Of a stretch of DNA of 55,779 bases, positions 1 through 55,779 are shown one piece after another (the first letter of the stretch is position 1; each line of letters begins with the position of its first letter). The translations under genes were made by a program, and so were the position numbers. This stretch comes from a virus (Duplodnaviria > Caudoviricetes): positions 1 to 55,779 of the IMG/VR virus record IMGVR_UViG_3300032397_000016, one strand, 5' to 3'. Below the pieces are notes generated by a model. The model was given only the letters and a program-made list of their open reading frames with translations, was not told the origin of the DNA and did no database searches.

Positions 1-1
1 T

Positions 2-994
2 CAGGTATGTGAACTGGGGACCGGCCTGAGTCCCACCACTTATGTAACTCTCAAGGCTACATCTGCCAATGCGACGATGTTACAGCGGGTGATTTTTGAC
101 GTCCCCGAAGACTGGCCGCCTGCAACGGTGGTGGACACAGGGTATAGTCAGATTCAGGTGGGCGACATAGTTGGATGGGTTCCTGGCGACGGCACAGAGA
201 CCGTCACGCGCGTCGCCGTAGATGTCGTGGTAGATGGGTACATCATTCCGTTCGCAGGATTGACTGGCGCGGTCCCCAACGTGTGTATTCAAGACCACTT
301 CTTTGCCCGTCTCGCAACGAATGTTGGCGGAGGTGAGTACACATTTACGGAGGTTATGCAGGACGGGGACCCGCGAGAGGGGACGGCCACAGAACTTAAC
401 GGGACGGACAACCTGCCGGTGGGTGAGGGCACCGAGTTCGACCCGGGCACGGTCGTCCGTATCTTTATGACATATAACGGCGTCTACTACTTCAGCGCCA
501 CGAACCCCTCTAGTGTCGTATTGACCGGCATGGAGGGGATATATGCCAACGAGACGGCGCCAGGGGAGTGGGAAATATCCGTTGAACTCTCGGGCGACCC
601 CGTGTTCCCCGGTCTTGAGTTTGACGACGAAGGTGAGTTTGCCGCCCTCAAGGCCAAGGTAGACGCCACCCGCGGCTTAGCCATTGACGGTGATGGTATA
701 TATGTTCAGATAGACGACGGTGAAGACGGGCTTATGTTCGATGAGGGGTTCATCAAAGTTGTGGTAAAGGCGGATTCAGGTATCGACACAGACCTATCCG
801 ACGGTCTTGCGGTTCTGCCAAATGGCGACGCCGGTGTTGGGGTTGACGCCGATGGTGTGGCGGTGTTGGTCGAAGGCAGCGACATCTTATATGCAAAACC
901 CGATGAGGAAGATGGGTGGATTACTTTTGACGCCACCGGCAAAGTGGCGCATGGCGACCCACAGACGATAAAGTTGGACACTACTACCTTATGA
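2..994 (+). CDS. Tail/fibre protein, C-terminal part; continues in frame from 55535 across the window junction (~412 aa in total)
   Basis: Frame is open from base 2 to ATG 77 and on to 994. Gly/Asp-rich ~15-aa repeats (GLAIDGDG, GLMFDEG, GVGVDADG) resemble fibre-shaft repeats. Follows the tape measure and distal tail genes on the circle. Confidence 0.6.
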   Translation, partial: QVCELGTGLSPTTYVTLKATSANATMLQRVIFDVPEDWPPATVVDTGYSQIQVGDIVGWVPGDGTETVTRVAVDVVVDGYIIPFAGLTGAVPNVCIQDHFFARLATNVGGGEYTFTEVMQDGDPREGTATELNGTDNLPVGEGTEFDPGTVVRIFMTYNGVYYFSATNPSSVVLTGMEGIYANETAPGEWEISVELSGDPVFPGLEFDDEGEFAALKAKVDATRGLAIDGDGIYVQIDDGEDGLMFDEGFIKVVVKADSGIDTDLSDGLAVLPNGDAGVGVDADGVAVLVEGSDILYAKPDEEDGWITFDATGKVAHGDPQTIKLDTTTL

Positions 995-1001
995 GCAACC
1001 C

Positions 1002-1439
1002 ATGGCGATTCTGAATCCTGAACTGAACTTCCGGGTAGATGCTCGCGGCCATGTGTTGGCTGTACAGGTATGGGAGTATGCGGAGTTCGGCGGCTACGAT
1101 TACTGGTGGTACGACCTGGACGGCAGCCTGTTGTCCTCCGGTCATTCGGTGCCGCGTCCTAACTGGGTTCTGGCGCTTCGGGTTGATGCGCGTGGCCATG
1201 TTGTTAACCTCCTTGTGAGAGAGGACGGTGTTTGGCCACCGTACTGGTACGACCTTGACGGCTACGTTGTAGGAAGTCACATTGGAATATTCCGTGGTCT
1301 ATCGGCCGTTCGGATTGATGCCCGCGGGCACATTCTTGCTGTGGCGGTCGCGGGATATGAGTACATAGAATGGTTTGACCTGGATAGTCAACGGATAGAC
1401 GAAGAGGTATCCGTAGGAGAGATGGGGCTAGGGCAATGA
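1002..1439 (+). CDS. Tail-associated protein with three R(V/I)DARGH...W(Y/F)DLD repeats
   Basis: Three internal repeats visible in the translation; lies in the tail fibre region. Confidence 0.55.
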   Translation: MAILNPELNFRVDARGHVLAVQVWEYAEFGGYDYWWYDLDGSLLSSGHSVPRPNWVLALRVDARGHVVNLLVREDGVWPPYWYDLDGYVVGSHIGIFRGLSAVRIDARGHILAVAVAGYEYIEWFDLDSQRIDEEVSVGEMGLGQ

Positions 1440-1666
1440 GTGGGCAATTCCTATTCCAACACACATTTGGGAGACCACAATTTCGTGTGGCACAGGAAAC
1501 TCTTGTGCAGGCCGGATTGGTACAGACCGTTCCGGAATACTTATGTGCACAGGGAGATGTGGTGCAGGAGTTGGTCTTTCAGACGAAGTACATTAGGGCG
1601 TCGTTCTTACTAGGCCAGGAGGATGCTGTCCAGGTCAACGCATTTAGAGGAGAGATATATGATTAA
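1436..1666 (+). CDS. Hypothetical protein
   Basis: ATGA overlap with the upstream stop; fills the gap between genes. Confidence 0.45.
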   Translation: MSGQFLFQHTFGRPQFRVAQETLVQAGLVQTVPEYLCAQGDVVQELVFQTKYIRASFLLGQEDAVQVNAFRGEIYD

Positions 1667-2447
1667 GCATAAGTTCGTATCCGGCAAGTCTGATGGGGGT
1701 GATACCAGTGTCGTGCGCCCCAGTAACTGGAACGCGGACCACGATGTTTCCGGGTCCGACTTTCCTCAATCGGCTATAACGGACCTCGTGGCCGACTTGG
1801 CCCTCAAGGCGCCCTCTTCGGGTATCGCTCAGGCGGCGGTTACGGACCTGGTTAGCGCGCTTGCGGCACGCTCTCTTACAACACATCATCATGGGGAGTT
1901 GTATAGAGGGTTTCCAGCCGCCGGCCGAAACATTTGGGTGTGTTCCCCCGTCACTGGTACCCCGTTGACTACTGGAATCCCTGCCCTCGGAACTCTACAG
2001 GCCACTCCGTTAATCATATCAAGAGCATGCACGATTGACCGTATAGCGGTCAACGTGACCACCCTCGTGGCTGGCGGAAAGATAACCATAGGTCTCTATA
2101 CCAACACAGCCAATGACATGTACCCGGATGCTAGACTGGCGTATGGTGAAGTACTTACGGATACGGCCGGGGTTAAGGAGGTTGTCGTAAGTCTGAACTT
2201 GGAACCGGGTCTGTATTGGCTGGTGTACGTGGGAAACACCGCCACTACATTGATAGTCAGGTCGTATGCTGTTGCATCTATGATTCCCGTACTATGGTTC
2301 GGGTCCACGCTCCCAGTAACTCCGCAACTTGGGTGGTCCCACGCAAGGGCGTACGATTCAACTCTCCCTGTGGCGTTCCCTACGGCGTCCCCGGCGTTGA
2401 TAGTTGCCGTACCCATAGCGACAGTGTTCGCTAGGATGTCGGCATAA
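1659..2447 (+). CDS. Putative tail fibre / virion structural protein
   Basis: ATG 1659 after AGAGGAG. N-terminal PSNWNADH, repeated AITDLVADL/AVTDLVSAL, beta-rich C-terminal domain. Confidence 0.55.
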   Translation: MIKHKFVSGKSDGGDTSVVRPSNWNADHDVSGSDFPQSAITDLVADLALKAPSSGIAQAAVTDLVSALAARSLTTHHHGELYRGFPAAGRNIWVCSPVTGTPLTTGIPALGTLQATPLIISRACTIDRIAVNVTTLVAGGKITIGLYTNTANDMYPDARLAYGEVLTDTAGVKEVVVSLNLEPGLYWLVYVGNTATTLIVRSYAVASMIPVLWFGSTLPVTPQLGWSHARAYDSTLPVAFPTASPALIVAVPIATVFARMSA

Positions 2448-2448
2448 G

Positions 2449-3432
2449 TCAGACGGGTAAACTTTGGCAGAACTGAAAGACCTCGGCTTTCGTGAGACCG
2501 CCGGGGTCTTTTCTTCCCGCGGGCACGGGTACCGCGCGCGGGGACGGCTTGATAAATGATAGAGCGTCGGCCAACTTGATGCAGTCGGCGTAGGCGTCTG
2601 TATCCAGCATGATGGATACATGCTTGAATCTCTCTGCAAGTTCCGCGATTAGAACGGCCTGCCGCGGCGTAGCACTCTTGCCAAAAAGCGCCACACCAAA
2701 TACGCCTTGCTTACTACCGTATAGAGTCAACTTCATAGCGTCCATCGGGCCTTCCGTAATCACCAGGTGCTCGCCCCCTGGATGCGCGAGGTTTGCTCCT
2801 AGAAGCGAGTCGCGAATGCCCCCAGAGCCTTCCGGATAGGTCAGGTAGCGTAACTGCGCATGCTTCGTGATTGCTCGACTCGTCCATCCTAGCAACTTGC
2901 AATAGTAAACTGGGATAATGATACGGCACTTATGTTCTCCGGTCATTGTGTAGCGGAGGTCAAATATCCGTACGAGGGTGGATAGTGCTTTGTCTTCGTT
3001 GAACCCGCGGCGTACGAGGTAGTGCCAGAAGCGCTTTCCGAACCCCTCATTGTCTATCATCCGAAAAGACTTCGGCATACGTATCTTGTGTGGCGGCTCT
3101 TGTTCCGGCGGCTTATCAAGAAGTCTCTCCTTAACACCGTCGAAGCCGTCGGGCACGCGCTCGCCGGATTCTCCTAAGAGGCGTCGAGCCTCGTCCCACG
3201 AGCACCCAGCCAACCGCATAATCAGGTGATGGGGTTTGCCTCCTCGGTGCGCGTAGTCCCTCCAGCATCGGAAGGCACCGGTTTGTGGGTTGATATTTAG
3301 ATGGTGGCTTGGGTCGTCAGAACAGAACGGGCACTTGATAGCAACCTCTCCGGCTCTCACGTTGGGGCCAGAGGTTACAAACTCAATCCCGAGGTCACTT
3401 AGAATCGTCTCAATATCTACCCGGAGCAGCAT
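2449..3432 (-). CDS. DNA primase (Zn-finger + TOPRIM)
   Basis: CPFC..DDPSHH..CWR zinc finger; TOPRIM EGPMDA and DTD motifs. ATG 3432 after GGAAGGA. The only clear minus-strand gene. Confidence 0.85.
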   Translation of the reverse strand: MLLRVDIETILSDLGIEFVTSGPNVRAGEVAIKCPFCSDDPSHHLNINPQTGAFRCWRDYAHRGGKPHHLIMRLAGCSWDEARRLLGESGERVPDGFDGVKERLLDKPPEQEPPHKIRMPKSFRMIDNEGFGKRFWHYLVRRGFNEDKALSTLVRIFDLRYTMTGEHKCRIIIPVYYCKLLGWTSRAITKHAQLRYLTYPEGSGGIRDSLLGANLAHPGGEHLVITEGPMDAMKLTLYGSKQGVFGVALFGKSATPRQAVLIAELAERFKHVSIMLDTDAYADCIKLADALSFIKPSPRAVPVPAGRKDPGGLTKAEVFQFCQSLPV

Positions 3433-3840
3433 TGTCCTTCCTTTCCAATAACCGCCCCCTTTGGCCCGATGTAGCCTTGTCAGCGCCACCAAGTCAAATG
3501 GGCATAACTAGCCCGGCTAACGCCTTGCAACCGGCAGACACTTCTTCATATCGGGACTGGGTTGACGGGGTTGGGTCAGAGCCCAGATTCGTTTTGTTGT
3601 CCTATCCCTGCCGGGGATTTCAGGCGCTCGTGTCCGCGCTCCCGGTTAAGAGCGCTGCCTTATGGACAAATCCACACGCTTCGCTTGTACCGGGGTCGTG
3701 TGCCCGGTGTCAGAGGTTAGCGGGAGTGCCGATTTTAGCCCGAGCCCGTCATTGCTCCCGGCTCCGTCGCCGCCAGTCGTCGACTAGTCGAGCGACCGCC
3801 TGCACCTCTCTTGTACGCGCGAGGGCTTGAAATCAGGCTC
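3433..3840 (-). other. ~400-nt non-coding, hairpin-rich region upstream of primase (candidate origin or structured RNA)
   Basis: No convincing ORF; several stem-loops; perfect palindrome TCGACTAGTCGA at 3780-3791; lies between divergent genes. Confidence 0.4.
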
Positions 3841-3844
3841 TATT

Positions 3845-3866
3845 TTGAGGACCGTTCCTGTATAAC
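3845..3866 (+). promoter_or_regulatory. Short-spacer promoter-like motif TTGAGG-N10-TATAAC (copy 1)
   Basis: Same arrangement at 26731 and 30955; lies just upstream of the RBS and ATG at 3887. Confidence 0.5.
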
Positions 3867-3886
3867 TGTGTGAGAGGAGACGGGTC

Positions 3887-4468
3887 ATGAAAAAGCCGGA
3901 AGCCAAAATGAGCATTATAGTTCGCTACATATCGACAGTAGCCGACGTGATGCGCAATGTCTCAAAGCAATCAAGCAAGCCCACGACGTTTATTGGAATC
4001 CATGAGTTGGTGCTTGTAAATGGTAAGTTCATGCCGACTGGACCGTTTCCAAAAGGCCTCAGGCGCGGAAAGATGGGGGAGTGCTTCTACAATGCGTTTA
4101 GGTTGACGATGGACAACCCGCGTAGATTTGTATACGTTGAGGGGTACGCATGTGGGAAGATTCCGCTACCGCTGGAGCACGGTTGGGTATGGGACCGAAA
4201 ACTTGGCAAAGTGCTCGACCCTACCTGGAATGAAAGTACTGAATACTACGGGATACCGTTTAAGTGGGACTTTGTTTGCAGGACGGTCGTAGACCGTAAG
4301 AGATATGGAGTTATCGACAACATGGAGCAGAACTTTCCACTTCTCCGACTTCCGGAACTAATCAAGAGCGTTGTCGAAACCCAGTTAGATATGCCGCGCG
4401 TGCGGCTGAGCAAGGTCAAGTCGCAGACTCAGGGGTGGGTTGATGTCATTCGGGGGATGAAGCCATAA
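3887..4468 (+). CDS. Phage protein with transglutaminase/papain-like Cys-His-Asp pattern
   Basis: GECFYNA...YVEGYA...HGWVWD...DPTW...YYG; RBS GAGGAG. Confidence 0.55.
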   Translation: MKKPEAKMSIIVRYISTVADVMRNVSKQSSKPTTFIGIHELVLVNGKFMPTGPFPKGLRRGKMGECFYNAFRLTMDNPRRFVYVEGYACGKIPLPLEHGWVWDRKLGKVLDPTWNESTEYYGIPFKWDFVCRTVVDRKRYGVIDNMEQNFPLLRLPELIKSVVETQLDMPRVRLSKVKSQTQGWVDVIRGMKP

Positions 4469-4541
4469 GCCTGCCCATCGGCCCGCGCGTGCGGCTGAAA
4501 GAGCACCGGAATACTCATAGAAAAAAGTGCGTAAAATCTTC

Positions 4542-4569
4542 TTGACTCTCGCAGCGCCTATGATACTAT
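4542..4569 (+). promoter_or_regulatory. Sigma70-like promoter
   Basis: TTGACT-N16-TACTAT with TGn extension, upstream of AAGGAG and ATG 4590. Confidence 0.45.
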
Positions 4570-4589
4570 TGACTGCAAGGAGAAATGCA

Positions 4590-4805
4590 ATGGCCAAGAA
4601 ACAGTGGTGGAACGTGCGGCGGCTCTCTGCCGGTAGGTGGGAAATAAAAGAGAGGGGTTCGTGCGGCCACGAAACCTTTGCATATCTCGATGATGAGCCT
4701 ACGGATGCGGAAGTGGTTTCCATCTCGCGGGCTCTGAAAGAAGAGGACTGCGTGGATTGCGCGGCCCGCAGAATGGGAGGTATGTCGTCATGTCCACAAG
4801 GGTAA
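4590..4805 (+). CDS. Small Cys/His-containing hypothetical protein
   Basis: RBS AAGGAG; CGH...CxxC. Confidence 0.55.
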   Translation: MAKKQWWNVRRLSAGRWEIKERGSCGHETFAYLDDEPTDAEVVSISRALKEEDCVDCAARRMGGMSSCPQG

Positions 4806-5044
4806 AGTTGGATAGCGGGAAGCGGGTCCAGAAGGTCAACGTCCGGCGGCTCTGGACTTTGCATGACCTCACAAGGGTTTTTCATCGGTCGATGCAAACG
4901 GTTCTGAATTGGAGGGCCAATGAGGGACTACCATGTATTGAGATACCTGGCAGTCTTCGTCCGGCCATTCGGTACGAACCGAAAGCGGTGCTCAAGTGGG
5001 CTTTGGAACACGACAAAGACATCTACCAAGTAAAGCGCGCGTGA
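4790..5044 (+). CDS. MerR/excisionase-like HTH DNA-binding protein
   Basis: LTRVFHRSMQTVLNWRANEGLP...IRY pattern; RBS GGAGG. Confidence 0.65.
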   Translation: MSTRVKLDSGKRVQKVNVRRLWTLHDLTRVFHRSMQTVLNWRANEGLPCIEIPGSLRPAIRYEPKAVLKWALEHDKDIYQVKRA

Positions 5045-5493
5045 CGGCGCAAGCCGTCTTAGAGTGCTTGCCATATCTGCCTCCCGATGTGTTGGCAGAC
5101 GTCGCCCTTCGTGCGGCCATGCTTTCCTCCGGCAACAAGGTTGACCCGGCCACACTTGAATATGGCGCAATATGTGAGTGCCTTCGGGCCGTCGGTGTGG
5201 TGTCGCCGCCTATCTCGGTTGCCAGGCGCAACCGGCGCTTTGGCCAGATAACCGCCGGTCTCGTCGCCTCCGCTGAGTACATCGAAAGACATTTCCCCGT
5301 ATCGACGCGTCCGCAACGCGCGGCCGTGCTAAAGATGATGATAGAACTCTGCATACGTGACCTTCGTCGGGGTGGCATCCCCGTATCGGTGTTCACGGTC
5401 GGGACGGCTCTCCGAAACGTGGGCAGGGTGATTGACTTTGCTTTTCCTGGTTACGCCGACGCGGCGCTTCTGTGGATTCTACTGCGAGGGTAA
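5041..5493 (+). CDS. Hypothetical protein
   Basis: GTGA overlap start; C-terminal FPGY motif. Confidence 0.55.
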   Translation: MTAQAVLECLPYLPPDVLADVALRAAMLSSGNKVDPATLEYGAICECLRAVGVVSPPISVARRNRRFGQITAGLVASAEYIERHFPVSTRPQRAAVLKMMIELCIRDLRRGGIPVSVFTVGTALRNVGRVIDFAFPGYADAALLWILLRG

Positions 5494-5494
5494 T

Positions 5495-5890
5495 ATGGAC
5501 CCGGCTATCTACGGATGTATATGCTACTACGCCGCCTCAATCTACCCCGTGTTTGAGCGGGTGGGTTACCGGCGCGCGGAGTTAGCGGCAAAAGCCGCCG
5601 AGAGCGCTTCGGTGGTCTATCCCCTCTTTATGCGAGACAAGAAGGGCCAATTCCCAGAAGTAGACATACCATGCTTTGGTAAGAAGTCAACCCCATTCGC
5701 GGCGGCGGTTATGGCCGCGTTCTTGGTATGGACCCAGCGCGCCGCGGGGTTTCCGTTGCCCACGAGTCCCATACTTCAAGCGGCCGATGATGGGTACAAC
5801 TTGTGGAAAATGGAACACTGCGGCTGTACAGTGCGCCGTGTTAAGTTAAACGAGAAGATGCTTAAACGGGTTCAATTACTAGATAAGTGA
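5495..5890 (+). CDS. Hypothetical protein
   Basis: ATG right after the upstream stop; RBS GAGG. Confidence 0.55.
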   Translation: MDPAIYGCICYYAASIYPVFERVGYRRAELAAKAAESASVVYPLFMRDKKGQFPEVDIPCFGKKSTPFAAAVMAAFLVWTQRAAGFPLPTSPILQAADDGYNLWKMEHCGCTVRRVKLNEKMLKRVQLLDK

Positions 5891-5899
5891 GGTGGTAGA

Positions 5900-7315
5900 G
5901 TGGCCGGGCTAACTGCCGCTGTGCAAGAGGGGTTGGTAGGACTTCTGTGCTTTGACGAAAAGACCGGTGCGTTGCTCAAGTCGATTATCCCGGCGGAAAA
6001 CTTTGATGTCTACTACCGGTCATTAGTCGATGCGGCCACGAAGTTCTGGGCGCAATTTGGCAAGCCCCCAGGAGAGCACACCCTTGACCTAATCGACGAG
6101 TTGGTTAGGAAGCGGCCCAAGGACAAGGACTTGCTCAAACGGCTTATGCGGAGCCTTTTTGAGTCGAGAGACCGGTTAAATGCAGAATACTTGATGGGCC
6201 AGGCGGCTAGATTCGTCCGGCTCCAACGTATGAAAGCGGGGATAACCGAAGCGGTCGACCTGATACAGGCCGACAAGTTGGACGACGCGGAAACCGTGCT
6301 TGCGGCCGCCATGCGCAAGTCCTATGACCTGTTTGACCCCGGAACATTTCTCACCGATGCCAAGAGGAGTTTGGCATTTCTACATGACCATGCAACATCG
6401 TTCCCTACCGGCATATCGGAACTGGACAACGTAGGGCTGGGGCCGGTTCGGAAGGAGTTGCACCTGTTCGTTGCAAGGCCGAAGCGGGGCAAGACGTGGT
6501 GGCTCGTCAACCTCGGGAAGCAAGCACTTGTGCACGGGTATAAGGTTCTCCATGTCACACTTGAGATGTCCGAGGCCAGGATTTCGCAACGGTACATGCA
6601 AGCACTTTTCAGCATAAGTAAGCGCAAGGCCCAACACAAGCGAATCGCGTTCGTCAAGGACTCCCTCGGCCGTCTTATTGACCTCAAGGAAAAGGCCGTG
6701 CCTAAGCGCCCGGGTCTAAACAGTCCGGGCATAGAGAGATATTTACGGGCGTCGCTTCAAGGATGGGAGCGCCGCCCTCCGTTGCTTATCAAGGAGTTTC
6801 CAACAGGGTCGCTCACGGTGAAGGAACTGGAGGGCTATCTTGATATGTTGGAAGCGTCCTCGGGGTTCATGCCCGACCTGTTGCTCCTGGACTACGCCGA
6901 CCTAATGAACATTGACACCCGTAATTATCGGCACGAATTGCAACGGGTCTATAAGGACGTGCGCGGCCTCGCGCTCACGCGCAACATCGCGGTGGCCACA
7001 GCGTCGCAAGCGAACCGAGAGGGCGGCAAGGCCAAACTGATTACAGATATGCACGCGGCCGAAGCCGACGCCAAAGGCGCAATTGTAGATACCATGATAA
7101 CCTACAATCGGACGCCTGAGGAAAAACGGTGCGCGTTGGCGCGCCTCTTTGTGGCGGCGGCTCGCAACGACGCCGACCAATTCCAGATATTGATAAGCCA
7201 GAATTACTCAATCGGCCAGTTCTTTTTCGATAGTACCAGAATGCTAGGTAGATACGGGGATATTCTCCCGACACTTGGCGGCGAAGACGAAGAAGAGGAC
7301 GAGGTGGACGATTGA
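5900..7315 (+). CDS. dnaB: Replicative DNA helicase, DnaB family
   Basis: Walker A ARPKRGKT, TLEM, LLDYAD, ASQANR motifs. Confidence 0.9.
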   Translation: MAGLTAAVQEGLVGLLCFDEKTGALLKSIIPAENFDVYYRSLVDAATKFWAQFGKPPGEHTLDLIDELVRKRPKDKDLLKRLMRSLFESRDRLNAEYLMGQAARFVRLQRMKAGITEAVDLIQADKLDDAETVLAAAMRKSYDLFDPGTFLTDAKRSLAFLHDHATSFPTGISELDNVGLGPVRKELHLFVARPKRGKTWWLVNLGKQALVHGYKVLHVTLEMSEARISQRYMQALFSISKRKAQHKRIAFVKDSLGRLIDLKEKAVPKRPGLNSPGIERYLRASLQGWERRPPLLIKEFPTGSLTVKELEGYLDMLEASSGFMPDLLLLDYADLMNIDTRNYRHELQRVYKDVRGLALTRNIAVATASQANREGGKAKLITDMHAAEADAKGAIVDTMITYNRTPEEKRCALARLFVAAARNDADQFQILISQNYSIGQFFFDSTRMLGRYGDILPTLGGEDEEEDEVDD

Positions 7316-8853
7316 TTTCCAAATATGCAGCCCGGGCATTTCTCGACAGACCTCTACGTGATACGAACAGGTTTCGCGAGAAGTCACATCAGTGGGTGGC
7401 CAGCATGTTGGCTACCATGCACCCGACCCCTCGATTCGAGACCGCACCTCGGCATCATCAGAACATATGTTTTTGGCTGTGCATCAAGCGCAAGGAGTTG
7501 GTGCTTTGGCTCGACATGGGGACCGGCAAGACCAAGATAATGCTCGACGTCTTTCGGCAGTTGCGGCGGCAGGGGGACGCCAAGCGGTGCCTGGTGCTTG
7601 TGCCCACGCTTTCAACCGTCGAGACATGGAGAGAGCAACGTAAGACGCACGCACCCGACCTGTCGTTTAGGACATGCACCGGCGATTTGACCAAGAAGGC
7701 TAAGACCCGATTGATAGAGCGCGGCAAGGCCCACATTGTGGTCTTGACATACCAAGGATGGTTGTCGCTCGTTTCCAAGACAGTCAAGAAAAAGAAGCGC
7801 CGCCGGTGGACTCTTGATAAGCCTCTCCTGCGGCGTCTAGCCAGCCAATTCGACATGGTTGTATATGACGAGGTGACGGCGCTTCAGAACAACCTATCCC
7901 TGGTTTTCCGCGCGTCGCGCGCGATGCGGAAGATAATCACTTATCGGTATGGCCTTACCGGCACGCCCTTCGGCCGTCACCCTCAAGACATATGGGCTCA
8001 ATTCTACGCCGTCGACGGCGGCGCTGCCCTAGGAAAGACCCTCGGCCTGTTCCGAGCCGCGTTCTTTACCAGGAGCGACAACTATTGGGGCGGCTACATA
8101 TACAATTTTCGGAAGAGGCAGACCCGTGACCTTCGGAGAATGGTTGCACACTCGTCGATACGATTTGGTAACGAGCATTGTCCGGACCTTCCGCCGCTTG
8201 TGCGGCTCCGTCGGCCTTTGCGATTCCACGCCGGCGCGCTTGACCACTACGCCGACCTACGGGAACAGTGGCGCGACGCTCGTGGACGCGTCGACGTATT
8301 GCAATCGGTTTTTCTCCGAGCCAGGCAACTGGCCAGCGGCTACATAACTGGGGTGGACGCTCTCGGCAACCGGCAGTATGCACGTTTGCGAAGTGTCAAG
8401 ATGGATGATTTCTTGGAGTTTCTTTGGGAGGTTGGTCCCAAGGAAAAAGTCGTCGTCTTTCACGAATACATCTACACCGGCTCATGGCTCTCCGAAGTGC
8501 TTGGCAACCAGCGCATTGGTCACGAGCGCTTGTATTCCGGCACGCGCGACCGCGGGGCGGTGCTCACGCGGTTCAACACAGACCCGACGTGCCGGGTACT
8601 TCTTGTGAACAACACCAGCGGCGCACTCGGCCTGAATCTCCAGAAGGCCAGATATGGGTATTTCTTTGAGTCACCTGTGGACCCCAAAATACGCAGGCAG
8701 GCGGAGTGCCGATTGCACCGGCAAGGGCAGAAACGGCGTACATATCTGGTGGACCCGTACATTAGGAACAGTGTCGATGAGCGCATTGTTGAATATCTCC
8801 GGCAAGGCAAAGACCTTTTCGCCGCGCTGGTCGACGGCCGCGAAGTGCTCTAA
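7312..8853 (+). CDS. SNF2-family (SF2) helicase
   Basis: DMGTGKT, DEVT, LTGTP, GLNLQ, QAECRLHRQGQ motifs. Confidence 0.88.
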   Translation: MISKYAARAFLDRPLRDTNRFREKSHQWVASMLATMHPTPRFETAPRHHQNICFWLCIKRKELVLWLDMGTGKTKIMLDVFRQLRRQGDAKRCLVLVPTLSTVETWREQRKTHAPDLSFRTCTGDLTKKAKTRLIERGKAHIVVLTYQGWLSLVSKTVKKKKRRRWTLDKPLLRRLASQFDMVVYDEVTALQNNLSLVFRASRAMRKIITYRYGLTGTPFGRHPQDIWAQFYAVDGGAALGKTLGLFRAAFFTRSDNYWGGYIYNFRKRQTRDLRRMVAHSSIRFGNEHCPDLPPLVRLRRPLRFHAGALDHYADLREQWRDARGRVDVLQSVFLRARQLASGYITGVDALGNRQYARLRSVKMDDFLEFLWEVGPKEKVVVFHEYIYTGSWLSEVLGNQRIGHERLYSGTRDRGAVLTRFNTDPTCRVLLVNNTSGALGLNLQKARYGYFFESPVDPKIRRQAECRLHRQGQKRRTYLVDPYIRNSVDERIVEYLRQGKDLFAALVDGREVL

Positions 8854-8961
8854 GTCCCAAAAGCGCTCAAAAAGGCCAATGTATTTGGCCTTTGGAACCC
8901 AAGTCCTTTGTTTACAAGCACTTGGGTTAAGAAGATTTTGGCGGACTCTGCCGGATTCTTA

Positions 8962-8990
8962 TTGACCGGCCGCTGGGCCTGGTGTATAAT
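8962..8990 (+). promoter_or_regulatory. Consensus sigma70 (early) promoter
   Basis: TTGACC-N17-TATAAT. Confidence 0.8.
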
Positions 8991-8996
8991 TAGGGC

Positions 8997-9350
8997 AGAT
9001 TTGACAAGTGAAGACGCACCCCGGAAGCGCAGGGGCGGCATTGCTCCCGCAGGTCGGCCTGATACTCGCAGGATGCGGCGGCGGCAGAGTGCCGGCGGAG
9101 ACATCTAGTAGTGAGCCCGTCATAGATACGGGACGCGAAAGACCTCCGACCCCGAGCACAAGACTTTCGGAAAGTAACCCGCCCCGTTGACCAACGAAAT
9201 GAGGCGCGGGAACCCTAGAGCAATCTAGGGGTGTGCGTGTGTGATATGCACACATAGCGCGTCGCGTCCCATTAAACGGAGAGCGACGGCGGTTAGCCCG
9301 CCTTAGATGCGGGACGCCGACCCGTCGGCTCGTCTAGCCTCGCGCGTCCG
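8997..9350 (+). ncRNA. Candidate structured leader / ncRNA (~350 nt)
   Basis: Between the promoter and the first gene. Stems include CCCTAGA-GCAA-TCTAGGG, GTGTGCGT..ATGCACAC, GCGTCCC..GGGACGC, CCCGT..ACGGG. Confidence 0.45.
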
Positions 9351-9356
9351 GGACCC

Positions 9357-9420
9357 GGACCTACGAGCACCAAAGTCCTTGGTGCTCCGTGGCCCGTGCC
9401 TCATGCCGAGACACGTACAA
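9357..9420 (+). repeat. Pre-gene structured repeat element, copy A
   Basis: Hairpin GAGCACCAA/TTGGTGCTC plus 30 bp identical to 9660-9689; directly before the RBS. Confidence 0.8.
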
Positions 9421-9432
9421 GGAGAGTGAGAT

Positions 9433-9621
9433 ATGAATAAGAAAAAGATTCATCTGGCCTGCCCGCAGTGTGGTTCCAGGGCTTTCGGGGCGTATCGTCG
9501 AAGCGAGACAATCAAGGTGCAACACGGCCGCGCCGTCAAGGTCGGTGACATGGTTCTGTGGTGTGAAGGGTGTGCATGGGAAGGACCGCACGCCGACCTC
9601 GTCGCAGTCAAATACGCGTAG
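9433..9621 (+). CDS. Small zinc-ribbon protein
   Basis: CPQC...CEGC; RBS AAGGAG. Confidence 0.7.
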   Translation: MNKKKIHLACPQCGSRAFGAYRRSETIKVQHGRAVKVGDMVLWCEGCAWEGPHADLVAVKYA

Positions 9622-9624
9622 GTA

Positions 9625-9689
9625 TGAACCTGAGGGCATCGGACTTACCGGTGCCCGACGGCCCGTGCCTCATGCCGAGACACGTACAA
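9625..9689 (+). repeat. Pre-gene structured repeat element, copy B
   Basis: GAACCTGAG, hairpin, GACGGCCCGTGCCTCATGCCGAGACACG. Confidence 0.8.
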
Positions 9690-9702
9690 AGGAGTAGATA
9701 CT

Positions 9703-10554
9703 ATGAAAGCGTTATCAGAGCGCGCAGTGATGGTTCGGCTCTCCATAAGTTTCTGGGCGGGCCGCAAGTTGGACCGGCGGGTGACCGCACGCGTTACGGA
9801 CTTGTGCGGAGCCGCCAGCGACGCAGGTAGATGGAACAAGTGGCTAGTCCCGAAGGCGTATCGGGAGGACATGGAGGCCGCGATGATTCACGCCCGCGAA
9901 GTCTTCTACCGGTTCACCCTGCCGTGGGACGACGCGGGGACGCGCATCATGCCCATTGCCCATTTCGATAAGTTCTCGGCGGGCATGCGCAAGTACCACG
10001 ACGCCTTCGACAAGGCCGTGGTTGAGTTCGTCCGGGCGTACCCGCAAGTTCTCACCGACGCCGAGAATCGGATGGGTGAGACATTCGACATCAACGACTA
10101 TCCGGCCGTGGAAACCGTCAAGGCGAAATACGCGTTCAATGTTGATATTCACCCGGTCCCCGACTCGCGGGACTTCCGCATCGACATCGACAAGGACCGG
10201 CTCTCGGAACTCGGCCAGCGCATCGACTCGCAAGTCCAGGAGAGAGTCGCCGCGGCCACCAAGGACTTGTGGATACGGCTCCATGAGTGCCTGAGCAAAA
10301 TCGTCGACCGACTGTCCGGAGGTAAGAAGATATTTCGGAACTCACTCATCGGCAACCTTCGGGAACTGGTCGCCATTCTGCCCGCGTTGAATCTCGCGGG
10401 CGACAAGGGACTTGCGGAGATGGTGACGCGTCTCAATGACGGCCTCGCGAAGTTCGACCCCGAAGTCCTGCGGAACAGCGACAAACACCGCGGTGCGGCG
10501 TCGGACGAAGCCAAGAAGGTGCTCGCCAAGATGGCGGGGTATGTTGGCAAGTAG
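9703..10554 (+). CDS. DUF3150-like helical phage protein
   Basis: W.GRKLD, GRWNK.L, TLPW, YP motifs; sits upstream of an AAA/VWA pair, the usual context for this family. Confidence 0.6.
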   Translation: MKALSERAVMVRLSISFWAGRKLDRRVTARVTDLCGAASDAGRWNKWLVPKAYREDMEAAMIHAREVFYRFTLPWDDAGTRIMPIAHFDKFSAGMRKYHDAFDKAVVEFVRAYPQVLTDAENRMGETFDINDYPAVETVKAKYAFNVDIHPVPDSRDFRIDIDKDRLSELGQRIDSQVQERVAAATKDLWIRLHECLSKIVDRLSGGKKIFRNSLIGNLRELVAILPALNLAGDKGLAEMVTRLNDGLAKFDPEVLRNSDKHRGAASDEAKKVLAKMAGYVGK

Positions 10555-10558
10555 ATTC

Positions 10559-10592
10559 AAGCCCGAGGGCCTGAGCCTCATGCCGAGGACAG
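10559..10592 (+). repeat. Pre-gene structured repeat element, copy C (lacks the first hairpin)
   Basis: GGC-CTG..CCTCATGCCGAGG..CAG core. Confidence 0.65.
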
Positions 10593-10613
10593 AGCGAAAG
10601 GAATGGTACAAAT

Positions 10614-11621
10614 ATGAAGCCGACTGAACTGTTCACGCTGTTGGTGGGCATGATTTCCGCGCGTCTGCCGGTCCTTATCAAAGGCGCGCCCGGCGTCGGT
10701 AAGACGGACATCGTGCGGATGGCCTGCCAGTCGTTGGGTGCAGACATCATCGAATCTCACCCGGTCGTATCCGACCCCGCGGACTTCAAGGGCCAGCCGT
10801 GGGTTATCCCCGGCCCGAATCCGAAAGAGGCGACATTTCTACCATATGGAGATTTGGCCAAGTTGATTAAGGCCAAAAAGCCGACGGTCTTTTTTCTCGA
10901 CGACCTCGGCCAAGCGCCCTTCTCGGTTCAAGCCGCCGCAATGCAACTCATCTTGGGTCGACATATCAACGGGCATAAGATTGCCGACTGCGTCACGTTC
11001 GTCGCGGCCACGAACAGGAAACAAGACAAGGCGGCAGTGACCGGCATCCTGGAGCCGGTCAAATCAAGATTCGTCACCATTGTCGAACTGACCCCCGACC
11101 TGGACGACTGGATTGTCTGGGCCGTCGGCCACGGAATCCCCGCCGAGTTGATTGCGTTCTCTCGGTGGCGGCCGGAGTTGCTATTCAAGTTTGAGCCGTC
11201 GCTAGACATCACGAACAGTAGTTCACCAAGAACGGTTGCCAACGCCGCCGAGGTGTTGGCTCTGAATCTTCCGGCCCACGTCGAGTACGAGGCGCTGTGC
11301 GGCTCGGTTGGACAGTCGTACGCCACTGAGTTGACTGGATTTCTCCGAGTCTGTCGGCAGTTGCCCGACCCTCGCGAAGTCCTGGCGCATCCCGAGACCT
11401 CGCAAGTCCCGACCGACCCCGCAGCGCTCTACGCCCTCGCGGGCGCGCTCGCGCGTGCGGTCGACGAAAAGACGGCTCGGGGGTTCTTCGTCTACGCGAG
11501 TCGACTGGGTACTGATTTTAGCATCTTGATGGTTCGCGACGCGACTCAACGCGTCCCGGCAATCAAAGAGTGCCGCGCGCACGCGGCCTGGCTTTCCAAG
11601 CACGCAGACGTCATGGTATAA
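10614..11621 (+). CDS. MoxR/AAA_5-type ATPase
   Basis: GAPGVGKT, FFLDD, AATNR, SRF, SPR motifs. Confidence 0.85.
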   Translation: MKPTELFTLLVGMISARLPVLIKGAPGVGKTDIVRMACQSLGADIIESHPVVSDPADFKGQPWVIPGPNPKEATFLPYGDLAKLIKAKKPTVFFLDDLGQAPFSVQAAAMQLILGRHINGHKIADCVTFVAATNRKQDKAAVTGILEPVKSRFVTIVELTPDLDDWIVWAVGHGIPAELIAFSRWRPELLFKFEPSLDITNSSSPRTVANAAEVLALNLPAHVEYEALCGSVGQSYATELTGFLRVCRQLPDPREVLAHPETSQVPTDPAALYALAGALARAVDEKTARGFFVYASRLGTDFSILMVRDATQRVPAIKECRAHAAWLSKHADVMV

Positions 11622-11633
11622 GGGGATGAAGAA

Positions 11634-12989
11634 ATGACCAAGGCAATGGCGAAGGTGATGGCGGGCCGAGCCCGTCTTGTGCTCGACCACCCATTCTTTG
11701 CGACTCTGGCGTTACATCTTGGTATCGAAGAGTCTCCTTCCTGCGGGACGGCTTGCGTTAACGGCGTTCGGATGCGGTTCGCTCCGGACTTCGTCAACAG
11801 CCTTCTCGCGACCGAACTCGTGACCGTGTGGTGCCATGAGGTTATGCACTGCGCTCTTGGCCACGCAAGCCGCCGCTTCGACCGTGACCACGAACTGTGG
11901 AACATCGCAGGCGACTATGCTATCAACATTATTCTGGTTGACGCCGGTCTGCAAATGCCTGCCGGGGCGTACGTCGATGATGCCTTTCGGGGAATGACAA
12001 CCGACGAGATATACCGAATCCTCGATGAACGCCGCCAAGAAGACGAGCAACAGCAACAGGAGTCGCCCGGAGCCGACGGTGCACAAGACGACTCCGGTGG
12101 CGGTTCGGACGACGGCAAGTCCGAGAAGGGCGGCAAGTCCGAGAAGTGTTGTGACGACAAGCCGCAGGGCCAAGACGTTGGCGGTGAAGACGCCGAAGAC
12201 GACGAGTCTACCGATGAAGACGGGTCCGGTGGCGGTGACGGCGACAACGGCGACGGCGACAACGGCGACGGCGACGGGCAGAAGGACAACGGTGAGACCG
12301 CCGAGACCAAAGACCCCGGCCGAATGGGCGCGGTCGAAGACGCTCCGGTAGGCGTCAACAAATCTGAACTTGACGACACCTGGCGAATCGTTCTTGCACA
12401 GGCCGCCGTACTTGCGGCGGGCAATATGCCCGGGTCTCTCAAGAAGGTTGTTGATAGCATCATAGCGCCGCGGCCGCCCTTCCTCGCGATGCTAGAGGAT
12501 TTCGTTGACAGGACCGCCCGCAACGATTACGATACCTCACGGCCGAGTCGGCGTTATTTGCCGTGCGGACTTATCATGCCGACGCTTCGGAGCGACGAAC
12601 TACCGGCGATTGTTATTGCCATTGATTCGTCGGGAAGCGTGTGGCGGCATGTCGATAAGTTCGCCGCGGCGGTCAGCGCCGTTCTTGAACGGTTTGAGAC
12701 AACTATCCACGTGATTTACGTGGATGCGGAAGTACGGGACTACAAGGAGGTGACTCGACATGACTTGCCGCTGGTTCTGGAGCCCAGTGGCGGCGGCGGC
12801 ACGAGGTTCGGTCCGGCCTTTGAGTGGGTGGAAAAGCAAGGATTGACTCCGGCGTGTCTGGTCTACTTGACAGACCTATGCGGCAGTATGCCCGAGCGCG
12901 AGCCCGACTATCCGGTGCTTTGGGTGACGACTGAGGAAAAGAGTAGAGCGCCGTTCGGGGAAACCGTCTACATGCCTTTGACCGATTGA
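11634..12989 (+). CDS. DUF2201-type protein: HExxH metallopeptidase + acidic linker + VWA-like domain
   Basis: HEVMH, WNIAGDYAIN, DSSGS, GGGT.F, YLTD. Confidence 0.85.
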   Translation: MTKAMAKVMAGRARLVLDHPFFATLALHLGIEESPSCGTACVNGVRMRFAPDFVNSLLATELVTVWCHEVMHCALGHASRRFDRDHELWNIAGDYAINIILVDAGLQMPAGAYVDDAFRGMTTDEIYRILDERRQEDEQQQQESPGADGAQDDSGGGSDDGKSEKGGKSEKCCDDKPQGQDVGGEDAEDDESTDEDGSGGGDGDNGDGDNGDGDGQKDNGETAETKDPGRMGAVEDAPVGVNKSELDDTWRIVLAQAAVLAAGNMPGSLKKVVDSIIAPRPPFLAMLEDFVDRTARNDYDTSRPSRRYLPCGLIMPTLRSDELPAIVIAIDSSGSVWRHVDKFAAAVSAVLERFETTIHVIYVDAEVRDYKEVTRHDLPLVLEPSGGGGTRFGPAFEWVEKQGLTPACLVYLTDLCGSMPEREPDYPVLWVTTEEKSRAPFGETVYMPLTD

Positions 12990-13018
12990 ACCGGGAGCCA
13001 TTGAAAGGAGTAGATGTC

Positions 13019-13342
13019 ATGAAAACCATCATCGCGGCAATCTGTTTGTGGCTGGCCTGCCGGGTCAACATCGCCAGGAGCATCACGCACAAAGTCCAGT
13101 GCCTTCTGAAGGGCCACGACCTTTTCGACGTGTTCACATACGTCGCGGACCCCAGGACGGTCGAATACGGGCGGCTGGGCGGGGGCGGCATGGCTTTCCT
13201 CGTTCGATACTGCCGCCGGTGTGGTATGTACACGGTTGTGCGCGGCGAAGCGCCGGTGGACGCGGAGGCGCATGACCTCAAAGAGAAGCGGCCGAAGTCG
13301 AGAGAGAGGTGGCGTCTGATTCGCGTCAACGTCGGTCGGTGA
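13019..13342 (+). CDS. Hypothetical protein (C.LKGH...CxxC)
   Basis: RBS AAAGGAG. Confidence 0.6.
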   Translation: MKTIIAAICLWLACRVNIARSITHKVQCLLKGHDLFDVFTYVADPRTVEYGRLGGGGMAFLVRYCRRCGMYTVVRGEAPVDAEAHDLKEKRPKSRERWRLIRVNVGR

Positions 13343-13347
13343 GTCCC

Positions 13348-13406
13348 GAACCTGAGGGGACCGGACTTATCGGTCCCCGACGGTACGGGCCTCATACCGG
13401 GGTCCG
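13348..13406 (+). repeat. Pre-gene structured repeat element, copy D
   Basis: Aligns with copy B and shows compensatory substitutions. Confidence 0.75.
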
Positions 13407-13422
13407 ATGAAAGGGTAAAGCC

Positions 13423-13725
13423 ATGAAATTGGTGCTGGTTAATGACAAAGGTGAACTGTTTACCGTGACTGAGCAAGTGGAGAAGTACAACCTTGGATAT
13501 GAGAAGGACATATCCGAGTTGGTGCAAGTTCTCCGACTCACCCGAATCGAGGTTGCCCAGGGTTCCGTAGTCTCGGACCGCGACCGGTGCCCGCAATGCG
13601 GGGAGTACACCAAGGACAGGCTCATATGGAGTGAAGAAAATACGTGTGTGATTTGCCAGACTTGCGGTACCAAGTTTGTGCCACCCAGCAAACACGGTGG
13701 CAACGACGAGAGCGACCAGACTTAG
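13423..13725 (+). CDS. Zinc-ribbon hypothetical protein
   Basis: CPQC...CQTC. Confidence 0.65.
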   Translation: MKLVLVNDKGELFTVTEQVEKYNLGYEKDISELVQVLRLTRIEVAQGSVVSDRDRCPQCGEYTKDRLIWSEENTCVICQTCGTKFVPPSKHGGNDESDQT

Positions 13726-13755
13726 CACGACCCGGCACGGAAAGGAGGTGTATAT

Positions 13756-14046
13756 ATGGCCAGGGTTCGATTGAAGGCAACGGAGCGTGTCCCGCTTATC
13801 AACCGCGTACCGCTCGCGTCAACGGGAGTGAAGTATCAACGGTTTCAGATAAGGACTTGCACGGAGGTTGAAAGACTTGTGAGCCAACTCCAAGAGGCTT
13901 ACAGGGCGTCGCTCGCAAGCGGCGGCACATACTCAGTCTACCGAACGGTTGGCGGCAAGGTGGTGCTTGCCGTTGAAATCCAAGTGCCCGCCCGATTCGG
14001 TCGGCGCGTCAAGCGGCTTGTGAGCAAGGAGCCGGACGATGAATAG
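13756..14046 (+). CDS. Hypothetical protein
   Basis: Strong RBS AAGGAGGT. Confidence 0.65.
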   Translation: MARVRLKATERVPLINRVPLASTGVKYQRFQIRTCTEVERLVSQLQEAYRASLASGGTYSVYRTVGGKVVLAVEIQVPARFGRRVKRLVSKEPDDE

Positions 14047-14605
14047 ACAACGCTTGATAAGACAACTTACCCCGGTCAAGGCTGGTAGCCCACTTGTCGG
14101 ATGGACATTAAATACCATCCGCCACAACGCGTGGAAAGTCCGACCGCTCTACGACGAGGGCGACCTGTTCAACGAGGCCTTTTTGGTACATGCACATTGC
14201 GATGCAATGTACGCGAATGTGCGGGACGCAAAGCACTTCGCGGCGCTCTATCGTACGGCGTTTACGAGGCGAATCATTGCTCTCGCCGCGGAAGCGGCGA
14301 AGGCCAGGACTTGCCAGAACGTGGCCGATTACGTTGACGCGGTCCGATGCAAGAGCGCATCCGAAGAATCGCTATGGCAAGATATGTACGCCAAAGACCT
14401 TGAAGTGACAGCACCTCCGACGGTCAAGCGGCTTCTCGGATGTGTGGAGGTACTCAAGTTCCTTGGCAACATGCCTCGTGCTTGGGGGACCACCCGCAGG
14501 CACGCGAACAATCGGCTGTGTAGAATCGCAGGAATTAATCCGACTTTCAACGACCTTGTCGGTACAATTGAGCGATGGCTAGGGGTTGCCGTTACACCGG
14601 AGTGA
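14039..14605 (+). CDS. Putative sigma-factor-like protein (region 2-like)
   Basis: DEGDLFNEAFL...Y...HFAALYRTAF.RR resembles sigma70/ECF region 2. Confidence 0.45.
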   Translation: MNRQRLIRQLTPVKAGSPLVGWTLNTIRHNAWKVRPLYDEGDLFNEAFLVHAHCDAMYANVRDAKHFAALYRTAFTRRIIALAAEAAKARTCQNVADYVDAVRCKSASEESLWQDMYAKDLEVTAPPTVKRLLGCVEVLKFLGNMPRAWGTTRRHANNRLCRIAGINPTFNDLVGTIERWLGVAVTPE

Positions 14606-14659
14606 GGCGCTTCGGCGGCAGCGACTACCAGAGTTCAGAGGACATAAGGAGATGCGAAC

Positions 14660-15424
14660 ATGACTATCGTAAAGGAGTTGGTGAAGGCGACGGGGCAAGA
14701 GAAGCAAGGCAAGAAGGAGTCGGACGCCGCGTTCTACAAGCGCGTCGTTGTCGCCGCGGCGGAGATGGAGGACAATGACTTTGCGAAGGTGAGCAAGCCC
14801 GCGCGGGACTGGGCCGACGCGGCCACGAGCGCCATCAACGCGAAGGAGGACATCCCCGCCCCGGACGAGGAGCCGGAAGAGGGTGACGACGTCGAAGAGG
14901 CGCAGGCCGAGGCCGACGACGCCGAGGACGCATCGGATGATGAAGATGAGTCCGAGGAGCCGGAAGAGGACGCCGACGACGCCGAGGAGCCGGACGAAGA
15001 CGACGCCGAAGACGAGGCCGAAGACGAGGCCGAAGACGAGGCCGAAGACGAGGCCGAAGACGAGGCCGAAGACGAGCCGGAAGAGGAGGCCGAAGAGGAG
15101 GCCGAGCCCGAGGAGAAACCCACCAAGGCCAAGAAGACCAAGAAGGCATCCAAGCATGTCGACGACGAACCGGTCAAGAAAGGTAAGAAGGTCAAGGCCG
15201 AGAAGAAGGCCAAGGCCGAGAAGAAGACCGGCAAGGTCGCCGCGGGCAACCGGCTGCGCACCCTCTGCGTCAAGCACCCTCGCTGGGACTGGGCCACGAT
15301 GTGGCACCAACTCACCAAGGAGGGGCTCGCCACCATCCTGTCCGAGAAGTGGGCCAAGTACCGGTACGACGAGGCCATGAAGGTGCTCAAGGTCGCCTCC
15401 GACCTGGGCAAGTTCAAGGCCTAA
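14660..15424 (+). CDS. Protein with long acidic low-complexity tract and Lys-rich tract
   Basis: RBS AAGGAG; high GC3; (EDEA)n followed by KKAK repeats. Confidence 0.75.
   Translation: MTIVKELVKATGQEKQGKKESDAAFYKRVVVAAAEMEDNDFAKVSKPARDWADAATSAINAKEDIPAPDEEPEEGDDVEEAQAEADDAEDASDDEDESEEPEEDADDAEEPDEDDAEDEAEDEAEDEAEDEAEDEAEDEPEEEAEEEAEPEEKPTKAKKTKKASKHVDDEPVKKGKKVKAEKKAKAEKKTGKVAAGNRLRTLCVKHPRWDWATMWHQLTKEGLATILSEKWAKYRYDEAMKVLKVASDLGKFKA
15005..15076 (+). repeat. 12-bp tandem repeat GCCGAAGACGAG x6 (AEDE)
   Basis: Read directly from the sequence. Confidence 0.9.
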
Positions 15425-15523
15425 TACTCATGAGCCGGCGGCATCCGGCTAGATGCGACGACGCCGCCCGGTGGGGTCTTTCGCTCTGGCCACCGGGCGG
15501 CGGTCGCTTAAGGAGATACCCGT

Positions 15524-16633
15524 ATGAATCGCTCGATGCTTCTTTCGTGTCTACGTCGTGCCGAGTCAACCCTAGCGCCGACGAATCCAAATCGGATTCT
15601 CGGCGCTTTTTGTTTTGGCAAGAAAGGAGACGTGACTACATACGATGATGTGGTTGGAACCAAGGTACCGGTGGCCAAGTGGTTGGGTGAGAGCCCCGGC
15701 ATTATCGGTTGCGTCGAGGGGCCTTTGCTCATGGCCCTTCTGGCCGCGTCGTCGAGCAAGGACTTGACAATCACGCCCGCCGACGCCGAAATAGGGCTTG
15801 CGTTCGGTCGGTCTCGCGCCCGCCTGCCCATCATATCCGCCGCCGACTTCCCATTCAGATTTCCCAAGACTGAAGATGTGCCGATGTTCAAGATAAGTAC
15901 CGGTCTCTTGGACGCGTTTGCTCTCTGCGCGGAGACGGCGGGGAGCGACGACGCCCGGCCCGAACTGTCCGGTGTAACAATCAGCATATCGGTCGGTGAG
16001 GGGAGCAACGACCGTGTCGATGTGTACTCGTCGGACGACCTGACCACCACCTGGGCCAGCGCGGTTATCAAGGGACGTGCAGATAAGTACGGGTCTTTCG
16101 GTCTGCCGGTAGGATTTGTCAAGAGCCTCATCGGCCAGCCCAAGGATGACCAAGCGGCCACTCTCGGGTTCGGCAAGTCCGGCGCTGTCTTCGCGACGAA
16201 GAGGGGTTTGCGGTGCTTTGCGCGGTACACACACAAGAACTCGGACAAGACATTCGTTGAACTCTTTACGGGATATGCCGATAAGAGCAAAGGCGTCTCT
16301 GTGCCCGTTACCGAACGGCTTATCGGTTGCGTGGCTCGCGCCCAAATCCTTGTCGAGCACGGTGGCGGGCCGACTACGGAGTTCAACATATCAAGAGAGC
16401 ACAAACGGTTGACGCTCCGAACGGTTGGCCCCGCGGGGGAGGTGACCGACACGATGGCGCTCCCCGCGAGCGCGGACTTTGGCGAGTCTTTGGTGTCGCT
16501 GCGGACGGGGCCTGGACTTCTCGCGCGGGCACTCTTGACCGACAGGACGGCGCGCTTTAGGTCCGACGCTGTGGTGGTTCAGGCCAAACACATGGTGCAC
16601 TTGGTCAGCGTTGCCCAACATATCGAGAAATGA
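15524..16633 (+). CDS. dnaN: DNA polymerase sliding clamp (beta-subunit-like), divergent
   Basis: 369 aa; LPIISAADFP and ARPELSGV motifs; adjacent to PolA and DnaX. Confidence 0.7.
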   Translation: MNRSMLLSCLRRAESTLAPTNPNRILGAFCFGKKGDVTTYDDVVGTKVPVAKWLGESPGIIGCVEGPLLMALLAASSSKDLTITPADAEIGLAFGRSRARLPIISAADFPFRFPKTEDVPMFKISTGLLDAFALCAETAGSDDARPELSGVTISISVGEGSNDRVDVYSSDDLTTTWASAVIKGRADKYGSFGLPVGFVKSLIGQPKDDQAATLGFGKSGAVFATKRGLRCFARYTHKNSDKTFVELFTGYADKSKGVSVPVTERLIGCVARAQILVEHGGGPTTEFNISREHKRLTLRTVGPAGEVTDTMALPASADFGESLVSLRTGPGLLARALLTDRTARFRSDAVVVQAKHMVHLVSVAQHIEK

Positions 16634-19239
16634 CTATGGGATTTCAAACACGCTCCGAACAAGCATTTGGCCGAACGAGCCGCCGCCCCGCCGGTCCTCT
16701 GCATACGTCATTTCTTCGGTCTGCTGGTTGTGCGGCCTGTCCCCATCGCGGACGTGTTGGATTGAGGCATCCTCATATGGAGCCGACCGGGTCCGACGCG
16801 CCTTTGCTCTACGTCCTTGGCGAAGCGCCGGGCAAAGACGAGGACGCCGAAGGCTGTCAGTTCGTGGGGAAGACAGGCAGGATTCTACGCACATTGATAC
16901 CAAAGGGGTTCTCACGTGTTCGGTGGAATAACTGCGTGCGCTGCCGACCTCCCGGCAACAAGACCCCCGAAGCGAACGAGGTCGAGTCTTGCCGCGCATC
17001 GGCGGAGAGAGATATAGAGGTCACTAAGCCGACGATTGTGGTAGGTGTTGGTGGCGTGTCTCTCCGCTGGGCAACTGGCCGCGACGGCATAAAGATATGG
17101 CGCGGCCGCCGGACACCCATCAAGGTGGGTAATCATGTCTGTTGGTTCTACCCGATTCTCCATCCGTCATTCATAAGTAGAATGCGCAATGGGAGGGACG
17201 AGGAAGGAATCGGGCCGGAGTGGGAGCCTGTCTTTAAGAGGGATGTGGCGCGGGTGCTCGACGACGCCACCAGGCCCGACACGCCGAGACCAGAAGTGGA
17301 GGACTTGAGGTATCTCGACTCGGGCATAACCATTTACGACAAGACGACCAAGGCCAACTTGTCGGCCATATGTCGGTTTATGGATACAGCACGCGGCAAA
17401 TCCCCGCTGGTCCCCACGTCTATCGACTTAGAGACATCTACCCTCCGCCCGTATGCCCCCGGCGCAAAGGTCTTGTCCTGCGCCATCTCCATCGGTAGTA
17501 AGACCGTTGCCTTTCCTGTTGACCACCCCGAAGCGGCGTGGTCTCATGCACATAGAGCCCATCTGTTGGACAGTCTCTTTCGGCTCTTCCACAGTCCGAC
17601 CATCATGGTTGCACATAACGCCATATTTGAGTTGGAGTGGCTCGCGTCCCTGTTTGGGACATCGGTGGTGCGGGCGGCGTTGTGGGTATGTACCCAACAA
17701 CAGGCATACATAATTGACAATCGGAAGACAGGCAAGAAAACCCGCGGCGGCACGGGTCAATCATTGGACTTCCTGTGCCGCCTGTGGTTCGGCTTTGACC
17801 TGAAGGCGCAAAGCACGGTCAACCCTGCCCGTGCTGGAAGCGCACCGATAAAGAAGTTGCTTATGTACAACGGGAGGGACGCCAAATATGCACATAAGTT
17901 GGAGGGCGTCCAGCGCGATGCCATACAGGAAATGGGGTTGCTCGACGTCTTTAACGAGCACATGCGCCGCATCCCCAGCATCGTGCTTGCACAGGCCACC
18001 GGCGTACTGGTTGATACCGACGTGTCCAAGCGCATGGACCGGAAGTATCGACGTAGGATAGACAAGATAGGGACGGAGATTGCCCAACAGCCAGAGGTGC
18101 GCAAGTTCAGGAAGCGCACGGGGAAGGACTTTGAGCCGTCGTCACCAAACCAAGTGGCCACCCTTCTGCGCGACGTCGCTCATTGTCGCGAGGGCTTGAC
18201 GCGGTTGGGCGGCTACTCGACAGGCAAGGCGGTGCTCGACAGGATTAAGCGGCCGATTGCCCGGCTCATTCTTAGACATCGGGAAGTGACGAAACTTCAC
18301 GGTACGTACATAACTGTGTTCTTGCCCGGGAGCAAGGTTTTGTATCCCGACAGTCGGCTGCACACTCAGTACAACGCCAGTTTCACGGGGACAGGCCGCC
18401 TATCGAGTGAGGACCCCAATCTACAAAACATTCCATTTAGAACCGAAGAGGGTCGGCGGATTCGCAAAGCGTTCCCCGCCCCGCCAGGTCACGTCATGGT
18501 GGCGGCAGACTATGGGCAGATAGAGCCGCGGCTTATCGCGATGGCGTCGCGAGACAAGAACCTATTGGCATATATCAAAGACCGGCGTGACGTGCACGGT
18601 GTATGGTCCGAGCGCATCGCTCGTACATATAAACCGGTCTTTGAGAAGTTCTTGGCGGCGGCGGGCGGCGATAAAGAGAGAGCAATAGAGGACATGCGTA
18701 CCGATGTCAAATCGAACTGGGTGCTCGCAGGGTTCTACGGGTCCGAAGAAGATGCGATGATACGTCGGTATAATCTCCCGCGTCGTATCGGCGGCCGTTT
18801 ATATCGAGATTTCCGTGAGGAGTTTGAGGGCGTCTATCGGTGGCGGACTGGTGTGGTGAAACAGTACAACGAGATGGGATATATCGAGATGCTTACTGGG
18901 CGCAGGCGCTACGGTCCTCTAACTCTGAATATGATTGGCAACTCGGGGATTCAAGGCACGGCCAGCGACGTGCTCGTAAACGCCGGCGACCGTTTGTCGG
19001 AGCGCGCCCAAAAGAAGCGCGAGCCCTGGCTCCAGTTCGTAATGAACATACACGATGAGTTGGTATTCTACATACCCAAAGAACGCAAGACGCTGGAGCG
19101 GGCCATTGAGCGCGTGATTCGGACAATGCTCTTGGTGCCATTCTCTTGGGTGTGTGCTCCGTTCGTGGTGTCCGTCAAGACCGGCCCGACCTGGTATGAC
19201 TTGCGCAGTATCGGCAAGTTCTATACCGATGAACTCTAG
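16630..19239 (+). CDS. polA: Family A DNA polymerase with N-terminal family-4 uracil-DNA glycosylase domain
   Basis: UDG: CxxC, GEAPG.DED, FVG, CRPP.N, HPS. Exonuclease: DLET, YNGRD. Polymerase: TGRLSS.PNLQN, DYGQIE.R, HDE. Confidence 0.92.
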   Translation: MTMGFQTRSEQAFGRTSRRPAGPLHTSFLRSAGCAACPHRGRVGLRHPHMEPTGSDAPLLYVLGEAPGKDEDAEGCQFVGKTGRILRTLIPKGFSRVRWNNCVRCRPPGNKTPEANEVESCRASAERDIEVTKPTIVVGVGGVSLRWATGRDGIKIWRGRRTPIKVGNHVCWFYPILHPSFISRMRNGRDEEGIGPEWEPVFKRDVARVLDDATRPDTPRPEVEDLRYLDSGITIYDKTTKANLSAICRFMDTARGKSPLVPTSIDLETSTLRPYAPGAKVLSCAISIGSKTVAFPVDHPEAAWSHAHRAHLLDSLFRLFHSPTIMVAHNAIFELEWLASLFGTSVVRAALWVCTQQQAYIIDNRKTGKKTRGGTGQSLDFLCRLWFGFDLKAQSTVNPARAGSAPIKKLLMYNGRDAKYAHKLEGVQRDAIQEMGLLDVFNEHMRRIPSIVLAQATGVLVDTDVSKRMDRKYRRRIDKIGTEIAQQPEVRKFRKRTGKDFEPSSPNQVATLLRDVAHCREGLTRLGGYSTGKAVLDRIKRPIARLILRHREVTKLHGTYITVFLPGSKVLYPDSRLHTQYNASFTGTGRLSSEDPNLQNIPFRTEEGRRIRKAFPAPPGHVMVAADYGQIEPRLIAMASRDKNLLAYIKDRRDVHGVWSERIARTYKPVFEKFLAAAGGDKERAIEDMRTDVKSNWVLAGFYGSEEDAMIRRYNLPRRIGGRLYRDFREEFEGVYRWRTGVVKQYNEMGYIEMLTGRRRYGPLTLNMIGNSGIQGTASDVLVNAGDRLSERAQKKREPWLQFVMNIHDELVFYIPKERKTLERAIERVIRTMLLVPFSWVCAPFVVSVKTGPTWYDLRSIGKFYTDEL

Positions 19240-19250
19240 GAGCCAAAGAC

Positions 19251-20186
19251 ATGACTACCCTTACCGTTAAGTATCGGCCGACCCGGTTCGGCGACGTCGT
19301 TGGGCAATCGGCAGTTATCAAGTCATTACAATCGGTAATCAAACACGGCACGGCCCGGTCGTTCATTCTCACGGGGCCGTCGGGAGTTGGCAAGACCACG
19401 GTTGCGCGCTTGATTGCATCGGCGGTCGGTTGCTCGCCGGAGAACATCATAGAGATTGACGCGGCTACATATACCGGCATCGACTCTATGAGATTGATTA
19501 CCGATACGTTGCGTTACCGACCTCTGGGGTCAAACGCGTGCCGCGTGGTAGTCGTCGACGAGGCCCACGCATTGAGCAAACAAGCCTGGCAGAGCCTACT
19601 GAAGGGAGTAGAGGAGCCGCCGCCTGGGGTTTACTGGGTGTTTTGCTCGACCGACCCAACCAAGATACCGGTCACAATCAAGACCCGGTGTGCTCACTAT
19701 GACTTCAAGCCATTAAGTACCGATGATGTCATTGGTATTATAACCGATGTTGCCGACTCCGAGGGGATGAAGTTGTCCGAGGATGTCTTGGCGTTCGTGG
19801 CCGACCAATCGGAAGGGAGCGCGCGGCAGGCGCTTTCCATTCTTGCACAGGTATCTAGGTGTCCCGATGTGGACCATGCGGCCCGCATCCTGAAGACCGC
19901 GCAGGCAACCGATACCGAGGTGATAGACCTCTGCCGGGCGCTTGTGCGGGGCCAGCGTAGTTGGCCTAAACTTATGTCAATAATTAGACGGATGGGCGAC
20001 GTCAACCCCGAGAGCGTCCGACAAGTGGTCTTGGATTACTTCGGCAAGGTGGCCATGAGCGCCAAGACCCCGAAGAGTGCCGCCGCCGCCGTTGAAGTCA
20101 TAGACGCATTTAGCGAGCCTTATACCATCGGCCGAGGACCGGCTCCCGTGATTCTTTCGCTGGGGCGGCTCCTATTTAGTGAGTGA
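19251..20186 (+). CDS. dnaX: Clamp loader (DNA pol III gamma/tau-like)
   Basis: KYRP..F..VVGQ, GPSGVGKTT, EIDAA, DEAH, TRC. Confidence 0.9.
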   Translation: MTTLTVKYRPTRFGDVVGQSAVIKSLQSVIKHGTARSFILTGPSGVGKTTVARLIASAVGCSPENIIEIDAATYTGIDSMRLITDTLRYRPLGSNACRVVVVDEAHALSKQAWQSLLKGVEEPPPGVYWVFCSTDPTKIPVTIKTRCAHYDFKPLSTDDVIGIITDVADSEGMKLSEDVLAFVADQSEGSARQALSILAQVSRCPDVDHAARILKTAQATDTEVIDLCRALVRGQRSWPKLMSIIRRMGDVNPESVRQVVLDYFGKVAMSAKTPKSAAAAVEVIDAFSEPYTIGRGPAPVILSLGRLLFSE

Positions 20187-20306
20187 CTTTCGGCCGACCG
20201 GTCTGTATAAGTGAGTGTCTAGGGCGTGGTAGCACGGGTAAGGTGCGCCGGGGTCGGGGTGTTCCCCCCCGCCTCGGCCTCGGCCACCGATATTAAGGAG
20301 CGGCCG

Positions 20307-20810
20307 ATGTCGCACAAAGAGATAGGTCGGCTTGACGCCGCCTTAGCGGAACTAAGGGCGGGTCTACATATTGACAAAGAAGCACTTGACGAAGCACTCC
20401 AAGAGCAACCGGTTCAATTCGACCGCGCGGGCGCTTTGGTTGCCGAACGCACCGCACGGCGCGATCGTCTCAAGAACGAGTTAGGGTTGTACGACGCTAA
20501 CCTATCGGCAAAACTCCGCGGACTCAAAGATAAGAAGTGGACCGAGAAGGGGCTTGCCGAGGCAGTCGAGCGCGACTCCGGACACCAGGAGTTGGTTGAT
20601 AAGCACATCACTGCCAGTTACTACGTTGCCGCGTTCGCGGCGGTTCAGGAATCATATAGGCAACGTGGGTACATGTTGAGAGAACTGGCTAACTTGTGGA
20701 CGGCCGGGTACTGGCAAGAAACGAGCGTCACGGGCACTCAGGCCGACGTTGAGAGAGTTGACTATCGGCGTATGCGGAAAGTGCTCGCGCGAACCCGGCT
20801 AGAGGGCTAG
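20307..20810 (+). CDS. Helical protein, possible UvsY-like recombination mediator
   Basis: RBS AAGGAG; coiled-coil; located before SSB and RecA. Confidence 0.45.
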   Translation: MSHKEIGRLDAALAELRAGLHIDKEALDEALQEQPVQFDRAGALVAERTARRDRLKNELGLYDANLSAKLRGLKDKKWTEKGLAEAVERDSGHQELVDKHITASYYVAAFAAVQESYRQRGYMLRELANLWTAGYWQETSVTGTQADVERVDYRRMRKVLARTRLEG

Positions 20811-20814
20811 AAAC

Positions 20815-20985
20815 ATGTGGGCCGAGTCATGGCTAATCGTTGCCGGAGTCGTGATGGGTTCCGCAGTCGGTTTGTTCGTGGTTATCTACGTGCTCGCATA
20901 TCTTGTCGGCTCCGGTCTCTTTGCAGGTAAAGCCTCCGCTGTGCGTAGGGCACTTCGGAAGGGCAAACGGGTAGACTTGTTCTGA
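20815..20985 (+). CDS. Small membrane protein (56 aa, not in the ORF track)
   Basis: MWAESWLIVAGVVMGSAVGLFVVIYVLAYLVG...KRVDLF. Confidence 0.55.
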   Translation: MWAESWLIVAGVVMGSAVGLFVVIYVLAYLVGSGLFAGKASAVRRALRKGKRVDLF

Positions 20986-21002
20986 TATGAGGAGGTTCCA
21001 AA

Positions 21003-22211
21003 ATGAAGCACCGTAAGTTTCACTACAAGCCGCGCGGTACCAAGAGTGTCAAAAAGCGAGCAAGTCGTCGGGGTGGGGGATACGATTCCCTTTTCAAGGA
21101 CTTCCCCGAGTTCCGACCCGAGGCAGGTGACCATCGCGTGCGGATTCTGCCGCCGACCTTTGAGAAGGCAGAGCACTACGGGCTTGATATGTCGATACAC
21201 TACGGCATCGGCCCGGACGAGGGCGCGTACCTGTGTACTCAGGTGATGCAAGGAAAACCGTGCCCGGTGTGCGACGAGCGCAAGCGGGCGGCACGACAGG
21301 GTGATGATGATTATGCCGGCACCCTTCGGGCAGGCAGCGGCGTTGCGGTGTGGGTAATCGTCCGCGGAAACGAAGACACCGGCCCGCAACTGTGGCGCAT
21401 TCCCTTCAAGTTGGACAGGGAAATCGCCAAGCAAAGTATTCAGAAGGAGACGGGTAAAGCCCTCATGATTGACCATCCCGAAAAGGGCTATGACGTGTTC
21501 TTTACCAGAGAGGGCACCAAAAAAGAGAACACGTCATATACAGGTGTCTCGGTCGCCCGTCACCCGAGTCCCATCTGTGACGACAAGAAGACGGCCCGCC
21601 ACTGGCTGGAGTTCATCGGGGAAAACCCACTCGACGAATGTATGAACTACTTTGAATATGACTACATCAAAGACATATTCGCCGGGACCAAAGAGCGCAA
21701 GGACGACGACGAAGACGAGGGCGAGCCGGACGGCGAAGACGACGACAACGTTAAGGGCGCCCGCGGTAAGCGCCGTCGGCGTCCGGAGCCGGACGAAGAC
21801 GACGAAGACGACGACGCCGAGGACGCATCGGATGATGAAGATGAGTCCGAGGACGAAGACGACGAAGACGACGAGCCCAAGACCAAGCGTCGGCGTCTGA
21901 AGTCCAGGCGCGTTGAGCCGGACGAAGACGACGAAGACGAGCCGGACGAAGACGACGAACCCAAGGCCAAGCGTCGGCGTCTGAAGTCGGAGCCGGACGA
22001 AGACGACGAAGACGACGAAGACGAGGACGCATCGGACGATGAAGATGAGTCCGAGGACGAAGACGACGACGAGGAGCCGGATGAAGACGAGCCGGACGAA
22101 GACGACGAGGAGCCGGACGAAGACGACGCCGAAGACGACGGGCCCAAGACCAAGAAGACCAAGAAGGGCAAGAGCACCCGTCAACGCATCCACAAAGGCC
22201 TGAAAGGCTAA
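21003..22211 (+). CDS. T4 gp32-like single-stranded DNA-binding protein with very long acidic tail
   Basis: RILPP, H...C...CPVC, DHPEKGYD...REG...T.Y; ~170-aa D/E-rich tail. Confidence 0.75.
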   Translation: MKHRKFHYKPRGTKSVKKRASRRGGGYDSLFKDFPEFRPEAGDHRVRILPPTFEKAEHYGLDMSIHYGIGPDEGAYLCTQVMQGKPCPVCDERKRAARQGDDDYAGTLRAGSGVAVWVIVRGNEDTGPQLWRIPFKLDREIAKQSIQKETGKALMIDHPEKGYDVFFTREGTKKENTSYTGVSVARHPSPICDDKKTARHWLEFIGENPLDECMNYFEYDYIKDIFAGTKERKDDDEDEGEPDGEDDDNVKGARGKRRRRPEPDEDDEDDDAEDASDDEDESEDEDDEDDEPKTKRRRLKSRRVEPDEDDEDEPDEDDEPKAKRRRLKSEPDEDDEDDEDEDASDDEDESEDEDDDEEPDEDEPDEDDEEPDEDDAEDDGPKTKKTKKGKSTRQRIHKGLKG

Positions 22212-22215
22212 ATCC

Positions 22216-23235
22216 ATGCGGCGCGTCGCTCTCGACACATCGGTAGTGGATACCGGGGACAGTGGTGGCGATTACTTCTACGCCACCACTTCCCGGTCTT
22301 TTCCTACAGGATGCACCCTTCTTGATTGCGTGCTTAACGGAGGGTGGTCCCAGGGTCGCATAATCAACATTGTCGGTGACGCAGGGACCGGCAAGACCCT
22401 TCTAGCGATGGAGGCCGCGGCCAACTTCTTGGAGACATATCCCGACGGCAAGGTATTCTATGAGGAGCCGGAGGCCGTATTTGACGAAGAGTACGCCAAA
22501 GGCCTTGGGATACCAATGCACCGGATATGTCTTGGTCGACCTGACACCGTTGAGGATTTCTACGAGAGATTGACCCGGCGTCTTGAAAAGTATGCTGGTA
22601 CCCCGATGCTTTACATACTTGACTCTCTCGACGCGTTGACAAGCGCGGTAGAGCGTGACCGGGCCTTTGACAAAGCATCGTATGGCGGCGATAAGCCGAA
22701 GCAAATGGGCCAACTGTTCCGTAGGTGCGTCCGGGCAATCAACGAGACGGACGCCACTCTTATCATCATATCGCAAACCCGGGATAACATCGGTGTCATG
22801 TTTGGGGACAGGCAGCGGGTGAGCGGTGGCCGGGCGCTGAAGTTCTACGCAAGCCAAATAGTATGGCTTGCACAAACCAAGACAATTAAACGCACCATTA
22901 AGAAGGTGGTGAGGACCGTCGGTATCCGCGTGCGGGTCAAGTGCAAGAAGAACAAGATTGGCCCGTCCTTCCGCGAGTGTGATTTCCCACTTATCTTCTT
23001 ATACGGTGTTGATGATTTGATGGCCAACCTTGAGTGGCTTAAGTCGGTCGGCAGACTGGCCGACGCCACAGGGCCGGGCAGAAAAGAGTACGAGGGCCGC
23101 ATAGAGTCGATGGGGCGCAAAGCCTATCGGCGCGAGTGTGCCCGCGTCTCTTGTATCGTTAAGGGTACATGGAAAGAAGTTGAGCATCGGTTTGCACCTC
23201 GGAGACAGAAATATGGGACGCATGGGGAAGATTAA
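22216..23235 (+). CDS. recA: RecA/UvsX-family recombinase
   Basis: TG...LD..L.GG, GDAGTGKT, DS, SQ.R, GG.ALKFYAS, KNK. Confidence 0.92.
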   Translation: MRRVALDTSVVDTGDSGGDYFYATTSRSFPTGCTLLDCVLNGGWSQGRIINIVGDAGTGKTLLAMEAAANFLETYPDGKVFYEEPEAVFDEEYAKGLGIPMHRICLGRPDTVEDFYERLTRRLEKYAGTPMLYILDSLDALTSAVERDRAFDKASYGGDKPKQMGQLFRRCVRAINETDATLIIISQTRDNIGVMFGDRQRVSGGRALKFYASQIVWLAQTKTIKRTIKKVVRTVGIRVRVKCKKNKIGPSFRECDFPLIFLYGVDDLMANLEWLKSVGRLADATGPGRKEYEGRIESMGRKAYRRECARVSCIVKGTWKEVEHRFAPRRQKYGTHGED

Positions 23236-23785
23236 GGGCGCCCAATTTGAGCGCAAGGTTTGCGTGGCTCTAAGTCTCTGGGTTAGTGCTGGCAAACGTA
23301 ATGACATATTTTGGCGCTCCGCCATGAGCGGCGGCAGGGCCACCCTTGAGGGTCGCAAAGTATCGGCGCTGCCCGGCAGAGTGCGACTTCGGAAGCACCA
23401 CTCCCAGGCAGGAGACGTGTCGGCTGTGCACCCGATTGGGGCCGTCTTCGTATCCCGATACGTTGTTGAGTGCAAGACGTATCGGGATTTGCACTACCAG
23501 TCAATTATCCATAACGCCGGGATAGCCAACAGTATCTTGGCGTTTTGGTTGGCGCTTCTAAAGAGCGCATCGGCAGACAGACACCCGATGTTGATATGTA
23601 AACAGAACCACGGACCGTGTTTGGTGGCGCTCGACAGTTATGGGATGGATTGTATGTACAGGGCGTATCGGCCCGTGAACCATCCGCCGAAACCCCCACA
23701 CGTTGTCGTCCCCCGGTATGATATGCACATATACTTGTTTAACGCGGTTCTGGAGTCCGACTACGACCGGTTTATCGGGGGCTAA
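23222..23785 (+). CDS. Holliday junction resolvase (Hjc-like PD-(D/E)xK)
   Basis: KG..FER, R...SGG, GD, VECK. Confidence 0.8.
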   Translation: MGKIKGAQFERKVCVALSLWVSAGKRNDIFWRSAMSGGRATLEGRKVSALPGRVRLRKHHSQAGDVSAVHPIGAVFVSRYVVECKTYRDLHYQSIIHNAGIANSILAFWLALLKSASADRHPMLICKQNHGPCLVALDSYGMDCMYRAYRPVNHPPKPPHVVVPRYDMHIYLFNAVLESDYDRFIGG

Positions 23786-23786
23786 C

Positions 23787-24824
23787 ATGTACAAGATACT
23801 GGTGACCGCCGACTGGCATCTAACCGTCAATCCCATTGACAAGTACCGATGGGATTTCTTAGACTGGTTGCGGGACACAATCGTTGCACGCAAGGTTAAC
23901 CTTCTTTGTGTGCTCGGGGACTTGACGCACGATAAGGACCAGCATCCGGAGACACTTGTCAATCGGTTGATGGGCTTTTTTCAGTCTCTCAAGTGCCATA
24001 CCTTTATCGTGCCCGGTCAACACGACGGCCCTAATGAGGCCAGCCCCTTCTTTCGGTTTGTTGGTTATCCAATTAGGTTGGTAACAGAGCCAACAAATAT
24101 CTGGATGCTTCGCCGCAGTTTCCTTCTCTTGCCATACACGCGCAACCCCGCGACAGCGTGGCGGGCGCTTAACCTCCGGAAAGAATATCACTACGTCTTC
24201 ATGCACCAACCGATTGCCGGTGCTAAGTCGTCGAGCGGCCACCAAATCAAAGGTGCTTCGCCGTCACTCGCGTCGATGTTTGCATCCAACGTGGTGATTC
24301 TATCGGGAGACAACCACACCCCGTCTCGTGTTGGCCGTATCAGATATGTAGGTGCTCCGTATCCAACACGGTTTGGAGAGACACACCATCCTCGCGTAAT
24401 TCTTATATCGGTTCCCGATTATGGGAATGAGCAGTGCACGGGTAACGACAGTGATATAATCAAGTCGATACATCCACCGTCGATTAAGAAACTGGAGTTG
24501 ACGGTCGGCTCGTCCAAAGACCTGCGCACGTGTGGTAAGGTTCGGGCAGGTGACCACCTACGGGTACATGTTAAGATACACCGACGCGACTATGCCGATT
24601 GGCCAGCCATAAAGAACGACGTTGTGACTACGGCTGTGATGATGGGTGCAACTCTCTGTGGCGTCGACCTTGAGACGGTTGGTGACAGGGTACGGTTATC
24701 GGACATGCCGTCCGCGCCGACAGTCAAAGACCCCGTCTCACAGTTTCAAGCGTATGGTAGATTGATGGGTCTACCCAAACCGATAAGGACTTTGGGCGAG
24801 AAACTGGTTGGCCGGTCAAAATGA
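23787..24824 (+). CDS. sbcD: SbcD/Mre11-like metallophosphoesterase nuclease
   Basis: ADWH, GD, GQHD, HQ, GDNH, YVGAP..RFGE. Confidence 0.85.
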   Translation: MYKILVTADWHLTVNPIDKYRWDFLDWLRDTIVARKVNLLCVLGDLTHDKDQHPETLVNRLMGFFQSLKCHTFIVPGQHDGPNEASPFFRFVGYPIRLVTEPTNIWMLRRSFLLLPYTRNPATAWRALNLRKEYHYVFMHQPIAGAKSSSGHQIKGASPSLASMFASNVVILSGDNHTPSRVGRIRYVGAPYPTRFGETHHPRVILISVPDYGNEQCTGNDSDIIKSIHPPSIKKLELTVGSSKDLRTCGKVRAGDHLRVHVKIHRRDYADWPAIKNDVVTTAVMMGATLCGVDLETVGDRVRLSDMPSAPTVKDPVSQFQAYGRLMGLPKPIRTLGEKLVGRSK

Positions 24825-26644
24825 ACATCACGATAGAGTCGGTACATCTAGAGAACTTCAAGACCTTCGCCAAGAGCGCGCGGTTCAATGTGGGCGGGGT
24901 TGGTAGTTCCTTTACACTTCTCACCGGCAGGAACGAACTTCGGCCGTCGATGGGCGGCAATGCGACAGGCAAGAGCACCATCTGGGACGCCTTATGCTGG
25001 TGTCTATATGGTAGAACGGTGCGAGGGGTTCGCGCGGGTAACGTCGTCAACTGGGCCGCGAGCAAGAAGTCCTGTCAGGTATCGGTAACAGTACGACGGG
25101 ACGGGGTTCGTAGGATTATAAGCCGACAGCAATCCCCCAACAGGTTGACATGGGTTGCTGGCACCCGACTGTCCGATGTTGACCAATCACAGTTGGAGGA
25201 CTGGCTTGGTCTCTCGTACTACGTATTTACAAATACCATTATCTTAGGCCAGTTCGGCCGGTTCTTCTTCGACTTCTTGCCGTCCGAGAAGTTGGCTCTG
25301 TTCAATGGCTTACTCGGCCTCGACGCGTGGCACGGCTATAGTATGGCCGCACGTGATAAGGCTGATGGGTACATCAAGACGTCTGAACAACTACGGCAAT
25401 CGGCTGCTGAGTTGTCCGGCAAGATTCAAGAGGCGCGGAAGGGTCTTCGTGAAACCAGGTCAAGCGTGGTTCCCAGCCCCGCCCCCCTTGAGGACGAGAA
25501 GCGTAGACTTACCTATAAGTTATCGGCCGTCTCCGAGAGAAAAAGGGGGACCGTTGCAAAGTTGGACGCGGCCGAGAAACGGCTAAAGACGGCCGAGGAA
25601 AAACTTGAGGCATCCAGGGCGGCTCTTGAACAACCCACCAAGCGGTTGGTTGCTCTGAGGGTAACCCTGCGGGCAGCGAAGAGGGAAAGACGCGGTATCA
25701 AGAGGTCTTTTCCCTTTTGCCCCGCGTGTCGCCAGACAGTCACGTTGGAACATAGGGACAAGGAGTTGGCCCGATGTGACCGGAGGATACTGGGTCTTCG
25801 GCACAAGATTAAACCCGTCAAGGACGCAATCCTCGCGATTCATCAGCGCGTTGACCACTACTCGCGCATCTACGGGATTACATATTTCTCGTATAGAGCC
25901 CACGACACAAAACTTAACCGGCTTAACGTGAAGCAACAAGACATCGTCGGGGAGATACGGGATATATCTAAAGACTTGGATGTGCTGATGGCCAGACAGA
26001 CCGCCGCAGATAGCACGGCCATAGTCAGGAAGGCCGCCCGGAAGCGACTACAGTCGTTCAAGGGCGAGCGCCACGAGTGCAGGGATAAGATGCGGCACGC
26101 GCAGCGCTTTGAGCACCTCTACAGAACTTTGGCTACTACCTTTAAGGACGTCCGGCTCTGGGTTGTTGATAACGTATTGAGAGAGTTGGAAATCTCAATC
26201 AACAACAACTTGGTGGACCTCGGCCTGGTTGGATGGGAAGTTCGGTTAGTAGTCGAGCGGGAGACCGCCGCCGGCAACATTTCAAGAGGGCTCAATGTGC
26301 TCATTCGGTCCCCGGACCAATCCGACAAGAAGATGGTTCCTTGGGAGGTCTGGTCCGGCGGTGAAACGCAAAGGCTTAGGGTTGCCGGTGCCGCGGGCCT
26401 GGCTGATATGATGCTTGGACGACTCGGCATATCGGTTAATCTTGAAGTGTGGGATGAGCCGACTCAGCACCTGCCGTCTGAAGGCGTGTCCGACCTGTTG
26501 GATGTGCTACAGCGTCGGGCCGAAGTCCGATGCAAGCGTCTTTTCCTGGTTGACCACCGGAGCCACGAGTCCGGTCTATTTGACAAACGTATATGTGTTG
26601 TGAGAAACAAGGAAGGTTCAGAATTGGAGGACGCCGATGGCTAG
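24821..26644 (+). CDS. sbcC: SbcC/Rad50-like SMC ATPase
   Basis: NFKTF, NATGKS, CPAC hook, SGGE, DEP, H-loop. Confidence 0.88.
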   Translation: MNITIESVHLENFKTFAKSARFNVGGVGSSFTLLTGRNELRPSMGGNATGKSTIWDALCWCLYGRTVRGVRAGNVVNWAASKKSCQVSVTVRRDGVRRIISRQQSPNRLTWVAGTRLSDVDQSQLEDWLGLSYYVFTNTIILGQFGRFFFDFLPSEKLALFNGLLGLDAWHGYSMAARDKADGYIKTSEQLRQSAAELSGKIQEARKGLRETRSSVVPSPAPLEDEKRRLTYKLSAVSERKRGTVAKLDAAEKRLKTAEEKLEASRAALEQPTKRLVALRVTLRAAKRERRGIKRSFPFCPACRQTVTLEHRDKELARCDRRILGLRHKIKPVKDAILAIHQRVDHYSRIYGITYFSYRAHDTKLNRLNVKQQDIVGEIRDISKDLDVLMARQTAADSTAIVRKAARKRLQSFKGERHECRDKMRHAQRFEHLYRTLATTFKDVRLWVVDNVLRELEISINNNLVDLGLVGWEVRLVVERETAAGNISRGLNVLIRSPDQSDKKMVPWEVWSGGETQRLRVAGAAGLADMMLGRLGISVNLEVWDEPTQHLPSEGVSDLLDVLQRRAEVRCKRLFLVDHRSHESGLFDKRICVVRNKEGSELEDADG

Positions 26645-26939
26645 AGTGAAACTGGACACGTTGGCATTGCTTGACCCAAAGGTTGCGTCGCTTGTGCGCC
26701 GTCGGTTGGAGGGTGAGATTGTGCCCTCCTTTGACGCGCAGCCCTGTATAATTGGGCATGGTAAGCATCGGCGCGTTGTAATGGCGCGGCCGTGCGGAAC
26801 ATGTACACATGATAGACGGGAGCATAACTTTGGCAAAACCGGTAAAGCGTGTGGTGTTGCGCACTGCGCTTGCACCAAGTACCAAGCGGGTCCGCTTGTC
26901 TATCGAGTCGCGCTCCCGATTGACTTGCCAAAGGTTTGA
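26637..26939 (+). CDS. Hypothetical protein with C-terminal CxxCxH..H..C..CxC motif
   Basis: RBS GGAGG; metal-binding pattern. Confidence 0.55.
   Translation: MARVKLDTLALLDPKVASLVRRRLEGEIVPSFDAQPCIIGHGKHRRVVMARPCGTCTHDRREHNFGKTGKACGVAHCACTKYQAGPLVYRVALPIDLPKV
26731..26752 (+). promoter_or_regulatory. Short-spacer promoter-like motif TTGACG-N10-TATAAT (copy 2)
   Basis: Nearly identical to 30955-30976. Confidence 0.5.
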
Positions 26940-27189
26940 CAGCCGTCGCCGGTACGCCGAGCAAGTATCCAAACGGCTGATTATGTACCGGCAAGTGCTT
27001 GATGGCAACACGGGAGATTTCGACGCCGCTGACCCGTCTCCATATATATGGCCAGATGTGGCCGACGCCCGGTGTTGGAAGTGTGGCGGGCCGACGCGAG
27101 ACACGCGAGAAAGGCTTTGCTTTCAGGGGATACACCACGCGGTGGTATATTGCCAAAAGTGCAAGATTAACACCCATGTAAGGATTTAG
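26830..27189 (+). CDS. Zinc-ribbon hypothetical protein (start uncertain)
   Basis: CWKC...CQKC; possible TTG start after GGGAG. Confidence 0.5.
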   Translation: MAKPVKRVVLRTALAPSTKRVRLSIESRSRLTCQRFDSRRRYAEQVSKRLIMYRQVLDGNTGDFDAADPSPYIWPDVADARCWKCGGPTRDTRERLCFQGIHHAVVYCQKCKINTHVRI

Positions 27190-27191
27190 AT

Positions 27192-27872
27192 ATGCCGTCC
27201 AGCCACGCCGTTATCATTCTGGCCGCCGGAGAACAGCATAATTTCCACGGCCCCGAGGGGTTGATAAAGCAACTTATCATGCTCAAGGACGGGTCTACCT
27301 TGCTCTATCGGACGGTCGCGCAGGTTCGGCACTTCGCGAGCGTCGAGCCGATTGTGGTGACCCACCGACCGTTTTCGGAACTACTCATGTACAACCCGCT
27401 TGCCCACGGATGCACCGTCGAAAGTCTCTTGTCGGCGAGACGGTACTGGGCGCGTGGCGTTGATAGTACTACAACAGTACTTCTCGGGGACGTGCTCTAC
27501 TCGTGGCACAGGATACGGCGAATCCTAGAGGACTGCCCCGCGGCTTTTTGGTTTCACGGGAACAAAAAACTGGCGGAGATATTCGCCGTTCAGTTCGACG
27601 CCAGTCTAAATAATCTAGTTGAGAAGATGTGTCGGGACGTCGTGGATGTTTTCACCGGGCCTCCCGCCGTTTATCCCGAAATGCCGTGCTCCGGCAAGTT
27701 GTGGTCACTTGCGCGGCAGGCCGTTGAGGGACAGCCCCGCGGTGGGATAAGCGATGCGATTGTTCAGTCGGCAGCGTTCGAGAACGGCGACGACTACACC
27801 CAAGACTTCGACAACTTCAAGCAACTAGATAACCCGAAGATTCCGTACACCGCGGAGCAACTGGAGTTATAG
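27192..27872 (+). CDS. Nucleotidyltransferase-like protein (GT-A / NTP transferase fold)
   Basis: IILAAG....F...KQL...LL.RTV, LLGDV, DFD. Confidence 0.65.
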   Translation: MPSSHAVIILAAGEQHNFHGPEGLIKQLIMLKDGSTLLYRTVAQVRHFASVEPIVVTHRPFSELLMYNPLAHGCTVESLLSARRYWARGVDSTTTVLLGDVLYSWHRIRRILEDCPAAFWFHGNKKLAEIFAVQFDASLNNLVEKMCRDVVDVFTGPPAVYPEMPCSGKLWSLARQAVEGQPRGGISDAIVQSAAFENGDDYTQDFDNFKQLDNPKIPYTAEQLEL

Positions 27873-27882
27873 GAGAAGACCG

Positions 27883-28797
27883 ATGAGTAAACGGCTTTGC
27901 GCATTCACATGGTTTGGTGGCAAGCAAAAGCACGCCAAGTTTCTGCTGCCGATGCTCCCTCCGCACACCAACTATGTTGAGCCGTTCGGCGGCGGTGGTG
28001 CCATTCTCTTGAACAAGAAGCCGTGTCGTGGCATTGAGGTATACAACGACGTAGATGGGTCGGTAGTTGACTTCTTTACGGTTGTCTCTGACCCGGACAT
28101 GTTCGCTGAGTTCTATCGGCGAGTAAATCCGTTGCCCTACTCACGGGGGCTCTACGACAAGTATCGGGAAGTGTGGCGCGACGAGAAGAACATAGTTAAA
28201 CGGGTAGCAATGTGGTTCTACATTGCTCGACAGTCCTTCTCGGGGGTGCCCGGGTCTGGTTGGTCTGCCGCGGTCGGCCGCAATAGCCAGTGTGCCAGAC
28301 CTGTAACACTCAAGGTCACGGGCTGGGCCAGTTGTATCGCCGGATTGCCATACATCCACAAGCGCATAACTCGGGTGCAGATTGAGCACCGAGACTTCCG
28401 GGAGGTGCTTGAGATGTACAACAGTCGGGAGTATTTGGCTTACTGCGACCCTCCCTACGTGCACGCGACCCGACGGACCAAGAGCGTGTACGGGACAGAA
28501 ATGAGCGACAAAGACCATAGAGATATGGTCAAGATTCTACTTGAGTACGAGGGCGCTGTTGTGCTCTCCGGCTACGCCACAAAGATATACCGACCGCTTG
28601 AGCGCGCGGGTTGGGACCGCAGAGAGTTTAAGGTGGTCTGCACCGCGGCGGGGAATACCAAACTGACAGGAATCCTCGGGCCAGGCTCCGCTTCACGTAT
28701 GCAGAAGCGTACGGAAGTAGTCTGGAGAAATCCCGAAGCCATGCGCCGAATGATTCATCGGGTAAAGGGGTTCTTTACCGAACGGGTCACTTCTTAG
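27883..28797 (+). CDS. DNA adenine methyltransferase (D12/Dam family)
   Basis: WFGGK, YVEPFGGGG, YND, DPPY, LSGY. Confidence 0.9.
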   Translation: MSKRLCAFTWFGGKQKHAKFLLPMLPPHTNYVEPFGGGGAILLNKKPCRGIEVYNDVDGSVVDFFTVVSDPDMFAEFYRRVNPLPYSRGLYDKYREVWRDEKNIVKRVAMWFYIARQSFSGVPGSGWSAAVGRNSQCARPVTLKVTGWASCIAGLPYIHKRITRVQIEHRDFREVLEMYNSREYLAYCDPPYVHATRRTKSVYGTEMSDKDHRDMVKILLEYEGAVVLSGYATKIYRPLERAGWDRREFKVVCTAAGNTKLTGILGPGSASRMQKRTEVVWRNPEAMRRMIHRVKGFFTERVTS

Positions 28798-28807
28798 GAG
28801 AGAGCAC

Positions 28808-29263
28808 GTGCCAGAACTGTCAACATATGGAGAAATCGTTACCGCGATGCGAGGGCCGGGGATTGTGTATCTTGCAAGTCCCTACACGCACCCTGAGCCA
28901 AAGGTGAGACAGCAACGGTTTGAGGCGGTGTGTAGAGCCGCGGCCAGACTCATGTGTGATGGGGTTTACTTATTTAGTCCCGTTGCACACACGCACCCGA
29001 TGGTTGTGATGGGTTCGCTGCCACATCATTTTGAGTACTGGCGGGAGTTTGACCTTCGATTTCTCATGATGTGTAGTTCTATCGCCGTGCTCAAGTTGCC
29101 GGACTGGTCCATGTCAAAAGGAATCATGCACGAATTGCGGATAGCCGCCGAGCGCCAGATGCCGGTGTGGTATCTAGAACCGCACATGATTCCAACGCCA
29201 ACAGTTACGCAAGAGCGTAGGGTGCCGCACCGCAAGCCTCCTCTGAGGAGTCAAGGAAAGTGA
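28808..29263 (+). CDS. DUF1937 / nucleoside deoxyribosyltransferase-like protein
   Basis: YLASPY, SPVAH.H, W..FD, W..SKG...E. Confidence 0.75.
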   Translation: MPELSTYGEIVTAMRGPGIVYLASPYTHPEPKVRQQRFEAVCRAAARLMCDGVYLFSPVAHTHPMVVMGSLPHHFEYWREFDLRFLMMCSSIAVLKLPDWSMSKGIMHELRIAAERQMPVWYLEPHMIPTPTVTQERRVPHRKPPLRSQGK

Positions 29264-29619
29264 CCGTGAGAGACAAGAAAAACACGGCCCGGTTTTTCAA
29301 GTATATACGTATAGACCCTGAGACTGGGTGCTGGGTTTGGACAGGCCACCGAAACGAGTTTGGGTATGGGCGATTCAACTGTCAAATCAACAAGAAACAG
29401 GTGTGCTTCTATGCACACAGATGGATATACGCCGAACTCATCGGGCCAATTCCCGAGGGGATGCACGTGGACCACATTGTATGTGACAACCGGGCATGTG
29501 TCAATCCATTGCACCTTCGGGTTGTGAGCCCCACGGAGAACGACCGGCGCGCTAACGAAAAGAAGTGGCGCGAAGTCCGAGAGACGAAAGAGGGGGACGG
29601 CGATGGGTTACCGTACTGA
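29260..29619 (+). CDS. HNH endonuclease
   Basis: CWVWTG, GYG, AHR, DH.C.NR.CVNP.HL, EN. Confidence 0.88.
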   Translation: MTVRDKKNTARFFKYIRIDPETGCWVWTGHRNEFGYGRFNCQINKKQVCFYAHRWIYAELIGPIPEGMHVDHIVCDNRACVNPLHLRVVSPTENDRRANEKKWREVRETKEGDGDGLPY

Positions 29620-29815
29620 GCAATTGGTAATCGAGAGGGTTCGGCTTGCCCACGAATGGCAGGCAACGAATGTGACTATCATGGACCAGACGGGTCTTTA
29701 TGTTCGATATATCTGCCAGCGCTGTGGAGCAAAGGGCAGACGGTACGAGCACGACACAAACGTCCGGGGTAACAAGATATGCAAACCCAACGATAAGGAG
29801 CGAGAGCGTGACTAG
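29603..29815 (+). CDS. Small hypothetical protein (H.W...C.RCG)
   Basis: Overlapping start; Cys motif. Confidence 0.55.
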   Translation: MGYRTEQLVIERVRLAHEWQATNVTIMDQTGLYVRYICQRCGAKGRRYEHDTNVRGNKICKPNDKERERD

Positions 29816-30071
29816 CAAACATCATCCCAATTCGTGCCCCGCGTGCGGCCATACGCACAAGAGGCAACGGCTTGATGGAAAAAAGACGTTGGTATGTATG
29901 CGGTGCGGTGCTCTACACCGTCTCAAGGGTGTTGATACGGCGTCGTACCCGCCTCTTCCCAAAAAATCTGTGAATGTGGAGCCGGCAACCGTGCAGCCAA
30001 CGATAGTAGTAGATATGCCGGTTCGCGCCGGTCCCTGCCGCAGGTTGTGGAACTGGATGGTGGGGAGATGA
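29808..30071 (+). CDS. Small zinc-ribbon protein
   Basis: GTG after AAGGAG; CPAC...CMRC. Confidence 0.55.
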   Translation: MTSKHHPNSCPACGHTHKRQRLDGKKTLVCMRCGALHRLKGVDTASYPPLPKKSVNVEPATVQPTIVVDMPVRAGPCRRLWNWMVGR

Positions 30072-30139
30072 ATACGAGAAGCCCGTATATACCTTCGTTC
30101 AAGAATGAACAACACGGCAGTCCGCATAAACAAGCGTAG

Positions 30140-30358
30140 ATGTGGAGAGACATGCCACATACAGGCCCACTGGTTCCGGACGAAAGCCTCCCGATATGGG
30201 GAAAATGTTTGCTGCCTGATGGTACGACATCGAGATTTCTTTATACGGTGCAGATGGATGACGGTCTGCACGCACACCCAAAAGTTGTCGGCTACGTGTT
30301 ACAGTTTCTAATGTGGTCGGACGACGGTTTGGGCATCGCGCTTACGTCATTGAACTAG
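30140..30358 (+). CDS. Hypothetical protein
   Basis: Fills the gap; ends LN-stop. Confidence 0.4.
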   Translation: MWRDMPHTGPLVPDESLPIWGKCLLPDGTTSRFLYTVQMDDGLHAHPKVVGYVLQFLMWSDDGLGIALTSLN

Positions 30359-30370
30359 AGGAGTCGAGAT

Positions 30371-30721
30371 ATGAAACTGTACACCGGCTACTTTGCCAAG
30401 CATGGTAAGTCCAAGCGCGCCGTCGCCATCACCCGACGAAAGCCGTCGTGGTTCAAGGGGCGGCATGAACCGAGACTCGCGCCAAGCACCGAACTGTTGG
30501 AGGCATGGCTTGGTACCGATATGACCAAGTCCGAATACGCCATACGGTTTCAGAAGCAATTGGACGCTCTGACTCCGCTCCAGATTGAGGACATCACGCG
30601 CGAAGCGCTCAAAGACGGGGACATATTGGTATGCTACGAAAAACCCGACAAGTTCTGCCACCGGCATCTTGTAGCCGAGTTCCTTCGGAAACTGGGTCAC
30701 ACAGTTAATGAGATGGACTAA
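30371..30721 (+). CDS. DUF488-family protein
   Basis: YTGYF, LAPS..LL, CYEKP..FCHRHLVA. Confidence 0.75.
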   Translation: MKLYTGYFAKHGKSKRAVAITRRKPSWFKGRHEPRLAPSTELLEAWLGTDMTKSEYAIRFQKQLDALTPLQIEDITREALKDGDILVCYEKPDKFCHRHLVAEFLRKLGHTVNEMD

Positions 30722-30945
30722 TGTCGCTACCCATCTACAAAGGTAAACTATCCCGGTCGCCCTACTATCTTGTGTGCATTGAGCCCGTCAGCGGGCGCAA
30801 ACTGTTCAAGGCACTGTCCGGGGTTGAAGAAGTGGAGATAGTTGTAAACGATACCACTTTCGCTCTGAAGGGTGTACTCCTGACCGGCAAAGCGGCCACG
30901 CAAAAGAGAATGGAGTTGCGAGCCGCGGGGTACAAGGCGGATTAG
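30721..30945 (+). CDS. Hypothetical protein
   Basis: TAATG coupling. Confidence 0.55.
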   Translation: MSLPIYKGKLSRSPYYLVCIEPVSGRKLFKALSGVEEVEIVVNDTTFALKGVLLTGKAATQKRMELRAAGYKAD

Positions 30946-30954
30946 CGCGCTTCT

Positions 30955-30976
30955 TTGACGCGCAACTCTGTATAAC
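30955..30976 (+). promoter_or_regulatory. Short-spacer promoter-like motif TTGACG-N10-TATAAC (copy 3)
   Basis: Intergenic, upstream of GGAGGT and ATG 30999. Confidence 0.55.
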
Positions 30977-30998
30977 TGGGGGGCAGAGGAGGTGCAGA

Positions 30999-31214
30999 AT
31001 GGCCGAGCACAAAGTAATCATCTTAATTCAATGCGGAGATAAGTACTGCGAGAAGTGCGATTACCGGCTTCTCGGTGATGGGGGAGCAATGGATTATTGT
31101 ACCCTCTTTGAGGGGGAGGTATCATGGGACGGAACCGCCTTTCTGAGAGCGCCTGTGTGCATGGCGGCTGAACGGAAAGCCAAGGAGGTGAGCGATGACG
31201 ATCGTTATCGTTAG
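30999..31214 (+). CDS. Small Cys-rich hypothetical protein
   Basis: RBS GGAGGT; C...C..C...C.LF...R...C. Confidence 0.65.
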   Translation: MAEHKVIILIQCGDKYCEKCDYRLLGDGGAMDYCTLFEGEVSWDGTAFLRAPVCMAAERKAKEVSDDDRYR

Positions 31215-31392
31215 GGTGCGGGAACAGTGGGACAAGAAGGTTGGATACCGCATTGTGAAGAAGTGCTGTCACACATGCGTCTATTCCCAACCCATAGACG
31301 CCCGTTCGTACGCGTGCCTGCGCGTCGGCGGAATGGTTGTCTCACCATTTGGGGTATGTAATCACTGGAAAGAAACCCCAACTGTCGACTGA
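31195..31392 (+). CDS. Small Cys-rich hypothetical protein
   Basis: RBS AAGGAGGT; CC.TC...C...VC..W. Confidence 0.65.
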   Translation: MTIVIVRVREQWDKKVGYRIVKKCCHTCVYSQPIDARSYACLRVGGMVVSPFGVCNHWKETPTVD

Positions 31393-31531
31393 GACGCGGA
31401 AGGAGAAGCCATGAGCGACAGAGGTGAGCAATGAACATACCGGACGGTGAATCAGAGTTTTGGGATGTGTTGATAACTCTGCTGATAATCGCCATGCTTC
31501 TGGCGGCGGCGTTTCTGTAGGAGGACGGAAC

Positions 31532-31735
31532 ATGGATGCCATCACGTGCGTTTTGGACGGCGTTCTTTGGGGTATCTTATCGGTAATGGGAATTATCTGC
31601 GTCACTGTGATAGTTACCAAGGTGGTGCTCTGCATGGTAAGGCGAGAGCCCCGACGGTGCACAGTAGCCCCCCGATACCGAAGCCCCGTACAGAGAATCA
31701 TGGACAGGGCCAAAAAAGGGAGGTATGAAAGATGA
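31532..31735 (+). CDS. Small membrane protein
   Basis: RBS AGGAGG; one hydrophobic helix. Confidence 0.55.
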   Translation: MDAITCVLDGVLWGILSVMGIICVTVIVTKVVLCMVRREPRRCTVAPRYRSPVQRIMDRAKKGRYER

Positions 31736-32052
31736 CTCCAATATGTGGGCATTGCGGATTGTTCTGCCGACCGGCCGACGAGTACACCGATTTCGGTTGC
31801 CCCGGAGACATGGAGCCGCCGGAATCTATCTTGCTATGTGCCAAATGTAGCAAGATAGCAGAGGACAAAATCGTGGCCGAGACTGTGCGCCCCATGAGAC
31901 CGTACATCCCCTGGTTGCCCGGCAAGTTTCACCGTAACGCCATACGTAGATTAGGCATGGTGCTTGCCGGACCCAACATGGCGGCATGGTGTGAAGCGTT
32001 TTGGCCCGATGCTATCCCGAACGGGTACAAGGTATGGAGCAATACCCAATAG
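31732..32052 (+). CDS. Hypothetical protein (CxxC...CxxC)
   Basis: ATGA overlap. Confidence 0.6.
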   Translation: MTPICGHCGLFCRPADEYTDFGCPGDMEPPESILLCAKCSKIAEDKIVAETVRPMRPYIPWLPGKFHRNAIRRLGMVLAGPNMAAWCEAFWPDAIPNGYKVWSNTQ

Positions 32053-32080
32053 GTCCCATTAACCTGTAAGGATAAGAACC

Positions 32081-32281
32081 ATGAAGCATCCGAGATATGA
32101 GTATTACCAGGACGAGGCCGGTCGGTGGCGCTTCAGAGTGAAGGCCGCGAACTGCCGCATCCTCGCGGACAGTGGTCAATCCTACCGAAGCGAGGGACAC
32201 GTCTTACGGGCGATGGACAATTTCCGCGACACGGTGATATACGCGGCCCGGGAGTGTGTACGCGTCACAGGAAAGAGATAA
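32081..32281 (+). CDS. DUF1508 / YegP-family protein
   Basis: YEYYQD..G.WRFR.KAAN..ILA.SGQSY. Confidence 0.8.
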   Translation: MKHPRYEYYQDEAGRWRFRVKAANCRILADSGQSYRSEGHVLRAMDNFRDTVIYAARECVRVTGKR

Positions 32282-32285
32282 GAGC

Positions 32286-32717
32286 ATGAGTAAGACCAAC
32301 AACGACACCACCAACCACCCCACTCACGGGTGCGCCAACTGCGGTCGCAAAGACCGTCCGCAACACAATGGTATATGTAATGGGTGCAGCCGGGATGGTA
32401 TGGACATACGGGTATTCTCAAGAACCAATCGGGCAAGATGCGGAGAGTGGATGGGACCCAAGGATACACTGTTTCACCATATCATCGGTCTTGCCGGAGA
32501 GGTAGGTGAGTTATGCAACGCGGTAAAGAAGATGGACCGCGAAGGCCTGCCTGGACACGCCGCTCCAAGTCAAGAAGACGTGGCCAACGAAGTGGCCGAC
32601 GTCTTTATCTATCTGGACCTTGTGGCAATGCACCTCGGCATAGACTTAGAGCAAGCGGTGATTCGGAAGTTCAACGCAACCAGTGAGAAGTACGGATTCA
32701 AGCATCGACTACCGTAA
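32286..32717 (+). CDS. MazG-like nucleotide pyrophosphohydrolase with N-terminal Cys motif
   Basis: GLAGEVGE.CN.VKK, EVADV.IYL, KFN. Confidence 0.8.
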   Translation: MSKTNNDTTNHPTHGCANCGRKDRPQHNGICNGCSRDGMDIRVFSRTNRARCGEWMGPKDTLFHHIIGLAGEVGELCNAVKKMDREGLPGHAAPSQEDVANEVADVFIYLDLVAMHLGIDLEQAVIRKFNATSEKYGFKHRLP

Positions 32718-32734
32718 ACCGAGGAGGGATAAAC

Positions 32735-32917
32735 ATGGCGCACGAAGGTAGTATACGTATGCCGTTCGGCAAGTACAAAGGCGAAGCACTCTCGGACATC
32801 CCCACCGAACATCTGGACTGGTGTATTGGTCAAGACTGGCTCAAGGACGACCTCAAGTCGAGCATCGACGCCCATTTGAGGACGCGCGCCGACTGGCTCC
32901 GGCAGGATGATGATTGA
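32735..32917 (+). CDS. DUF3820-like small protein
   Basis: MPFGKYKG....DIP...L.W. Confidence 0.75.
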   Translation: MAHEGSIRMPFGKYKGEALSDIPTEHLDWCIGQDWLKDDLKSSIDAHLRTRADWLRQDDD

Positions 32918-32990
32918 TAACCGGCTATGTGCCGGTACTTCTATCATCCCATCTATATGTAATGTCCAAAGATAATTTCCTATTTTTGAT

Positions 32991-33020
32991 TTGACACGGC
33001 CTACCTCTTGTGTCGATAAT
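32991..33020 (+). promoter_or_regulatory. Promoter of the packaging/head operon, possibly leaderless
   Basis: TTGACA-N18-GATAAT; ATG starts 7 nt after the -10 with no SD. Confidence 0.6.
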
Positions 33021-33026
33021 GCAGAC

Positions 33027-33398
33027 ATGCCTTTTCAGAAGGGACAAATCGCCAACCCTTACGGCCGCCCCAAGGGTACGTTCTGCGGTAGAATCCAAGC
33101 GTTGAATATACTGGATTCGATATGTGCAAACAAGAAAAACCAAGTGCTGCTCAAGGAAGCGCTGCAAGAGGAGTTTGAGGTAGACCCGTCTAAGTTCTTT
33201 AAGCAACTGATTATCCCGCTCTTGCCCAAACACCATGACATAACGAGTGCGGGTATGGCAATGTCTACCGTCACGCCCGAGCAAGTCCTTATAAAGATGG
33301 CTACGATGATGGCTCCGCCCCCGTCCAACAAACCAACCAACAAACCAACCAACAAACCAACCAACAAACCAACCAAGCGCGTGAGACTGAAGCCATGA
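33027..33398 (+). CDS. Terminase small subunit (putative)
   Basis: PFQKGQ..NP.GRPKG N-terminus; directly upstream of TerL. Confidence 0.7.
   Translation: MPFQKGQIANPYGRPKGTFCGRIQALNILDSICANKKNQVLLKEALQEEFEVDPSKFFKQLIIPLLPKHHDITSAGMAMSTVTPEQVLIKMATMMAPPPSNKPTNKPTNKPTNKPTKRVRLKP
33325..33376 (+). repeat. 12-bp tandem repeat CCAACAAACCAA x4 (NKPT)
   Basis: Read directly from the sequence. Confidence 0.9.
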
Positions 33399-34759
33399 TA
33401 AGACGATATATCAACCCGTCTTATCGTGTGATGGGTACCAGCCCCGCGCCTACCGTGGCGTGGAGCCAGCACAAGTACCATCCTGAACAATACCGCTTGG
33501 CAACATCTACCAAGAAGTTTGCATATGTAACCGCAGGCCGCGGCTCCGGCAAGACCGAGATAGCCAAGCGCCGGCTAGTTGCATATCTAGCCGTCAAGAA
33601 GCCGTGGGACGACCCCCGTTACTTCTATGCGGCTCCCACATATGCACAAGCCAAGCGCATTGCTTGGCATAGCATCCTACGGCTAATCCCCACTGAGTGG
33701 ATTGCAGCGAACGGGATAGACCGGTCGGAGTTGTGCATACGTACAATCTTTGGCTCCGAACTGTGGGTCGTGGGTCTTGACCGCCCCCAACGTATTGAGG
33801 GTGTACAATGGGACGGTGGAGTCATGGACGAATCTTGTGATATAAGACCCAAGACCTTCGACTTGTCTGTGCTCCCCGCTCTCTTGCACCGTAACGCTTG
33901 GTGCTGGCGCATTGGGGTTCCCAAGAGGTTTGGCATAGGTGCCGCCGAGTTCCGTAAGGCTTGGATGAAGGCGCGCAAGGGGGAATTGGAGGACTCAGAC
34001 GGGTACACATGGTCCGGTGAAGACATCTTGCCGCCCGACGCTCTTAAGATGATTAAGAGCATGGTAGACCAGAAGGACTACGACGAACAGATAAGAGCCA
34101 AGTTCGTATCAACCGCCGGAGGTATCTTCTACGCCTTCGACGAGGACCGTAACGTAAGGCCGTGTACATATGACCCGAGCAAGCCCATTCTAGTAGGCTC
34201 TGACTTCAACGTAGACCCGATGTGTTGGGTGATAGCGCAGCGTCACGGCCCCGGTGATGTTGACACGGACTGGCTGGAAGTCATGGACGAAATCTGGTTG
34301 CGGGACACGAACACCCCGGCTACCCTAGATGTGCTCTGGGATAGATACCATACTCATAAGAGTGGGTTCGAGTTCTACGGGGACGCGACGGGCAAGGCCC
34401 GCAAGTCCAGTGCAAGCATATCGGATTACATGCACATCCGTAACGACTGGCGATTCTTGGATGGAGGCCGGGTCGTGCGGTACCTTAAGAGCAACCCGCC
34501 CAAGGCTGACAGGTTCGCCGCGTGTAACGGGTTGATATGTAGTGCGGACGATACACGCCGGCTTTACATAGACACAAGATGCAAGCATCTAATCGACGAA
34601 ATGACTAGCCGGACATTCAAGCCCGGCACAAGCATCCCCGACGACAGTGACCTGGACGTGGGCCACATCACGGACGCATTGGGCTATCTCGTCTACAAGC
34701 AATTCCCAATCAGGTTGCGACTCACGAACCAGTACGAGGTTGCGATTACGGGCGCATAA
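33395..34759 (+). CDS. terL: Terminase large subunit
   Basis: AGRGSGKT, AAPT, MDE; nuclease GSDFN.DP, DAT, H..DALGY. Confidence 0.92.
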   Translation: MIRRYINPSYRVMGTSPAPTVAWSQHKYHPEQYRLATSTKKFAYVTAGRGSGKTEIAKRRLVAYLAVKKPWDDPRYFYAAPTYAQAKRIAWHSILRLIPTEWIAANGIDRSELCIRTIFGSELWVVGLDRPQRIEGVQWDGGVMDESCDIRPKTFDLSVLPALLHRNAWCWRIGVPKRFGIGAAEFRKAWMKARKGELEDSDGYTWSGEDILPPDALKMIKSMVDQKDYDEQIRAKFVSTAGGIFYAFDEDRNVRPCTYDPSKPILVGSDFNVDPMCWVIAQRHGPGDVDTDWLEVMDEIWLRDTNTPATLDVLWDRYHTHKSGFEFYGDATGKARKSSASISDYMHIRNDWRFLDGGRVVRYLKSNPPKADRFAACNGLICSADDTRRLYIDTRCKHLIDEMTSRTFKPGTSIPDDSDLDVGHITDALGYLVYKQFPIRLRLTNQYEVAITGA

Positions 34760-34771
34760 GGAGGAATAGAT

Positions 34772-37700
34772 ATGTCCCGGAAGTCAGGCGGCAACGGCAG
34801 AGTCAGGCTCGCCCTCTCCAGTGAGGCACGGCAGGCCATCATTGGTCCCAACTGGATAGGTGAACCTATCTTGAAGGATGCCAAGGAAACCAAGCGTCCC
34901 CCTGAGGCTGTCGATAAGACTGAAGAGGCTGGGGAAATGACAGCCCAACAGGTTGTCGGCTCTGTGGGCATTGCCCTTGGAGGGATGCTCCCTGTAGCCA
35001 TGCCCGTATCTGCAACCCAGTATCGCGTGATACGTAAGCACCCGACCGTTTCCCTCGTACGGCAATATCTAGCCGCGCCTATCCTTGCCGGGAGTTGGAG
35101 CGTCGATGCCGACGAGGACGCGCCGGACGAAGCCGTCGACCTCATACAGAAACATGTGCTCCCGTTGCGATACGACTATCTCATGGACTCCATCTTTGGG
35201 ACGGTCGACTGGGGTTGGCAAGCATTTGAGAAGATATATGAGTACAAGGACGGGAGCATCGTCATAACCAAACTGAAGCCGTTACTTCAAGACCTCACGA
35301 CGATTCTGGTGCTCAATGACACGGGCGCGTTCGCGGGGGTGCGGCAGGACTACCCGAGGCTGGTAACCCTTCTCACTGATAAGGTACTGCTGGTATCTTG
35401 CCGTGTCGAGGGGACCAATTGGTACGGCACCAGCCTGTTGGAGAATGTCCGGGGTGCGTACGACAATTGGAAAGATGTCAATGACTCGGCCAGTCGGTTT
35501 GACCGCAAGATAGCGGGCGCTCACTGGGTTGTCCACTACCCTCCCGGCAAGAGCGACTTCAGAGGTGTCCGTAACGTCGACAACGGTGAGATTGCAGACA
35601 TCGTAATCGCTGCATTGGAATCGAGTGGCAGCATCAGGGTTCCCAACTCACTGGCCAACTTCGTGGACGAGATGAACACCAAGGCCGGGGCGACACAATG
35701 GATTATCGACATAAAGGAATCCAGCCCCGGCCAGACCAGCGGCTTCGTTGACCGGCTCAAGTATTGCGATACCCAGATGGTTCGCTCATTCCACATGCCC
35801 GAGCGGGTCTTGCTTGAAACGGAGTTTGGCACCAAGGCCGACGCCGGCACGCACAAGGACTTGGCAGTTACAAATCTCGAACTGTTGGACGGGCAATTCA
35901 GTTCGGCAATCAACACCCAACTGGTTGACCAGTTGCTCGCGCTTAACTTCGGCCCCGAGATGATGGGCAAGGTACGCATCAAGCCCAGTCCCCTCGTAGA
36001 TGTTACCGCGCTCATGCTTGAAAGGATGTACACCCAGATTCTCGCCAACCCGCAGGGCTTCGTCGAGGAGGCCGGGAACGTTGACTGGGATGCAGTCAAG
36101 GACCGTCTTGATATACCGAAGTCTGCAACTACCACCCAGATGGGTGACCTCACGGACGAGTCAGAGGAGACGGAGGGCGGGGACGAAGACGGGTCCAATC
36201 AAGATAAGCCCATACCTGAGGGCATGGACACCAAAGAGATAAAGGAGGTGGCCGCGTCGCTCCGCCCTTTTGAGAGAGCCTTGCGGCTCGCAGGATTTGA
36301 CCCCAGCCAAGTCAGAGACGAGTCGGGTAGATGGACAGATATGGGCGGGGGTGTCCATACGGTTGCTATGGAGCCATCTGCACGGTTCCAGAAGTCCAAG
36401 TATAGTTGGGCCAAGCCCATTCTTGAACGTCACAAGAGCGAAATTCAGAAGCACGGTAGGAAAGTTTCTCAGCCGTCCGCGTCGGCCCTTATTGAATACC
36501 AGAACTTTGGATATGAACGTGTTAACGGTGCCTTACGGCACGGTAGTTTCGGAGGGGCTCGGGACAACATGCGGGAAATCAGCGCGCTAGATAACGCAAT
36601 GATTACTCCAGCACCGGAGTCGATGGTTCTTTACCGCGGTCTTCGCTCTACTGTTCTCCGGGGTCTGCGTGTTGGAAAGGTTTATACTGACAAAGGATTT
36701 ATGTCCACATCTTGGGACCCCGATGTTGCCCTCCGGGGCGCGTCCGCCGCGGCGTACGAGTTGGATGAAGAAATGGTTTTAGATGTGCACGTACCTAAGG
36801 GATTCCCGTTGGCCTTTCCGTCCGCAATGGGTATCGGCGGCTGGCGTAGAGAGCGGGAGGTTATTCTGCCGCGCGGTACAAGATATATAGTTCGCTCAAT
36901 AGACCGGGGCTATCATGGTGGCCCAGAGGTCGAGGTATTCCCGCCCAAGGGAGGGTTTAAGAAGACGAAAGTGGTGGCCGCAAGTCTTACAGAAGACGCA
37001 GACCCCGGAGAACAGTTTGGCGACGAGTTGACGGATTGTGATAAGTCGTGGGCCGAGGTCCTTGAGTCGGCAACAGGCGACGATGTGTTGTCCCTTGCAG
37101 GATTCGACCCGAGCCAAGCCAGGGACGAAGATGGCAAGTGGACCGCTCTTGGTGGTGGGGGTATTGAGACCCATCTAAAGCAAGGCGGCAAGTTACCAAA
37201 GCATATCACCCAGCGCATACCTCCGGCATGGACTGATGTAGAAATCAATCTCAACCCCAACGCCAGGAACTACGTGCGCGCCCGCGACGCGAAAGGGCGC
37301 CGGCAACTGATTCAGAACCCCGCATTTGTACAGGCCCAGAGTGATTCCAAGTTTACACGTGTACGCTTGTTGGACTTTGCAAAGATTCACGCCGAGACCG
37401 TCAAGGACGCCAAGACCGATGAGGCCGCCGCGGCGTTGCTCTTGATACAAGAGACAGGCATCAGGCCAGGAGGAGAGAAGGACACAGGGGCAGACGTACA
37501 ATCGTACGGGGCTACTACACTACTCGCGGAGCACGTCAAAAAGGGCGGCGCTTTGTTGACATTCATTTCTGGTAAGTTACACCATGACCCCGACAAGCCG
37601 CCTAAGACAATAGACATGCCAATATCAGACCCCGTTGTTCGGGTCATGCTCAAAGAACGCGCCGCACGCGCGGGCAAGGGCGGGCGTCTGTTTAACACTG

Positions 37701-38539
37701 ACGATACCAAGTTGCGAGCGTACACGGATAAATATGGTGCTCATCCCAAAGACTTCAGGACCGCAGTAGGAACGGCCACAGCCGTGGCGGCAATTAAGGA
37801 ACTAGGCCCGCCGCCCAAGCCAACGGGTGATGCAAAGAAGGACATGAAGGCTTACAAGAAACACGTGGCGCTGGTGGCCAATCGCGTGGCCGCAAAACTT
37901 GGCAATACGCCAACCATTGCGCTACAGTCATATATCGACCCAAAGGTATTTCTCCCGTGGCGAAAGCCACTAGTCGCGAGTTTGGCGGGCTATGACCCCA
38001 GCCAACCGCGTGACGGGAGCGGTAGGTGGGACGAGACCGGGGCGGGCAGCGCTGTCAGTGGTGAAGACAAGTTGACGTCTTCGGTCAAGCGGTTTAAGAC
38101 GGGCGACGAGTGGATGCACGCGATGCCGCTGCGCGCTTCGGGTCTAATATATAACTGGGTAGACGACACATCACGAATAAAGGATGACGAGAGCGCGACA
38201 AAGAAGTTCGAGAGTATTATAGCACGCGCCCCTCACCCGAGAGCCACCCTATATCACGGGGCCGCTTTTGCTCATTGGCATACAAGGTTTGCCAAAATAC
38301 GGAAGGGTTCCGTAATTACCGTTGAACGTCCTTCATCATGGACGTCGATGCGAAGTGTAGCACAATCTTTTGGCAGAGGAGGGGTCGTTTTCAAGGTCAA
38401 AACCAACAAGGCGGCGGATATACGCGTTTTTAACCAAGAAGAGGGTGAGTTCATTGTTCCCAGAGGAACAAGGTTCAAAGTTGTAAGCATAAGGAAGGGT
38501 AGATATGAGATGTTCGTCAAACTAAAGGAGGCGTCGTGA
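34772..38539 (+). CDS. Portal polyprotein: DUF935-like portal + ADP-ribosyltransferase + DNA topoisomerase IB + second ART-like domain
   Basis: Portal position after TerL with GWQAFEK.Y, YG.SLL, LVDQLLALNFG. ART1: LYRG/MSTS/EREV.LPRG. TopIB: IPPAW, TGIRPG, YGATTL, KDFRT, LGNT, SYIDP. ART2: LYHG/SSWTS/EGEFIVPRG. Confidence 0.88.
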   Translation: MSRKSGGNGRVRLALSSEARQAIIGPNWIGEPILKDAKETKRPPEAVDKTEEAGEMTAQQVVGSVGIALGGMLPVAMPVSATQYRVIRKHPTVSLVRQYLAAPILAGSWSVDADEDAPDEAVDLIQKHVLPLRYDYLMDSIFGTVDWGWQAFEKIYEYKDGSIVITKLKPLLQDLTTILVLNDTGAFAGVRQDYPRLVTLLTDKVLLVSCRVEGTNWYGTSLLENVRGAYDNWKDVNDSASRFDRKIAGAHWVVHYPPGKSDFRGVRNVDNGEIADIVIAALESSGSIRVPNSLANFVDEMNTKAGATQWIIDIKESSPGQTSGFVDRLKYCDTQMVRSFHMPERVLLETEFGTKADAGTHKDLAVTNLELLDGQFSSAINTQLVDQLLALNFGPEMMGKVRIKPSPLVDVTALMLERMYTQILANPQGFVEEAGNVDWDAVKDRLDIPKSATTTQMGDLTDESEETEGGDEDGSNQDKPIPEGMDTKEIKEVAASLRPFERALRLAGFDPSQVRDESGRWTDMGGGVHTVAMEPSARFQKSKYSWAKPILERHKSEIQKHGRKVSQPSASALIEYQNFGYERVNGALRHGSFGGARDNMREISALDNAMITPAPESMVLYRGLRSTVLRGLRVGKVYTDKGFMSTSWDPDVALRGASAAAYELDEEMVLDVHVPKGFPLAFPSAMGIGGWRREREVILPRGTRYIVRSIDRGYHGGPEVEVFPPKGGFKKTKVVAASLTEDADPGEQFGDELTDCDKSWAEVLESATGDDVLSLAGFDPSQARDEDGKWTALGGGGIETHLKQGGKLPKHITQRIPPAWTDVEINLNPNARNYVRARDAKGRRQLIQNPAFVQAQSDSKFTRVRLLDFAKIHAETVKDAKTDEAAAALLLIQETGIRPGGEKDTGADVQSYGATTLLAEHVKKGGALLTFISGKLHHDPDKPPKTIDMPISDPVVRVMLKERAARAGKGGRLFNTDDTKLRAYTDKYGAHPKDFRTAVGTATAVAAIKELGPPPKPTGDAKKDMKAYKKHVALVANRVAAKLGNTPTIALQSYIDPKVFLPWRKPLVASLAGYDPSQPRDGSGRWDETGAGSAVSGEDKLTSSVKRFKTGDEWMHAMPLRASGLIYNWVDDTSRIKDDESATKKFESIIARAPHPRATLYHGAAFAHWHTRFAKIRKGSVITVERPSSWTSMRSVAQSFGRGGVVFKVKTNKAADIRVFNQEEGEFIVPRGTRFKVVSIRKGRYEMFVKLKEAS

Positions 38540-40860
38540 TGAGTAAAGACCGATTCACGGACTCGGACGACCTTGAAGTCGAGCCGGGTACAGATGTTGA
38601 CATTGAAGACGGAGGTGTCGACGATGAGCCGACGGACTTTTTTGAGTCCGATGACGTCGAGCCGTTGGCCCTCGCACACGACGACGACGACGACGACAAC
38701 GACCCGGACGACGAGTTGCTTCCGGAGACTGACCCGGAAGTTATTGCAACACTTGGATTCGACCCTCTCGACGAGTTGGACCTGCTAGAAGAGGGTGAAG
38801 TGTTGCAGTTAGCGGGATATGACCCCAGCCAGCCGCGCGACGAGGGTGGTAAGTGGACGGACGGCGGAGGTGGCGGCGCGCCGTCTACTGATGAAGAAGG
38901 GTTAGGCGTGCCCCCGAAGAACGCGCCGGAACAATGCAAAGATTTGTTCAGGGCACGTTGGCGCGCATATCAAAATCTACGTAAGGCCAAGACTGCCGAG
39001 GACAAGGTCAAGAACCAAGCGGCTTTCGACAAGGCTACAGCCGACCTTGAGCAAGCCAAGAAGGAGCACCCTGATTGGTTCGTGAAGTCGGAAGAAGACA
39101 AAGCGCGGTGGCGCAAGGCCAAGGAAGACAAGCCGGGACGTATCAAGAGTGGTAGAGGCGACACTCCGGACTACATGAGGATGGGTGCGATTGAATTGGA
39201 AGAAGCATTTAAGAAACGGTTTTCCGCTAAGCAGTTCGACGCCAGTGGCCCGGCCGCACTTGTGGTTGAGGGGGACCCGACTGGTGGTAGCCGACACGTC
39301 CAAACGGCTAAATATATAGCAGTGGAAGCCGAAAGAGTCGACGCTGAGTTCCCGGGCGTTGATTTGCGTATCAATTCTCCGTTTTCGACCGTCATAGAGC
39401 CAGTATCACGTGTGGACGGTCAATATCTGGGAACATACTCCGCCCTGGGGAGTAGGATTCGCATTGCCGGCAAAGGCGGAGACATATCCGCAAAAGAAGA
39501 ACCGTTTACAATAGGTGCTTTCCACGCCACTCACGGGGATTCCAGCACGTGGCGGCACGAACTCGGCCACCATATCCAGTCTACCGTTGTGCAAGACAAG
39601 GCTCTTGACGGGAGATGGAGTGATATGTACGTAAAGCACTCCAGCACGTGGTGGGAAAAGAAGGTGTCCCGTTACTCCGCTACAAATCACCGCGAGGGGT
39701 TCGCGGAAGCGTTCGCGGTGTATACGTCGCCGCTCTATGACCACGCCCATCCCGCGCTTCCGAGAGAGATACATAATTTCATGAAACAGGTTACCGGACA
39801 CATAGAAGAGGGTGAAGTGTTGCAGTTAGCGGGATATGACCCCAGCCAGCCGCGCGACGATAGCGGCAGATGGGATGAGACAGGGGCAGGCGGTGGGCGA
39901 GTGCTTGCGCTGCCTGTACCTCCTAAGAACGCGCCGGAGGCGTGCAAGGATTTATTCCGTGCGCGTTGGAAAGCATATAGTAATCTACGCAAGGCCAAGA
40001 CTCCGGAGGAGAAGGCCGAGAGACAAAAGGTTTTCGACAAGGCCACGGCGGACCTTGACCAAGCCAAGAAGGACCATCCGGACTGGTTTGCCAAGTCAGA
40101 AGAGGACAAGAATAGATGGCGCAAGACGAAAGAGCCAAAGGAACCGAAGGAACCGCCGCGCGTTGAAGAGGGTGCCCAGTCGGATTTTCACGCGCTTCAT
40201 AGCGGGCAAGCGTTGTCGGAAGAGTATGGAAGACGCTTCAAGACTACCGGGGGTGACAGTAGCAAACTGTTTATGGATGAGGGTGACAGTGATTCGTTCA
40301 TAACAGCCCGGCACGTGGCTGCAAATATGGAACGTATGAATAGTGAATGTCCTGGTCTTGGGCTGTCGTGGCGCGGACCTGTGTCCGTTTCTATTACAAA
40401 AGGGGAAACCGTCCACATCCCCAAAACATGGTGGGCGAGTGAATCTTCTGATGCGTGGGGTACATATGCGGCCGCGATGGGTGGAACTATAAGGATGGGT
40501 GCCCGCGCTGATTTTACTGAGCAAGAATTGCCAATAACGGTTGGAAGGTTCCACGCCGCCAACGGCGACGCAAGCGTATTTAGACATGAGTTGGGGCATC
40601 ATGTTGAGTTCGGTCTACCAAAAGAGGTTAATGAAGAGTGGCGTGTTATGTACCACACTAGGGACGCGCCCCAAGGCGGTGAATCACCGGCGCGCACCGC
40701 TTGGTGGACCAAAAAGGTTTCGAGTTACGCGGCTACTAATTATCAAGAGGGGTTCGCGGAAGCGTTCGCCGCTTACACGTCACCGTTGTACAACCATGAG
40801 AAACCCCAACTCCCGAAAGAAGTGCATGACTTTATGAAGAAGATAACCGGGCACAAGTAG
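38536..40860 (+). CDS. Head-associated protein with acidic N-terminus and two tandem zincin (lethal-factor-like) metallopeptidase modules
   Basis: Two copies of leader + helical PPKNAPE domain + RHELGHH...S.Y.ATN..EGFAEAF. Confidence 0.8.
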   Translation: MMSKDRFTDSDDLEVEPGTDVDIEDGGVDDEPTDFFESDDVEPLALAHDDDDDDNDPDDELLPETDPEVIATLGFDPLDELDLLEEGEVLQLAGYDPSQPRDEGGKWTDGGGGGAPSTDEEGLGVPPKNAPEQCKDLFRARWRAYQNLRKAKTAEDKVKNQAAFDKATADLEQAKKEHPDWFVKSEEDKARWRKAKEDKPGRIKSGRGDTPDYMRMGAIELEEAFKKRFSAKQFDASGPAALVVEGDPTGGSRHVQTAKYIAVEAERVDAEFPGVDLRINSPFSTVIEPVSRVDGQYLGTYSALGSRIRIAGKGGDISAKEEPFTIGAFHATHGDSSTWRHELGHHIQSTVVQDKALDGRWSDMYVKHSSTWWEKKVSRYSATNHREGFAEAFAVYTSPLYDHAHPALPREIHNFMKQVTGHIEEGEVLQLAGYDPSQPRDDSGRWDETGAGGGRVLALPVPPKNAPEACKDLFRARWKAYSNLRKAKTPEEKAERQKVFDKATADLDQAKKDHPDWFAKSEEDKNRWRKTKEPKEPKEPPRVEEGAQSDFHALHSGQALSEEYGRRFKTTGGDSSKLFMDEGDSDSFITARHVAANMERMNSECPGLGLSWRGPVSVSITKGETVHIPKTWWASESSDAWGTYAAAMGGTIRMGARADFTEQELPITVGRFHAANGDASVFRHELGHHVEFGLPKEVNEEWRVMYHTRDAPQGGESPARTAWWTKKVSSYAATNYQEGFAEAFAAYTSPLYNHEKPQLPKEVHDFMKKITGHK
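38786..38843 (+). repeat. 58-bp exact direct repeat, copy 1 (encodes the cargo leader)
   Basis: Identical to 39803-39860. Confidence 0.9.
39803..39860 (+). repeat. 58-bp exact direct repeat, copy 2
   Basis: Identical to 38786-38843. Confidence 0.9.
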
Positions 40861-40874
40861 ATAGGAGACCGAAC

Positions 40875-41129
40875 ATGCTTGGCGAACCGAAGTGCTACAC
40901 CAGAAATTGTACGCATTTTCAAGGGGTCAAGAGCGACGCGACGGACGACGAGCCGGAAAAGAACGAGCGCAACGTCTGCGATGCGTTCCCCGACGGCATC
41001 CCCAACGAAATCGCTTACGGGGACAACCCGCACACCGGGCCGGTTGAAGGCGACAACGGTATTACATATGAAGTGGCGCGTCATGCGGGTGCGTCCGATG
41101 TGCCGGAAGACGAACCTGGGGAAGACTAG
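40875..41129 (+). CDS. Small Cys/His protein (C.AFPDGIP..I..G...H..P..GDNGI), candidate immunity protein
   Basis: RBS AGGAG; directly after the peptidase gene; motif I recall occurring beside head-associated toxin domains. Confidence 0.65.
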   Translation: MLGEPKCYTRNCTHFQGVKSDATDDEPEKNERNVCDAFPDGIPNEIAYGDNPHTGPVEGDNGITYEVARHAGASDVPEDEPGED

Positions 41130-42034
41130 TGCCAAAGGTAACCAACAAACAGAGACACCAGGCGCGCTTGCACCTACGGGACACGCGCGCATATGAACTC
41201 CTGGCCATACGCCTGGCCGCGCGCGTGGGCCTGCGCGTGCAACGCCGGGCACTTCAGGGCTACAAGCGCCAAGAGCAAGACTGGGCCAAGCACGCGCTGG
41301 ATGTGTTCACAGAGGTCAAGCCGGTGCTTGTAGACGCGGTGATGTTGGCATATTTCAGGGGGTTGATTCGCGGTAATCTGTCCGGCGGAAAGACCCTCGC
41401 GCTTGCGCGGGGGTTCAGCGCCCTTGACCGCGCAGTGGACGCCGCCGCCGCCCGGCTTAAGGTGAGTAATCGAGTTGTGTCTGCGCTTGCTAGACTTGCA
41501 GACGCACAAGCAATCAAGGTGTTGGATGGCGTGCGTGGAGCCGTCGAGAAAAAACTAGAGGCCGCAGTTGTAGAGATAACCCGGCAAAACCTCCATGTCG
41601 ATGCGGGGGTTAACCTTCTGCGCAAAGCCTTCTTTGCATCCGGCATAAAGCCCACCAACTCATTTCAACTAGAGGCGATATTTAGAACCCAGACACAACT
41701 GGCGTACCAGGCCGGACGTTGGCAGGCAAACCAGGAGCCGGAGATTCAGGAAATCTTATGGGGATATAAGTATGTGACAGTTGGCGACGACCGTGTAAGA
41801 CCAAGCCACCAACTGCTGGAGGGTGTGACGCTTCCCAAAGACCATCCCTTCTGGTTGACAAACTGGCCACCTAATGGCTGGGCGTGCCGCTGCCAAGCCA
41901 TTGAGATATTCGACGAGGTCGATGTGGTCGAGCCGCCAGATGTGACGGAGATAGACGGGGAATGGGTTGTGCCTGGTGCCGACGAGGGATTTGGGTACAA
42001 CGCAGGTGAGTTGTTCCGGGCGTTTCTAGTCTAG
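41129..42034 (+). CDS. Minor head morphogenesis protein, Mu gpF / SPP1 gp7 family
   Basis: IFRT, Y..GR, YVTVGDDRVRPSH..L.G, FW...PPNGWACRC, D.GF.YN.G. Confidence 0.92.
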   Translation: MPKVTNKQRHQARLHLRDTRAYELLAIRLAARVGLRVQRRALQGYKRQEQDWAKHALDVFTEVKPVLVDAVMLAYFRGLIRGNLSGGKTLALARGFSALDRAVDAAAARLKVSNRVVSALARLADAQAIKVLDGVRGAVEKKLEAAVVEITRQNLHVDAGVNLLRKAFFASGIKPTNSFQLEAIFRTQTQLAYQAGRWQANQEPEIQEILWGYKYVTVGDDRVRPSHQLLEGVTLPKDHPFWLTNWPPNGWACRCQAIEIFDEVDVVEPPDVTEIDGEWVVPGADEGFGYNAGELFRAFLV

Positions 42035-42045
42035 GAGGACAGTAG

Positions 42046-42237
42046 ATGCCTATTCCGCAACATGTGCCGATAAGTGAGGTGGCGAGCAAACTGGCGTGCA
42101 GTGAGGATACCGTACGCCGCATGATTCGGTCCGGCAGACTCCCCGCCATACGTCTTAACGGTGGGTACAGAGTGGACGAGGCGTCCGTGCTCGCGCTCGC
42201 GCTCACGCAAAGCCATGTAAAGAAGCCCGGTAAATGA
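42046..42237 (+). CDS. Excisionase-like HTH protein
   Basis: EVA..L.CS..TVRRMI.SG.LPA.R...GYRV. Confidence 0.8.
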   Translation: MPIPQHVPISEVASKLACSEDTVRRMIRSGRLPAIRLNGGYRVDEASVLALALTQSHVKKPGK

Positions 42238-42284
42238 CATGGTATGCAAATGTACGAAAATTGTGCACGCGTTCAGGAAACTAC

Positions 42285-42313
42285 TTGCCGGCGCTTCGTG
42301 AATGGTCGATAAT
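42285..42313 (+). promoter_or_regulatory. Promoter upstream of protease/capsid genes
   Basis: TTGCCG-N17-GATAAT; shares GTCGATAATGC with the terminase promoter. Confidence 0.55.
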
Positions 42314-42382
42314 GCTTACTGAAGAGTGGGACCGTTGCGGAGAGATGCTCATGCGGCCTTGGCGACAAGCAGAGGTATAGTG

Positions 42383-43462
42383 ATGCCACACATAAGCAAA
42401 CACGAGTGGCCCGAGAGCGCCGCCTTGTGCTTTGTCTACAAGGGCAATGCTGCGGTCGCTCTTTCCGCCGAGACGGTTGAGGAAGGCCATCCTGTCCGAT
42501 TGTTCCGCAAGGGACTTATCAAGATTGGCGACTGGTTTAAGAGCGCGGACAATCTCTCATTCACAGTTACCAATGAGTCCCTCCAGCATTGGGCAAGGAC
42601 GTTCAAGGAAATGGTGGCCAACGCTGTCGCCGTTCCCATCATGCTTGGCCACACGCTGGAGGCTGACAAGAGCAGGGGCAAACTTGTAGATGTGTTCGTG
42701 GATGGGGACGAACTGGTTGGCGTACTGAAGATGATAGGGCGGGACGGCATTGACCTGGCCCACAGGACGGATGTCAGTATCTACTCCCCGCCCTCGTACG
42801 TCGACGGCAAGAAGAACACTTACCGCTGGCCCATCACCCATGTTGCTGTGTGTGTGGACCCGGTAATCACAGGGCTCTCCGAGTGGAGCGCGGTGGCGGC
42901 ATCGCTATCGCCGGCACTCATGTTGATGGATGCACAGGCCAAAAGGAGCGACGAAATGGACTGGTCCAAAATCAAGGCGGCGTTGGGTATCACTGAGGAC
43001 ATGGCAGACAAGAATGCGGAGGCGCTCATTCTGTCCCATGTCGAAAAGTTGGCCGTGGACAAAAAGAAGGTCGACGACGACATGGCCGCGCTGAAACTCT
43101 CGCACGCCGGGCGCACGGTCGACCCGCTGTTGGTCACCCTCGGCGCTGAGAACAGAACGGCACGTCTCAATGCGTTGGTGGCCGGTGCCAAGATTACCAA
43201 GGCCGTCCGCGACGGCCTGGAGGGCATCTTCATTGGTAAGGACGGTGCCGCCCTTTCGCTGACTCTCTCACGTGCACCTGTTGGCGATTCGGACCCCGAC
43301 CGGTTCAACGCGCTCTGTCTGGAACTGGCCAAGAATGACGTGGTGGTGCTCAAGGAACAAAGCGGAGCCCAGTTGCTCTCGCTGGCCGGGGGCGGCGGTG
43401 CACCCGGCAAGGCCGACCTGGTGAAAGACGCCGAGGCAAGAGCCGCGGCCGCAAAAGCCTAG
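42383..43462 (+). CDS. Prohead protease/scaffold (Mu gpI-like), with probable internal scaffold start at 42956
   Basis: PIMLGH, DVSI, HVA....P.I.GL; internal AAGGAG-N7-ATG (MDWSKIK). Confidence 0.75.
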   Translation: MPHISKHEWPESAALCFVYKGNAAVALSAETVEEGHPVRLFRKGLIKIGDWFKSADNLSFTVTNESLQHWARTFKEMVANAVAVPIMLGHTLEADKSRGKLVDVFVDGDELVGVLKMIGRDGIDLAHRTDVSIYSPPSYVDGKKNTYRWPITHVAVCVDPVITGLSEWSAVAASLSPALMLMDAQAKRSDEMDWSKIKAALGITEDMADKNAEALILSHVEKLAVDKKKVDDDMAALKLSHAGRTVDPLLVTLGAENRTARLNALVAGAKITKAVRDGLEGIFIGKDGAALSLTLSRAPVGDSDPDRFNALCLELAKNDVVVLKEQSGAQLLSLAGGGGAPGKADLVKDAEARAAAAKA

Positions 43463-43526
43463 ACCCGTCAACACGAGTTGATGGGATACTGTTAGCACCG
43501 GACAAGGAACCAGAAGGAGAGTAGAC

Positions 43527-43883
43527 ATGGCCCCGTACGAAGAGGAAGGCTCGCACCTGAGCGACGTAGTTGCATGGGAAGAGGACAACGATTACTCCCG
43601 TGCAAAGGTCACAATCGTCGCCAGCGAAGTGGTGGTACTCGGCACGATTCTGGAGGCGGTTTCGGGTGGCTACAAGGCCTGCGCGACCGAAGCGAACGCG
43701 TGCGCCATCGCGCTCGCCCCCGCATCGCCCGGCTCCGGCGAAACCATCGACATCCCTGCAATCGTGCGCGAGGCCAAGGTGTTGGCCGACGGCCTCGACT
43801 ACGCCACCGATTCTTTGACCGAGCCCGAAACGAACGCCGCGCTTCTGGCAAAGGGCATCGTGGTTGAAGCGACGGTTGACTAG
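43527..43883 (+). CDS. Head decoration protein (lambda gpD-like)
   Basis: SD.V.WE....YSR..VTI, LG..L, A.AIAL, L..KGIV; immediately before the MCP. Confidence 0.8.
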   Translation: MAPYEEEGSHLSDVVAWEEDNDYSRAKVTIVASEVVVLGTILEAVSGGYKACATEANACAIALAPASPGSGETIDIPAIVREAKVLADGLDYATDSLTEPETNAALLAKGIVVEATVD

Positions 43884-43963
43884 ACCAACGGCGGACTAAG
43901 CGGTTAGTCCACTGCCGTATATTGATGTGAAGAAACGGTAGCCGGGTGACAAGGAGAGAAGCC

Positions 43964-44965
43964 ATGCCTGTGACGCTAACGGACGTTTTCAATTCGGACA
44001 CCTTCAAGGTAACGACCTTGACGGACTCGTTGACCAAACTACCCTTCAAGCCGTCGAGAATCGGCGCGATGGGCCTCTTTCAGGCGAGTGGCATCCCCAC
44101 GACCACACTCGTCGTTGAGGAGAGGGATGGACAACTGGTACTTATCCCGACGCAACCTCGCGGCGCGCCGTCCAACAAACTGGCCAAGACCAAGCGCAGG
44201 GCGCGGTCGTTCCAAGTCGTGCACCTGCCGCTGGAGGACACCGTGCTCGCGGACGACGTCCTGAACGTCCGCGCGTTCGGCTCAGACCAGCCAATGGCCG
44301 GGGTCAACCAGGTGGTCAACGACCGACTTATGGTGATGCGTCAAAGCCACGAAGTCACGCTGGAATACCAGCGGCTTGGCGCGGTGAAGGGCGTTATCGT
44401 GGACGCCGACGGAGCCACCGAGATATACGACCTCTTCGCTGAGTTCGACATCGCGGCTCCCACCATCGACTTCCTGCTCGACGTCGACACAACCAGCGTT
44501 CGGCAGCGAATCATTGCCCTCAAGCGGCTCATGGAGGCCGCGATGGGTGCGTCGATGTATGACCATATCCACGCCTTTTGCGGCGCGGATTGGTTCGACG
44601 CACTCATTGACCATCCTTCGGTCTATGACGCATATGAGCGCTTCCGTGACGGTGAGGCGCTCCGCAACGACCCGCGGAAGGGCTTTGAGTTCGCGGGCAT
44701 CACATTCGAGGAATACCCCGGCACGGTCTCCGGCACCAAGTTCGTGGCCGACAACAAGGCGCACTTCTTCCCCGTCGGCGTGCCCGGTCTGTTCGTCACG
44801 AAGTTCGGCCCGGCCGACTTTATGGAGGCCGTCGGAACGGTGGGACAAGCGCTCTATGCTAAGAGCATGTTGCTCCCACTTGACAAGGGTATCCTTCTGC
44901 ATACCCAGAGCAATCCGATTTCGCTCTGCACGCGGCCCGAAGTGCTCTACACCGCCACTGAGTAA
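43964..44965 (+). CDS. Major capsid protein (lambda gpE family)
   Basis: D.FN...F....LT, MGLF, RGAP, T.EY.R.GA.KG, F.FAGI.FEEY, QSNP...CTRP. Confidence 0.92.
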   Translation: MPVTLTDVFNSDTFKVTTLTDSLTKLPFKPSRIGAMGLFQASGIPTTTLVVEERDGQLVLIPTQPRGAPSNKLAKTKRRARSFQVVHLPLEDTVLADDVLNVRAFGSDQPMAGVNQVVNDRLMVMRQSHEVTLEYQRLGAVKGVIVDADGATEIYDLFAEFDIAAPTIDFLLDVDTTSVRQRIIALKRLMEAAMGASMYDHIHAFCGADWFDALIDHPSVYDAYERFRDGEALRNDPRKGFEFAGITFEEYPGTVSGTKFVADNKAHFFPVGVPGLFVTKFGPADFMEAVGTVGQALYAKSMLLPLDKGILLHTQSNPISLCTRPEVLYTATE

Positions 44966-44988
44966 CCGACGGTGACCCCGGTCGGTGC

Positions 44989-45036
44989 GGGGAGTGCCCG
45001 CATGCCCATCGCTCTTGCGGCGCTCCCCCACCTTTT
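44989..45036 (+). terminator. Possible intrinsic terminator after the MCP
   Basis: GGGGAGTGCC..GGCGCTCCCC stem followed by CCTTTT. Confidence 0.4.
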
Positions 45037-45097
45037 ATAAGTGAATAAGGGACCGTGAGGTCGAATCGACCCGACTTCACACATAGGGAGTGGACAC

Positions 45098-45826
45098 ATG
45101 GCCACACAGAACTGGTTTCGTCGTATGCTTACGATGTACGGCTCGGTCGGGGACGGAGCCGTGACTGAGGGCAAAATCGGGGCGGCCGCGGTAACAAACG
45201 CCAAGATTGGGGCTCTCGCCGTCGCCGCCGCGAATCTCGCCGCCGACGCGGTCACCACTACCAAGATTATCGACGCCGCCGTGACCCGCGGCAAACTCGC
45301 CGTGTACGCGGGCGCGGGCGCAACCCGCCGGATTCGTATGCAAGATTGGAGATTGCAGACCCTTCTCCAACTCGCAGCGGCCGCCGACGGGACCCACCTC
45401 GGGCTCGCCGCAGGGACATACGGCACGAATGGACCCGAGTTGATTGGGTCCGTCGCCAACGCCAACTCCAAGACTGAGAAGGCGCGCATGGTCCTGACGC
45501 TCCCTCCCGAGTACGTCGCCGGAAGCAATCTACTCATGCGCTTCCGTTGCCGTGTCAATGGCAGCGCATTCGTTGCGCAGACCATCGACCTCTCCGTGCG
45601 CAAGATGGACGCCGAGGCCGGTATTGGGGCCGACCTCGTGGTTGAAAATGCGCAGGCCATTCCGGCTGCGTGGGGGCTTGTCGACTTCACCGTCACGGGT
45701 GCAAGTCTGGGCGCTGGCGATGAACTCGACATATTGCTGACACTCGCCGTCAACGATACCGGCGGCACACTGAACAAAAACGCCGAGGTCGGGCTCGTCA
45801 TTATGGGCTGCCCCGAAACCGTCTAG
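45098..45826 (+). CDS. Virion (head fibre-like) protein with AVTxxKI repeats
   Basis: Five 10-aa repeats followed by a beta-rich domain. Confidence 0.6.
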   Translation: MATQNWFRRMLTMYGSVGDGAVTEGKIGAAAVTNAKIGALAVAAANLAADAVTTTKIIDAAVTRGKLAVYAGAGATRRIRMQDWRLQTLLQLAAAADGTHLGLAAGTYGTNGPELIGSVANANSKTEKARMVLTLPPEYVAGSNLLMRFRCRVNGSAFVAQTIDLSVRKMDAEAGIGADLVVENAQAIPAAWGLVDFTVTGASLGAGDELDILLTLAVNDTGGTLNKNAEVGLVIMGCPETV

Positions 45827-45908
45827 GCGCCGCGTCGGCGGGTAGGGTGCGCGCCCCGGCGCCGTCGCCATCCGGCGACCGGGGCGCCACTTAAAAGGAG
45901 ACGGAGAC

Positions 45909-46403
45909 ATGAGTTACCAACCGCGAACACTGCCGGGGTCGTTTCTTGACGGACCCCGATATGTAAACGTCACTGACGAGGCGCTGACACTACAGGAGTT
46001 GCTCTACGCCGAGCAAACCCAGTGGGTCACTGACACCGTCACGGTCCTGGGCGCTGTAGTAGTTCCGACTGTTGATAACGGACACTGCTACATCTGTACC
46101 GCAAGGGATGGGGACTTCAAGACTGGTGCACAAGAACCGACCTGGCCACTCAAGGTCGGGGAAACCGTCGTAGACGACAAGGTGACCTGGACATGCACAC
46201 TTGTTGGTATGCTCAACCCAGGACTGAAGGTTCTTACCCTCATTCCCGAGGGGGAAGTCCTGTGGGCACAGGGTGACGCCGATGCAGACTCGCCCGTGCT
46301 TCCCGAAAGCGGGGTCGAGATTGAGTGCTCGTCCGTAGAGATTCAACTGCGTACATTCTTCTCGGCCGAAGCCGCCAAGATGCAAGTCCTACAAGGAGGA
46401 TAG
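45909..46403 (+). CDS. Virion-associated protein with small Trp-rich EPxWP...VTWT domain
   Basis: RBS GGAG; same domain is inserted in 49781..50413. Confidence 0.6.
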   Translation: MSYQPRTLPGSFLDGPRYVNVTDEALTLQELLYAEQTQWVTDTVTVLGAVVVPTVDNGHCYICTARDGDFKTGAQEPTWPLKVGETVVDDKVTWTCTLVGMLNPGLKVLTLIPEGEVLWAQGDADADSPVLPESGVEIECSSVEIQLRTFFSAEAAKMQVLQGG

Positions 46404-46407
46404 AGCC

Positions 46408-48345
46408 ATGAAAATCGGTGGCTACAAGCCGGCGACGATTCCGCCAAGCCATATCCTTGACGCTCCTTTTTGGCAGGACGCCCCTGACATCCGTAGAAAG
46501 TTTAGCAACGGCATACAGGGCATTTGGGCACCCGCCAACCTCACAACCCATCCCTTGTATGGTGCTGCAATACTCTACAGCAAAAAAGGTATCATGCTGA
46601 AAGGTCTTGAGGGGTGTTATTACTCTATTGCACAAGCGGCGCAAACACCACTCGGCCATGCGACAGTGGACGGGGCCGGCAACATCTTCGTCCAGACGTC
46701 CGCTGGGCTGGAGAAGTTTGCGTGGGCCACGAAAACCTGGTCGACAGTTATTGCCATAGCGACATACTCAGGATTTGGGTACCTCAGACGGGGTATCGTG
46801 GACCTCGGCGCTGGTAAGATGCTCTTGTTCGGATATGAGAGCACATCAGTTCCGTACTTCAACAAGATACTGTATTCGTCTGACTATGGAGCCACTTGGT
46901 CCTTGCACATCGACCCGACCTCCACGAAGTTCCACTGGCACGGAGCGGTAAAGGTAGGAACTCGCCTGTTGGCCTTCCGAGGGGACTCTTATACCTCGGC
47001 GGCCATATGCGTGTGTGATGATATTGCCGACTTCATCGCCAACCCGGCAACATGGGCGACGCGGTGGGGTCTCGACTCCTTGGCGGCACACGACGAGGCT
47101 CCCGAGCCTTTGGAAGGGTACGGGATAGTTGGATGGGTAACTGGGCAACGTTCGGACCAGTCTCTACGCGTCCTTGATGTGGTAGCCAATGAAGCGGGGG
47201 ACTGGGGATACTGCGGTTCCGACGGCTCGATTGCGGGAGACCCGACAAGCGCTGTCTGGTCCAAGATTCCCTTGACGCCCGGGCAGTTCCAAGCAAAGAG
47301 GGTTGGCACCGGACATCATGCTGGCGCGGCCTTCTACGGTCTGCGAGTTCCTGAGTCCGACTGCGGTGTTGAAGGTGGACTTATCTTGATAGGAACGTCC
47401 TCACAGGCGCTCGGGCCGGGTCCAAACATCTTCTTCCCGTACTCGGATAAGTACAGCCGCATCTACGCTCTTGAACCTGACGGCTCTAGGTTCCGCGAGA
47501 TACTTCGCTTAGAGCGGGCGGACCACGATGATGCTTCATTTAGTGGCATCGCAACCCTGAACTTCTACAACTGGTATGGAGCCATCGTCGGGTATTGTGA
47601 CATCGCCATTGACCGAGAGTGGGACCACTCAACCCTGCACCCGAGGAACAACTACCTCTTTGTAGGTAGAGTCATCGCAGATAACCGTAACTCAAATGGA
47701 CAGATGTTGCGGTATCCCCACGACCGTATGGCCAACTTCCGATTCCTGGAAGGCATCAACCTCCTGGCCAACGGACAAATGGCATCTGTGGCTAAGTGTG
47801 ATGCAACGCCATATAGTGATGGTTGGAAGAAGGCCAGTGCCACCTCGGCCCAGGAAACTACGCTCGCCCCACCGTACGGTCAAGGTTACTGCTTGAAAAT
47901 CACGCCGACGCCGGGGGCGACTGATGCCAGGGTGTTACAATGGCTCCCAATGACCATGACTCGTGAGTTGGCAGGTCAATACGTAACGCTGGAGGGTTAT
48001 ATTTGGCTTCCCAACTCGGCCATTCCACAATCGCAGAAACCGGGCATTCAGTTTACCTTCTCTCGTGCCGCTGATGGGTATGCCCTATCCGTCACAGTGG
48101 ACGAGTGGTTCAACACCGCACCCGATTGGGACGGAGCGTGGCACCGCTTCAAGAAAACCCTGCTCATCATCCTGCCGACGGGCGACAACATCCAGGCCAC
48201 CCTATATGCCCATCTTGGTGTAGTTCATGCGACGGACCACGTACCCATCTACTTCGCCAACGTACGGATGAGTATTGGTGTGGTAGGGCTTCCTGCTGAT
48301 TGCATTAGCAGAGACACCATCGACGAAACGACCTACAACCTTTAA
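46408..48345 (+). CDS. Beta-propeller (Asp-box) + carbohydrate-binding-like domain protein; possible depolymerase or receptor-binding protein
   Basis: YSSDYGATW Asp-box, H.HG, NLLANG...W jelly-roll start. Confidence 0.55.
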   Translation: MKIGGYKPATIPPSHILDAPFWQDAPDIRRKFSNGIQGIWAPANLTTHPLYGAAILYSKKGIMLKGLEGCYYSIAQAAQTPLGHATVDGAGNIFVQTSAGLEKFAWATKTWSTVIAIATYSGFGYLRRGIVDLGAGKMLLFGYESTSVPYFNKILYSSDYGATWSLHIDPTSTKFHWHGAVKVGTRLLAFRGDSYTSAAICVCDDIADFIANPATWATRWGLDSLAAHDEAPEPLEGYGIVGWVTGQRSDQSLRVLDVVANEAGDWGYCGSDGSIAGDPTSAVWSKIPLTPGQFQAKRVGTGHHAGAAFYGLRVPESDCGVEGGLILIGTSSQALGPGPNIFFPYSDKYSRIYALEPDGSRFREILRLERADHDDASFSGIATLNFYNWYGAIVGYCDIAIDREWDHSTLHPRNNYLFVGRVIADNRNSNGQMLRYPHDRMANFRFLEGINLLANGQMASVAKCDATPYSDGWKKASATSAQETTLAPPYGQGYCLKITPTPGATDARVLQWLPMTMTRELAGQYVTLEGYIWLPNSAIPQSQKPGIQFTFSRAADGYALSVTVDEWFNTAPDWDGAWHRFKKTLLIILPTGDNIQATLYAHLGVVHATDHVPIYFANVRMSIGVVGLPADCISRDTIDETTYNL

Positions 48346-48356
48346 GGAGTGCACCG

Positions 48357-48644
48357 GTGAGCACCGAGATTGCCAACTACGGGATTGCAGGCGCGGTCAT
48401 TCTTGTGGTAGGCATGTTCCTTGCATACCTCAGGTATTGCCAAAAAACGGACCGCGAAGAGCGCGAGAAGGAACGAGAGAATTGCCGAAGGGAACGGATA
48501 GAGGAGCGCGACAAGTTGACCAACATCATTGCCAATGACCTTGCCCACGTGGGCGAGAGTCTTGTCAAGGTTGGAACGGGACTTGACAAGGTCAACGCAT
48601 CACTTGACGAGAATACAAGAGTACTACGGGACCTTAATAACTGA
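48357..48644 (+). CDS. Single-TM coiled-coil protein, holin-like
   Basis: YGIAGAVILVVGMFLAYL followed by a charged coiled coil. Confidence 0.55.
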   Translation: MSTEIANYGIAGAVILVVGMFLAYLRYCQKTDREEREKERENCRRERIEERDKLTNIIANDLAHVGESLVKVGTGLDKVNASLDENTRVLRDLNN

Positions 48645-48658
48645 ACGGGAGGTGTATC

Positions 48659-49471
48659 GTGGAAGGCATGACGAGTTGGGTTGTAGATAACTGGGTGCCG
48701 CTTGTAGTCGGCACGTTCGTTGCGGCCCGTATCCTGCTTCTCTTGGCTACCGCAATCGCCAAGGCCACCGTGACAACCAAGGACGACGAGGTGGTAAGCG
48801 GTATCCAAAAGATTTTCGACGCAATCGTGGGGGTGCTCAAGGTTCTGGCCCTGCACTTCAAGACCGACGCGTTGGACCCCGCAACCGAAGACATCAAGAA
48901 GAAAGTCATCAAGAAGGGTACAGGTGTGACGGGTATCTTGCTCTTACTGTCCGCGGCAGTCGTCCTGGCCGGGTGCCAAGCGCCCGTTGCGCTGCGCGAG
49001 GCCCAAGTCATTGAGGTTGTCGCGCTTCAAGGCCACTTGGCCAACGACGTTCGTATCCAGCAAATATGGGAAAATGTCTACGCGCGCACGCGCGACGCAG
49101 ACATCGACAACACTACCCAAATGGCCATCGACCTCATTATGGAAAAGAGCCAAGAGGCCGGGGTCAAGCCTGAGGTTATCGGTCAAATGGTTACCGACCT
49201 TCTCGCCAACAGGGATAAGGCCAAGGGGGACACCGCGAAGATGCAAGCCAAGATGCGGGAACTCGTGGCGCTGAACAAGGATGAAGTTACCAAGGCCCTG
49301 CAGATACACGGGAAGGTATCTGAATGGCTGAAGGCCGGATTAACTGGTGACGCTCTCCAAGGCGCTTTCGACATGGTGAACGCACTTTTGCAGAGTACCA
49401 AAAAGGATAAGGGCGTTGTCGAGGCGACGCCCGTACCTTCGGCAGAGACCCCTGCGCCTCCTGCACCTTGA
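48659..49471 (+). CDS. Membrane protein: holin-like N-terminus + internal lipobox + coiled coil
   Basis: TM..T.TTKDDE; KKKVIKK..ILLLLSAAVVLAGC. Confidence 0.55.
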   Translation: MEGMTSWVVDNWVPLVVGTFVAARILLLLATAIAKATVTTKDDEVVSGIQKIFDAIVGVLKVLALHFKTDALDPATEDIKKKVIKKGTGVTGILLLLSAAVVLAGCQAPVALREAQVIEVVALQGHLANDVRIQQIWENVYARTRDADIDNTTQMAIDLIMEKSQEAGVKPEVIGQMVTDLLANRDKAKGDTAKMQAKMRELVALNKDEVTKALQIHGKVSEWLKAGLTGDALQGAFDMVNALLQSTKKDKGVVEATPVPSAETPAPPAP

Positions 49472-49534
49472 CGCGTGGACAATCGCCTGCGAGAGCGTGG
49501 GCAGTTACGGGCATATAGAACAAGGAGACTTATC

Positions 49535-49771
49535 GTGGCAAAGACCATCGAAGAACTGTTTGGCCATCTTCACACGTCGGCCGCCGAAAACGTGGCCGAG
49601 ATTGACGCGGTGAAGGCCAAACTCGACAACATGTCCCAAGATGTTGTCGACGCCATATGCACCCGGCTTGGCGTCGAGGTGCAAGACAAGGAGAGCCTGG
49701 CAACCCTGGTGACGGCGATTGGGCAGGGTGCCCAGATTCTCAAGGAGTTCGGTCTACTGTCCGTTCTGTAG
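49535..49771 (+). CDS. Hypothetical protein
   Basis: GTG after AAGGAG. Confidence 0.6.
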   Translation: MAKTIEELFGHLHTSAAENVAEIDAVKAKLDNMSQDVVDAICTRLGVEVQDKESLATLVTAIGQGAQILKEFGLLSVL

Positions 49772-49780
49772 AGGTGGACA

Positions 49781-50413
49781 ATGGCATACTGTGAACGCGC
49801 CGATGTCGAAGACATTTTTGGCATCGGAAATATCAAGGTATGGGCAGACCTTGATAACGAGCAAATCGCCGCAACGGTGTGGGCTGCGGAAACCACCTAC
49901 GCCGCCGGTGTATATGTAACTCCCACAACTGCAAACGGTTTTCTGTATTTCACAGATGCAGGGGGTGACTCCGGCAAGACCGAACCGAAGTGGCCTGATG
50001 GTGAGGGCGAGACGGTTGGAGATGGGGACATTACATGGACCGCAGTGGTTGACCAAATCACGGCACGTATCAATCGTGCTATCGAAGCGGCCTCCGCGGA
50101 GATTGACGACCGTTTCCGTCGAAGTGTCTACGTAATTCCATTTGTCCCGGTTGACGGCGCTGAGCCTGCGGTGTTCCCAACAACGCTTGTAAATATCTGT
50201 GCCACACTCGCGGGTGTTTGGTTGTACGAGGCCCGCGGTGTGCAGGACTTCGACCCCGCGACCGGCTCGCCCGTGCATCGGCAGGCGTGGAAGCGCAACC
50301 ACGCCCTTGGCATAATTAAACAGGTGTTGACGGGTACAATGGACCTCGACTGTGAGAGGGGCGGTACCTACACACCGGACGCCGTGGTTGAAGACGACGA
50401 GGACGACGAGTGA
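49781..50413 (+). CDS. Head-tail adaptor (Mu gp36 / DUF1320-like) with inserted domain
   Basis: MAYC...DV...FG, AI..AS.EID.....Y..P, L..ICA.LA...LY..R. Confidence 0.8.
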   Translation: MAYCERADVEDIFGIGNIKVWADLDNEQIAATVWAAETTYAAGVYVTPTTANGFLYFTDAGGDSGKTEPKWPDGEGETVGDGDITWTAVVDQITARINRAIEAASAEIDDRFRRSVYVIPFVPVDGAEPAVFPTTLVNICATLAGVWLYEARGVQDFDPATGSPVHRQAWKRNHALGIIKQVLTGTMDLDCERGGTYTPDAVVEDDEDDE

Positions 50414-51099
50414 AAATCTCCGTACGAATAGACACGCGTCGACTGCGGAACGTTGTAGAAATGATGGTCCGTGGTATGAGTGGCGCTGGCGGGGACGGCA
50501 ACCCCATTGATATGGCTTTCCGACAATGGGCTGTGCGGTATCGCGCGGCAATGCAAGACCGGTTTGACATATTTAGCAAAGGCGGCGGTGATTGGGCGCC
50601 TCTCGCCAGGTCAACCATTCTCGCACGCCAGCGCCAGCCGCTTACCCGCCTTCGGAGGGAGTACGTTGCCGGTGCGTTGTTCAATAAGGCAACGGGACAT
50701 CCGCTTACCGAAAAAGAGTACGCACGTAAATACAAAGCCGCGCGCGGCCGTATCAGGCGCGCGCGGGCGAAGGCAACGAAGAGTGGGACATTCGGCGGCA
50801 AAGTGTCCATTCTTAGGGACACGGGTACTCTTATGAATACCTTGTCGCCTACTATCGCGGTTCCGGGCCAACTAGAGGAGCGCGTTGATAGTGGGATTCT
50901 CGTTGGCATAAGTGGCGGCTCGCACCCCAAGTCTGGAGGTCTGACCATAGGTGAGTTGGCCGCATACCACCACTTCGGCATGGGAAATAATCCTACGCGC
51001 GAGATTTTGGTCAGGCCTGACCAAGAACTGGCCAACAAGATGGCTGGTGACCTGGCCAGGGCCGTCAAGACAGTGATGAGGAGTGCGGGCCGTGAGTGA
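50410..51099 (+). CDS. Virion morphogenesis / tail completion protein (Mu gpG-like)
   Basis: F...G..WAPL..ST, ILRDTG.L, A.YHHFG...P.R.I. Confidence 0.8.
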   Translation: MKISVRIDTRRLRNVVEMMVRGMSGAGGDGNPIDMAFRQWAVRYRAAMQDRFDIFSKGGGDWAPLARSTILARQRQPLTRLRREYVAGALFNKATGHPLTEKEYARKYKAARGRIRRARAKATKSGTFGGKVSILRDTGTLMNTLSPTIAVPGQLEERVDSGILVGISGGSHPKSGGLTIGELAAYHHFGMGNNPTREILVRPDQELANKMAGDLARAVKTVMRSAGRE

Positions 51100-51598
51100 C
51101 CCATTCACAACGCTATATGACGCGCTTTGGTCGATGCTGGAGGCGCACACCGGCTTTACGGACCTGGTCAAGGTGGGGAATCGAGTTAAGTTCACGGGTG
51201 AGGTTCGTGACCCTGTGAAACCCGAGATTAACACCGCCGACCTTCCCGAGGTTCGGCTCGTCCCTCTGGGCGGCGACCCGCACTTGCAGCGCACAAGTAA
51301 CGGTACATCGGTACGAAAGCGCTTTGGTATCGAGATAACAACGGGAGATAAGCGCGTCGACGCGGCGTTGTTCCCAGTCGAGTGGGAAATCTTCCGCGCG
51401 ATGTCCAACTGGGCGTCCGTTCTGACGGCGCTGACGTGGAACAGCAAGACATATGTTAAGTTGTGTAGACCACTTAGCATGACCGAGGGAGAGAGCAACC
51501 CCGAACTGAACAGGGGCATATCGGGATGGTCTCTTGTCTGGGCGTGCGAGGTGGAACTGTGGTTTACAACGGCAGATATGTTGCCGGCACAGGACTAG
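51092..51598 (+). CDS. Putative tail terminator
   Basis: Position and size between tail completion and tube genes. Confidence 0.5.
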   Translation: MSDPFTTLYDALWSMLEAHTGFTDLVKVGNRVKFTGEVRDPVKPEINTADLPEVRLVPLGGDPHLQRTSNGTSVRKRFGIEITTGDKRVDAALFPVEWEIFRAMSNWASVLTALTWNSKTYVKLCRPLSMTEGESNPELNRGISGWSLVWACEVELWFTTADMLPAQD

Positions 51599-51610
51599 GA
51601 GGACTGAATC

Positions 51611-52444
51611 ATGGGAGCGCTTAACGGAATCGCTGGGGCAGTAAACGGCGTCAACACGGTGCGCACGTGGGACATTGCCACGTCCGCAGACATCCAGAAA
51701 CTTATCGCGAGCAACACGAAGGGCGGGCCTGCCCGGTTGATTGGTAACGAGGATTGGCGCGGCTCGTACAAGGCATATGGCCATACGCCCATTCTTTTGC
51801 CAGGATACGCGGGTGCGTTTCTTGGCAGTTTCGACGGCGCGAATGGGGTGAGCGGCGACATTGTCGTTGACCGCGCAACTATCAACATCCCTATTGAGGC
51901 AGGTGGCCCAATAGAGCACACCGTTGATTTCAGCGGGAATGGCGCGCTGGATTTCGGTGCGGCGGTTGTGGAAGACGAGACAGACCCGGAGATATACACA
52001 TCTATCGGGTGCAAAGTGATGTTGGGGACGGTCGCCAATCCGGCTGTCTGGACAAAGGAGGTTGACAACGTCCGCGCGGTGTCGCTGGTCCTTAACGCGG
52101 ACAACGTGAAATATGTAAGTAGCGGCACTGGTGGGAAGACGAAGCGGCTCCCCGGCAACATCGACGCTTCTCTATCCATTAGTGTGTACGAGGGTGACCC
52201 CACCGAAATCATCGTGCCGAACACGCTTTGGGGAGTCAGACTCTACGTGAACGCCACGGAGTACTGGGAACTTTTGTGGGCGCTCTTCAGTGAGGCGTCC
52301 GGCGTTGAGGTTGACCGTGAGTCTGCCGCAATGATAGGTGCAACACTCAATGCGGCGTTCAACGGCTATACCAAGATTCAGACAGTTGAAACCGAAGGAC
52401 ATATCTTGGACCCGGCCAGCGAAGCGTGGTGGCCCACAGCGTAA
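51611..52444 (+). CDS. Tail tube protein with internally duplicated domain
   Basis: VRTWDI...G..DW.GS, VDFSGNGAL; second similar unit starts at ~52061. Confidence 0.7.
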   Translation: MGALNGIAGAVNGVNTVRTWDIATSADIQKLIASNTKGGPARLIGNEDWRGSYKAYGHTPILLPGYAGAFLGSFDGANGVSGDIVVDRATINIPIEAGGPIEHTVDFSGNGALDFGAAVVEDETDPEIYTSIGCKVMLGTVANPAVWTKEVDNVRAVSLVLNADNVKYVSSGTGGKTKRLPGNIDASLSISVYEGDPTEIIVPNTLWGVRLYVNATEYWELLWALFSEASGVEVDRESAAMIGATLNAAFNGYTKIQTVETEGHILDPASEAWWPTA

Positions 52445-52456
52445 CGGAGAAAAACG

Positions 52457-52849
52457 ATGTTCACGCACAGACGGGATGTAAGTTATGAAGGTACGGCAGG
52501 TACCCTGTCCACGTACCGGACGCAGTCGGCGGAATCCGAGCACGAAATCTCCATCGACATCCCTGCGGCGGCGGACCAGCAAGAGGTCGCTTTTGCGTTG
52601 GACATAACCCAACTCAAAGGCTTCTTCATGTCTGCCGACGGTCCCCTCACGGTCGAGACGAACGTCGCGCTCGCACCCGACGACACGTTTAGTCTCTTGG
52701 AAAACGAACCTGTCCACTTCTTGGCAGGAGGTACCCCTGCCGAGGACAACCCGTTCACGGTGGACGTCACCAAGTTGTTCGTGACCAACCCGAGTTCGGG
52801 GGTTGCCGTCCACCTCGACATCCGGGCACTAGTCGACCCGACGGTATAA
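52457..52849 (+). CDS. Hypothetical structural protein
   Basis: Beta-rich; lies in the tail operon. Confidence 0.6.
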   Translation: MFTHRRDVSYEGTAGTLSTYRTQSAESEHEISIDIPAAADQQEVAFALDITQLKGFFMSADGPLTVETNVALAPDDTFSLLENEPVHFLAGGTPAEDNPFTVDVTKLFVTNPSSGVAVHLDIRALVDPTV

Positions 52850-52861
52850 GGACATAGAGAC

Positions 52862-53371
52862 ATGGACCCTGCGGCCGCGCCCGCCGAGATTACACTCGGT
52901 GAAGGCAAATACCGAATGTCCCCTCTTACTGACCGGGACATATCGGAACTGGATAACTGGCTTCGCGTGCAGACCCTTCGGCTCGCGCGCGAGTCGTGCG
53001 CGGGCGCGGACGACGACACAATGGACCGTGTCATGCGCGTGGCGTTTACCCATGTTAATGAATTGACATGGACGGGTCCGAGCGGCCGGGCGTTAATGGG
53101 AACCATCGACGGCGTCGCCCGCCTCGTGTGGCAAACCATCAAAGCACAACATCCGGATATGACACACGACAAGGTACGCGTATGCTTGCTCGACCCAAGA
53201 ACGCTATCGGCCGCGATAGACGTCTTCGATATGCTCAACGGTGTCATACCGAAAAAAAAGGGGGCGACGCCGGACCCTCCAAAAAACGGGACCGCACCGG
53301 AGAGCGGGAGCGAGTCTACCGAGAACTCTCCGAGCGGTACGGATGGACCCCAGAACAAATTGCAGACATGA
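52862..53371 (+). CDS. Tail assembly chaperone (gpG-like)
   Basis: Upstream of the tape measure gene; contains slippery heptamers. Confidence 0.7.
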   Translation: MDPAAAPAEITLGEGKYRMSPLTDRDISELDNWLRVQTLRLARESCAGADDDTMDRVMRVAFTHVNELTWTGPSGRALMGTIDGVARLVWQTIKAQHPDMTHDKVRVCLLDPRTLSAAIDVFDMLNGVIPKKKGATPDPPKNGTAPESGSESTENSPSGTDGPQNKLQT

Positions 53372-53469
53372 CCCCGGCTCAACAGTCGATGTATCTAAAC
53401 GGTGAGCCGTTGAAGTTCGGTACAATGCGCGAGTATCTGGCCTGGAGGGCGCAACGTGGCGCTAAGTGA
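53254..53469 (+). CDS. -1 frameshift extension of the tail assembly chaperone (gpGT-like)
   Basis: A-AAA-AAG at 53254-53260 and A-AAA-AAC at 53281-53287; -1 frame encodes YGWTPEQIADMTPAQ. Confidence 0.7.
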   Translation, partial: KKGGDAGPSKKRDRTGERERVYRELSERYGWTPEQIADMTPAQQSMYLNGEPLKFGTMREYLAWRAQRGAK

Positions 53470-54736
53470 AGTTGTAACCGAACTTAGAGTAGACGACGCC
53501 ATGACCGACGCCCTTGACCGGGCCAGGGTGTCGGTCGAGGCTTTTGGTGATAGCACGCAACAGGCTCTTGGCCAGACCGCCGCCAATGTTGCACCAGCGA
53601 CCATGAGCATAAGCGGTCTTGGTATGCAAATGAGAATGGTATCAGGCCTGGCGTCGATGTTCGGTATTCAGATGGGTGCGGCGGGTAGGATGGCTACCGC
53701 CGCCATTAGGGCCACGTCTTATGTAGTGTCCGGCTTAATAACAACAATGCTTCCCATGCTCACCATCTTCGCGGCCGTCGCCGCGTTCTCGTATATATGG
53801 AAACGACATACCGATGCGATTAAAGCGCAGGCCGATGAAGTCGAGAGGCTGTGTGCGCAACAAGAGAGACTGCAACAAGTGTACGCCGATATGGGAGTGA
53901 TGTGGTTGCAGTCCAAGGGTATGTCCCGCGAGGCGACCCGTTATAAAGAAGAATATGAGCACTTGGCAAGACGTAATGCAATGTGGAAAAAGTTTCAGAC
54001 GGAGTGGAAAAAGATAGTAACTGAGGAGATTGGTATATTTTCTCCTGTCTTTGGCACCGGGGACATGTCAACGCGCCTTTCCTCGATGAAGAACGAGGCA
54101 GAGTCGGAACTTGAATTGATGGATACGTATGAGGAAATGCGCGTCGGTGTAAGGGACAAAGCATGGGCCGATGAAGACACCAAGAAGCCCCGAGCAGTGC
54201 TCGACAAAACTTTAGAAATGCAGGCGCGGGCGGTGGCCGCGCAGATGAGCGTGGCCGGCGACAAACTTGGCGCTCTGAGAGTTGAACAGGACAAAGAGAT
54301 AGCCATAACTAGCGGCGCACACCAGAGAGGGGAACTGGACGAGCAAAACTATCGTGCCCGCTTATTGGCTATTGCCAATGAGTACCGCGCGAAGCGCGCA
54401 GAGATAATGACCAGTATGCACAAGACCGAAGCCGAAGAGGCGGAGCGTGCCCGTCTTAAAGAAGAGGAAGCGCAGAAAGCGCGGATGTCTTCTGTGGCCG
54501 GGCTGTTGGATAGATGGCGCGCCTCGACCGCGCCGCCTGAGGCTACGGTTACAAGTTTAGAAGCGTTCTCGCGTCAATTAGTCGCTAAGGAAAAGCCGGT
54601 TACGCGCGACCCGACCGCCGACGAAATCCGCGCGTTCGCGTCGCAGGAGTCATTCAACGACGCCAATCGGGACAGGCTTTTGCAGAGCATCCTGGTAATG
54701 CTTAATAAGCCCACGCCGCCTGTACCTGTGTACTAA
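53456..54736 (+). CDS. Tape measure protein (short, 426 aa)
   Basis: Ala/Gly/Met-rich N-terminus, hydrophobic segment, long helical region; follows the chaperone. Confidence 0.7.
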   Translation: MALSEVVTELRVDDAMTDALDRARVSVEAFGDSTQQALGQTAANVAPATMSISGLGMQMRMVSGLASMFGIQMGAAGRMATAAIRATSYVVSGLITTMLPMLTIFAAVAAFSYIWKRHTDAIKAQADEVERLCAQQERLQQVYADMGVMWLQSKGMSREATRYKEEYEHLARRNAMWKKFQTEWKKIVTEEIGIFSPVFGTGDMSTRLSSMKNEAESELELMDTYEEMRVGVRDKAWADEDTKKPRAVLDKTLEMQARAVAAQMSVAGDKLGALRVEQDKEIAITSGAHQRGELDEQNYRARLLAIANEYRAKRAEIMTSMHKTEAEEAERARLKEEEAQKARMSSVAGLLDRWRASTAPPEATVTSLEAFSRQLVAKEKPVTRDPTADEIRAFASQESFNDANRDRLLQSILVMLNKPTPPVPVY

Positions 54737-54749
54737 CGGAGATACATAA

Positions 54750-55538
54750 ATGCCCGACCCGACTCCAATGCTCGACGGCTCCCCAATAGAGAAGTGGGAC
54801 GGCGACAATGGAACCAATTTTGAGATTCAGTACCCCGTTCCTTGGGCCGACCGCCACTCGTTCACCCCGCCCGAAATGACTGGATATGTTGTTAGCGCCA
54901 AGGAGACTACTGGTAGGGGGCGTGTTGGTGGTGAGGTCGTCGGCGACATGATGTTGGCGACGTACGAGCAAGCCATCATCGCGTGTACATATTCCCCGTT
55001 AGCACCCGGTGGCGGTGGCGGCGGTGGAATAAACCCGGAGTGGACATTCGACAAGTCATGGAGTGATGAGATTATCCAGGTAGGTCCACTTTATGGCAAA
55101 AAAGAGAGCGCTAGTTCTCCGGACATTATTTTGGAAGAGGGCGCGCCCATTCTTGTTCCGAAATGTGAGTGGACGGTAACACATTTGCAAACGGCGCCCT
55201 CAGGTCCGGGCTACCCGAAAACGGCGATTGCCGCGGCCAGAGGTCATATCAATAATGCCGTGTTTCAAGGTGTGCCATTAGGATGGGTACTCTTTCACGG
55301 TGTGGCCACTCGGGGTACTGCCGCCTACGACAAGACCAAGATAGACATAACATACAGATTTACGGAGGGTCCGCGCGATTTCCGCATGAGGTTCTTTGCG
55401 AGCAAAGGTGAATGGCTTTATGTGTACAACGGAAGCGCCAGCGACGTGGAGAAGGCATCGCTAGACCCTCCCGGACCTGGTAAAAGTATATATGACACTG
55501 CCGACTTTGGGGCGTTAGGAGTTCCAACACTCCCATGA
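54750..55538 (+). CDS. Distal tail / tail tip protein (putative)
   Basis: Follows the TMP; G.IN...F.G...G.VLF.G and IY..ADF..LG. Confidence 0.55.
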   Translation: MPDPTPMLDGSPIEKWDGDNGTNFEIQYPVPWADRHSFTPPEMTGYVVSAKETTGRGRVGGEVVGDMMLATYEQAIIACTYSPLAPGGGGGGGINPEWTFDKSWSDEIIQVGPLYGKKESASSPDIILEEGAPILVPKCEWTVTHLQTAPSGPGYPKTAIAAARGHINNAVFQGVPLGWVLFHGVATRGTAAYDKTKIDITYRFTEGPRDFRMRFFASKGEWLYVYNGSASDVEKASLDPPGPGKSIYDTADFGALGVPTLP

Positions 55539-55779
55539 GACCCGGACCTTATCCTAGATACACGGGCCACAACGCCCTAAGCGCGAAGCACCTGAACGAC
55601 CAGAGCGCTACGGTTGAGGCGTTGGCCAGGAGTTTTACGACCGGTCCGATTGGAACGAGTCTACATAGAACGAGTGGTGGAGCACTCACATCAATTCCCA
55701 TACCTACCTCATCTGGGCGCGTTTTTGGTGCTATCGTCCGCGAGCGGTATGACGTGGTCGGTGTTCTGATTCCAGACGA
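55535..55779 (+). CDS. N-terminal part of the tail protein that continues at base 1
   Basis: ATGA overlap; MRPGPYPRYTGHNALSAKHLN...; open to the window end. Confidence 0.65.
   Translation, partial: MRPGPYPRYTGHNALSAKHLNDQSATVEALARSFTTGPIGTSLHRTSGGALTSIPIPTSSGRVFGAIVRERYDVVGVLIPD

Follow-up and report, generated by a model that had tools for sequence, protein, structure and literature searches.

The question raised by this locus is why one short peptide should recur in front of five enzyme domains encoded among the head genes of a tailed phage that is uncultured and comes from a sediment metagenome. We reason, with about an even chance of being right, that the locus (within a window, i.e. the whole analysed stretch, of 55,779 nucleotides) is a portal-anchored polyvalent effector array, of which we infer the packaging, cleavage and leader-signal steps. 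While the architectural class is already published, the apparently new part is the leader itself, as a marker of enzyme modules in many phage head proteins.

The array begins (all features given here lie on the + strand) with a portal polyprotein of 1255 aa (34772-38539), just 3' of a 454-aa ORF (33395-34759) that we regard, mainly by its position, as the large terminase (weak Pfam matches to AAA_19 and Terminase_6N, both under cut-off). The polyprotein is arranged as portal, leader 1, ART1, leader 2, topoisomerase IB, leader 3 and ART2, and its frame stays open over 1255 codons with no stop, while four Pfam families exceed their gathering scores. These are a Mu-type portal domain (residues 84-413, 35021-36010; PF06074 Portal_Mu, E 1.7e-14, 54.4 bits against a cut-off of 23.9), the Alt/VIP2-like ART1 (residues 556-711, 36437-36904; PF03496 ADPrib_exo_Tox, E 3.4e-16), the catalytic core of a type IB topoisomerase (residues 871-1049, 37382-37918; PF01028 Topoisom_I, E 2.4e-8) and ART2 (residues 1170-1253, 38279-38530; PF01129 ART, E 2.6e-9). 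ART1 displays LYRG (621), STS (645) and ERE (694), which we take to be the R-S-E catalytic triad, and ART2 displays LYHG (1161), WTS (1190) and EGE (1224). Scanned alone, the topoisomerase module matched Topoisom_I at E 9.2e-10 (plus a weak Top1B_N_bact match), and its TGIRPG, SGK, DFRT, GNT and SYIDP motifs presumably supply the catalytic pentad. The claim of an earlier note on this DNA, that three cargoes are fused in frame to the portal, is thus borne out by a gapless ORF in which all four families are recognised.

The next gene (38536-40860, 774 aa) encodes two lethal-factor-like zincin modules. Its acidic N-terminus of 90 aa is followed by two units of leader, helical hairpin and zincin, the first with leader 4 and zincin 1, the second with leader 5 and zincin 2. 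Its probable start is the ATG at 38539, preceded by AGGAGG (38526-38531) and coupled to the polyprotein gene by a TGATG overlap. The ORF as a whole reached 34 bits for ATLF (PF07737; cut-off 27.4), the zincin 1 core lying at residues 331-398 (39526-39729; HELGH at 39556-39570), and module 1 alone scored under the cut-off (E 1.1e-5, 25.7 bits). Zincin 2 (core 40558-40785, HELGH at 40585-40599; ATLF E 0.2 when alone) is a paralogue of zincin 1 with 53% protein identity, and the internal duplication is visible in the DNA as repeat families D2 and D4 (71-77% nucleotide identity). Both zincins keep HELGH and EGFAEAF, and HExxH/ExFAEA is invariant when they are aligned (A6) with five such modules from a second phage. 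The AF2 model of the zincin 1 core has a pLDDT of 70-86; a Foldseek search with the zincin model returned nothing significant, the top lethal-factor match having E 0.39. Further downstream the head module continues with MuF (41129-42034, 301 aa; PF04233, E 1.7e-16, residues 177-258), a lambda gpD-like decoration protein (43527-43883; PF02924 HDPD, E 5.1e-12) and a lambda gpE-type major capsid protein (43946-44965; PF03864, E 2e-98). As the earlier note had it, MuF is bare: Phage_Mu_F is its sole Pfam domain, and it has no C-terminal cargo.

Every enzyme module opens with a leader of about 25 residues, with the consensus [FY]-D-P-S-Q-x-R-D-x-x-G-[RK]-W-[TD]-x-G-G. A six-frame search of the whole window with G[FY]DPSQ.RD..G[RK]W found exactly five matches, all on the + strand, with DPSQ cores beginning at 36293, 37100, 37988, 38815 and 39832, and the looser core R[DG]..G[RK][WF] gave no sixth copy in a six-frame scan. 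The same copies emerged from a repeat search as one family of 59-nt direct repeats, starting where the earlier note had placed them (36281, 37088, 37976, 38803 and 39820). The leaders read LRLAGFDPSQVRDESGRWTDMGGG (36281-36352), LSLAGFDPSQARDEDGKWTALGGG (37088-37159), ASLAGYDPSQPRDGSGRWDETGAG (37976-38047, with LV in front, giving LVASLAG), LQLAGYDPSQPRDEGGKWTDGGGG (38803-38874) and LQLAGYDPSQPRDDSGRWDETGAG (39820-39891), and are followed, in order, by the Gly-rich stretches DMGGG, ALGGGG, ETGAG, DGGGGG and ETGAGGG, so that a leader and a Gly stretch do accompany each of the five enzymes. Since leader DNA is only 63-71% identical to the reference copy (63-81% among the five), the conservation is at the protein level; leaders 4 and 5 share 81% over 96 nt, the first ~57 nt being identical. 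In the AF2 model of a zincin module the leader (residues 1-31, pLDDT ~35) is predicted to be disordered and not docked on its own domain.

A profile of the leader, run against 1.84 billion representatives, retrieved 1,531 protein clusters with E<=1e-3, of which 253 reach <=1e-10 and 19 reach <=1e-30. Among the best 149 of the 1,531 clusters, proteins carry 1-10 copies spaced ~240 aa apart (median 238 aa), so the five of the window are unexceptional; 80/149 have their first leader in the N-terminal 60 aa, and a last leader with fewer than 60 aa behind it is seen in only 2/149. In the same best 149, the P of D-P is present in 404 of ~545 instances and is preceded by D, S or N; variants with E-E, S-A, N-K or K-P in place of D-P keep QPRDxxGRW or HPRDxxGKF. 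Some 10 residues (P, Q, P, R, D, G, R/K, W) are nearly invariant across phages of many host phyla. We also used a degenerate DNA pattern for the leader core in IMG/VR, which matched at least 117 stretches, 98 of which hold the peptide in frame (136 instances, 114 unique contexts, among the matches listed). In these 114 listed contexts, all from other phages, position -1 is always F, Y or W (unasked for by the pattern), and positions -2 to -14 are variable.

The company kept by the leader is that of the phage head. In 69 non-redundant IMG/VR proteins we counted Phage_portal (6), Portal_Mu (2), Phage_portal_3 (2), Phage_portal_2 (1) and MuF (4), together with the cargoes ART-PolyVal (6), ADPrib_exo_Tox (6), Zeta_toxin (5), ATLF (2) and, further, InPase, PBECR1, 2H and GNAT. 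The portal-leader-cargo architecture occurs with four portal Pfam families, on many independent contigs. The tally of 41 library proteins included ADPrib_exo_Tox (10), MuF (7), Topoisom_I (3) and Acb1 (1), with no peptidase family, and no conjugation family appeared among its 25 families or in the Pfam tally of the 69 proteins. Cargo generally starts ~20-90 aa after the leader in most cases examined (~175 aa in L108), and 131 same-strand ORFs around 29 loci gave 8 terminase, 9 portal, 7 capsid and 3 S78 protease matches. The expectation of the earlier note, that a census would find the leader on head-module proteins with many different enzymes downstream, held in unrelated phages. Across many phages the leader delimits modules, with copies about one domain length apart; a domain always comes after it, it often opens stand-alone proteins, and it is found behind MuF and several portal families that are unrelated to each other. 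No conserved partner emerged: MuF was detected in 8/27 leader-bearing records (6/23 of those with a confirmed in-frame leader) and Peptidase_S78 in 6/27 (6/23), with no common protease family detected.

The leader also marks the points at which cargo is swapped or inserted between related phages, the breaks falling just after it. Thus, L010 and L012 are 91% identical through residue 996 and unrelated beyond, their last leader being at 964, and L036 differs from L015 by one additional leader-bounded module. The modularity proposed in the earlier note is visible as exchange at the leader.

What might cut such an array is suggested by its neighbour, a 378-aa protein (42383-43462) whose first ~185 aa resemble a prohead protease of the Mu gpI type and whose C-terminal helices would be a scaffold. 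This resemblance stems from a language model and predicted structures (ESM Atlas feature score of 0.95 to PF10123 Mu-like_Pro clusters, structure TM 0.66-0.79); Pfam, PHROG and NCBIfam gave no match, and the AF2 model has a pLDDT of 35. The protein contains peptides that also flank the leaders: VAASL (42893-42907), which recurs as candidate maturation-protease sites at 36248-36262 and 36974-36988, and LSLAG followed by GGGAP (43376-43402). The sharing amounts to four 5-mers (0.8 in shuffles, P 0.018) and to four 4-mers from the leader flanks (0.7 in shuffles, P 0.016), a hint of cleavage during maturation. Both flanks, LxLAG and VAASL, are peculiar to this window, and since upstream positions vary in other phages the site assignment rests on P ~0.02 in proteins rich in Ala, Leu, Ser and Gly; in P0003, the sole relative of the protease-scaffold protein, the residues at both aligned positions differ. 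The earlier note had read the whole as a prohead protease cutting after xLA to release tagged enzymes. The domains, the leaders, the census outcome, exchange at the leader, a fusion without obvious chimerism and the Mu gpI-like look of the neighbour (which carries the flank peptides) speak for parts of that reading, while the xLxLAG flank proved window-specific and neither a single protease family nor MuF is common to leader-bearing phages.

We therefore picture the locus as follows, in conditional terms. The array would enter the procapsid through its tether to the 12-mer portal, and for the zincin gene product the entry signal would be either the leader it carries or the acidic N-terminus. 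The putative Mu gpI-like protease may then cut after Ala at sites peculiar to this window in which Ser or Gly follows (VAA|SL and LxLA|G), situated just 5' of the leaders and also inside the protease-scaffold protein, freeing five enzymes that would begin with G[FY]DPSQ. Against this picture, a portal whose 83-kDa extension stays uncut might free nothing. These might exit with the DNA and act early on host targets, the likely activities being ADP-ribosylation, DNA relaxation or nicking, and proteolysis. The leader would be a module-autonomous signal for in-capsid handling (loading, retention or exit), rather than the recognition site of one particular protease. In architecture the array belongs with the polyvalent proteins and portal/MuF-effector fusions described as a virion-packaged class in Iyer 2017 (PMC5512222), so the general idea is already known; packaging and injection of such effectors is the published reading (PMC5512222, PMC9503650), and T4 gpAlt is given as a component of the prohead core (PMC9958956). 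We found no mention of the leader motif in published papers or solved structures.

The leader could alternatively be a passive joint, i.e. a short rigid turn with a Gly hinge that would let unrelated domains fold on their own like beads on a string and give recombination a conserved seam for exchanging cargo cassettes, the array being delivered or acting as an intact polyprotein or the enzymes staying portal-bound; we hold this unlikely. Swap and insertion breakpoints right at the leader, its disordered, undocked state in the model and the fruitless partner search agree with it, as does the delivery of some polyvalent proteins (N4 vRNAP, plasmid ArdC/TraC1) in unprocessed form (Iyer 2017, PMC5512222). 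A mere hinge, however, would not hold ~10 nearly invariant residues across many host phyla, conserved as protein while the DNA drifts; the leader also opens stand-alone proteins in which there is nothing to join, and almost never follows the last domain. Conjugative elements also carry polyvalent proteins, and the lack of conjugation families in either tally thus points to a capsid-specific role.

Quite unlikely, in our judgement, is that the leader itself is the processing site, whether by breakage of the labile Asp-Pro bond, by autocatalysis or by a protease that many hosts or phages have in common, with the flank irrelevant. In favour, it is the motif and not the flank that is conserved at module boundaries across unrelated phages, the strict set has D-P without exception and the wider one favours it strongly, the predicted disorder would make it accessible, and stand-alone proteins have a propeptide-like 13-30 residues before it (e.g., L099 opens MISLCYNSRQINFY-DPSQ). 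Yet the variants show that D-P can be replaced within the motif, no shared protease family was found, neither paper nor solved structure names the motif, and just ~12 conserved residues precede the Gly-rich linker. To our knowledge, the leader has nothing comparable to the catalytic module of known Asp-Pro self-processing domains.

We regard as decidedly improbable that the zincins, not the prohead protease, process the array via leader or flank, in the capsid or post-injection. Peptidase processing of polyvalent proteins by zincins is a published proposal (Iyer 2017, PMC5512222), the zincin gene comes right after the polyprotein gene and has a coupled start, both active-site motifs (HExxH and the downstream Glu) are kept, leader-plus-zincin modules occur elsewhere (four copies and one neighbouring gene in L029, one in L006/L114), and a relative (P0153) has two zincins fused to MuF. 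Against this, zincins are rare among leader-bearing proteins (2/69, and no peptidase among the 41), so the leader cannot depend on them in general; the modelled leader lies outside the active-site cleft, and the zincins could equally be effectors against host proteins.

The integrity of the array was assessed against other assemblies. Run X1 yielded a Logan contig of 5,469 nt that agrees with 34000-38815 throughout (0 differences), an interval that takes in all portal-cargo junctions; X1 is perhaps the source sample, so that the comparison brings in another assembler rather than separate material. An assembly chimera, by which the earlier note had thought the fusion might fall, is hence not obvious. 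The X1 contig breaks at the near-identical leaders 4 and 5, and no X1 contig bridges 38816-39830 (zincin module 1), while short contigs from other samples match at 36997-37203 (X2, 0 differences) and at 39208-39358 and 39614-39845 (X3). It is scarcely credible that repeated leader-coding sequence misled the assembly into the fusion or into a wrong number of modules: the long shared stretch of leaders 4 and 5 and the contig ends there would allow it, but the second assembler agrees across three portal-cargo junctions, both frames (1255 and 774 codons) stay open, the zincin modules differ, X3 holds parts of module 1 with its junction to leader 5, and the design recurs on many independent contigs.

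Between the zincin gene and MuF, and still within the interval marked by the earlier note, lies an 84-aa ORF without a leader (40875-41129; phrog_33375, E 5.9e-4, no Pfam match), which belongs to a small viral hypothetical family in the Atlas and a relative of which adjoins leader-bearing genes in L076.

The leader is a peptide-level feature of the window. A six-frame scan with G[FY]DPSQxRDxxG[RK]W returned five copies and no further one, and a repeat search recovered the same five at 63-81% nucleotide identity; as the copies are only that similar in DNA, selection acts on the peptide. A Gly-rich stretch follows each copy, so that the five leaders with Gly linkers described in the earlier note were all found where it had placed them; its observation is thus confirmed, while its interpretation is supported in part. 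The window itself is a linear IMG/VR virus contig of 55,779 bp (CheckV completeness 56%), in which the head module opens with a putative large terminase gene (33395-34759) and continues with the portal fusion ORF (1255 aa, 34772-38539), a double-zincin ORF (774 aa, 38536-40860), an 84-aa ORF (40875-41129), MuF (301 aa, 41129-42034), the protease-scaffold protein (359 or 378 aa, from 42383 or 42326 to 43462) and, 3' of it, a lambda gpD-like decoration protein followed by a lambda gpE-type major capsid protein.

The earlier note had named an assembly chimera as a risk. A Logan contig of sequencing run X1 (possibly the source sample, assembled with a different assembler from the original) reproduces 34000-38815 with 0 differences and therefore spans every portal-cargo junction, so that the portal fusion is no obvious chimera. 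The X1 contigs break at the near-identical leaders 4 and 5 and leave 38816-39830 unbridged; hence it is the original assembly that gives two zincin modules. Short contigs of two other samples hold parts of 38816-39830 as well as the ART1-leader 2-topoisomerase junction; the small shares found in runs X2 and X3 were not taken as habitat evidence. Leaders 4 and 5 and the EEGEVLQLAG before each of them (38786-38842 and 39803-39859) have nearly identical coding DNA, De Bruijn contigs break there, and such a pair would be a hotspot for unequal recombination altering the number of zincin modules.

The reading of three cargoes in frame with the portal holds, since a single ORF carries Pfam matches above the gathering scores to Portal_Mu (PF06074; residues 84-413, 54.4 bits vs 23.9), ADPrib_exo_Tox (ART1; PF03496, residues 556-711, 59.6 bits vs 23.4), Topoisom_I (PF01028; residues 871-1049, 34.1 bits vs 23.7) and ART (ART2; PF01129, residues 1170-1253, 37.2 bits vs 22.3). 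ART1 shows LYRG, STS and ERE, and ART2 LYHG, WTS and EGE, which we take to be catalytic motifs of the R-S-E type, with a His in ART2 presumably standing at the place of the expected Arg; the topoisomerase module shows TGIRPG, SGK, DFRT and GNT, plus SYIDP at residue 1053, presumably its catalytic residue set. The zincin gene start overlaps the portal stop (TGATG) and an AGGAGG lies 8 nt upstream of the ATG at 38539, which makes it a gene of its own with coupled translation. Its product is an internal duplication with HELGH and EGFAEAF in each half, both invariant across the zincin alignment (A6). ATLF (PF07737) matched the whole protein at 34 bits (cut-off 27.4) and the separate modules at 25.7 bits (module 1, below the cut-off) and E 0.2 (module 2); a Foldseek search of the zincin model against the PDB gave nothing significant, with lethal factor at rank 2 (E 0.39). 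MuF is bare, as previously noted, while the portal carries cargo; MuF is a separate 301-aa protein with its domain at residues 177-258 and no extension, hence no C-terminal toxin of the kind that marks MuF polymorphic toxins.

An architecture of this type is known. Polyvalent proteins, as described in the consulted passages of Iyer, Burroughs, Anand, de Souza and Aravind 2017 (PMC5512222), combine unrelated enzymatic domains in one polypeptide, are encoded among portal-terminase head genes, typically include ARTs and lethal-factor-like zincin MPTases, and bear effector domains on portal or MuF for which head packaging, injection and peptidase processing are predicted; a sequel on NAD/ADPr systems covers, in its consulted passages, the same ground. 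The array of the window likewise holds at least two distinct enzymatic domains in one polypeptide and sits among portal-terminase head genes, and its portal/effector architecture makes the locus a member of that class. The same passages of PMC5512222 mention topoisomerase IB only once and describe neither a recurrent leader nor an interdomain junction motif, whereas in the window one common leader precedes all modules, also those encoded by the second gene. A literature search with the leader motif strings, capsid targeting and polyvalent proteins, covering texts rather than supplementary alignments, found no description of it either; thus, the class of the array is known, and the pervasive leader appears undescribed in the literature searched.

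The degenerate DNA pattern for DPSQxRDxxG[RK]W occurs in at least 117 IMG/VR stretches and, among the matches listed, 98 loci carry the peptide in frame (104 ORFs, 136 instances, 114 unique contexts). Position -1, which the pattern left free, is F, Y or W in 114 of these 114 contexts, where T/S is also favoured at +12 and Gly/Ser follow. Across 596 Gb of prokaryotic genomes the same pattern gave 39 stretches, 21 of them with the in-frame peptide, from many phyla; variants (DPNQ, NPSQ, EEDHPRDxxGKF) exist. A profile built from 116 copies and searched against 1.84 billion protein cluster representatives had 1,531 matches at E<=1e-3, of which 253 reach <=1e-10 and 19 reach <=1e-30, and the expectation attached to such a census beforehand was borne out, with many enzyme families downstream and head genes among the neighbours. 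In the best 149 of the 1,531 matches the leader occurs 1-10 times per protein (median spacing 238 aa), and just 2 of the proteins end less than 60 aa after their last copy, from which it follows that the leader precedes domains and does not trail them; in stand-alone proteins it stays N-terminal.

Curated resources and cultured phages yielded no counterpart. No Pfam, NCBIfam or PHROG model covers the leader, and a profile search of the PDB found no solved structure containing it; its best matches (E 0.14-3.3), among them one of 9 residues to a 'putative tail biosynthetic protein' (9rku, E 0.9), were all treated as chance. Searching phage genomes by tblastn with the 24-aa leader gave chance-level matches only (E 7), and a word-index search limited to leader 1 returned the query alone. 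The portal polyprotein and the zincin protein, compared by tblastn with 50,697 phage genomes, had one domain-level match (the Percival ART-MuF) and none, respectively; the polyvalent protein of locus L036 gave domain-level tblastn matches only, and a whole-protein scan of IMG/VR for close relatives of the array proteins had no match. Mu H, F and I, Percival gp3 and gp4, and Stenotrophomonas phage AXL1 gp15 and gp16 all lack the leader, and therefore no cultured leader-bearing phage with virion proteomics was found.

The company kept by the leader is diverse. Within 69 non-redundant leader-bearing IMG/VR proteins (among the matches listed), the carriers were Phage_portal (6), Portal_Mu (2), Phage_portal_3 (2), Phage_portal_2 (1), P23-45 portal (1) and MuF (4), and the cargo ART-PolyVal (6), ADPrib_exo_Tox (6), Zeta_toxin (5), PARP (3) and ATLF (2), with single matches to InPase, LPD3, PBECR1, 2H, GNAT and an XkdF-type protease. 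A second tally, of 41 of the best 149 library matches (every third within a size limit), gave ADPrib_exo_Tox 10, MuF 7, ART-PolyVal 6, GNAT 5, 2H 4, PARP 4, Topoisom_I 3, KptA 3, and InPase and NUDIX 1 each; none of its 25 families was of conjugation type. One of these 41 proteins carries Acb1 (anti-CBASS) besides the three with topoisomerase IB, and thus the window's unusual candidate virion topoisomerase belongs to a recurrent cargo type, and anti-defence enzymes use the leader too. The order portal-leader-cargo recurs with four portal families (e.g., L061, L067, L068, L034, L040 and L056), mostly with ~20-90 aa between leader and cargo (~175 aa in L108). In one further locus a single 1082-aa frame (L079:1542-4787) holds Portal_Mu (63-427), the leader (495), ~400 aa without assignment and MuF (915-1072), and by its sequence is a portal-MuF fusion joined via the leader. 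Among 131 same-strand neighbour ORFs of 29 loci there were 8 terminase, 9 portal, 7 capsid and 3 S78 protease matches.

Modules are gained and exchanged at the leader. Two leader-bearing proteins (L010 and L012) share 91% identity as far as residue 996 and show no relationship from there on, and as their last leader lies at 964, the terminal cargo was exchanged right after leader and linker; L036 holds one leader-bounded module more than L015. Single-linkage clustering of modules over-merged and was used qualitatively only. Locus L029 encodes four leader-plus-zincin modules in one ORF and one more in an adjoining gene, which align with those of the window with the leader core, HExxH and ExFAEA invariant. 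Its 1576-aa ORF (L029:1693-6420) has a weak intein-splicing match and three of its four zincin modules are led by EEDHPRDxxGKF, the fifth zincin (L029:433-1428) being led by EADHPRDEKGRF. A relative of the zincin gene (P0153, 802 aa) combines MuF with two tandem zincin modules (HELGH, HEYGH) and lacks the leader motif, which suggests that two zincins in tandem form a conserved unit able to ride on MuF.

The candidate maturation protease of the window is the protein encoded at 42383-43462, the N-terminal ~185 residues of which resemble Mu gpI-type prohead proteases (ESM Atlas feature score 0.95; 17 of the 30 nearest clusters belonging to that family; structure TM 0.66-0.79). It had no Pfam, PHROG or NCBIfam match, BLASTP of the 378-aa form against Mu gpI gave none either (E 1.9), and its AF2 model was unusable (pLDDT 34.8). 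It contains VAASL at its domain boundary and, 24 residues before its end, LSLAG followed by GGGAP. The portal polyprotein has VAASL at two places, 11 residues ahead of leader 1 and 37 ahead of leader 2; four leaders directly adjoin an LxLAG, while at leader 3 the sequence is LVASLAG. Array and protease-scaffold protein have four 5-mers in common, compared with 0.8 for shuffled sequences (P 0.018). At all nine candidate sites Ala precedes Ser or Gly, which we take to resemble the A|S preference of assemblin-fold proteases. The protease resemblance and the shared peptides speak for maturation cleavage in the phage of the window; against it, or limiting it, stand the missing profile matches, a flank upstream of the leader that is not conserved in other phages, and a single relative of the protease-scaffold protein with different residues at the aligned site positions. 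Separately, L090:2513-2950 was its only tblastn relative among the examined loci (28% over 156 aa, E 6e-6) and lies directly 3' of a 672-aa ORF that opens with the leader.

We favour a reading in two parts, in which phage-specific protease sites (VAASL, LxLAG-type) would do the cutting in the phage of the window, and the conserved leader may serve as a module-autonomous signal for handling along the capsid route. The leader has no common detectable partner. MuF was rejected as a universal partner, being present in only 8 of 27 records (6 of the 23 with a confirmed in-frame leader) and in 4 of the 13 with at least 90% completeness. A shared S78 prohead protease (PF04586) was found in only 6 of the 27, and PF10123 in none of them, a search made uninformative by a control that also lacked a match. 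The set of 27 includes L018, L039, L047 and L072, which have no confirmed in-frame leader, and excludes L020, L058 and L060.

A broader version of the handling signal can be put forward tentatively: the leader may be a portable capsid-cargo signal across head types, with loading beside the portal, release at maturation and exit before or with the DNA, and so one pan-phage label, common to tailed phages of many lineages, for injected anti-host and anti-defence enzymes, reusable up to ten times per polypeptide; in function, it would compare with the T4 capsid targeting sequence (CTS) or with the loading peptides of encapsulins. That the leader is instead a passive hinge or recombination seam would agree with the cargo exchange right after it in L010/L012 and with the missing common partner, and we consider it unlikely. 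More doubtful still is cleavage inside the conserved motif itself, with which the predicted disorder of the leader in the zincin module model is consistent (pLDDT ~35, residues 1-31). Least probable of these three is processing of the array by its zincins, even though processing by lethal-factor-like MPTases is proposed in the consulted passages of Iyer et al. 2017 (PMC5512222).

No sequence resemblance links the leader to the T4 CTS. The latter is a short N-terminal peptide that directs cargo into the prohead and is then cut by the prohead protease; it sits on the N-terminal side of the cut and is lost, whereas the leader, in the model of the earlier note, follows the cut and would stay on the enzyme; the T4 signal is confined to T4-like phages while the leader spans many head types. 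The analogy is positional only (80 of the best 149 of 1,531 matches have a leader in their first 60 aa). Encapsulin cargo-loading peptides mostly sit at the C-terminus and dock in a specific pocket of the shell; by analogy, the leader is likewise a short conserved peptide, joined by a flexible Gly/Ala/Pro linker to diverse enzymes that would end up in an HK97-fold shell, but it is mostly N-terminal to the cargo, and no binding to the capsid protein is predicted for it. Pre-toxin junction motifs (VENN in CdiA, DPxGL in Rhs) separate a constant delivery part from variable toxin tips at recombination breakpoints, where the leader may be compared to them as a short conserved peptide, yet its sequence is another, its route would be the capsid and not secretion, and it marks up to 10 junctions per protein. 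The ART cargo of the window recalls T4 Alt, an ART that T4 takes up into its prohead core and injects along with the DNA; gpAlt is listed as a prohead core component in the consulted part of PMC9958956, which cites Mullaney & Black 1996. In temperate phages the MuF head-morphogenesis domain carries variable C-terminal toxins or effectors (Jamet et al. 2017, PMC5576092, which has no wording on a junction motif, linker or cleavage); there MuF is the carrier, while in the window the carrier is the portal and MuF is bare.

The leader is experimentally tractable, since one can delete it, graft it onto a reporter or use it as a bait. To our knowledge, the choice, loading and ejection of protein cargo are understood only in a few model tailed phages (such as T4, P22, P1 and N4), and a near-invariant leader that precedes each enzyme module, is found in no fewer than 1,531 protein clusters and follows portals of several unrelated families offers a concrete handle on this question. 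By a simple sequence criterion, it also allows metagenomes to be screened for candidate injected effectors, such as the ARTs, topoisomerase IB, zeta-toxin kinases, GNATs, 2H phosphoesterases, Acb1 and zincins seen in this analysis, and it delimits modules within giant polyvalent proteins. Were it a loading tag, it would further allow chosen proteins to be packaged into phage capsids; were it only a hinge, the locus would still be a rich but otherwise unremarkable case of a polyvalent-protein array.

Two minor features of the array remain to be reported. The 84-aa ORF (40875-41129) falls in a small family of viral hypothetical proteins in the ESM Atlas, and a relative of it on a different viral contig (L076:5388-5516; tblastn 42% identity over 43 aa, E 1.7e-5) lies directly 3' of two leader-bearing genes. 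Strongly acidic tracts precede leaders 1, 2 and 4 (36140-36250, 36990-37080 and 38540-38800), an example being the Asp run within the first 90 residues of the zincin protein; a propeptide, capsid charge balance and DNA mimicry are possibilities for their role.

Follow-up and report, generated by a model that had tools for sequence, protein, structure and literature searches.

A type IB topoisomerase within a phage portal fusion protein and its predicted acidic partner

Organisation of the locus

The window, i.e. the whole stretch of DNA analysed here (55,779 nt, virus record IMGVR_UViG_3300032397_000016), contains an ORF at 34772-38539 (+) whose 1255-aa product, P0002, is read in one uninterrupted frame with no internal stop, and along which a Pfam search placed four families, each above its own cut-off. 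The modules run in the order portal, tag, ADP-ribosyltransferase-like module 1 (ART1), tag, type IB topoisomerase (TopIB), tag and ART2, the tag consensus LAG[FY]DPSQxRDxxG[RK]W preceding each cargo module:

34772..38539, + strand: whole fusion ORF P0002 (single open frame; four Pfam families)
34970..36151, + strand: portal domain, residues ~67-460, complete including crown helices (Pfam Portal_Mu; AF2; VIA-align)
36281..36334, + strand: tag 1, LRLAGFDPSQVRDESGRW, then a Gly run, preceding ART1 (motif scan; five-copy alignment)
36437..36904, + strand: ART1, with R622, S645-T-S and E694-x-E696 (Pfam ADPrib_exo_Tox; PHROG; motifs located)
37088..37141, + strand: tag 2, LSLAGFDPSQARDEDGKW, then GGGG, preceding TopIB (motif scan; five-copy alignment)
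37145..37975, + strand: TopIB module, residues 792-1068, N-terminal beta-sheet and catalytic domain (Pfam; phmmer; AF2; Foldseek; alignments)
37976..38029, + strand: tag 3, ASLAGYDPSQPRDGSGRW, preceding ART2 (motif scan; five-copy alignment)
38057..38536, + strand: ART2, second ADP-ribosyltransferase-like module (Pfam ART; motifs located)

The N-terminal part of P0002 is an ordinary, complete Mu-type portal. Pfam Portal_Mu (PF06074) scored 54.4 bits over residues 84-413 (cut-off 23.9; E 1.7e-14), and the AF2 model of this part (pLDDT 81.2, pTM 0.73) was aligned by VIA-align exclusively to portal proteins in all 50 rows listed (Z 23.4 to 15.6), including the G20c/P74-26 portals (Z 23) and, at Z 19.2, the portal of phage Mu (9knu). 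The aligned ranges of the model extend to residues 451-463, and the portal is complete to about residue 460. In solved portals the crown helices face the head interior; the C-terminus that lies behind them in P0002 is extended by the three cargo enzymes. Most of the nearest portal relatives are unfused and 400-540 aa long, and the cargo is therefore an add-on. Within this cargo, ART1 matched Pfam ADPrib_exo_Tox over residues 556-711 (E 3.4e-16) and the PHROG 'Alt-like RNA polymerase ADP-ribosyltransferase' (E 1.7e-10), and ART2 matched Pfam ART over residues 1170-1253 (E 2.6e-9), with His in place of the expected first-motif Arg (LYHG) and with E1224-G-E1226 present.

The fusion gene lies in a head module in which terminase, portal fusion, zincin gene, MuF, decoration protein and major capsid protein follow one another; no prohead protease was recognised within the 55,779-nt window. 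The neighbouring features are as follows:

33395..34759, + strand: terminase large subunit gene, immediately before the portal gene (PHROG phrog_2 'terminase large subunit', E 2.4e-24)
38536..40860, + strand: P0003, 774 aa, acidic module-tag-zincin-tag-zincin (Pfam ATLF residues 331-398, E 3.1e-8)
38536..38805, + strand: acidic partner module (aligned with 40 modules; association test; complex model; charge)
38803..38856, + strand: tag 4, LQLAGYDPSQPRDEGGKW, preceding zincin module 1 (motif scan; five-copy alignment)
39820..39873, + strand: tag 5, LQLAGYDPSQPRDDSGRW, preceding zincin module 2 (motif scan; five-copy alignment)
41129..42034, + strand: MuF-type minor head protein, 301 aa, without cargo (Pfam Phage_Mu_F, E 1.7e-16; PHROG phrog_220, E 1.7e-25)
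43946..44965, + strand: major capsid protein, end of the head module (Pfam Phage_cap_E, E 2e-98; PHROG phrog_29, E 1e-59)

The GTG start of P0003 shares 4 nt with the stop of the portal gene, and its HELGH motifs at residues 341 and 684 mark two zincin modules. The motif scan located five tag copies in the window, three in P0002 and two in P0003, each at a module boundary; adjacency is the only tie between zincins and tags. Related tags occur in 92/255 family members, where they lie 19-82 residues ahead of PPAW, and number 135 against the 0.25 expected from shuffled sequences.

Identity and catalytic set of the topoisomerase

The interval 37145-37975 encodes a complete TopIB of the bacterial/poxvirus type with an Asn-type catalytic set, apparently a working enzyme. 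This bears out the initial annotation, which had proposed an intact TopIB within a portal fusion from eight short motifs; profile, structure and family alignment now agree with that reading, as does the Portal_Mu match. All eight motifs lie in one + frame inside 34772-38539, and the codon at 37931, claimed as the catalytic Tyr, is TAT:

37217-37240, + strand: IPPAWTDV
37280-37306, + strand: ARDAKGRRQ
37454-37471, + strand: TGIRPG
37502-37522, + strand: SYGATTL
37562-37576, + strand: FISGK
37745-37762, + strand: PKDFRT
37898-37909, + strand: LGNT
37928-37942, + strand: SYIDP

The catalytic residues are R898 (codon at 37463), K935 (37574), R996 (37757), N1045 (37904) and Y1054 (37931). Pfam Topoisom_I (PF01028; cut-off 23.7) scored 39 bits for the domain alone (E 7.4e-10) and 34.1 bits within the whole of P0002, and phmmer against the PDB matched Deinococcus radiodurans TopIB (2f4q, E 3e-10, query 23-269) with R/K/R/N/Y in register, the Lys aligning by a 2-residue shift. 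The AF2 model (pLDDT 91.7, pTM 0.87) has three strands at its N-terminus ahead of the catalytic domain, and in Foldseek it was matched by TopIB structures at E 1e-10 to 1e-5 overall, with 2f4q (E 1.5e-10), 2h7f, 3m4a, 3igc and 2h7g between E 1.5e-10 and 7e-10; the variola TopIB-DNA complexes 2h7f and 3igc gave a TMq of 0.69-0.70. The bacterial N-terminal profile PF21338 reached 16.6 bits (cut-off 27) over profile positions 26-41 only, with relatives in the clade at 27-42 bits.

Tyrosine recombinases and protelomerases have a catalytic fold in common with TopIB, and were detected by Foldseek as XerA (E 0.02), P2 integrase (0.08), TelA (0.13) and TelK (0.27). These values are at least eight orders of magnitude weaker than those of the TopIB structures, at 1e-10; further, both the beta-sheet domain at the N-terminus and the PPAW motif are features of TopIB, and the Pfam comparison that had been proposed as a check returned Topoisom_I at 39 bits with no integrase family at E<=0.1. 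The probability that the domain is a recombinase or protelomerase rather than a topoisomerase is thus negligible.

Across 268 distinct family sequences, R107, K144, K202, R205 and Y263 are present in 268/268 and N254 in 267/268, the exception being a single His. In the window TopIB the catalytic Lys is immediately followed by an 8-residue insert, such that F140..D157 spans 18 residues, compared with 10 in 238/268 and 12 in 28/268 family sequences, and a loop as long as this occurs in 2/268; the family Lys falls opposite K942 in a small alignment and opposite K935 (the 'FISGK' Lys) in a larger one. This unusual insert in the catalytic Lys loop could impair activity, and is the feature that would fit a domain without catalysis that serves the portal crown as a DNA-binding or structural element. 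Such an element is barely credible given that the catalytic residues are all in place, being invariant or nearly so in the family, and that AF2 models the active site with confidence.

An acidic module linked to the topoisomerase

P0003 begins with the window's copy of an acidic module that measures about 55 residues in the family. Here the module carries a net charge of -36 over 90 residues, with its conserved half, PDDELLPETDPEVIATLGFDP, at ~38707-38793, and is complementary in charge to the TopIB (+18, pI 10). It can be aligned to 40 modules that lie downstream of TopIB at other loci, in which LGFDP is invariant, and is atypical in that the family HFG and DWR motifs have been lost from its first half. 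It is also separated from TopIB by ART2, compared with a gap of -24 to +83 nt in 61/64 linked loci.

Under a strict pattern, the acidic module immediately follows TopIB in 46/80 TopIB loci. In the converse test, for which 80 loci were fetched by a DNA pattern for the acidic module without regard to TopIB, the module was present in 67 and TopIB lay directly upstream in 64 of these 67, in a design that would miss divergent unlinked modules because its HMM and DNA pattern both came from TopIB-adjacent modules. Two of the three exceptions had merely 13 and 100 nt of upstream DNA, and the 13 pattern-only loci had no TopIB. More than 100 further residues follow the module in 35 of 93 cases with a closed end, and the domains found there (33 scanned) include ART, NUDIX, DUF2213, XkdF-type protease and, as in the window, ATLF-type zincin.

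A model of the complex between TopIB and the acidic module scored 0.81 (median of three runs) against 0.00 for the best of three controls, passing a mark that was reached by 116/157 solved complexes and 2/215 mismatched pairs, a calibration that is only rough because the alignments were supplied by us. This pass supports predicted binding and does not bear on inhibition. The runs share at least 40% of contacts, with the partner at pLDDT 48-49 over three runs and its own fold uncertain. The predicted interface comprises partner residues 58-86 and TopIB residues 107-108, 142-143, 202, 205, 252-258 and 260-262, all of them catalytic residues or their neighbours, so that the acidic module is predicted to lie over the catalytic cleft.

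Distribution of the clade and its carriers

By sequence, the window TopIB is a member of a large clade from uncultured phages, with identities to it of 42-52%. In an exhaustive search, the threshold of E<=1e-3 gave 2799 representatives and that of E<=1e-30 gave 535 cluster representatives, the best 150 homologues being 313-1853 aa long with TopIB mostly C-terminal. A tblastn search against 50,697 phage records (E<=1e-5) gave a single match, Bacteroides phage BS162P1. A portal family was present in 39 of 70 long homologues (Portal_Mu 9, Phage_portal_3 24, Phage_portal_2 4, Phage_portal 2), MuF in 6 and DUF2213 in 4, along with NUDIX, ART, 2H, PARP, GNAT and InPase domains. Among 66 further homologues, portal was found in 16 and MuF in 3, with ADPrib_exo_Tox (6), NUDIX (3), InPase (3) and Acb1 (3) as other families. 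The survey of portal/MuF-TopIB fusions that had been suggested for this locus thus returned a portal carrier in 55/136 fusions examined, as well as MuF and DUF2213 carriers, and the same clade also occurs on free tagged ORFs of 294-420 aa.

Portal carriage in 55 of these 136 fusions, and the tethering of TopIB to a ring passed by all DNA, would suit an enzyme that remains on the portal and relieves DNA twist in packaging or ejection, a role that appears quite improbable. Packaging is the least favoured of the functions listed in the initial annotation, because the same clade sits on MuF, DUF2213 and bare tagged ORFs, because the ADP-ribosyltransferases on the same polypeptide use NAD+, which is not expected inside the capsid, and because a dedicated acidic partner is predicted to block the active site. 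Given this use of NAD+, the adjoining ARTs would act in the cell and not in the head. The Gly-rich tags that set the modules apart, and the nearest portals, which function without cargo, likewise speak against a role on the portal.

Proposed mechanism

The reading favoured here, to which we give somewhat better than an even chance, is that TopIB is a head-loaded, ejected enzyme held silent by the acidic partner. The identity, fold and catalytic set of the enzyme, its head-module context, the fusions across the clade and the linkage between TopIB and the acidic module are observed; from these and the model-predicted contact of TopIB with its partner we infer loading, silencing, cleavage, ejection and target, in four steps. 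Each of the 12 portal subunits would bring one TopIB copy into the procapsid. The acidic module of about 55 residues at the start of the next gene would then bind across the catalytic cleft, so that the very basic TopIB is kept from DNA both in the cell making the phage and inside the filled head, and in the window phage would in addition tether both zincin modules of P0003 to the portal-borne TopIB. Cuts at the repeated tags, most plausibly made by the P0003 zincins, would separate the modules. Finally, the freed TopIB would exit with the DNA, and in the new cell dilution (~10,000-fold by our estimate) and competing DNA would release the partner, allowing ATP-free relaxation of supercoils ahead of any phage gene expression. 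As a point against delivery, the folded 31-kDa TopIB would need unfolding to traverse the tail. The leading candidate substrate, at slightly under an even chance, is the phage's own incoming genome, because of the poxvirus precedent; host DNA is somewhat less probable, and something else less probable again.

With the same loading and delivery, TopIB could instead be a weapon by which the host chromosome is relaxed or nicked, or a topology-dependent defence defeated, the acidic module serving as the immunity protein of the producing cell. We consider this unlikely. It would accord with the host-directed or counter-defence domains among the co-cargo (ART, Acb1, NUDIX, 2H), with the predicted position of the partner on the catalytic cleft, and with the arrangement of effector and small cognate gene that the available text describes for MuF polymorphic toxins (PMC5576092). 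The chemistry of TopIB is self-resealing, though, and CCCTT, the pentamer targeted by the poxvirus enzyme, occurs 97 times against 116.9 expected, showing neither avoidance nor enrichment and no sign of target-site bias. At most about 12 TopIB copies would be up against a whole chromosome and host gyrase, and we know of no defence system that a TopIB could defeat. The same layout qualifies the earlier proposal that the system delivers more than toxins: this fits the polyvalent-protein idea, as far as the available text of PMC5512222 goes, but a small cognate gene placed behind an enzyme is reminiscent of toxin-immunity pairs, and the phage therefore seems to treat TopIB as needing restraint.

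A further alternative is that TopIB is covalently attached to the genome ends or works there, for protection or for circle-joining after entry. TopIB makes a 3'-phosphotyrosyl bond from which strand transfer to a 5'-OH is possible, and vaccinia TopIB reportedly joins ends in vitro on suicide substrates. The record is also linear, with no terminal repeat found on searching. However, it is ~56% complete by CheckV's estimate, and its ends are therefore not genome ends; the data show no pointer to ends, and the predicted blocking role of the partner speaks against a pre-formed DNA adduct, making this alternative very improbable.

It is possible, at clearly less than an even chance, that TopIB and the acidic peptide form a dock-and-silence pair widespread in uncultured phages, in which the peptide acts as a DNA-mimicking plug of the cleft, as a capsid-entry handle for unrelated proteins and as a switch turned on by dilution. 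The riders on such a handle would be two zincin proteases here and, elsewhere, ARTs, NUDIX enzymes or the prohead protease itself. If this were true, dilution at ejection would turn TopIB on with no need for a regulator, the pair would represent a new, programmable route for loading cargo into phage heads, and the peptide would be, to our knowledge, the first protein in nature seen to inhibit a type IB topoisomerase.

Comparison with known systems

No paper describing portal-TopIB cargo was found. A TopIB-type enzyme encoded by phages was placed among replication and topology functions in 2021 (PMC7824862), with no portal or capsid link drawn in the available text; the phages named there were absent from the tblastn matches (50,697 phage records, E<=1e-5). 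In polyvalent proteins (Iyer, Burroughs, Anand, de Souza, Aravind 2017, PMC5512222), as described in the accessible part of that paper, several unrelated enzymes share one head-module polypeptide in portal and MuF fusions, the portal fusions bearing PBECR, 2H and InPase domains; a zincin metallopeptidase was proposed to separate the modules, and delivery with the DNA was proposed. The present locus is similar in having ART, TopIB and ART on one portal chain among terminase, MuF and major capsid genes, and has the zincin feature, but in the neighbouring gene (two HELGH modules) rather than on the same chain. In the available main text of PMC5512222 'topoisomerase' appears once, in the reference list, and the acidic partner and tags were not found. 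MuF polymorphic toxins (Jamet et al. 2017, PMC5576092) join a head-protein carrier to a variable C-terminal effector, with a small cognate gene immediately downstream, and the word 'topoisomerase' is absent from the available text. A head-protein carrier followed by a small cognate gene is also seen here; however, the carrier is the portal, the MuF of this phage (41129-42034) has no effector, and the partner, an acidic peptide, is in many cases joined to additional cargo.

Unlike the ARTs and TopIB here, which lie within the portal chain, phage T4 Alt is made on its own, with a short sequence at its N-terminus for targeting. ART1 resembles it by its PHROG Alt-like match, and Alt, an ADP-ribosyltransferase carried in the head and injected (introduction of PMC5512222), is a precedent for a head-carried, injected enzyme.

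Among solved structures, D. radiodurans TopIB (2f4q/3m4a) is the best sequence match and likewise has an Asn-type catalytic set; what we take to be its R137, K174, R239, N280 and Y289 line up in the 2f4q alignment. It differs in being free and cellular, with 24% identity to the phage enzyme, which departs from the bacterial type in its partial, below-cut-off N-terminal Pfam match at the start of the model and in the insert after the catalytic Lys. Compared with poxvirus TopIB (variola/vaccinia), the phage enzyme has Asn in place of His at the fourth catalytic position, is 20-23% identical, and is set within a portal polyprotein with a cognate acidic partner in a bacterial host, whereas the poxvirus enzyme is free. 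The two are alike in their two-domain clamp fold (2h7f, 3igc, 1a41; TMq 0.69-0.70, rmsd ~4 Å over ~269 columns) and in their Arg-Lys-Arg-x-Tyr chemistry, and the poxvirus enzyme travels in the virion, as the phage TopIB would if loaded into the head.

A type IB topoisomerase within a portal fusion

The motifs from which the initial annotation had recognised a type IB topoisomerase (TopIB) at 37145-37975 all occur at the place described in a single frame of a 1255-residue ORF, and the proposed catalytic tyrosine codon is TAT at 37931. This ORF lies in the head module, which is arranged as follows:

33395-34759, + strand: large terminase, start of the head module
34772-38539, + strand: fusion ORF of 1255 residues, after the large terminase
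38536-40860, + strand: next gene, 774 residues, its start overlapping the portal stop
41129-42034, + strand: MuF, followed by the decoration protein and the major capsid protein

Annotation along the fusion identified four Pfam families, each above its own cut-off: Portal_Mu (residues 84-413, E 1.7e-14), ADPrib_exo_Tox (556-711, E 3.4e-16; the first ADP-ribosyltransferase, ART1), Topoisom_I (871-1049; 39 bits for the domain scanned on its own, cut-off 23.7) and ART (1170-1253, E 2.6e-9; the second ADP-ribosyltransferase, ART2). PHROGs confirmed the portal call and labelled ART1 'Alt-like'.

A phmmer search of all PDB sequences aligned residues 23-269 of the TopIB query with Deinococcus radiodurans TopIB (2f4q, E 3e-10), placing the RPG arginine, KDFRT arginine, LGNT asparagine and SYI tyrosine in register and the lysine after a 2-residue shift; the positions counted in this alignment agree with R137, K174, R239, N280 and Y289, which we take to be the catalytic residues of 2f4q. 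An AF2 model built from 37 relatives (pLDDT 91.7, pTM 0.87) returned TopIB structures at the top of the Foldseek ranking, with 2f4q at E 1.5e-10, the variola TopIB-DNA structures 2h7f and 3igc at TMq 0.69-0.70 and human Top1 next, while the best recombinase, XerA, reached E 0.02 and protelomerases 0.13-0.27. The PDB, AF2 and Foldseek rankings thus gave no better match to a recombinase or protelomerase, one of the outcomes that the initial annotation had named as contrary to its call. Both identities are rejected on the Pfam and Foldseek results, and the chance that the domain is a recombinase is considered negligible.

Immediately behind its catalytic lysine the window's TopIB has eight inserted residues, such that the segment F140-D157 (module numbering) spans 18 residues; of 268 family sequences, 238 have 10 residues in this segment, 28 have 12 and one has 19. 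The catalytic lysine column falls opposite K942 of the fusion in a 38-sequence alignment and opposite K935 in the 268-sequence alignment; both lysines are in one hairpin loop modelled at a pLDDT of about 68.

Portal, ADP-ribosyltransferases and genome

No match to a solved portal was found for the fusion's portal by sequence search. However, when an AF2 model of residues 1-470 (alignment of 46 relatives, pLDDT 81.2) was compared using VIA-align, all 50 matches listed were solved portals, the best being G20c/P74-26 (Z 23), with phage Mu at Z 19.2. The matched ranges of the model extend to residues 451-463, indicating that nothing is missing from the modelled portal up to and including its last helices, beyond which the cargo starts. 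In known portal structures these last helices, the crown, point to the capsid interior. ART2 has LYHG where ART1 has LYRG, i.e. a histidine for the first-motif arginine (38252-38260, residues 1161-1163), and retains the E-G-E motif (38441-38449); it may be an ADP-ribosyltransferase of different specificity, or a weakened one.

Relatives of the window's portal lineage (140 at E<=1e-10, 258-823 aa) are mostly unfused, most of the 120 matches listed being 400-540 aa. Only seven longer relatives were found, with InPase, ART or zeta-toxin-like domains as cargo and TopIB in 0/7.

Nearly all genes in the window are on the + strand, and a replication block encoding DnaB, an SNF2 helicase, a PolA-UDG fusion, gp32, RecA, SbcCD and Dam precedes the head module. 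The family A DNA polymerase of this block (869 residues, 16630-19239) has a uracil-DNA-glycosylase-superfamily domain at the N-terminus of its own chain, and 10614-12989, also within the block, encodes an AAA ATPase followed by a DUF2201 metallopeptidase/VWA-like protein (E 1.5e-48). A 378-residue ORF between MuF and the decoration protein (42326-43462) is in the position expected for a scaffold or prohead protease; it is without a Pfam or PHROG match, and no prohead protease was recognised by either database anywhere in the window. AGCAG/CTGCT is the scarcest of the 1024 pentamers (24 observed, 66.9 expected, z -5.2), which could be the result of restriction-site avoidance. The window is an IMG/VR virus record of 55,779 bases that is classed as linear, with a CheckV completeness of about 56%, and a search for terminal repeats found none. 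Protection or circularisation of genome ends by TopIB is considered quite improbable.

Distribution of the topoisomerase among head proteins

An exhaustive phmmer search over 1.84 billion cluster representatives returned 2799 TopIB family matches at E<=1e-3, of which 1605 reach E<=1e-10 and 535 reach E<=1e-30. The best 150 of the 2799 are 42-52% identical and 313-1853 aa long with TopIB mostly C-terminal. The survey of portal and MuF fusions proposed in the initial annotation found such fusions repeatedly. Portal families were present in 39 of 70 long homologues (690-2197 aa, precomputed Pfam: Phage_portal_3 24, Portal_Mu 9, Phage_portal_2 4, Phage_portal 2) and in 16 of another 66 homologues with a length of 420 aa or more (Phage_portal_3 14, Phage_portal 1, Phage_portal_2 1), with MuF as carrier in 6 and 3, respectively, and DUF2213 in 4 of the 70. 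Additional domains among the 70 were NUDIX, ART, 2H, PARP, GNAT and InPase, and among the 66 were ADPrib_exo_Tox (6), NUDIX, InPase and Acb1 (3 each), and ART-PolyVal, 2H, His_Phos_1 and Helicase_C (1 each). Within IMG/VR, a relative was encoded in 293 of 315 pattern-matched stretches. The location of TopIB on a portal fusion, as originally annotated, stands, and the interpretation attached to it is supported in part; the accompanying idea that it relieves twist at the portal is kept only as an unlikely rival.

None of 268 distinct family sequences lacks the catalytic Arg, Lys, Arg or Tyr, or K202 (268/268 each), and the catalytic Asn is found in 267, with His in the other one. This conservation fits an enzyme under selection for catalysis, and the possibility that the domain is a dead structural element is considered highly improbable.

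On a FastTree phylogeny of 68 TopIB domains labelled by carrier there were 19 carrier changes, compared with a minimum possible of 5 and a shuffled mean of 28.5, and the 10 Portal_Mu rows alone gave 8 changes versus a shuffled mean of 9.5; the nearest rows to the window's TopIB are on MuF, Phage_portal_3 and Portal_Mu, at low support. Together with a portal lineage that is mostly unfused and without TopIB, these sequence comparisons indicate that TopIB moves between carriers and is an add-on in the window.

Among 50,697 phage records, megablast of the fusion gene gave no match and tblastn of TopIB gave one, Bacteroides phage BS162P1 top1E (28% identity), a distant, free-standing 254-aa gene among hypothetical genes that is not informative. 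Strict patterns found only two loci in species-representative bacterial genomes, in MAGs of Castellaniella sp. and Candidimonas sp. (L223 and L224), which may help to trace the hosts of the TopIB clade or its prophages, with Alcaligenaceae prophages as candidates.

An acidic partner linked to the topoisomerase

Comparison of the next gene product with 80 TopIB loci showed that its conserved part is the first ~90 residues, an acidic module that recurs as the N-terminal part of the ORF immediately following TopIB, with the consensus PDxHFGxxxxxxxDWRxxxxxDxDPDDExLxETPxDVIAxLGFDP, in which LGFDP is invariant in 41 sequences. Under a strict pattern the module directly follows TopIB in 46 of the 80 loci, as the next overlapping ORF or an in-frame fusion. 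As a converse test, a DNA pattern for DV[IV]xxLGFDP was used to pick 80 loci regardless of TopIB; the module was confirmed by HMM in 67, and TopIB was directly upstream in 64 of these, although pattern and HMM were both built from TopIB-linked copies. The gap was -24 to +83 nt in 61 loci and 395, 828 and 1101 nt in the other three. In two of the three exceptions the DNA upstream amounts to just 13 and 100 nt, leaving L131 (1847-3262), with 1846 nt upstream and no TopIB, as the sole clear one; the 13 pattern-matched loci without the module also lacked TopIB. The module matched Pfam in 0/41 members, and PHROGs gave nothing convincing (two single marginal matches, E about 0.008-0.009). In the window it forms the N-terminus of the 774-residue gene with its second half kept, IED replacing HFG and DFF replacing DWR, and ART2 lies between TopIB and the module as in the rare wide-gap loci.

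TopIB and the acidic module were co-folded from alignments supplied by the author, giving a complex score of 0.81 (median of three runs) versus 0.00 for the best of three controls. Of 157 solved complexes 116 reach the mark applied, as do 2 of 215 mismatched pairs, a calibration that is rough for these alignments. The runs share at least 40% of contacts, with the acidic module at pLDDT 48-49 in all three and its own fold uncertain. The predicted interface joins the conserved half of the partner (residues 58-86) to TopIB residues 67-70, 107-108, 142-143, 202, 205, 234-246, 252-258, 260-262 and 266-273, which include R107, K202, R205 and N254 and neighbours of K144 and Y263. TopIB and the acidic module complement each other in charge (+18, pI 10.0 and -36, pI 4.1, respectively). 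The modelling supports, without proving, binding of the acidic module to TopIB, and bears on contact rather than on inhibition; the module may be a short natural inhibitor of TopIB. Under an alternative reading TopIB would be a host-directed weapon and the partner its immunity protein, with delivery the same; this is regarded as a credible but rather less probable reading.

Of 93 distinct closed-end acidic modules, 55 end within 30 residues, and a further 31-100 residues follow in 3, 101-300 in 12 and >300 in 23. Scanning 33 longer tails identified ADPrib_exo_Tox (7), NUDIX (5), DUF2213 (4), DUF6098 (2), and one each of an XkdF-type protease with 2H, pentapeptide repeats, an ATLF-type zincin (L103, like the window), a ferritin-like domain, GNAT and Tpt1/PARP; 13 of the 33 had no recognisable domain. 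An acidic module with other domains behind it, as in the window, is thus a recurrent arrangement. The long pentapeptide-repeat domain (L043, 10780-12363; Pfam E 3.1e-41) belongs to a fold that includes DNA mimics protecting gyrase, and so would be a second topology-related cargo behind a TopIB partner.

Tags at module boundaries

A motif scan located five copies of LAG[FY]DPSQxRDxxG[RK]W at module boundaries, each followed by a Gly-rich run:

starts 36296, 37103 and 37991, + strand: tags in the portal fusion
starts 38818 and 39835, + strand: tags in the next gene

The two tags in the next gene open the units of an internal tandem duplication (38818-39834 and 39835-40857), each unit of ~340 residues comprising a tag, a helical stretch and a HELGH zincin; these tags are identical over their first 40 nt. 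At the DNA level the five tags have a mean column identity of 75% with GAC CCC AGC CA in common, which does not clearly exceed codon preference except for this duplication. Of 255 family members, 92 have related tags, commonly FxESxHPRDxxGKF, at a distance of 19-82 residues before the PPAW motif, and free TopIB ORFs of 300-400 aa are among these 92. The tags found total 135, against an expectation of 0.25 from shuffled sequences. The tags may serve for cleavage, for capsid targeting or for both. Members without the HPR/QPR tag frequently have CGxGxGGFxPGNxC or GNFGHxGRPGxVGG before TopIB (e.g. in the N-terminal parts of P0078, P0100, P0122 and P0076, and in P0113 and P0180), and there seem to be at least three tag types. 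The window's five tags matched no Pfam family even at E<=10. DUF7211, which Pfam matched in two partner-linked proteins, was rejected as the tag's family, as the L103 peptide is a different motif (GIKGMKWG).

A proposed delivery model and its relation to known systems

A possible explanation for this architecture is that the portal would bring ART1, TopIB and ART2 into the procapsid; the acidic module would mask TopIB and through it recruit the double zincin; the tags would then be cut and the freed enzymes would exit with the DNA, dilution and competing DNA releasing TopIB to relax supercoils at the very start of infection. Taken as a whole, this model of a delivered and silenced topoisomerase is considered moderately probable. 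The substrate could be the phage genome, for which poxviruses are the precedent, or host DNA; the poxvirus target CCCTT gave no signal in the window (97 observed, 116.9 expected, rank 75-76 of 1024 pentamers).

Hundreds of uncultured phage lineages have a catalytically conserved TopIB on a portal or minor head protein, which suggests that the topology of DNA is important to phages during the first seconds of infection. The combination of tag, enzyme and partner is modular and could serve to load chosen proteins into phage heads.

A virion-carried topoisomerase is a classic poxvirus feature. The literature search yielded no paper in which a phage portal or capsid carries TopIB. In the available text of Iyer et al. 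2017 (PMC5512222) the word 'topoisomerase' appears a single time, in the title of a cited work, and the supplementary tables could list TopIB; the word is absent from the available text of Jamet et al. 2017 (PMC5576092). The accessible part of preprint 10.1101/361121 concerns a plasmid topoisomerase IA. Iyer et al. 2021 (PMC7824862), in the part available, report that some jumbo phages encode a phage-specific topoisomerase I belonging to the tyrosine-recombinase superfamily; it is listed under DNA topology with no capsid link. The available text of PMC5512222 describes polyvalent proteins, including fusions in which a portal or MuF carries PBECR, 2H or InPase, and a zincin proposed for their processing. 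The portal-TopIB fusion belongs to this known kind of phage polyvalent, or head-carried effector, protein.
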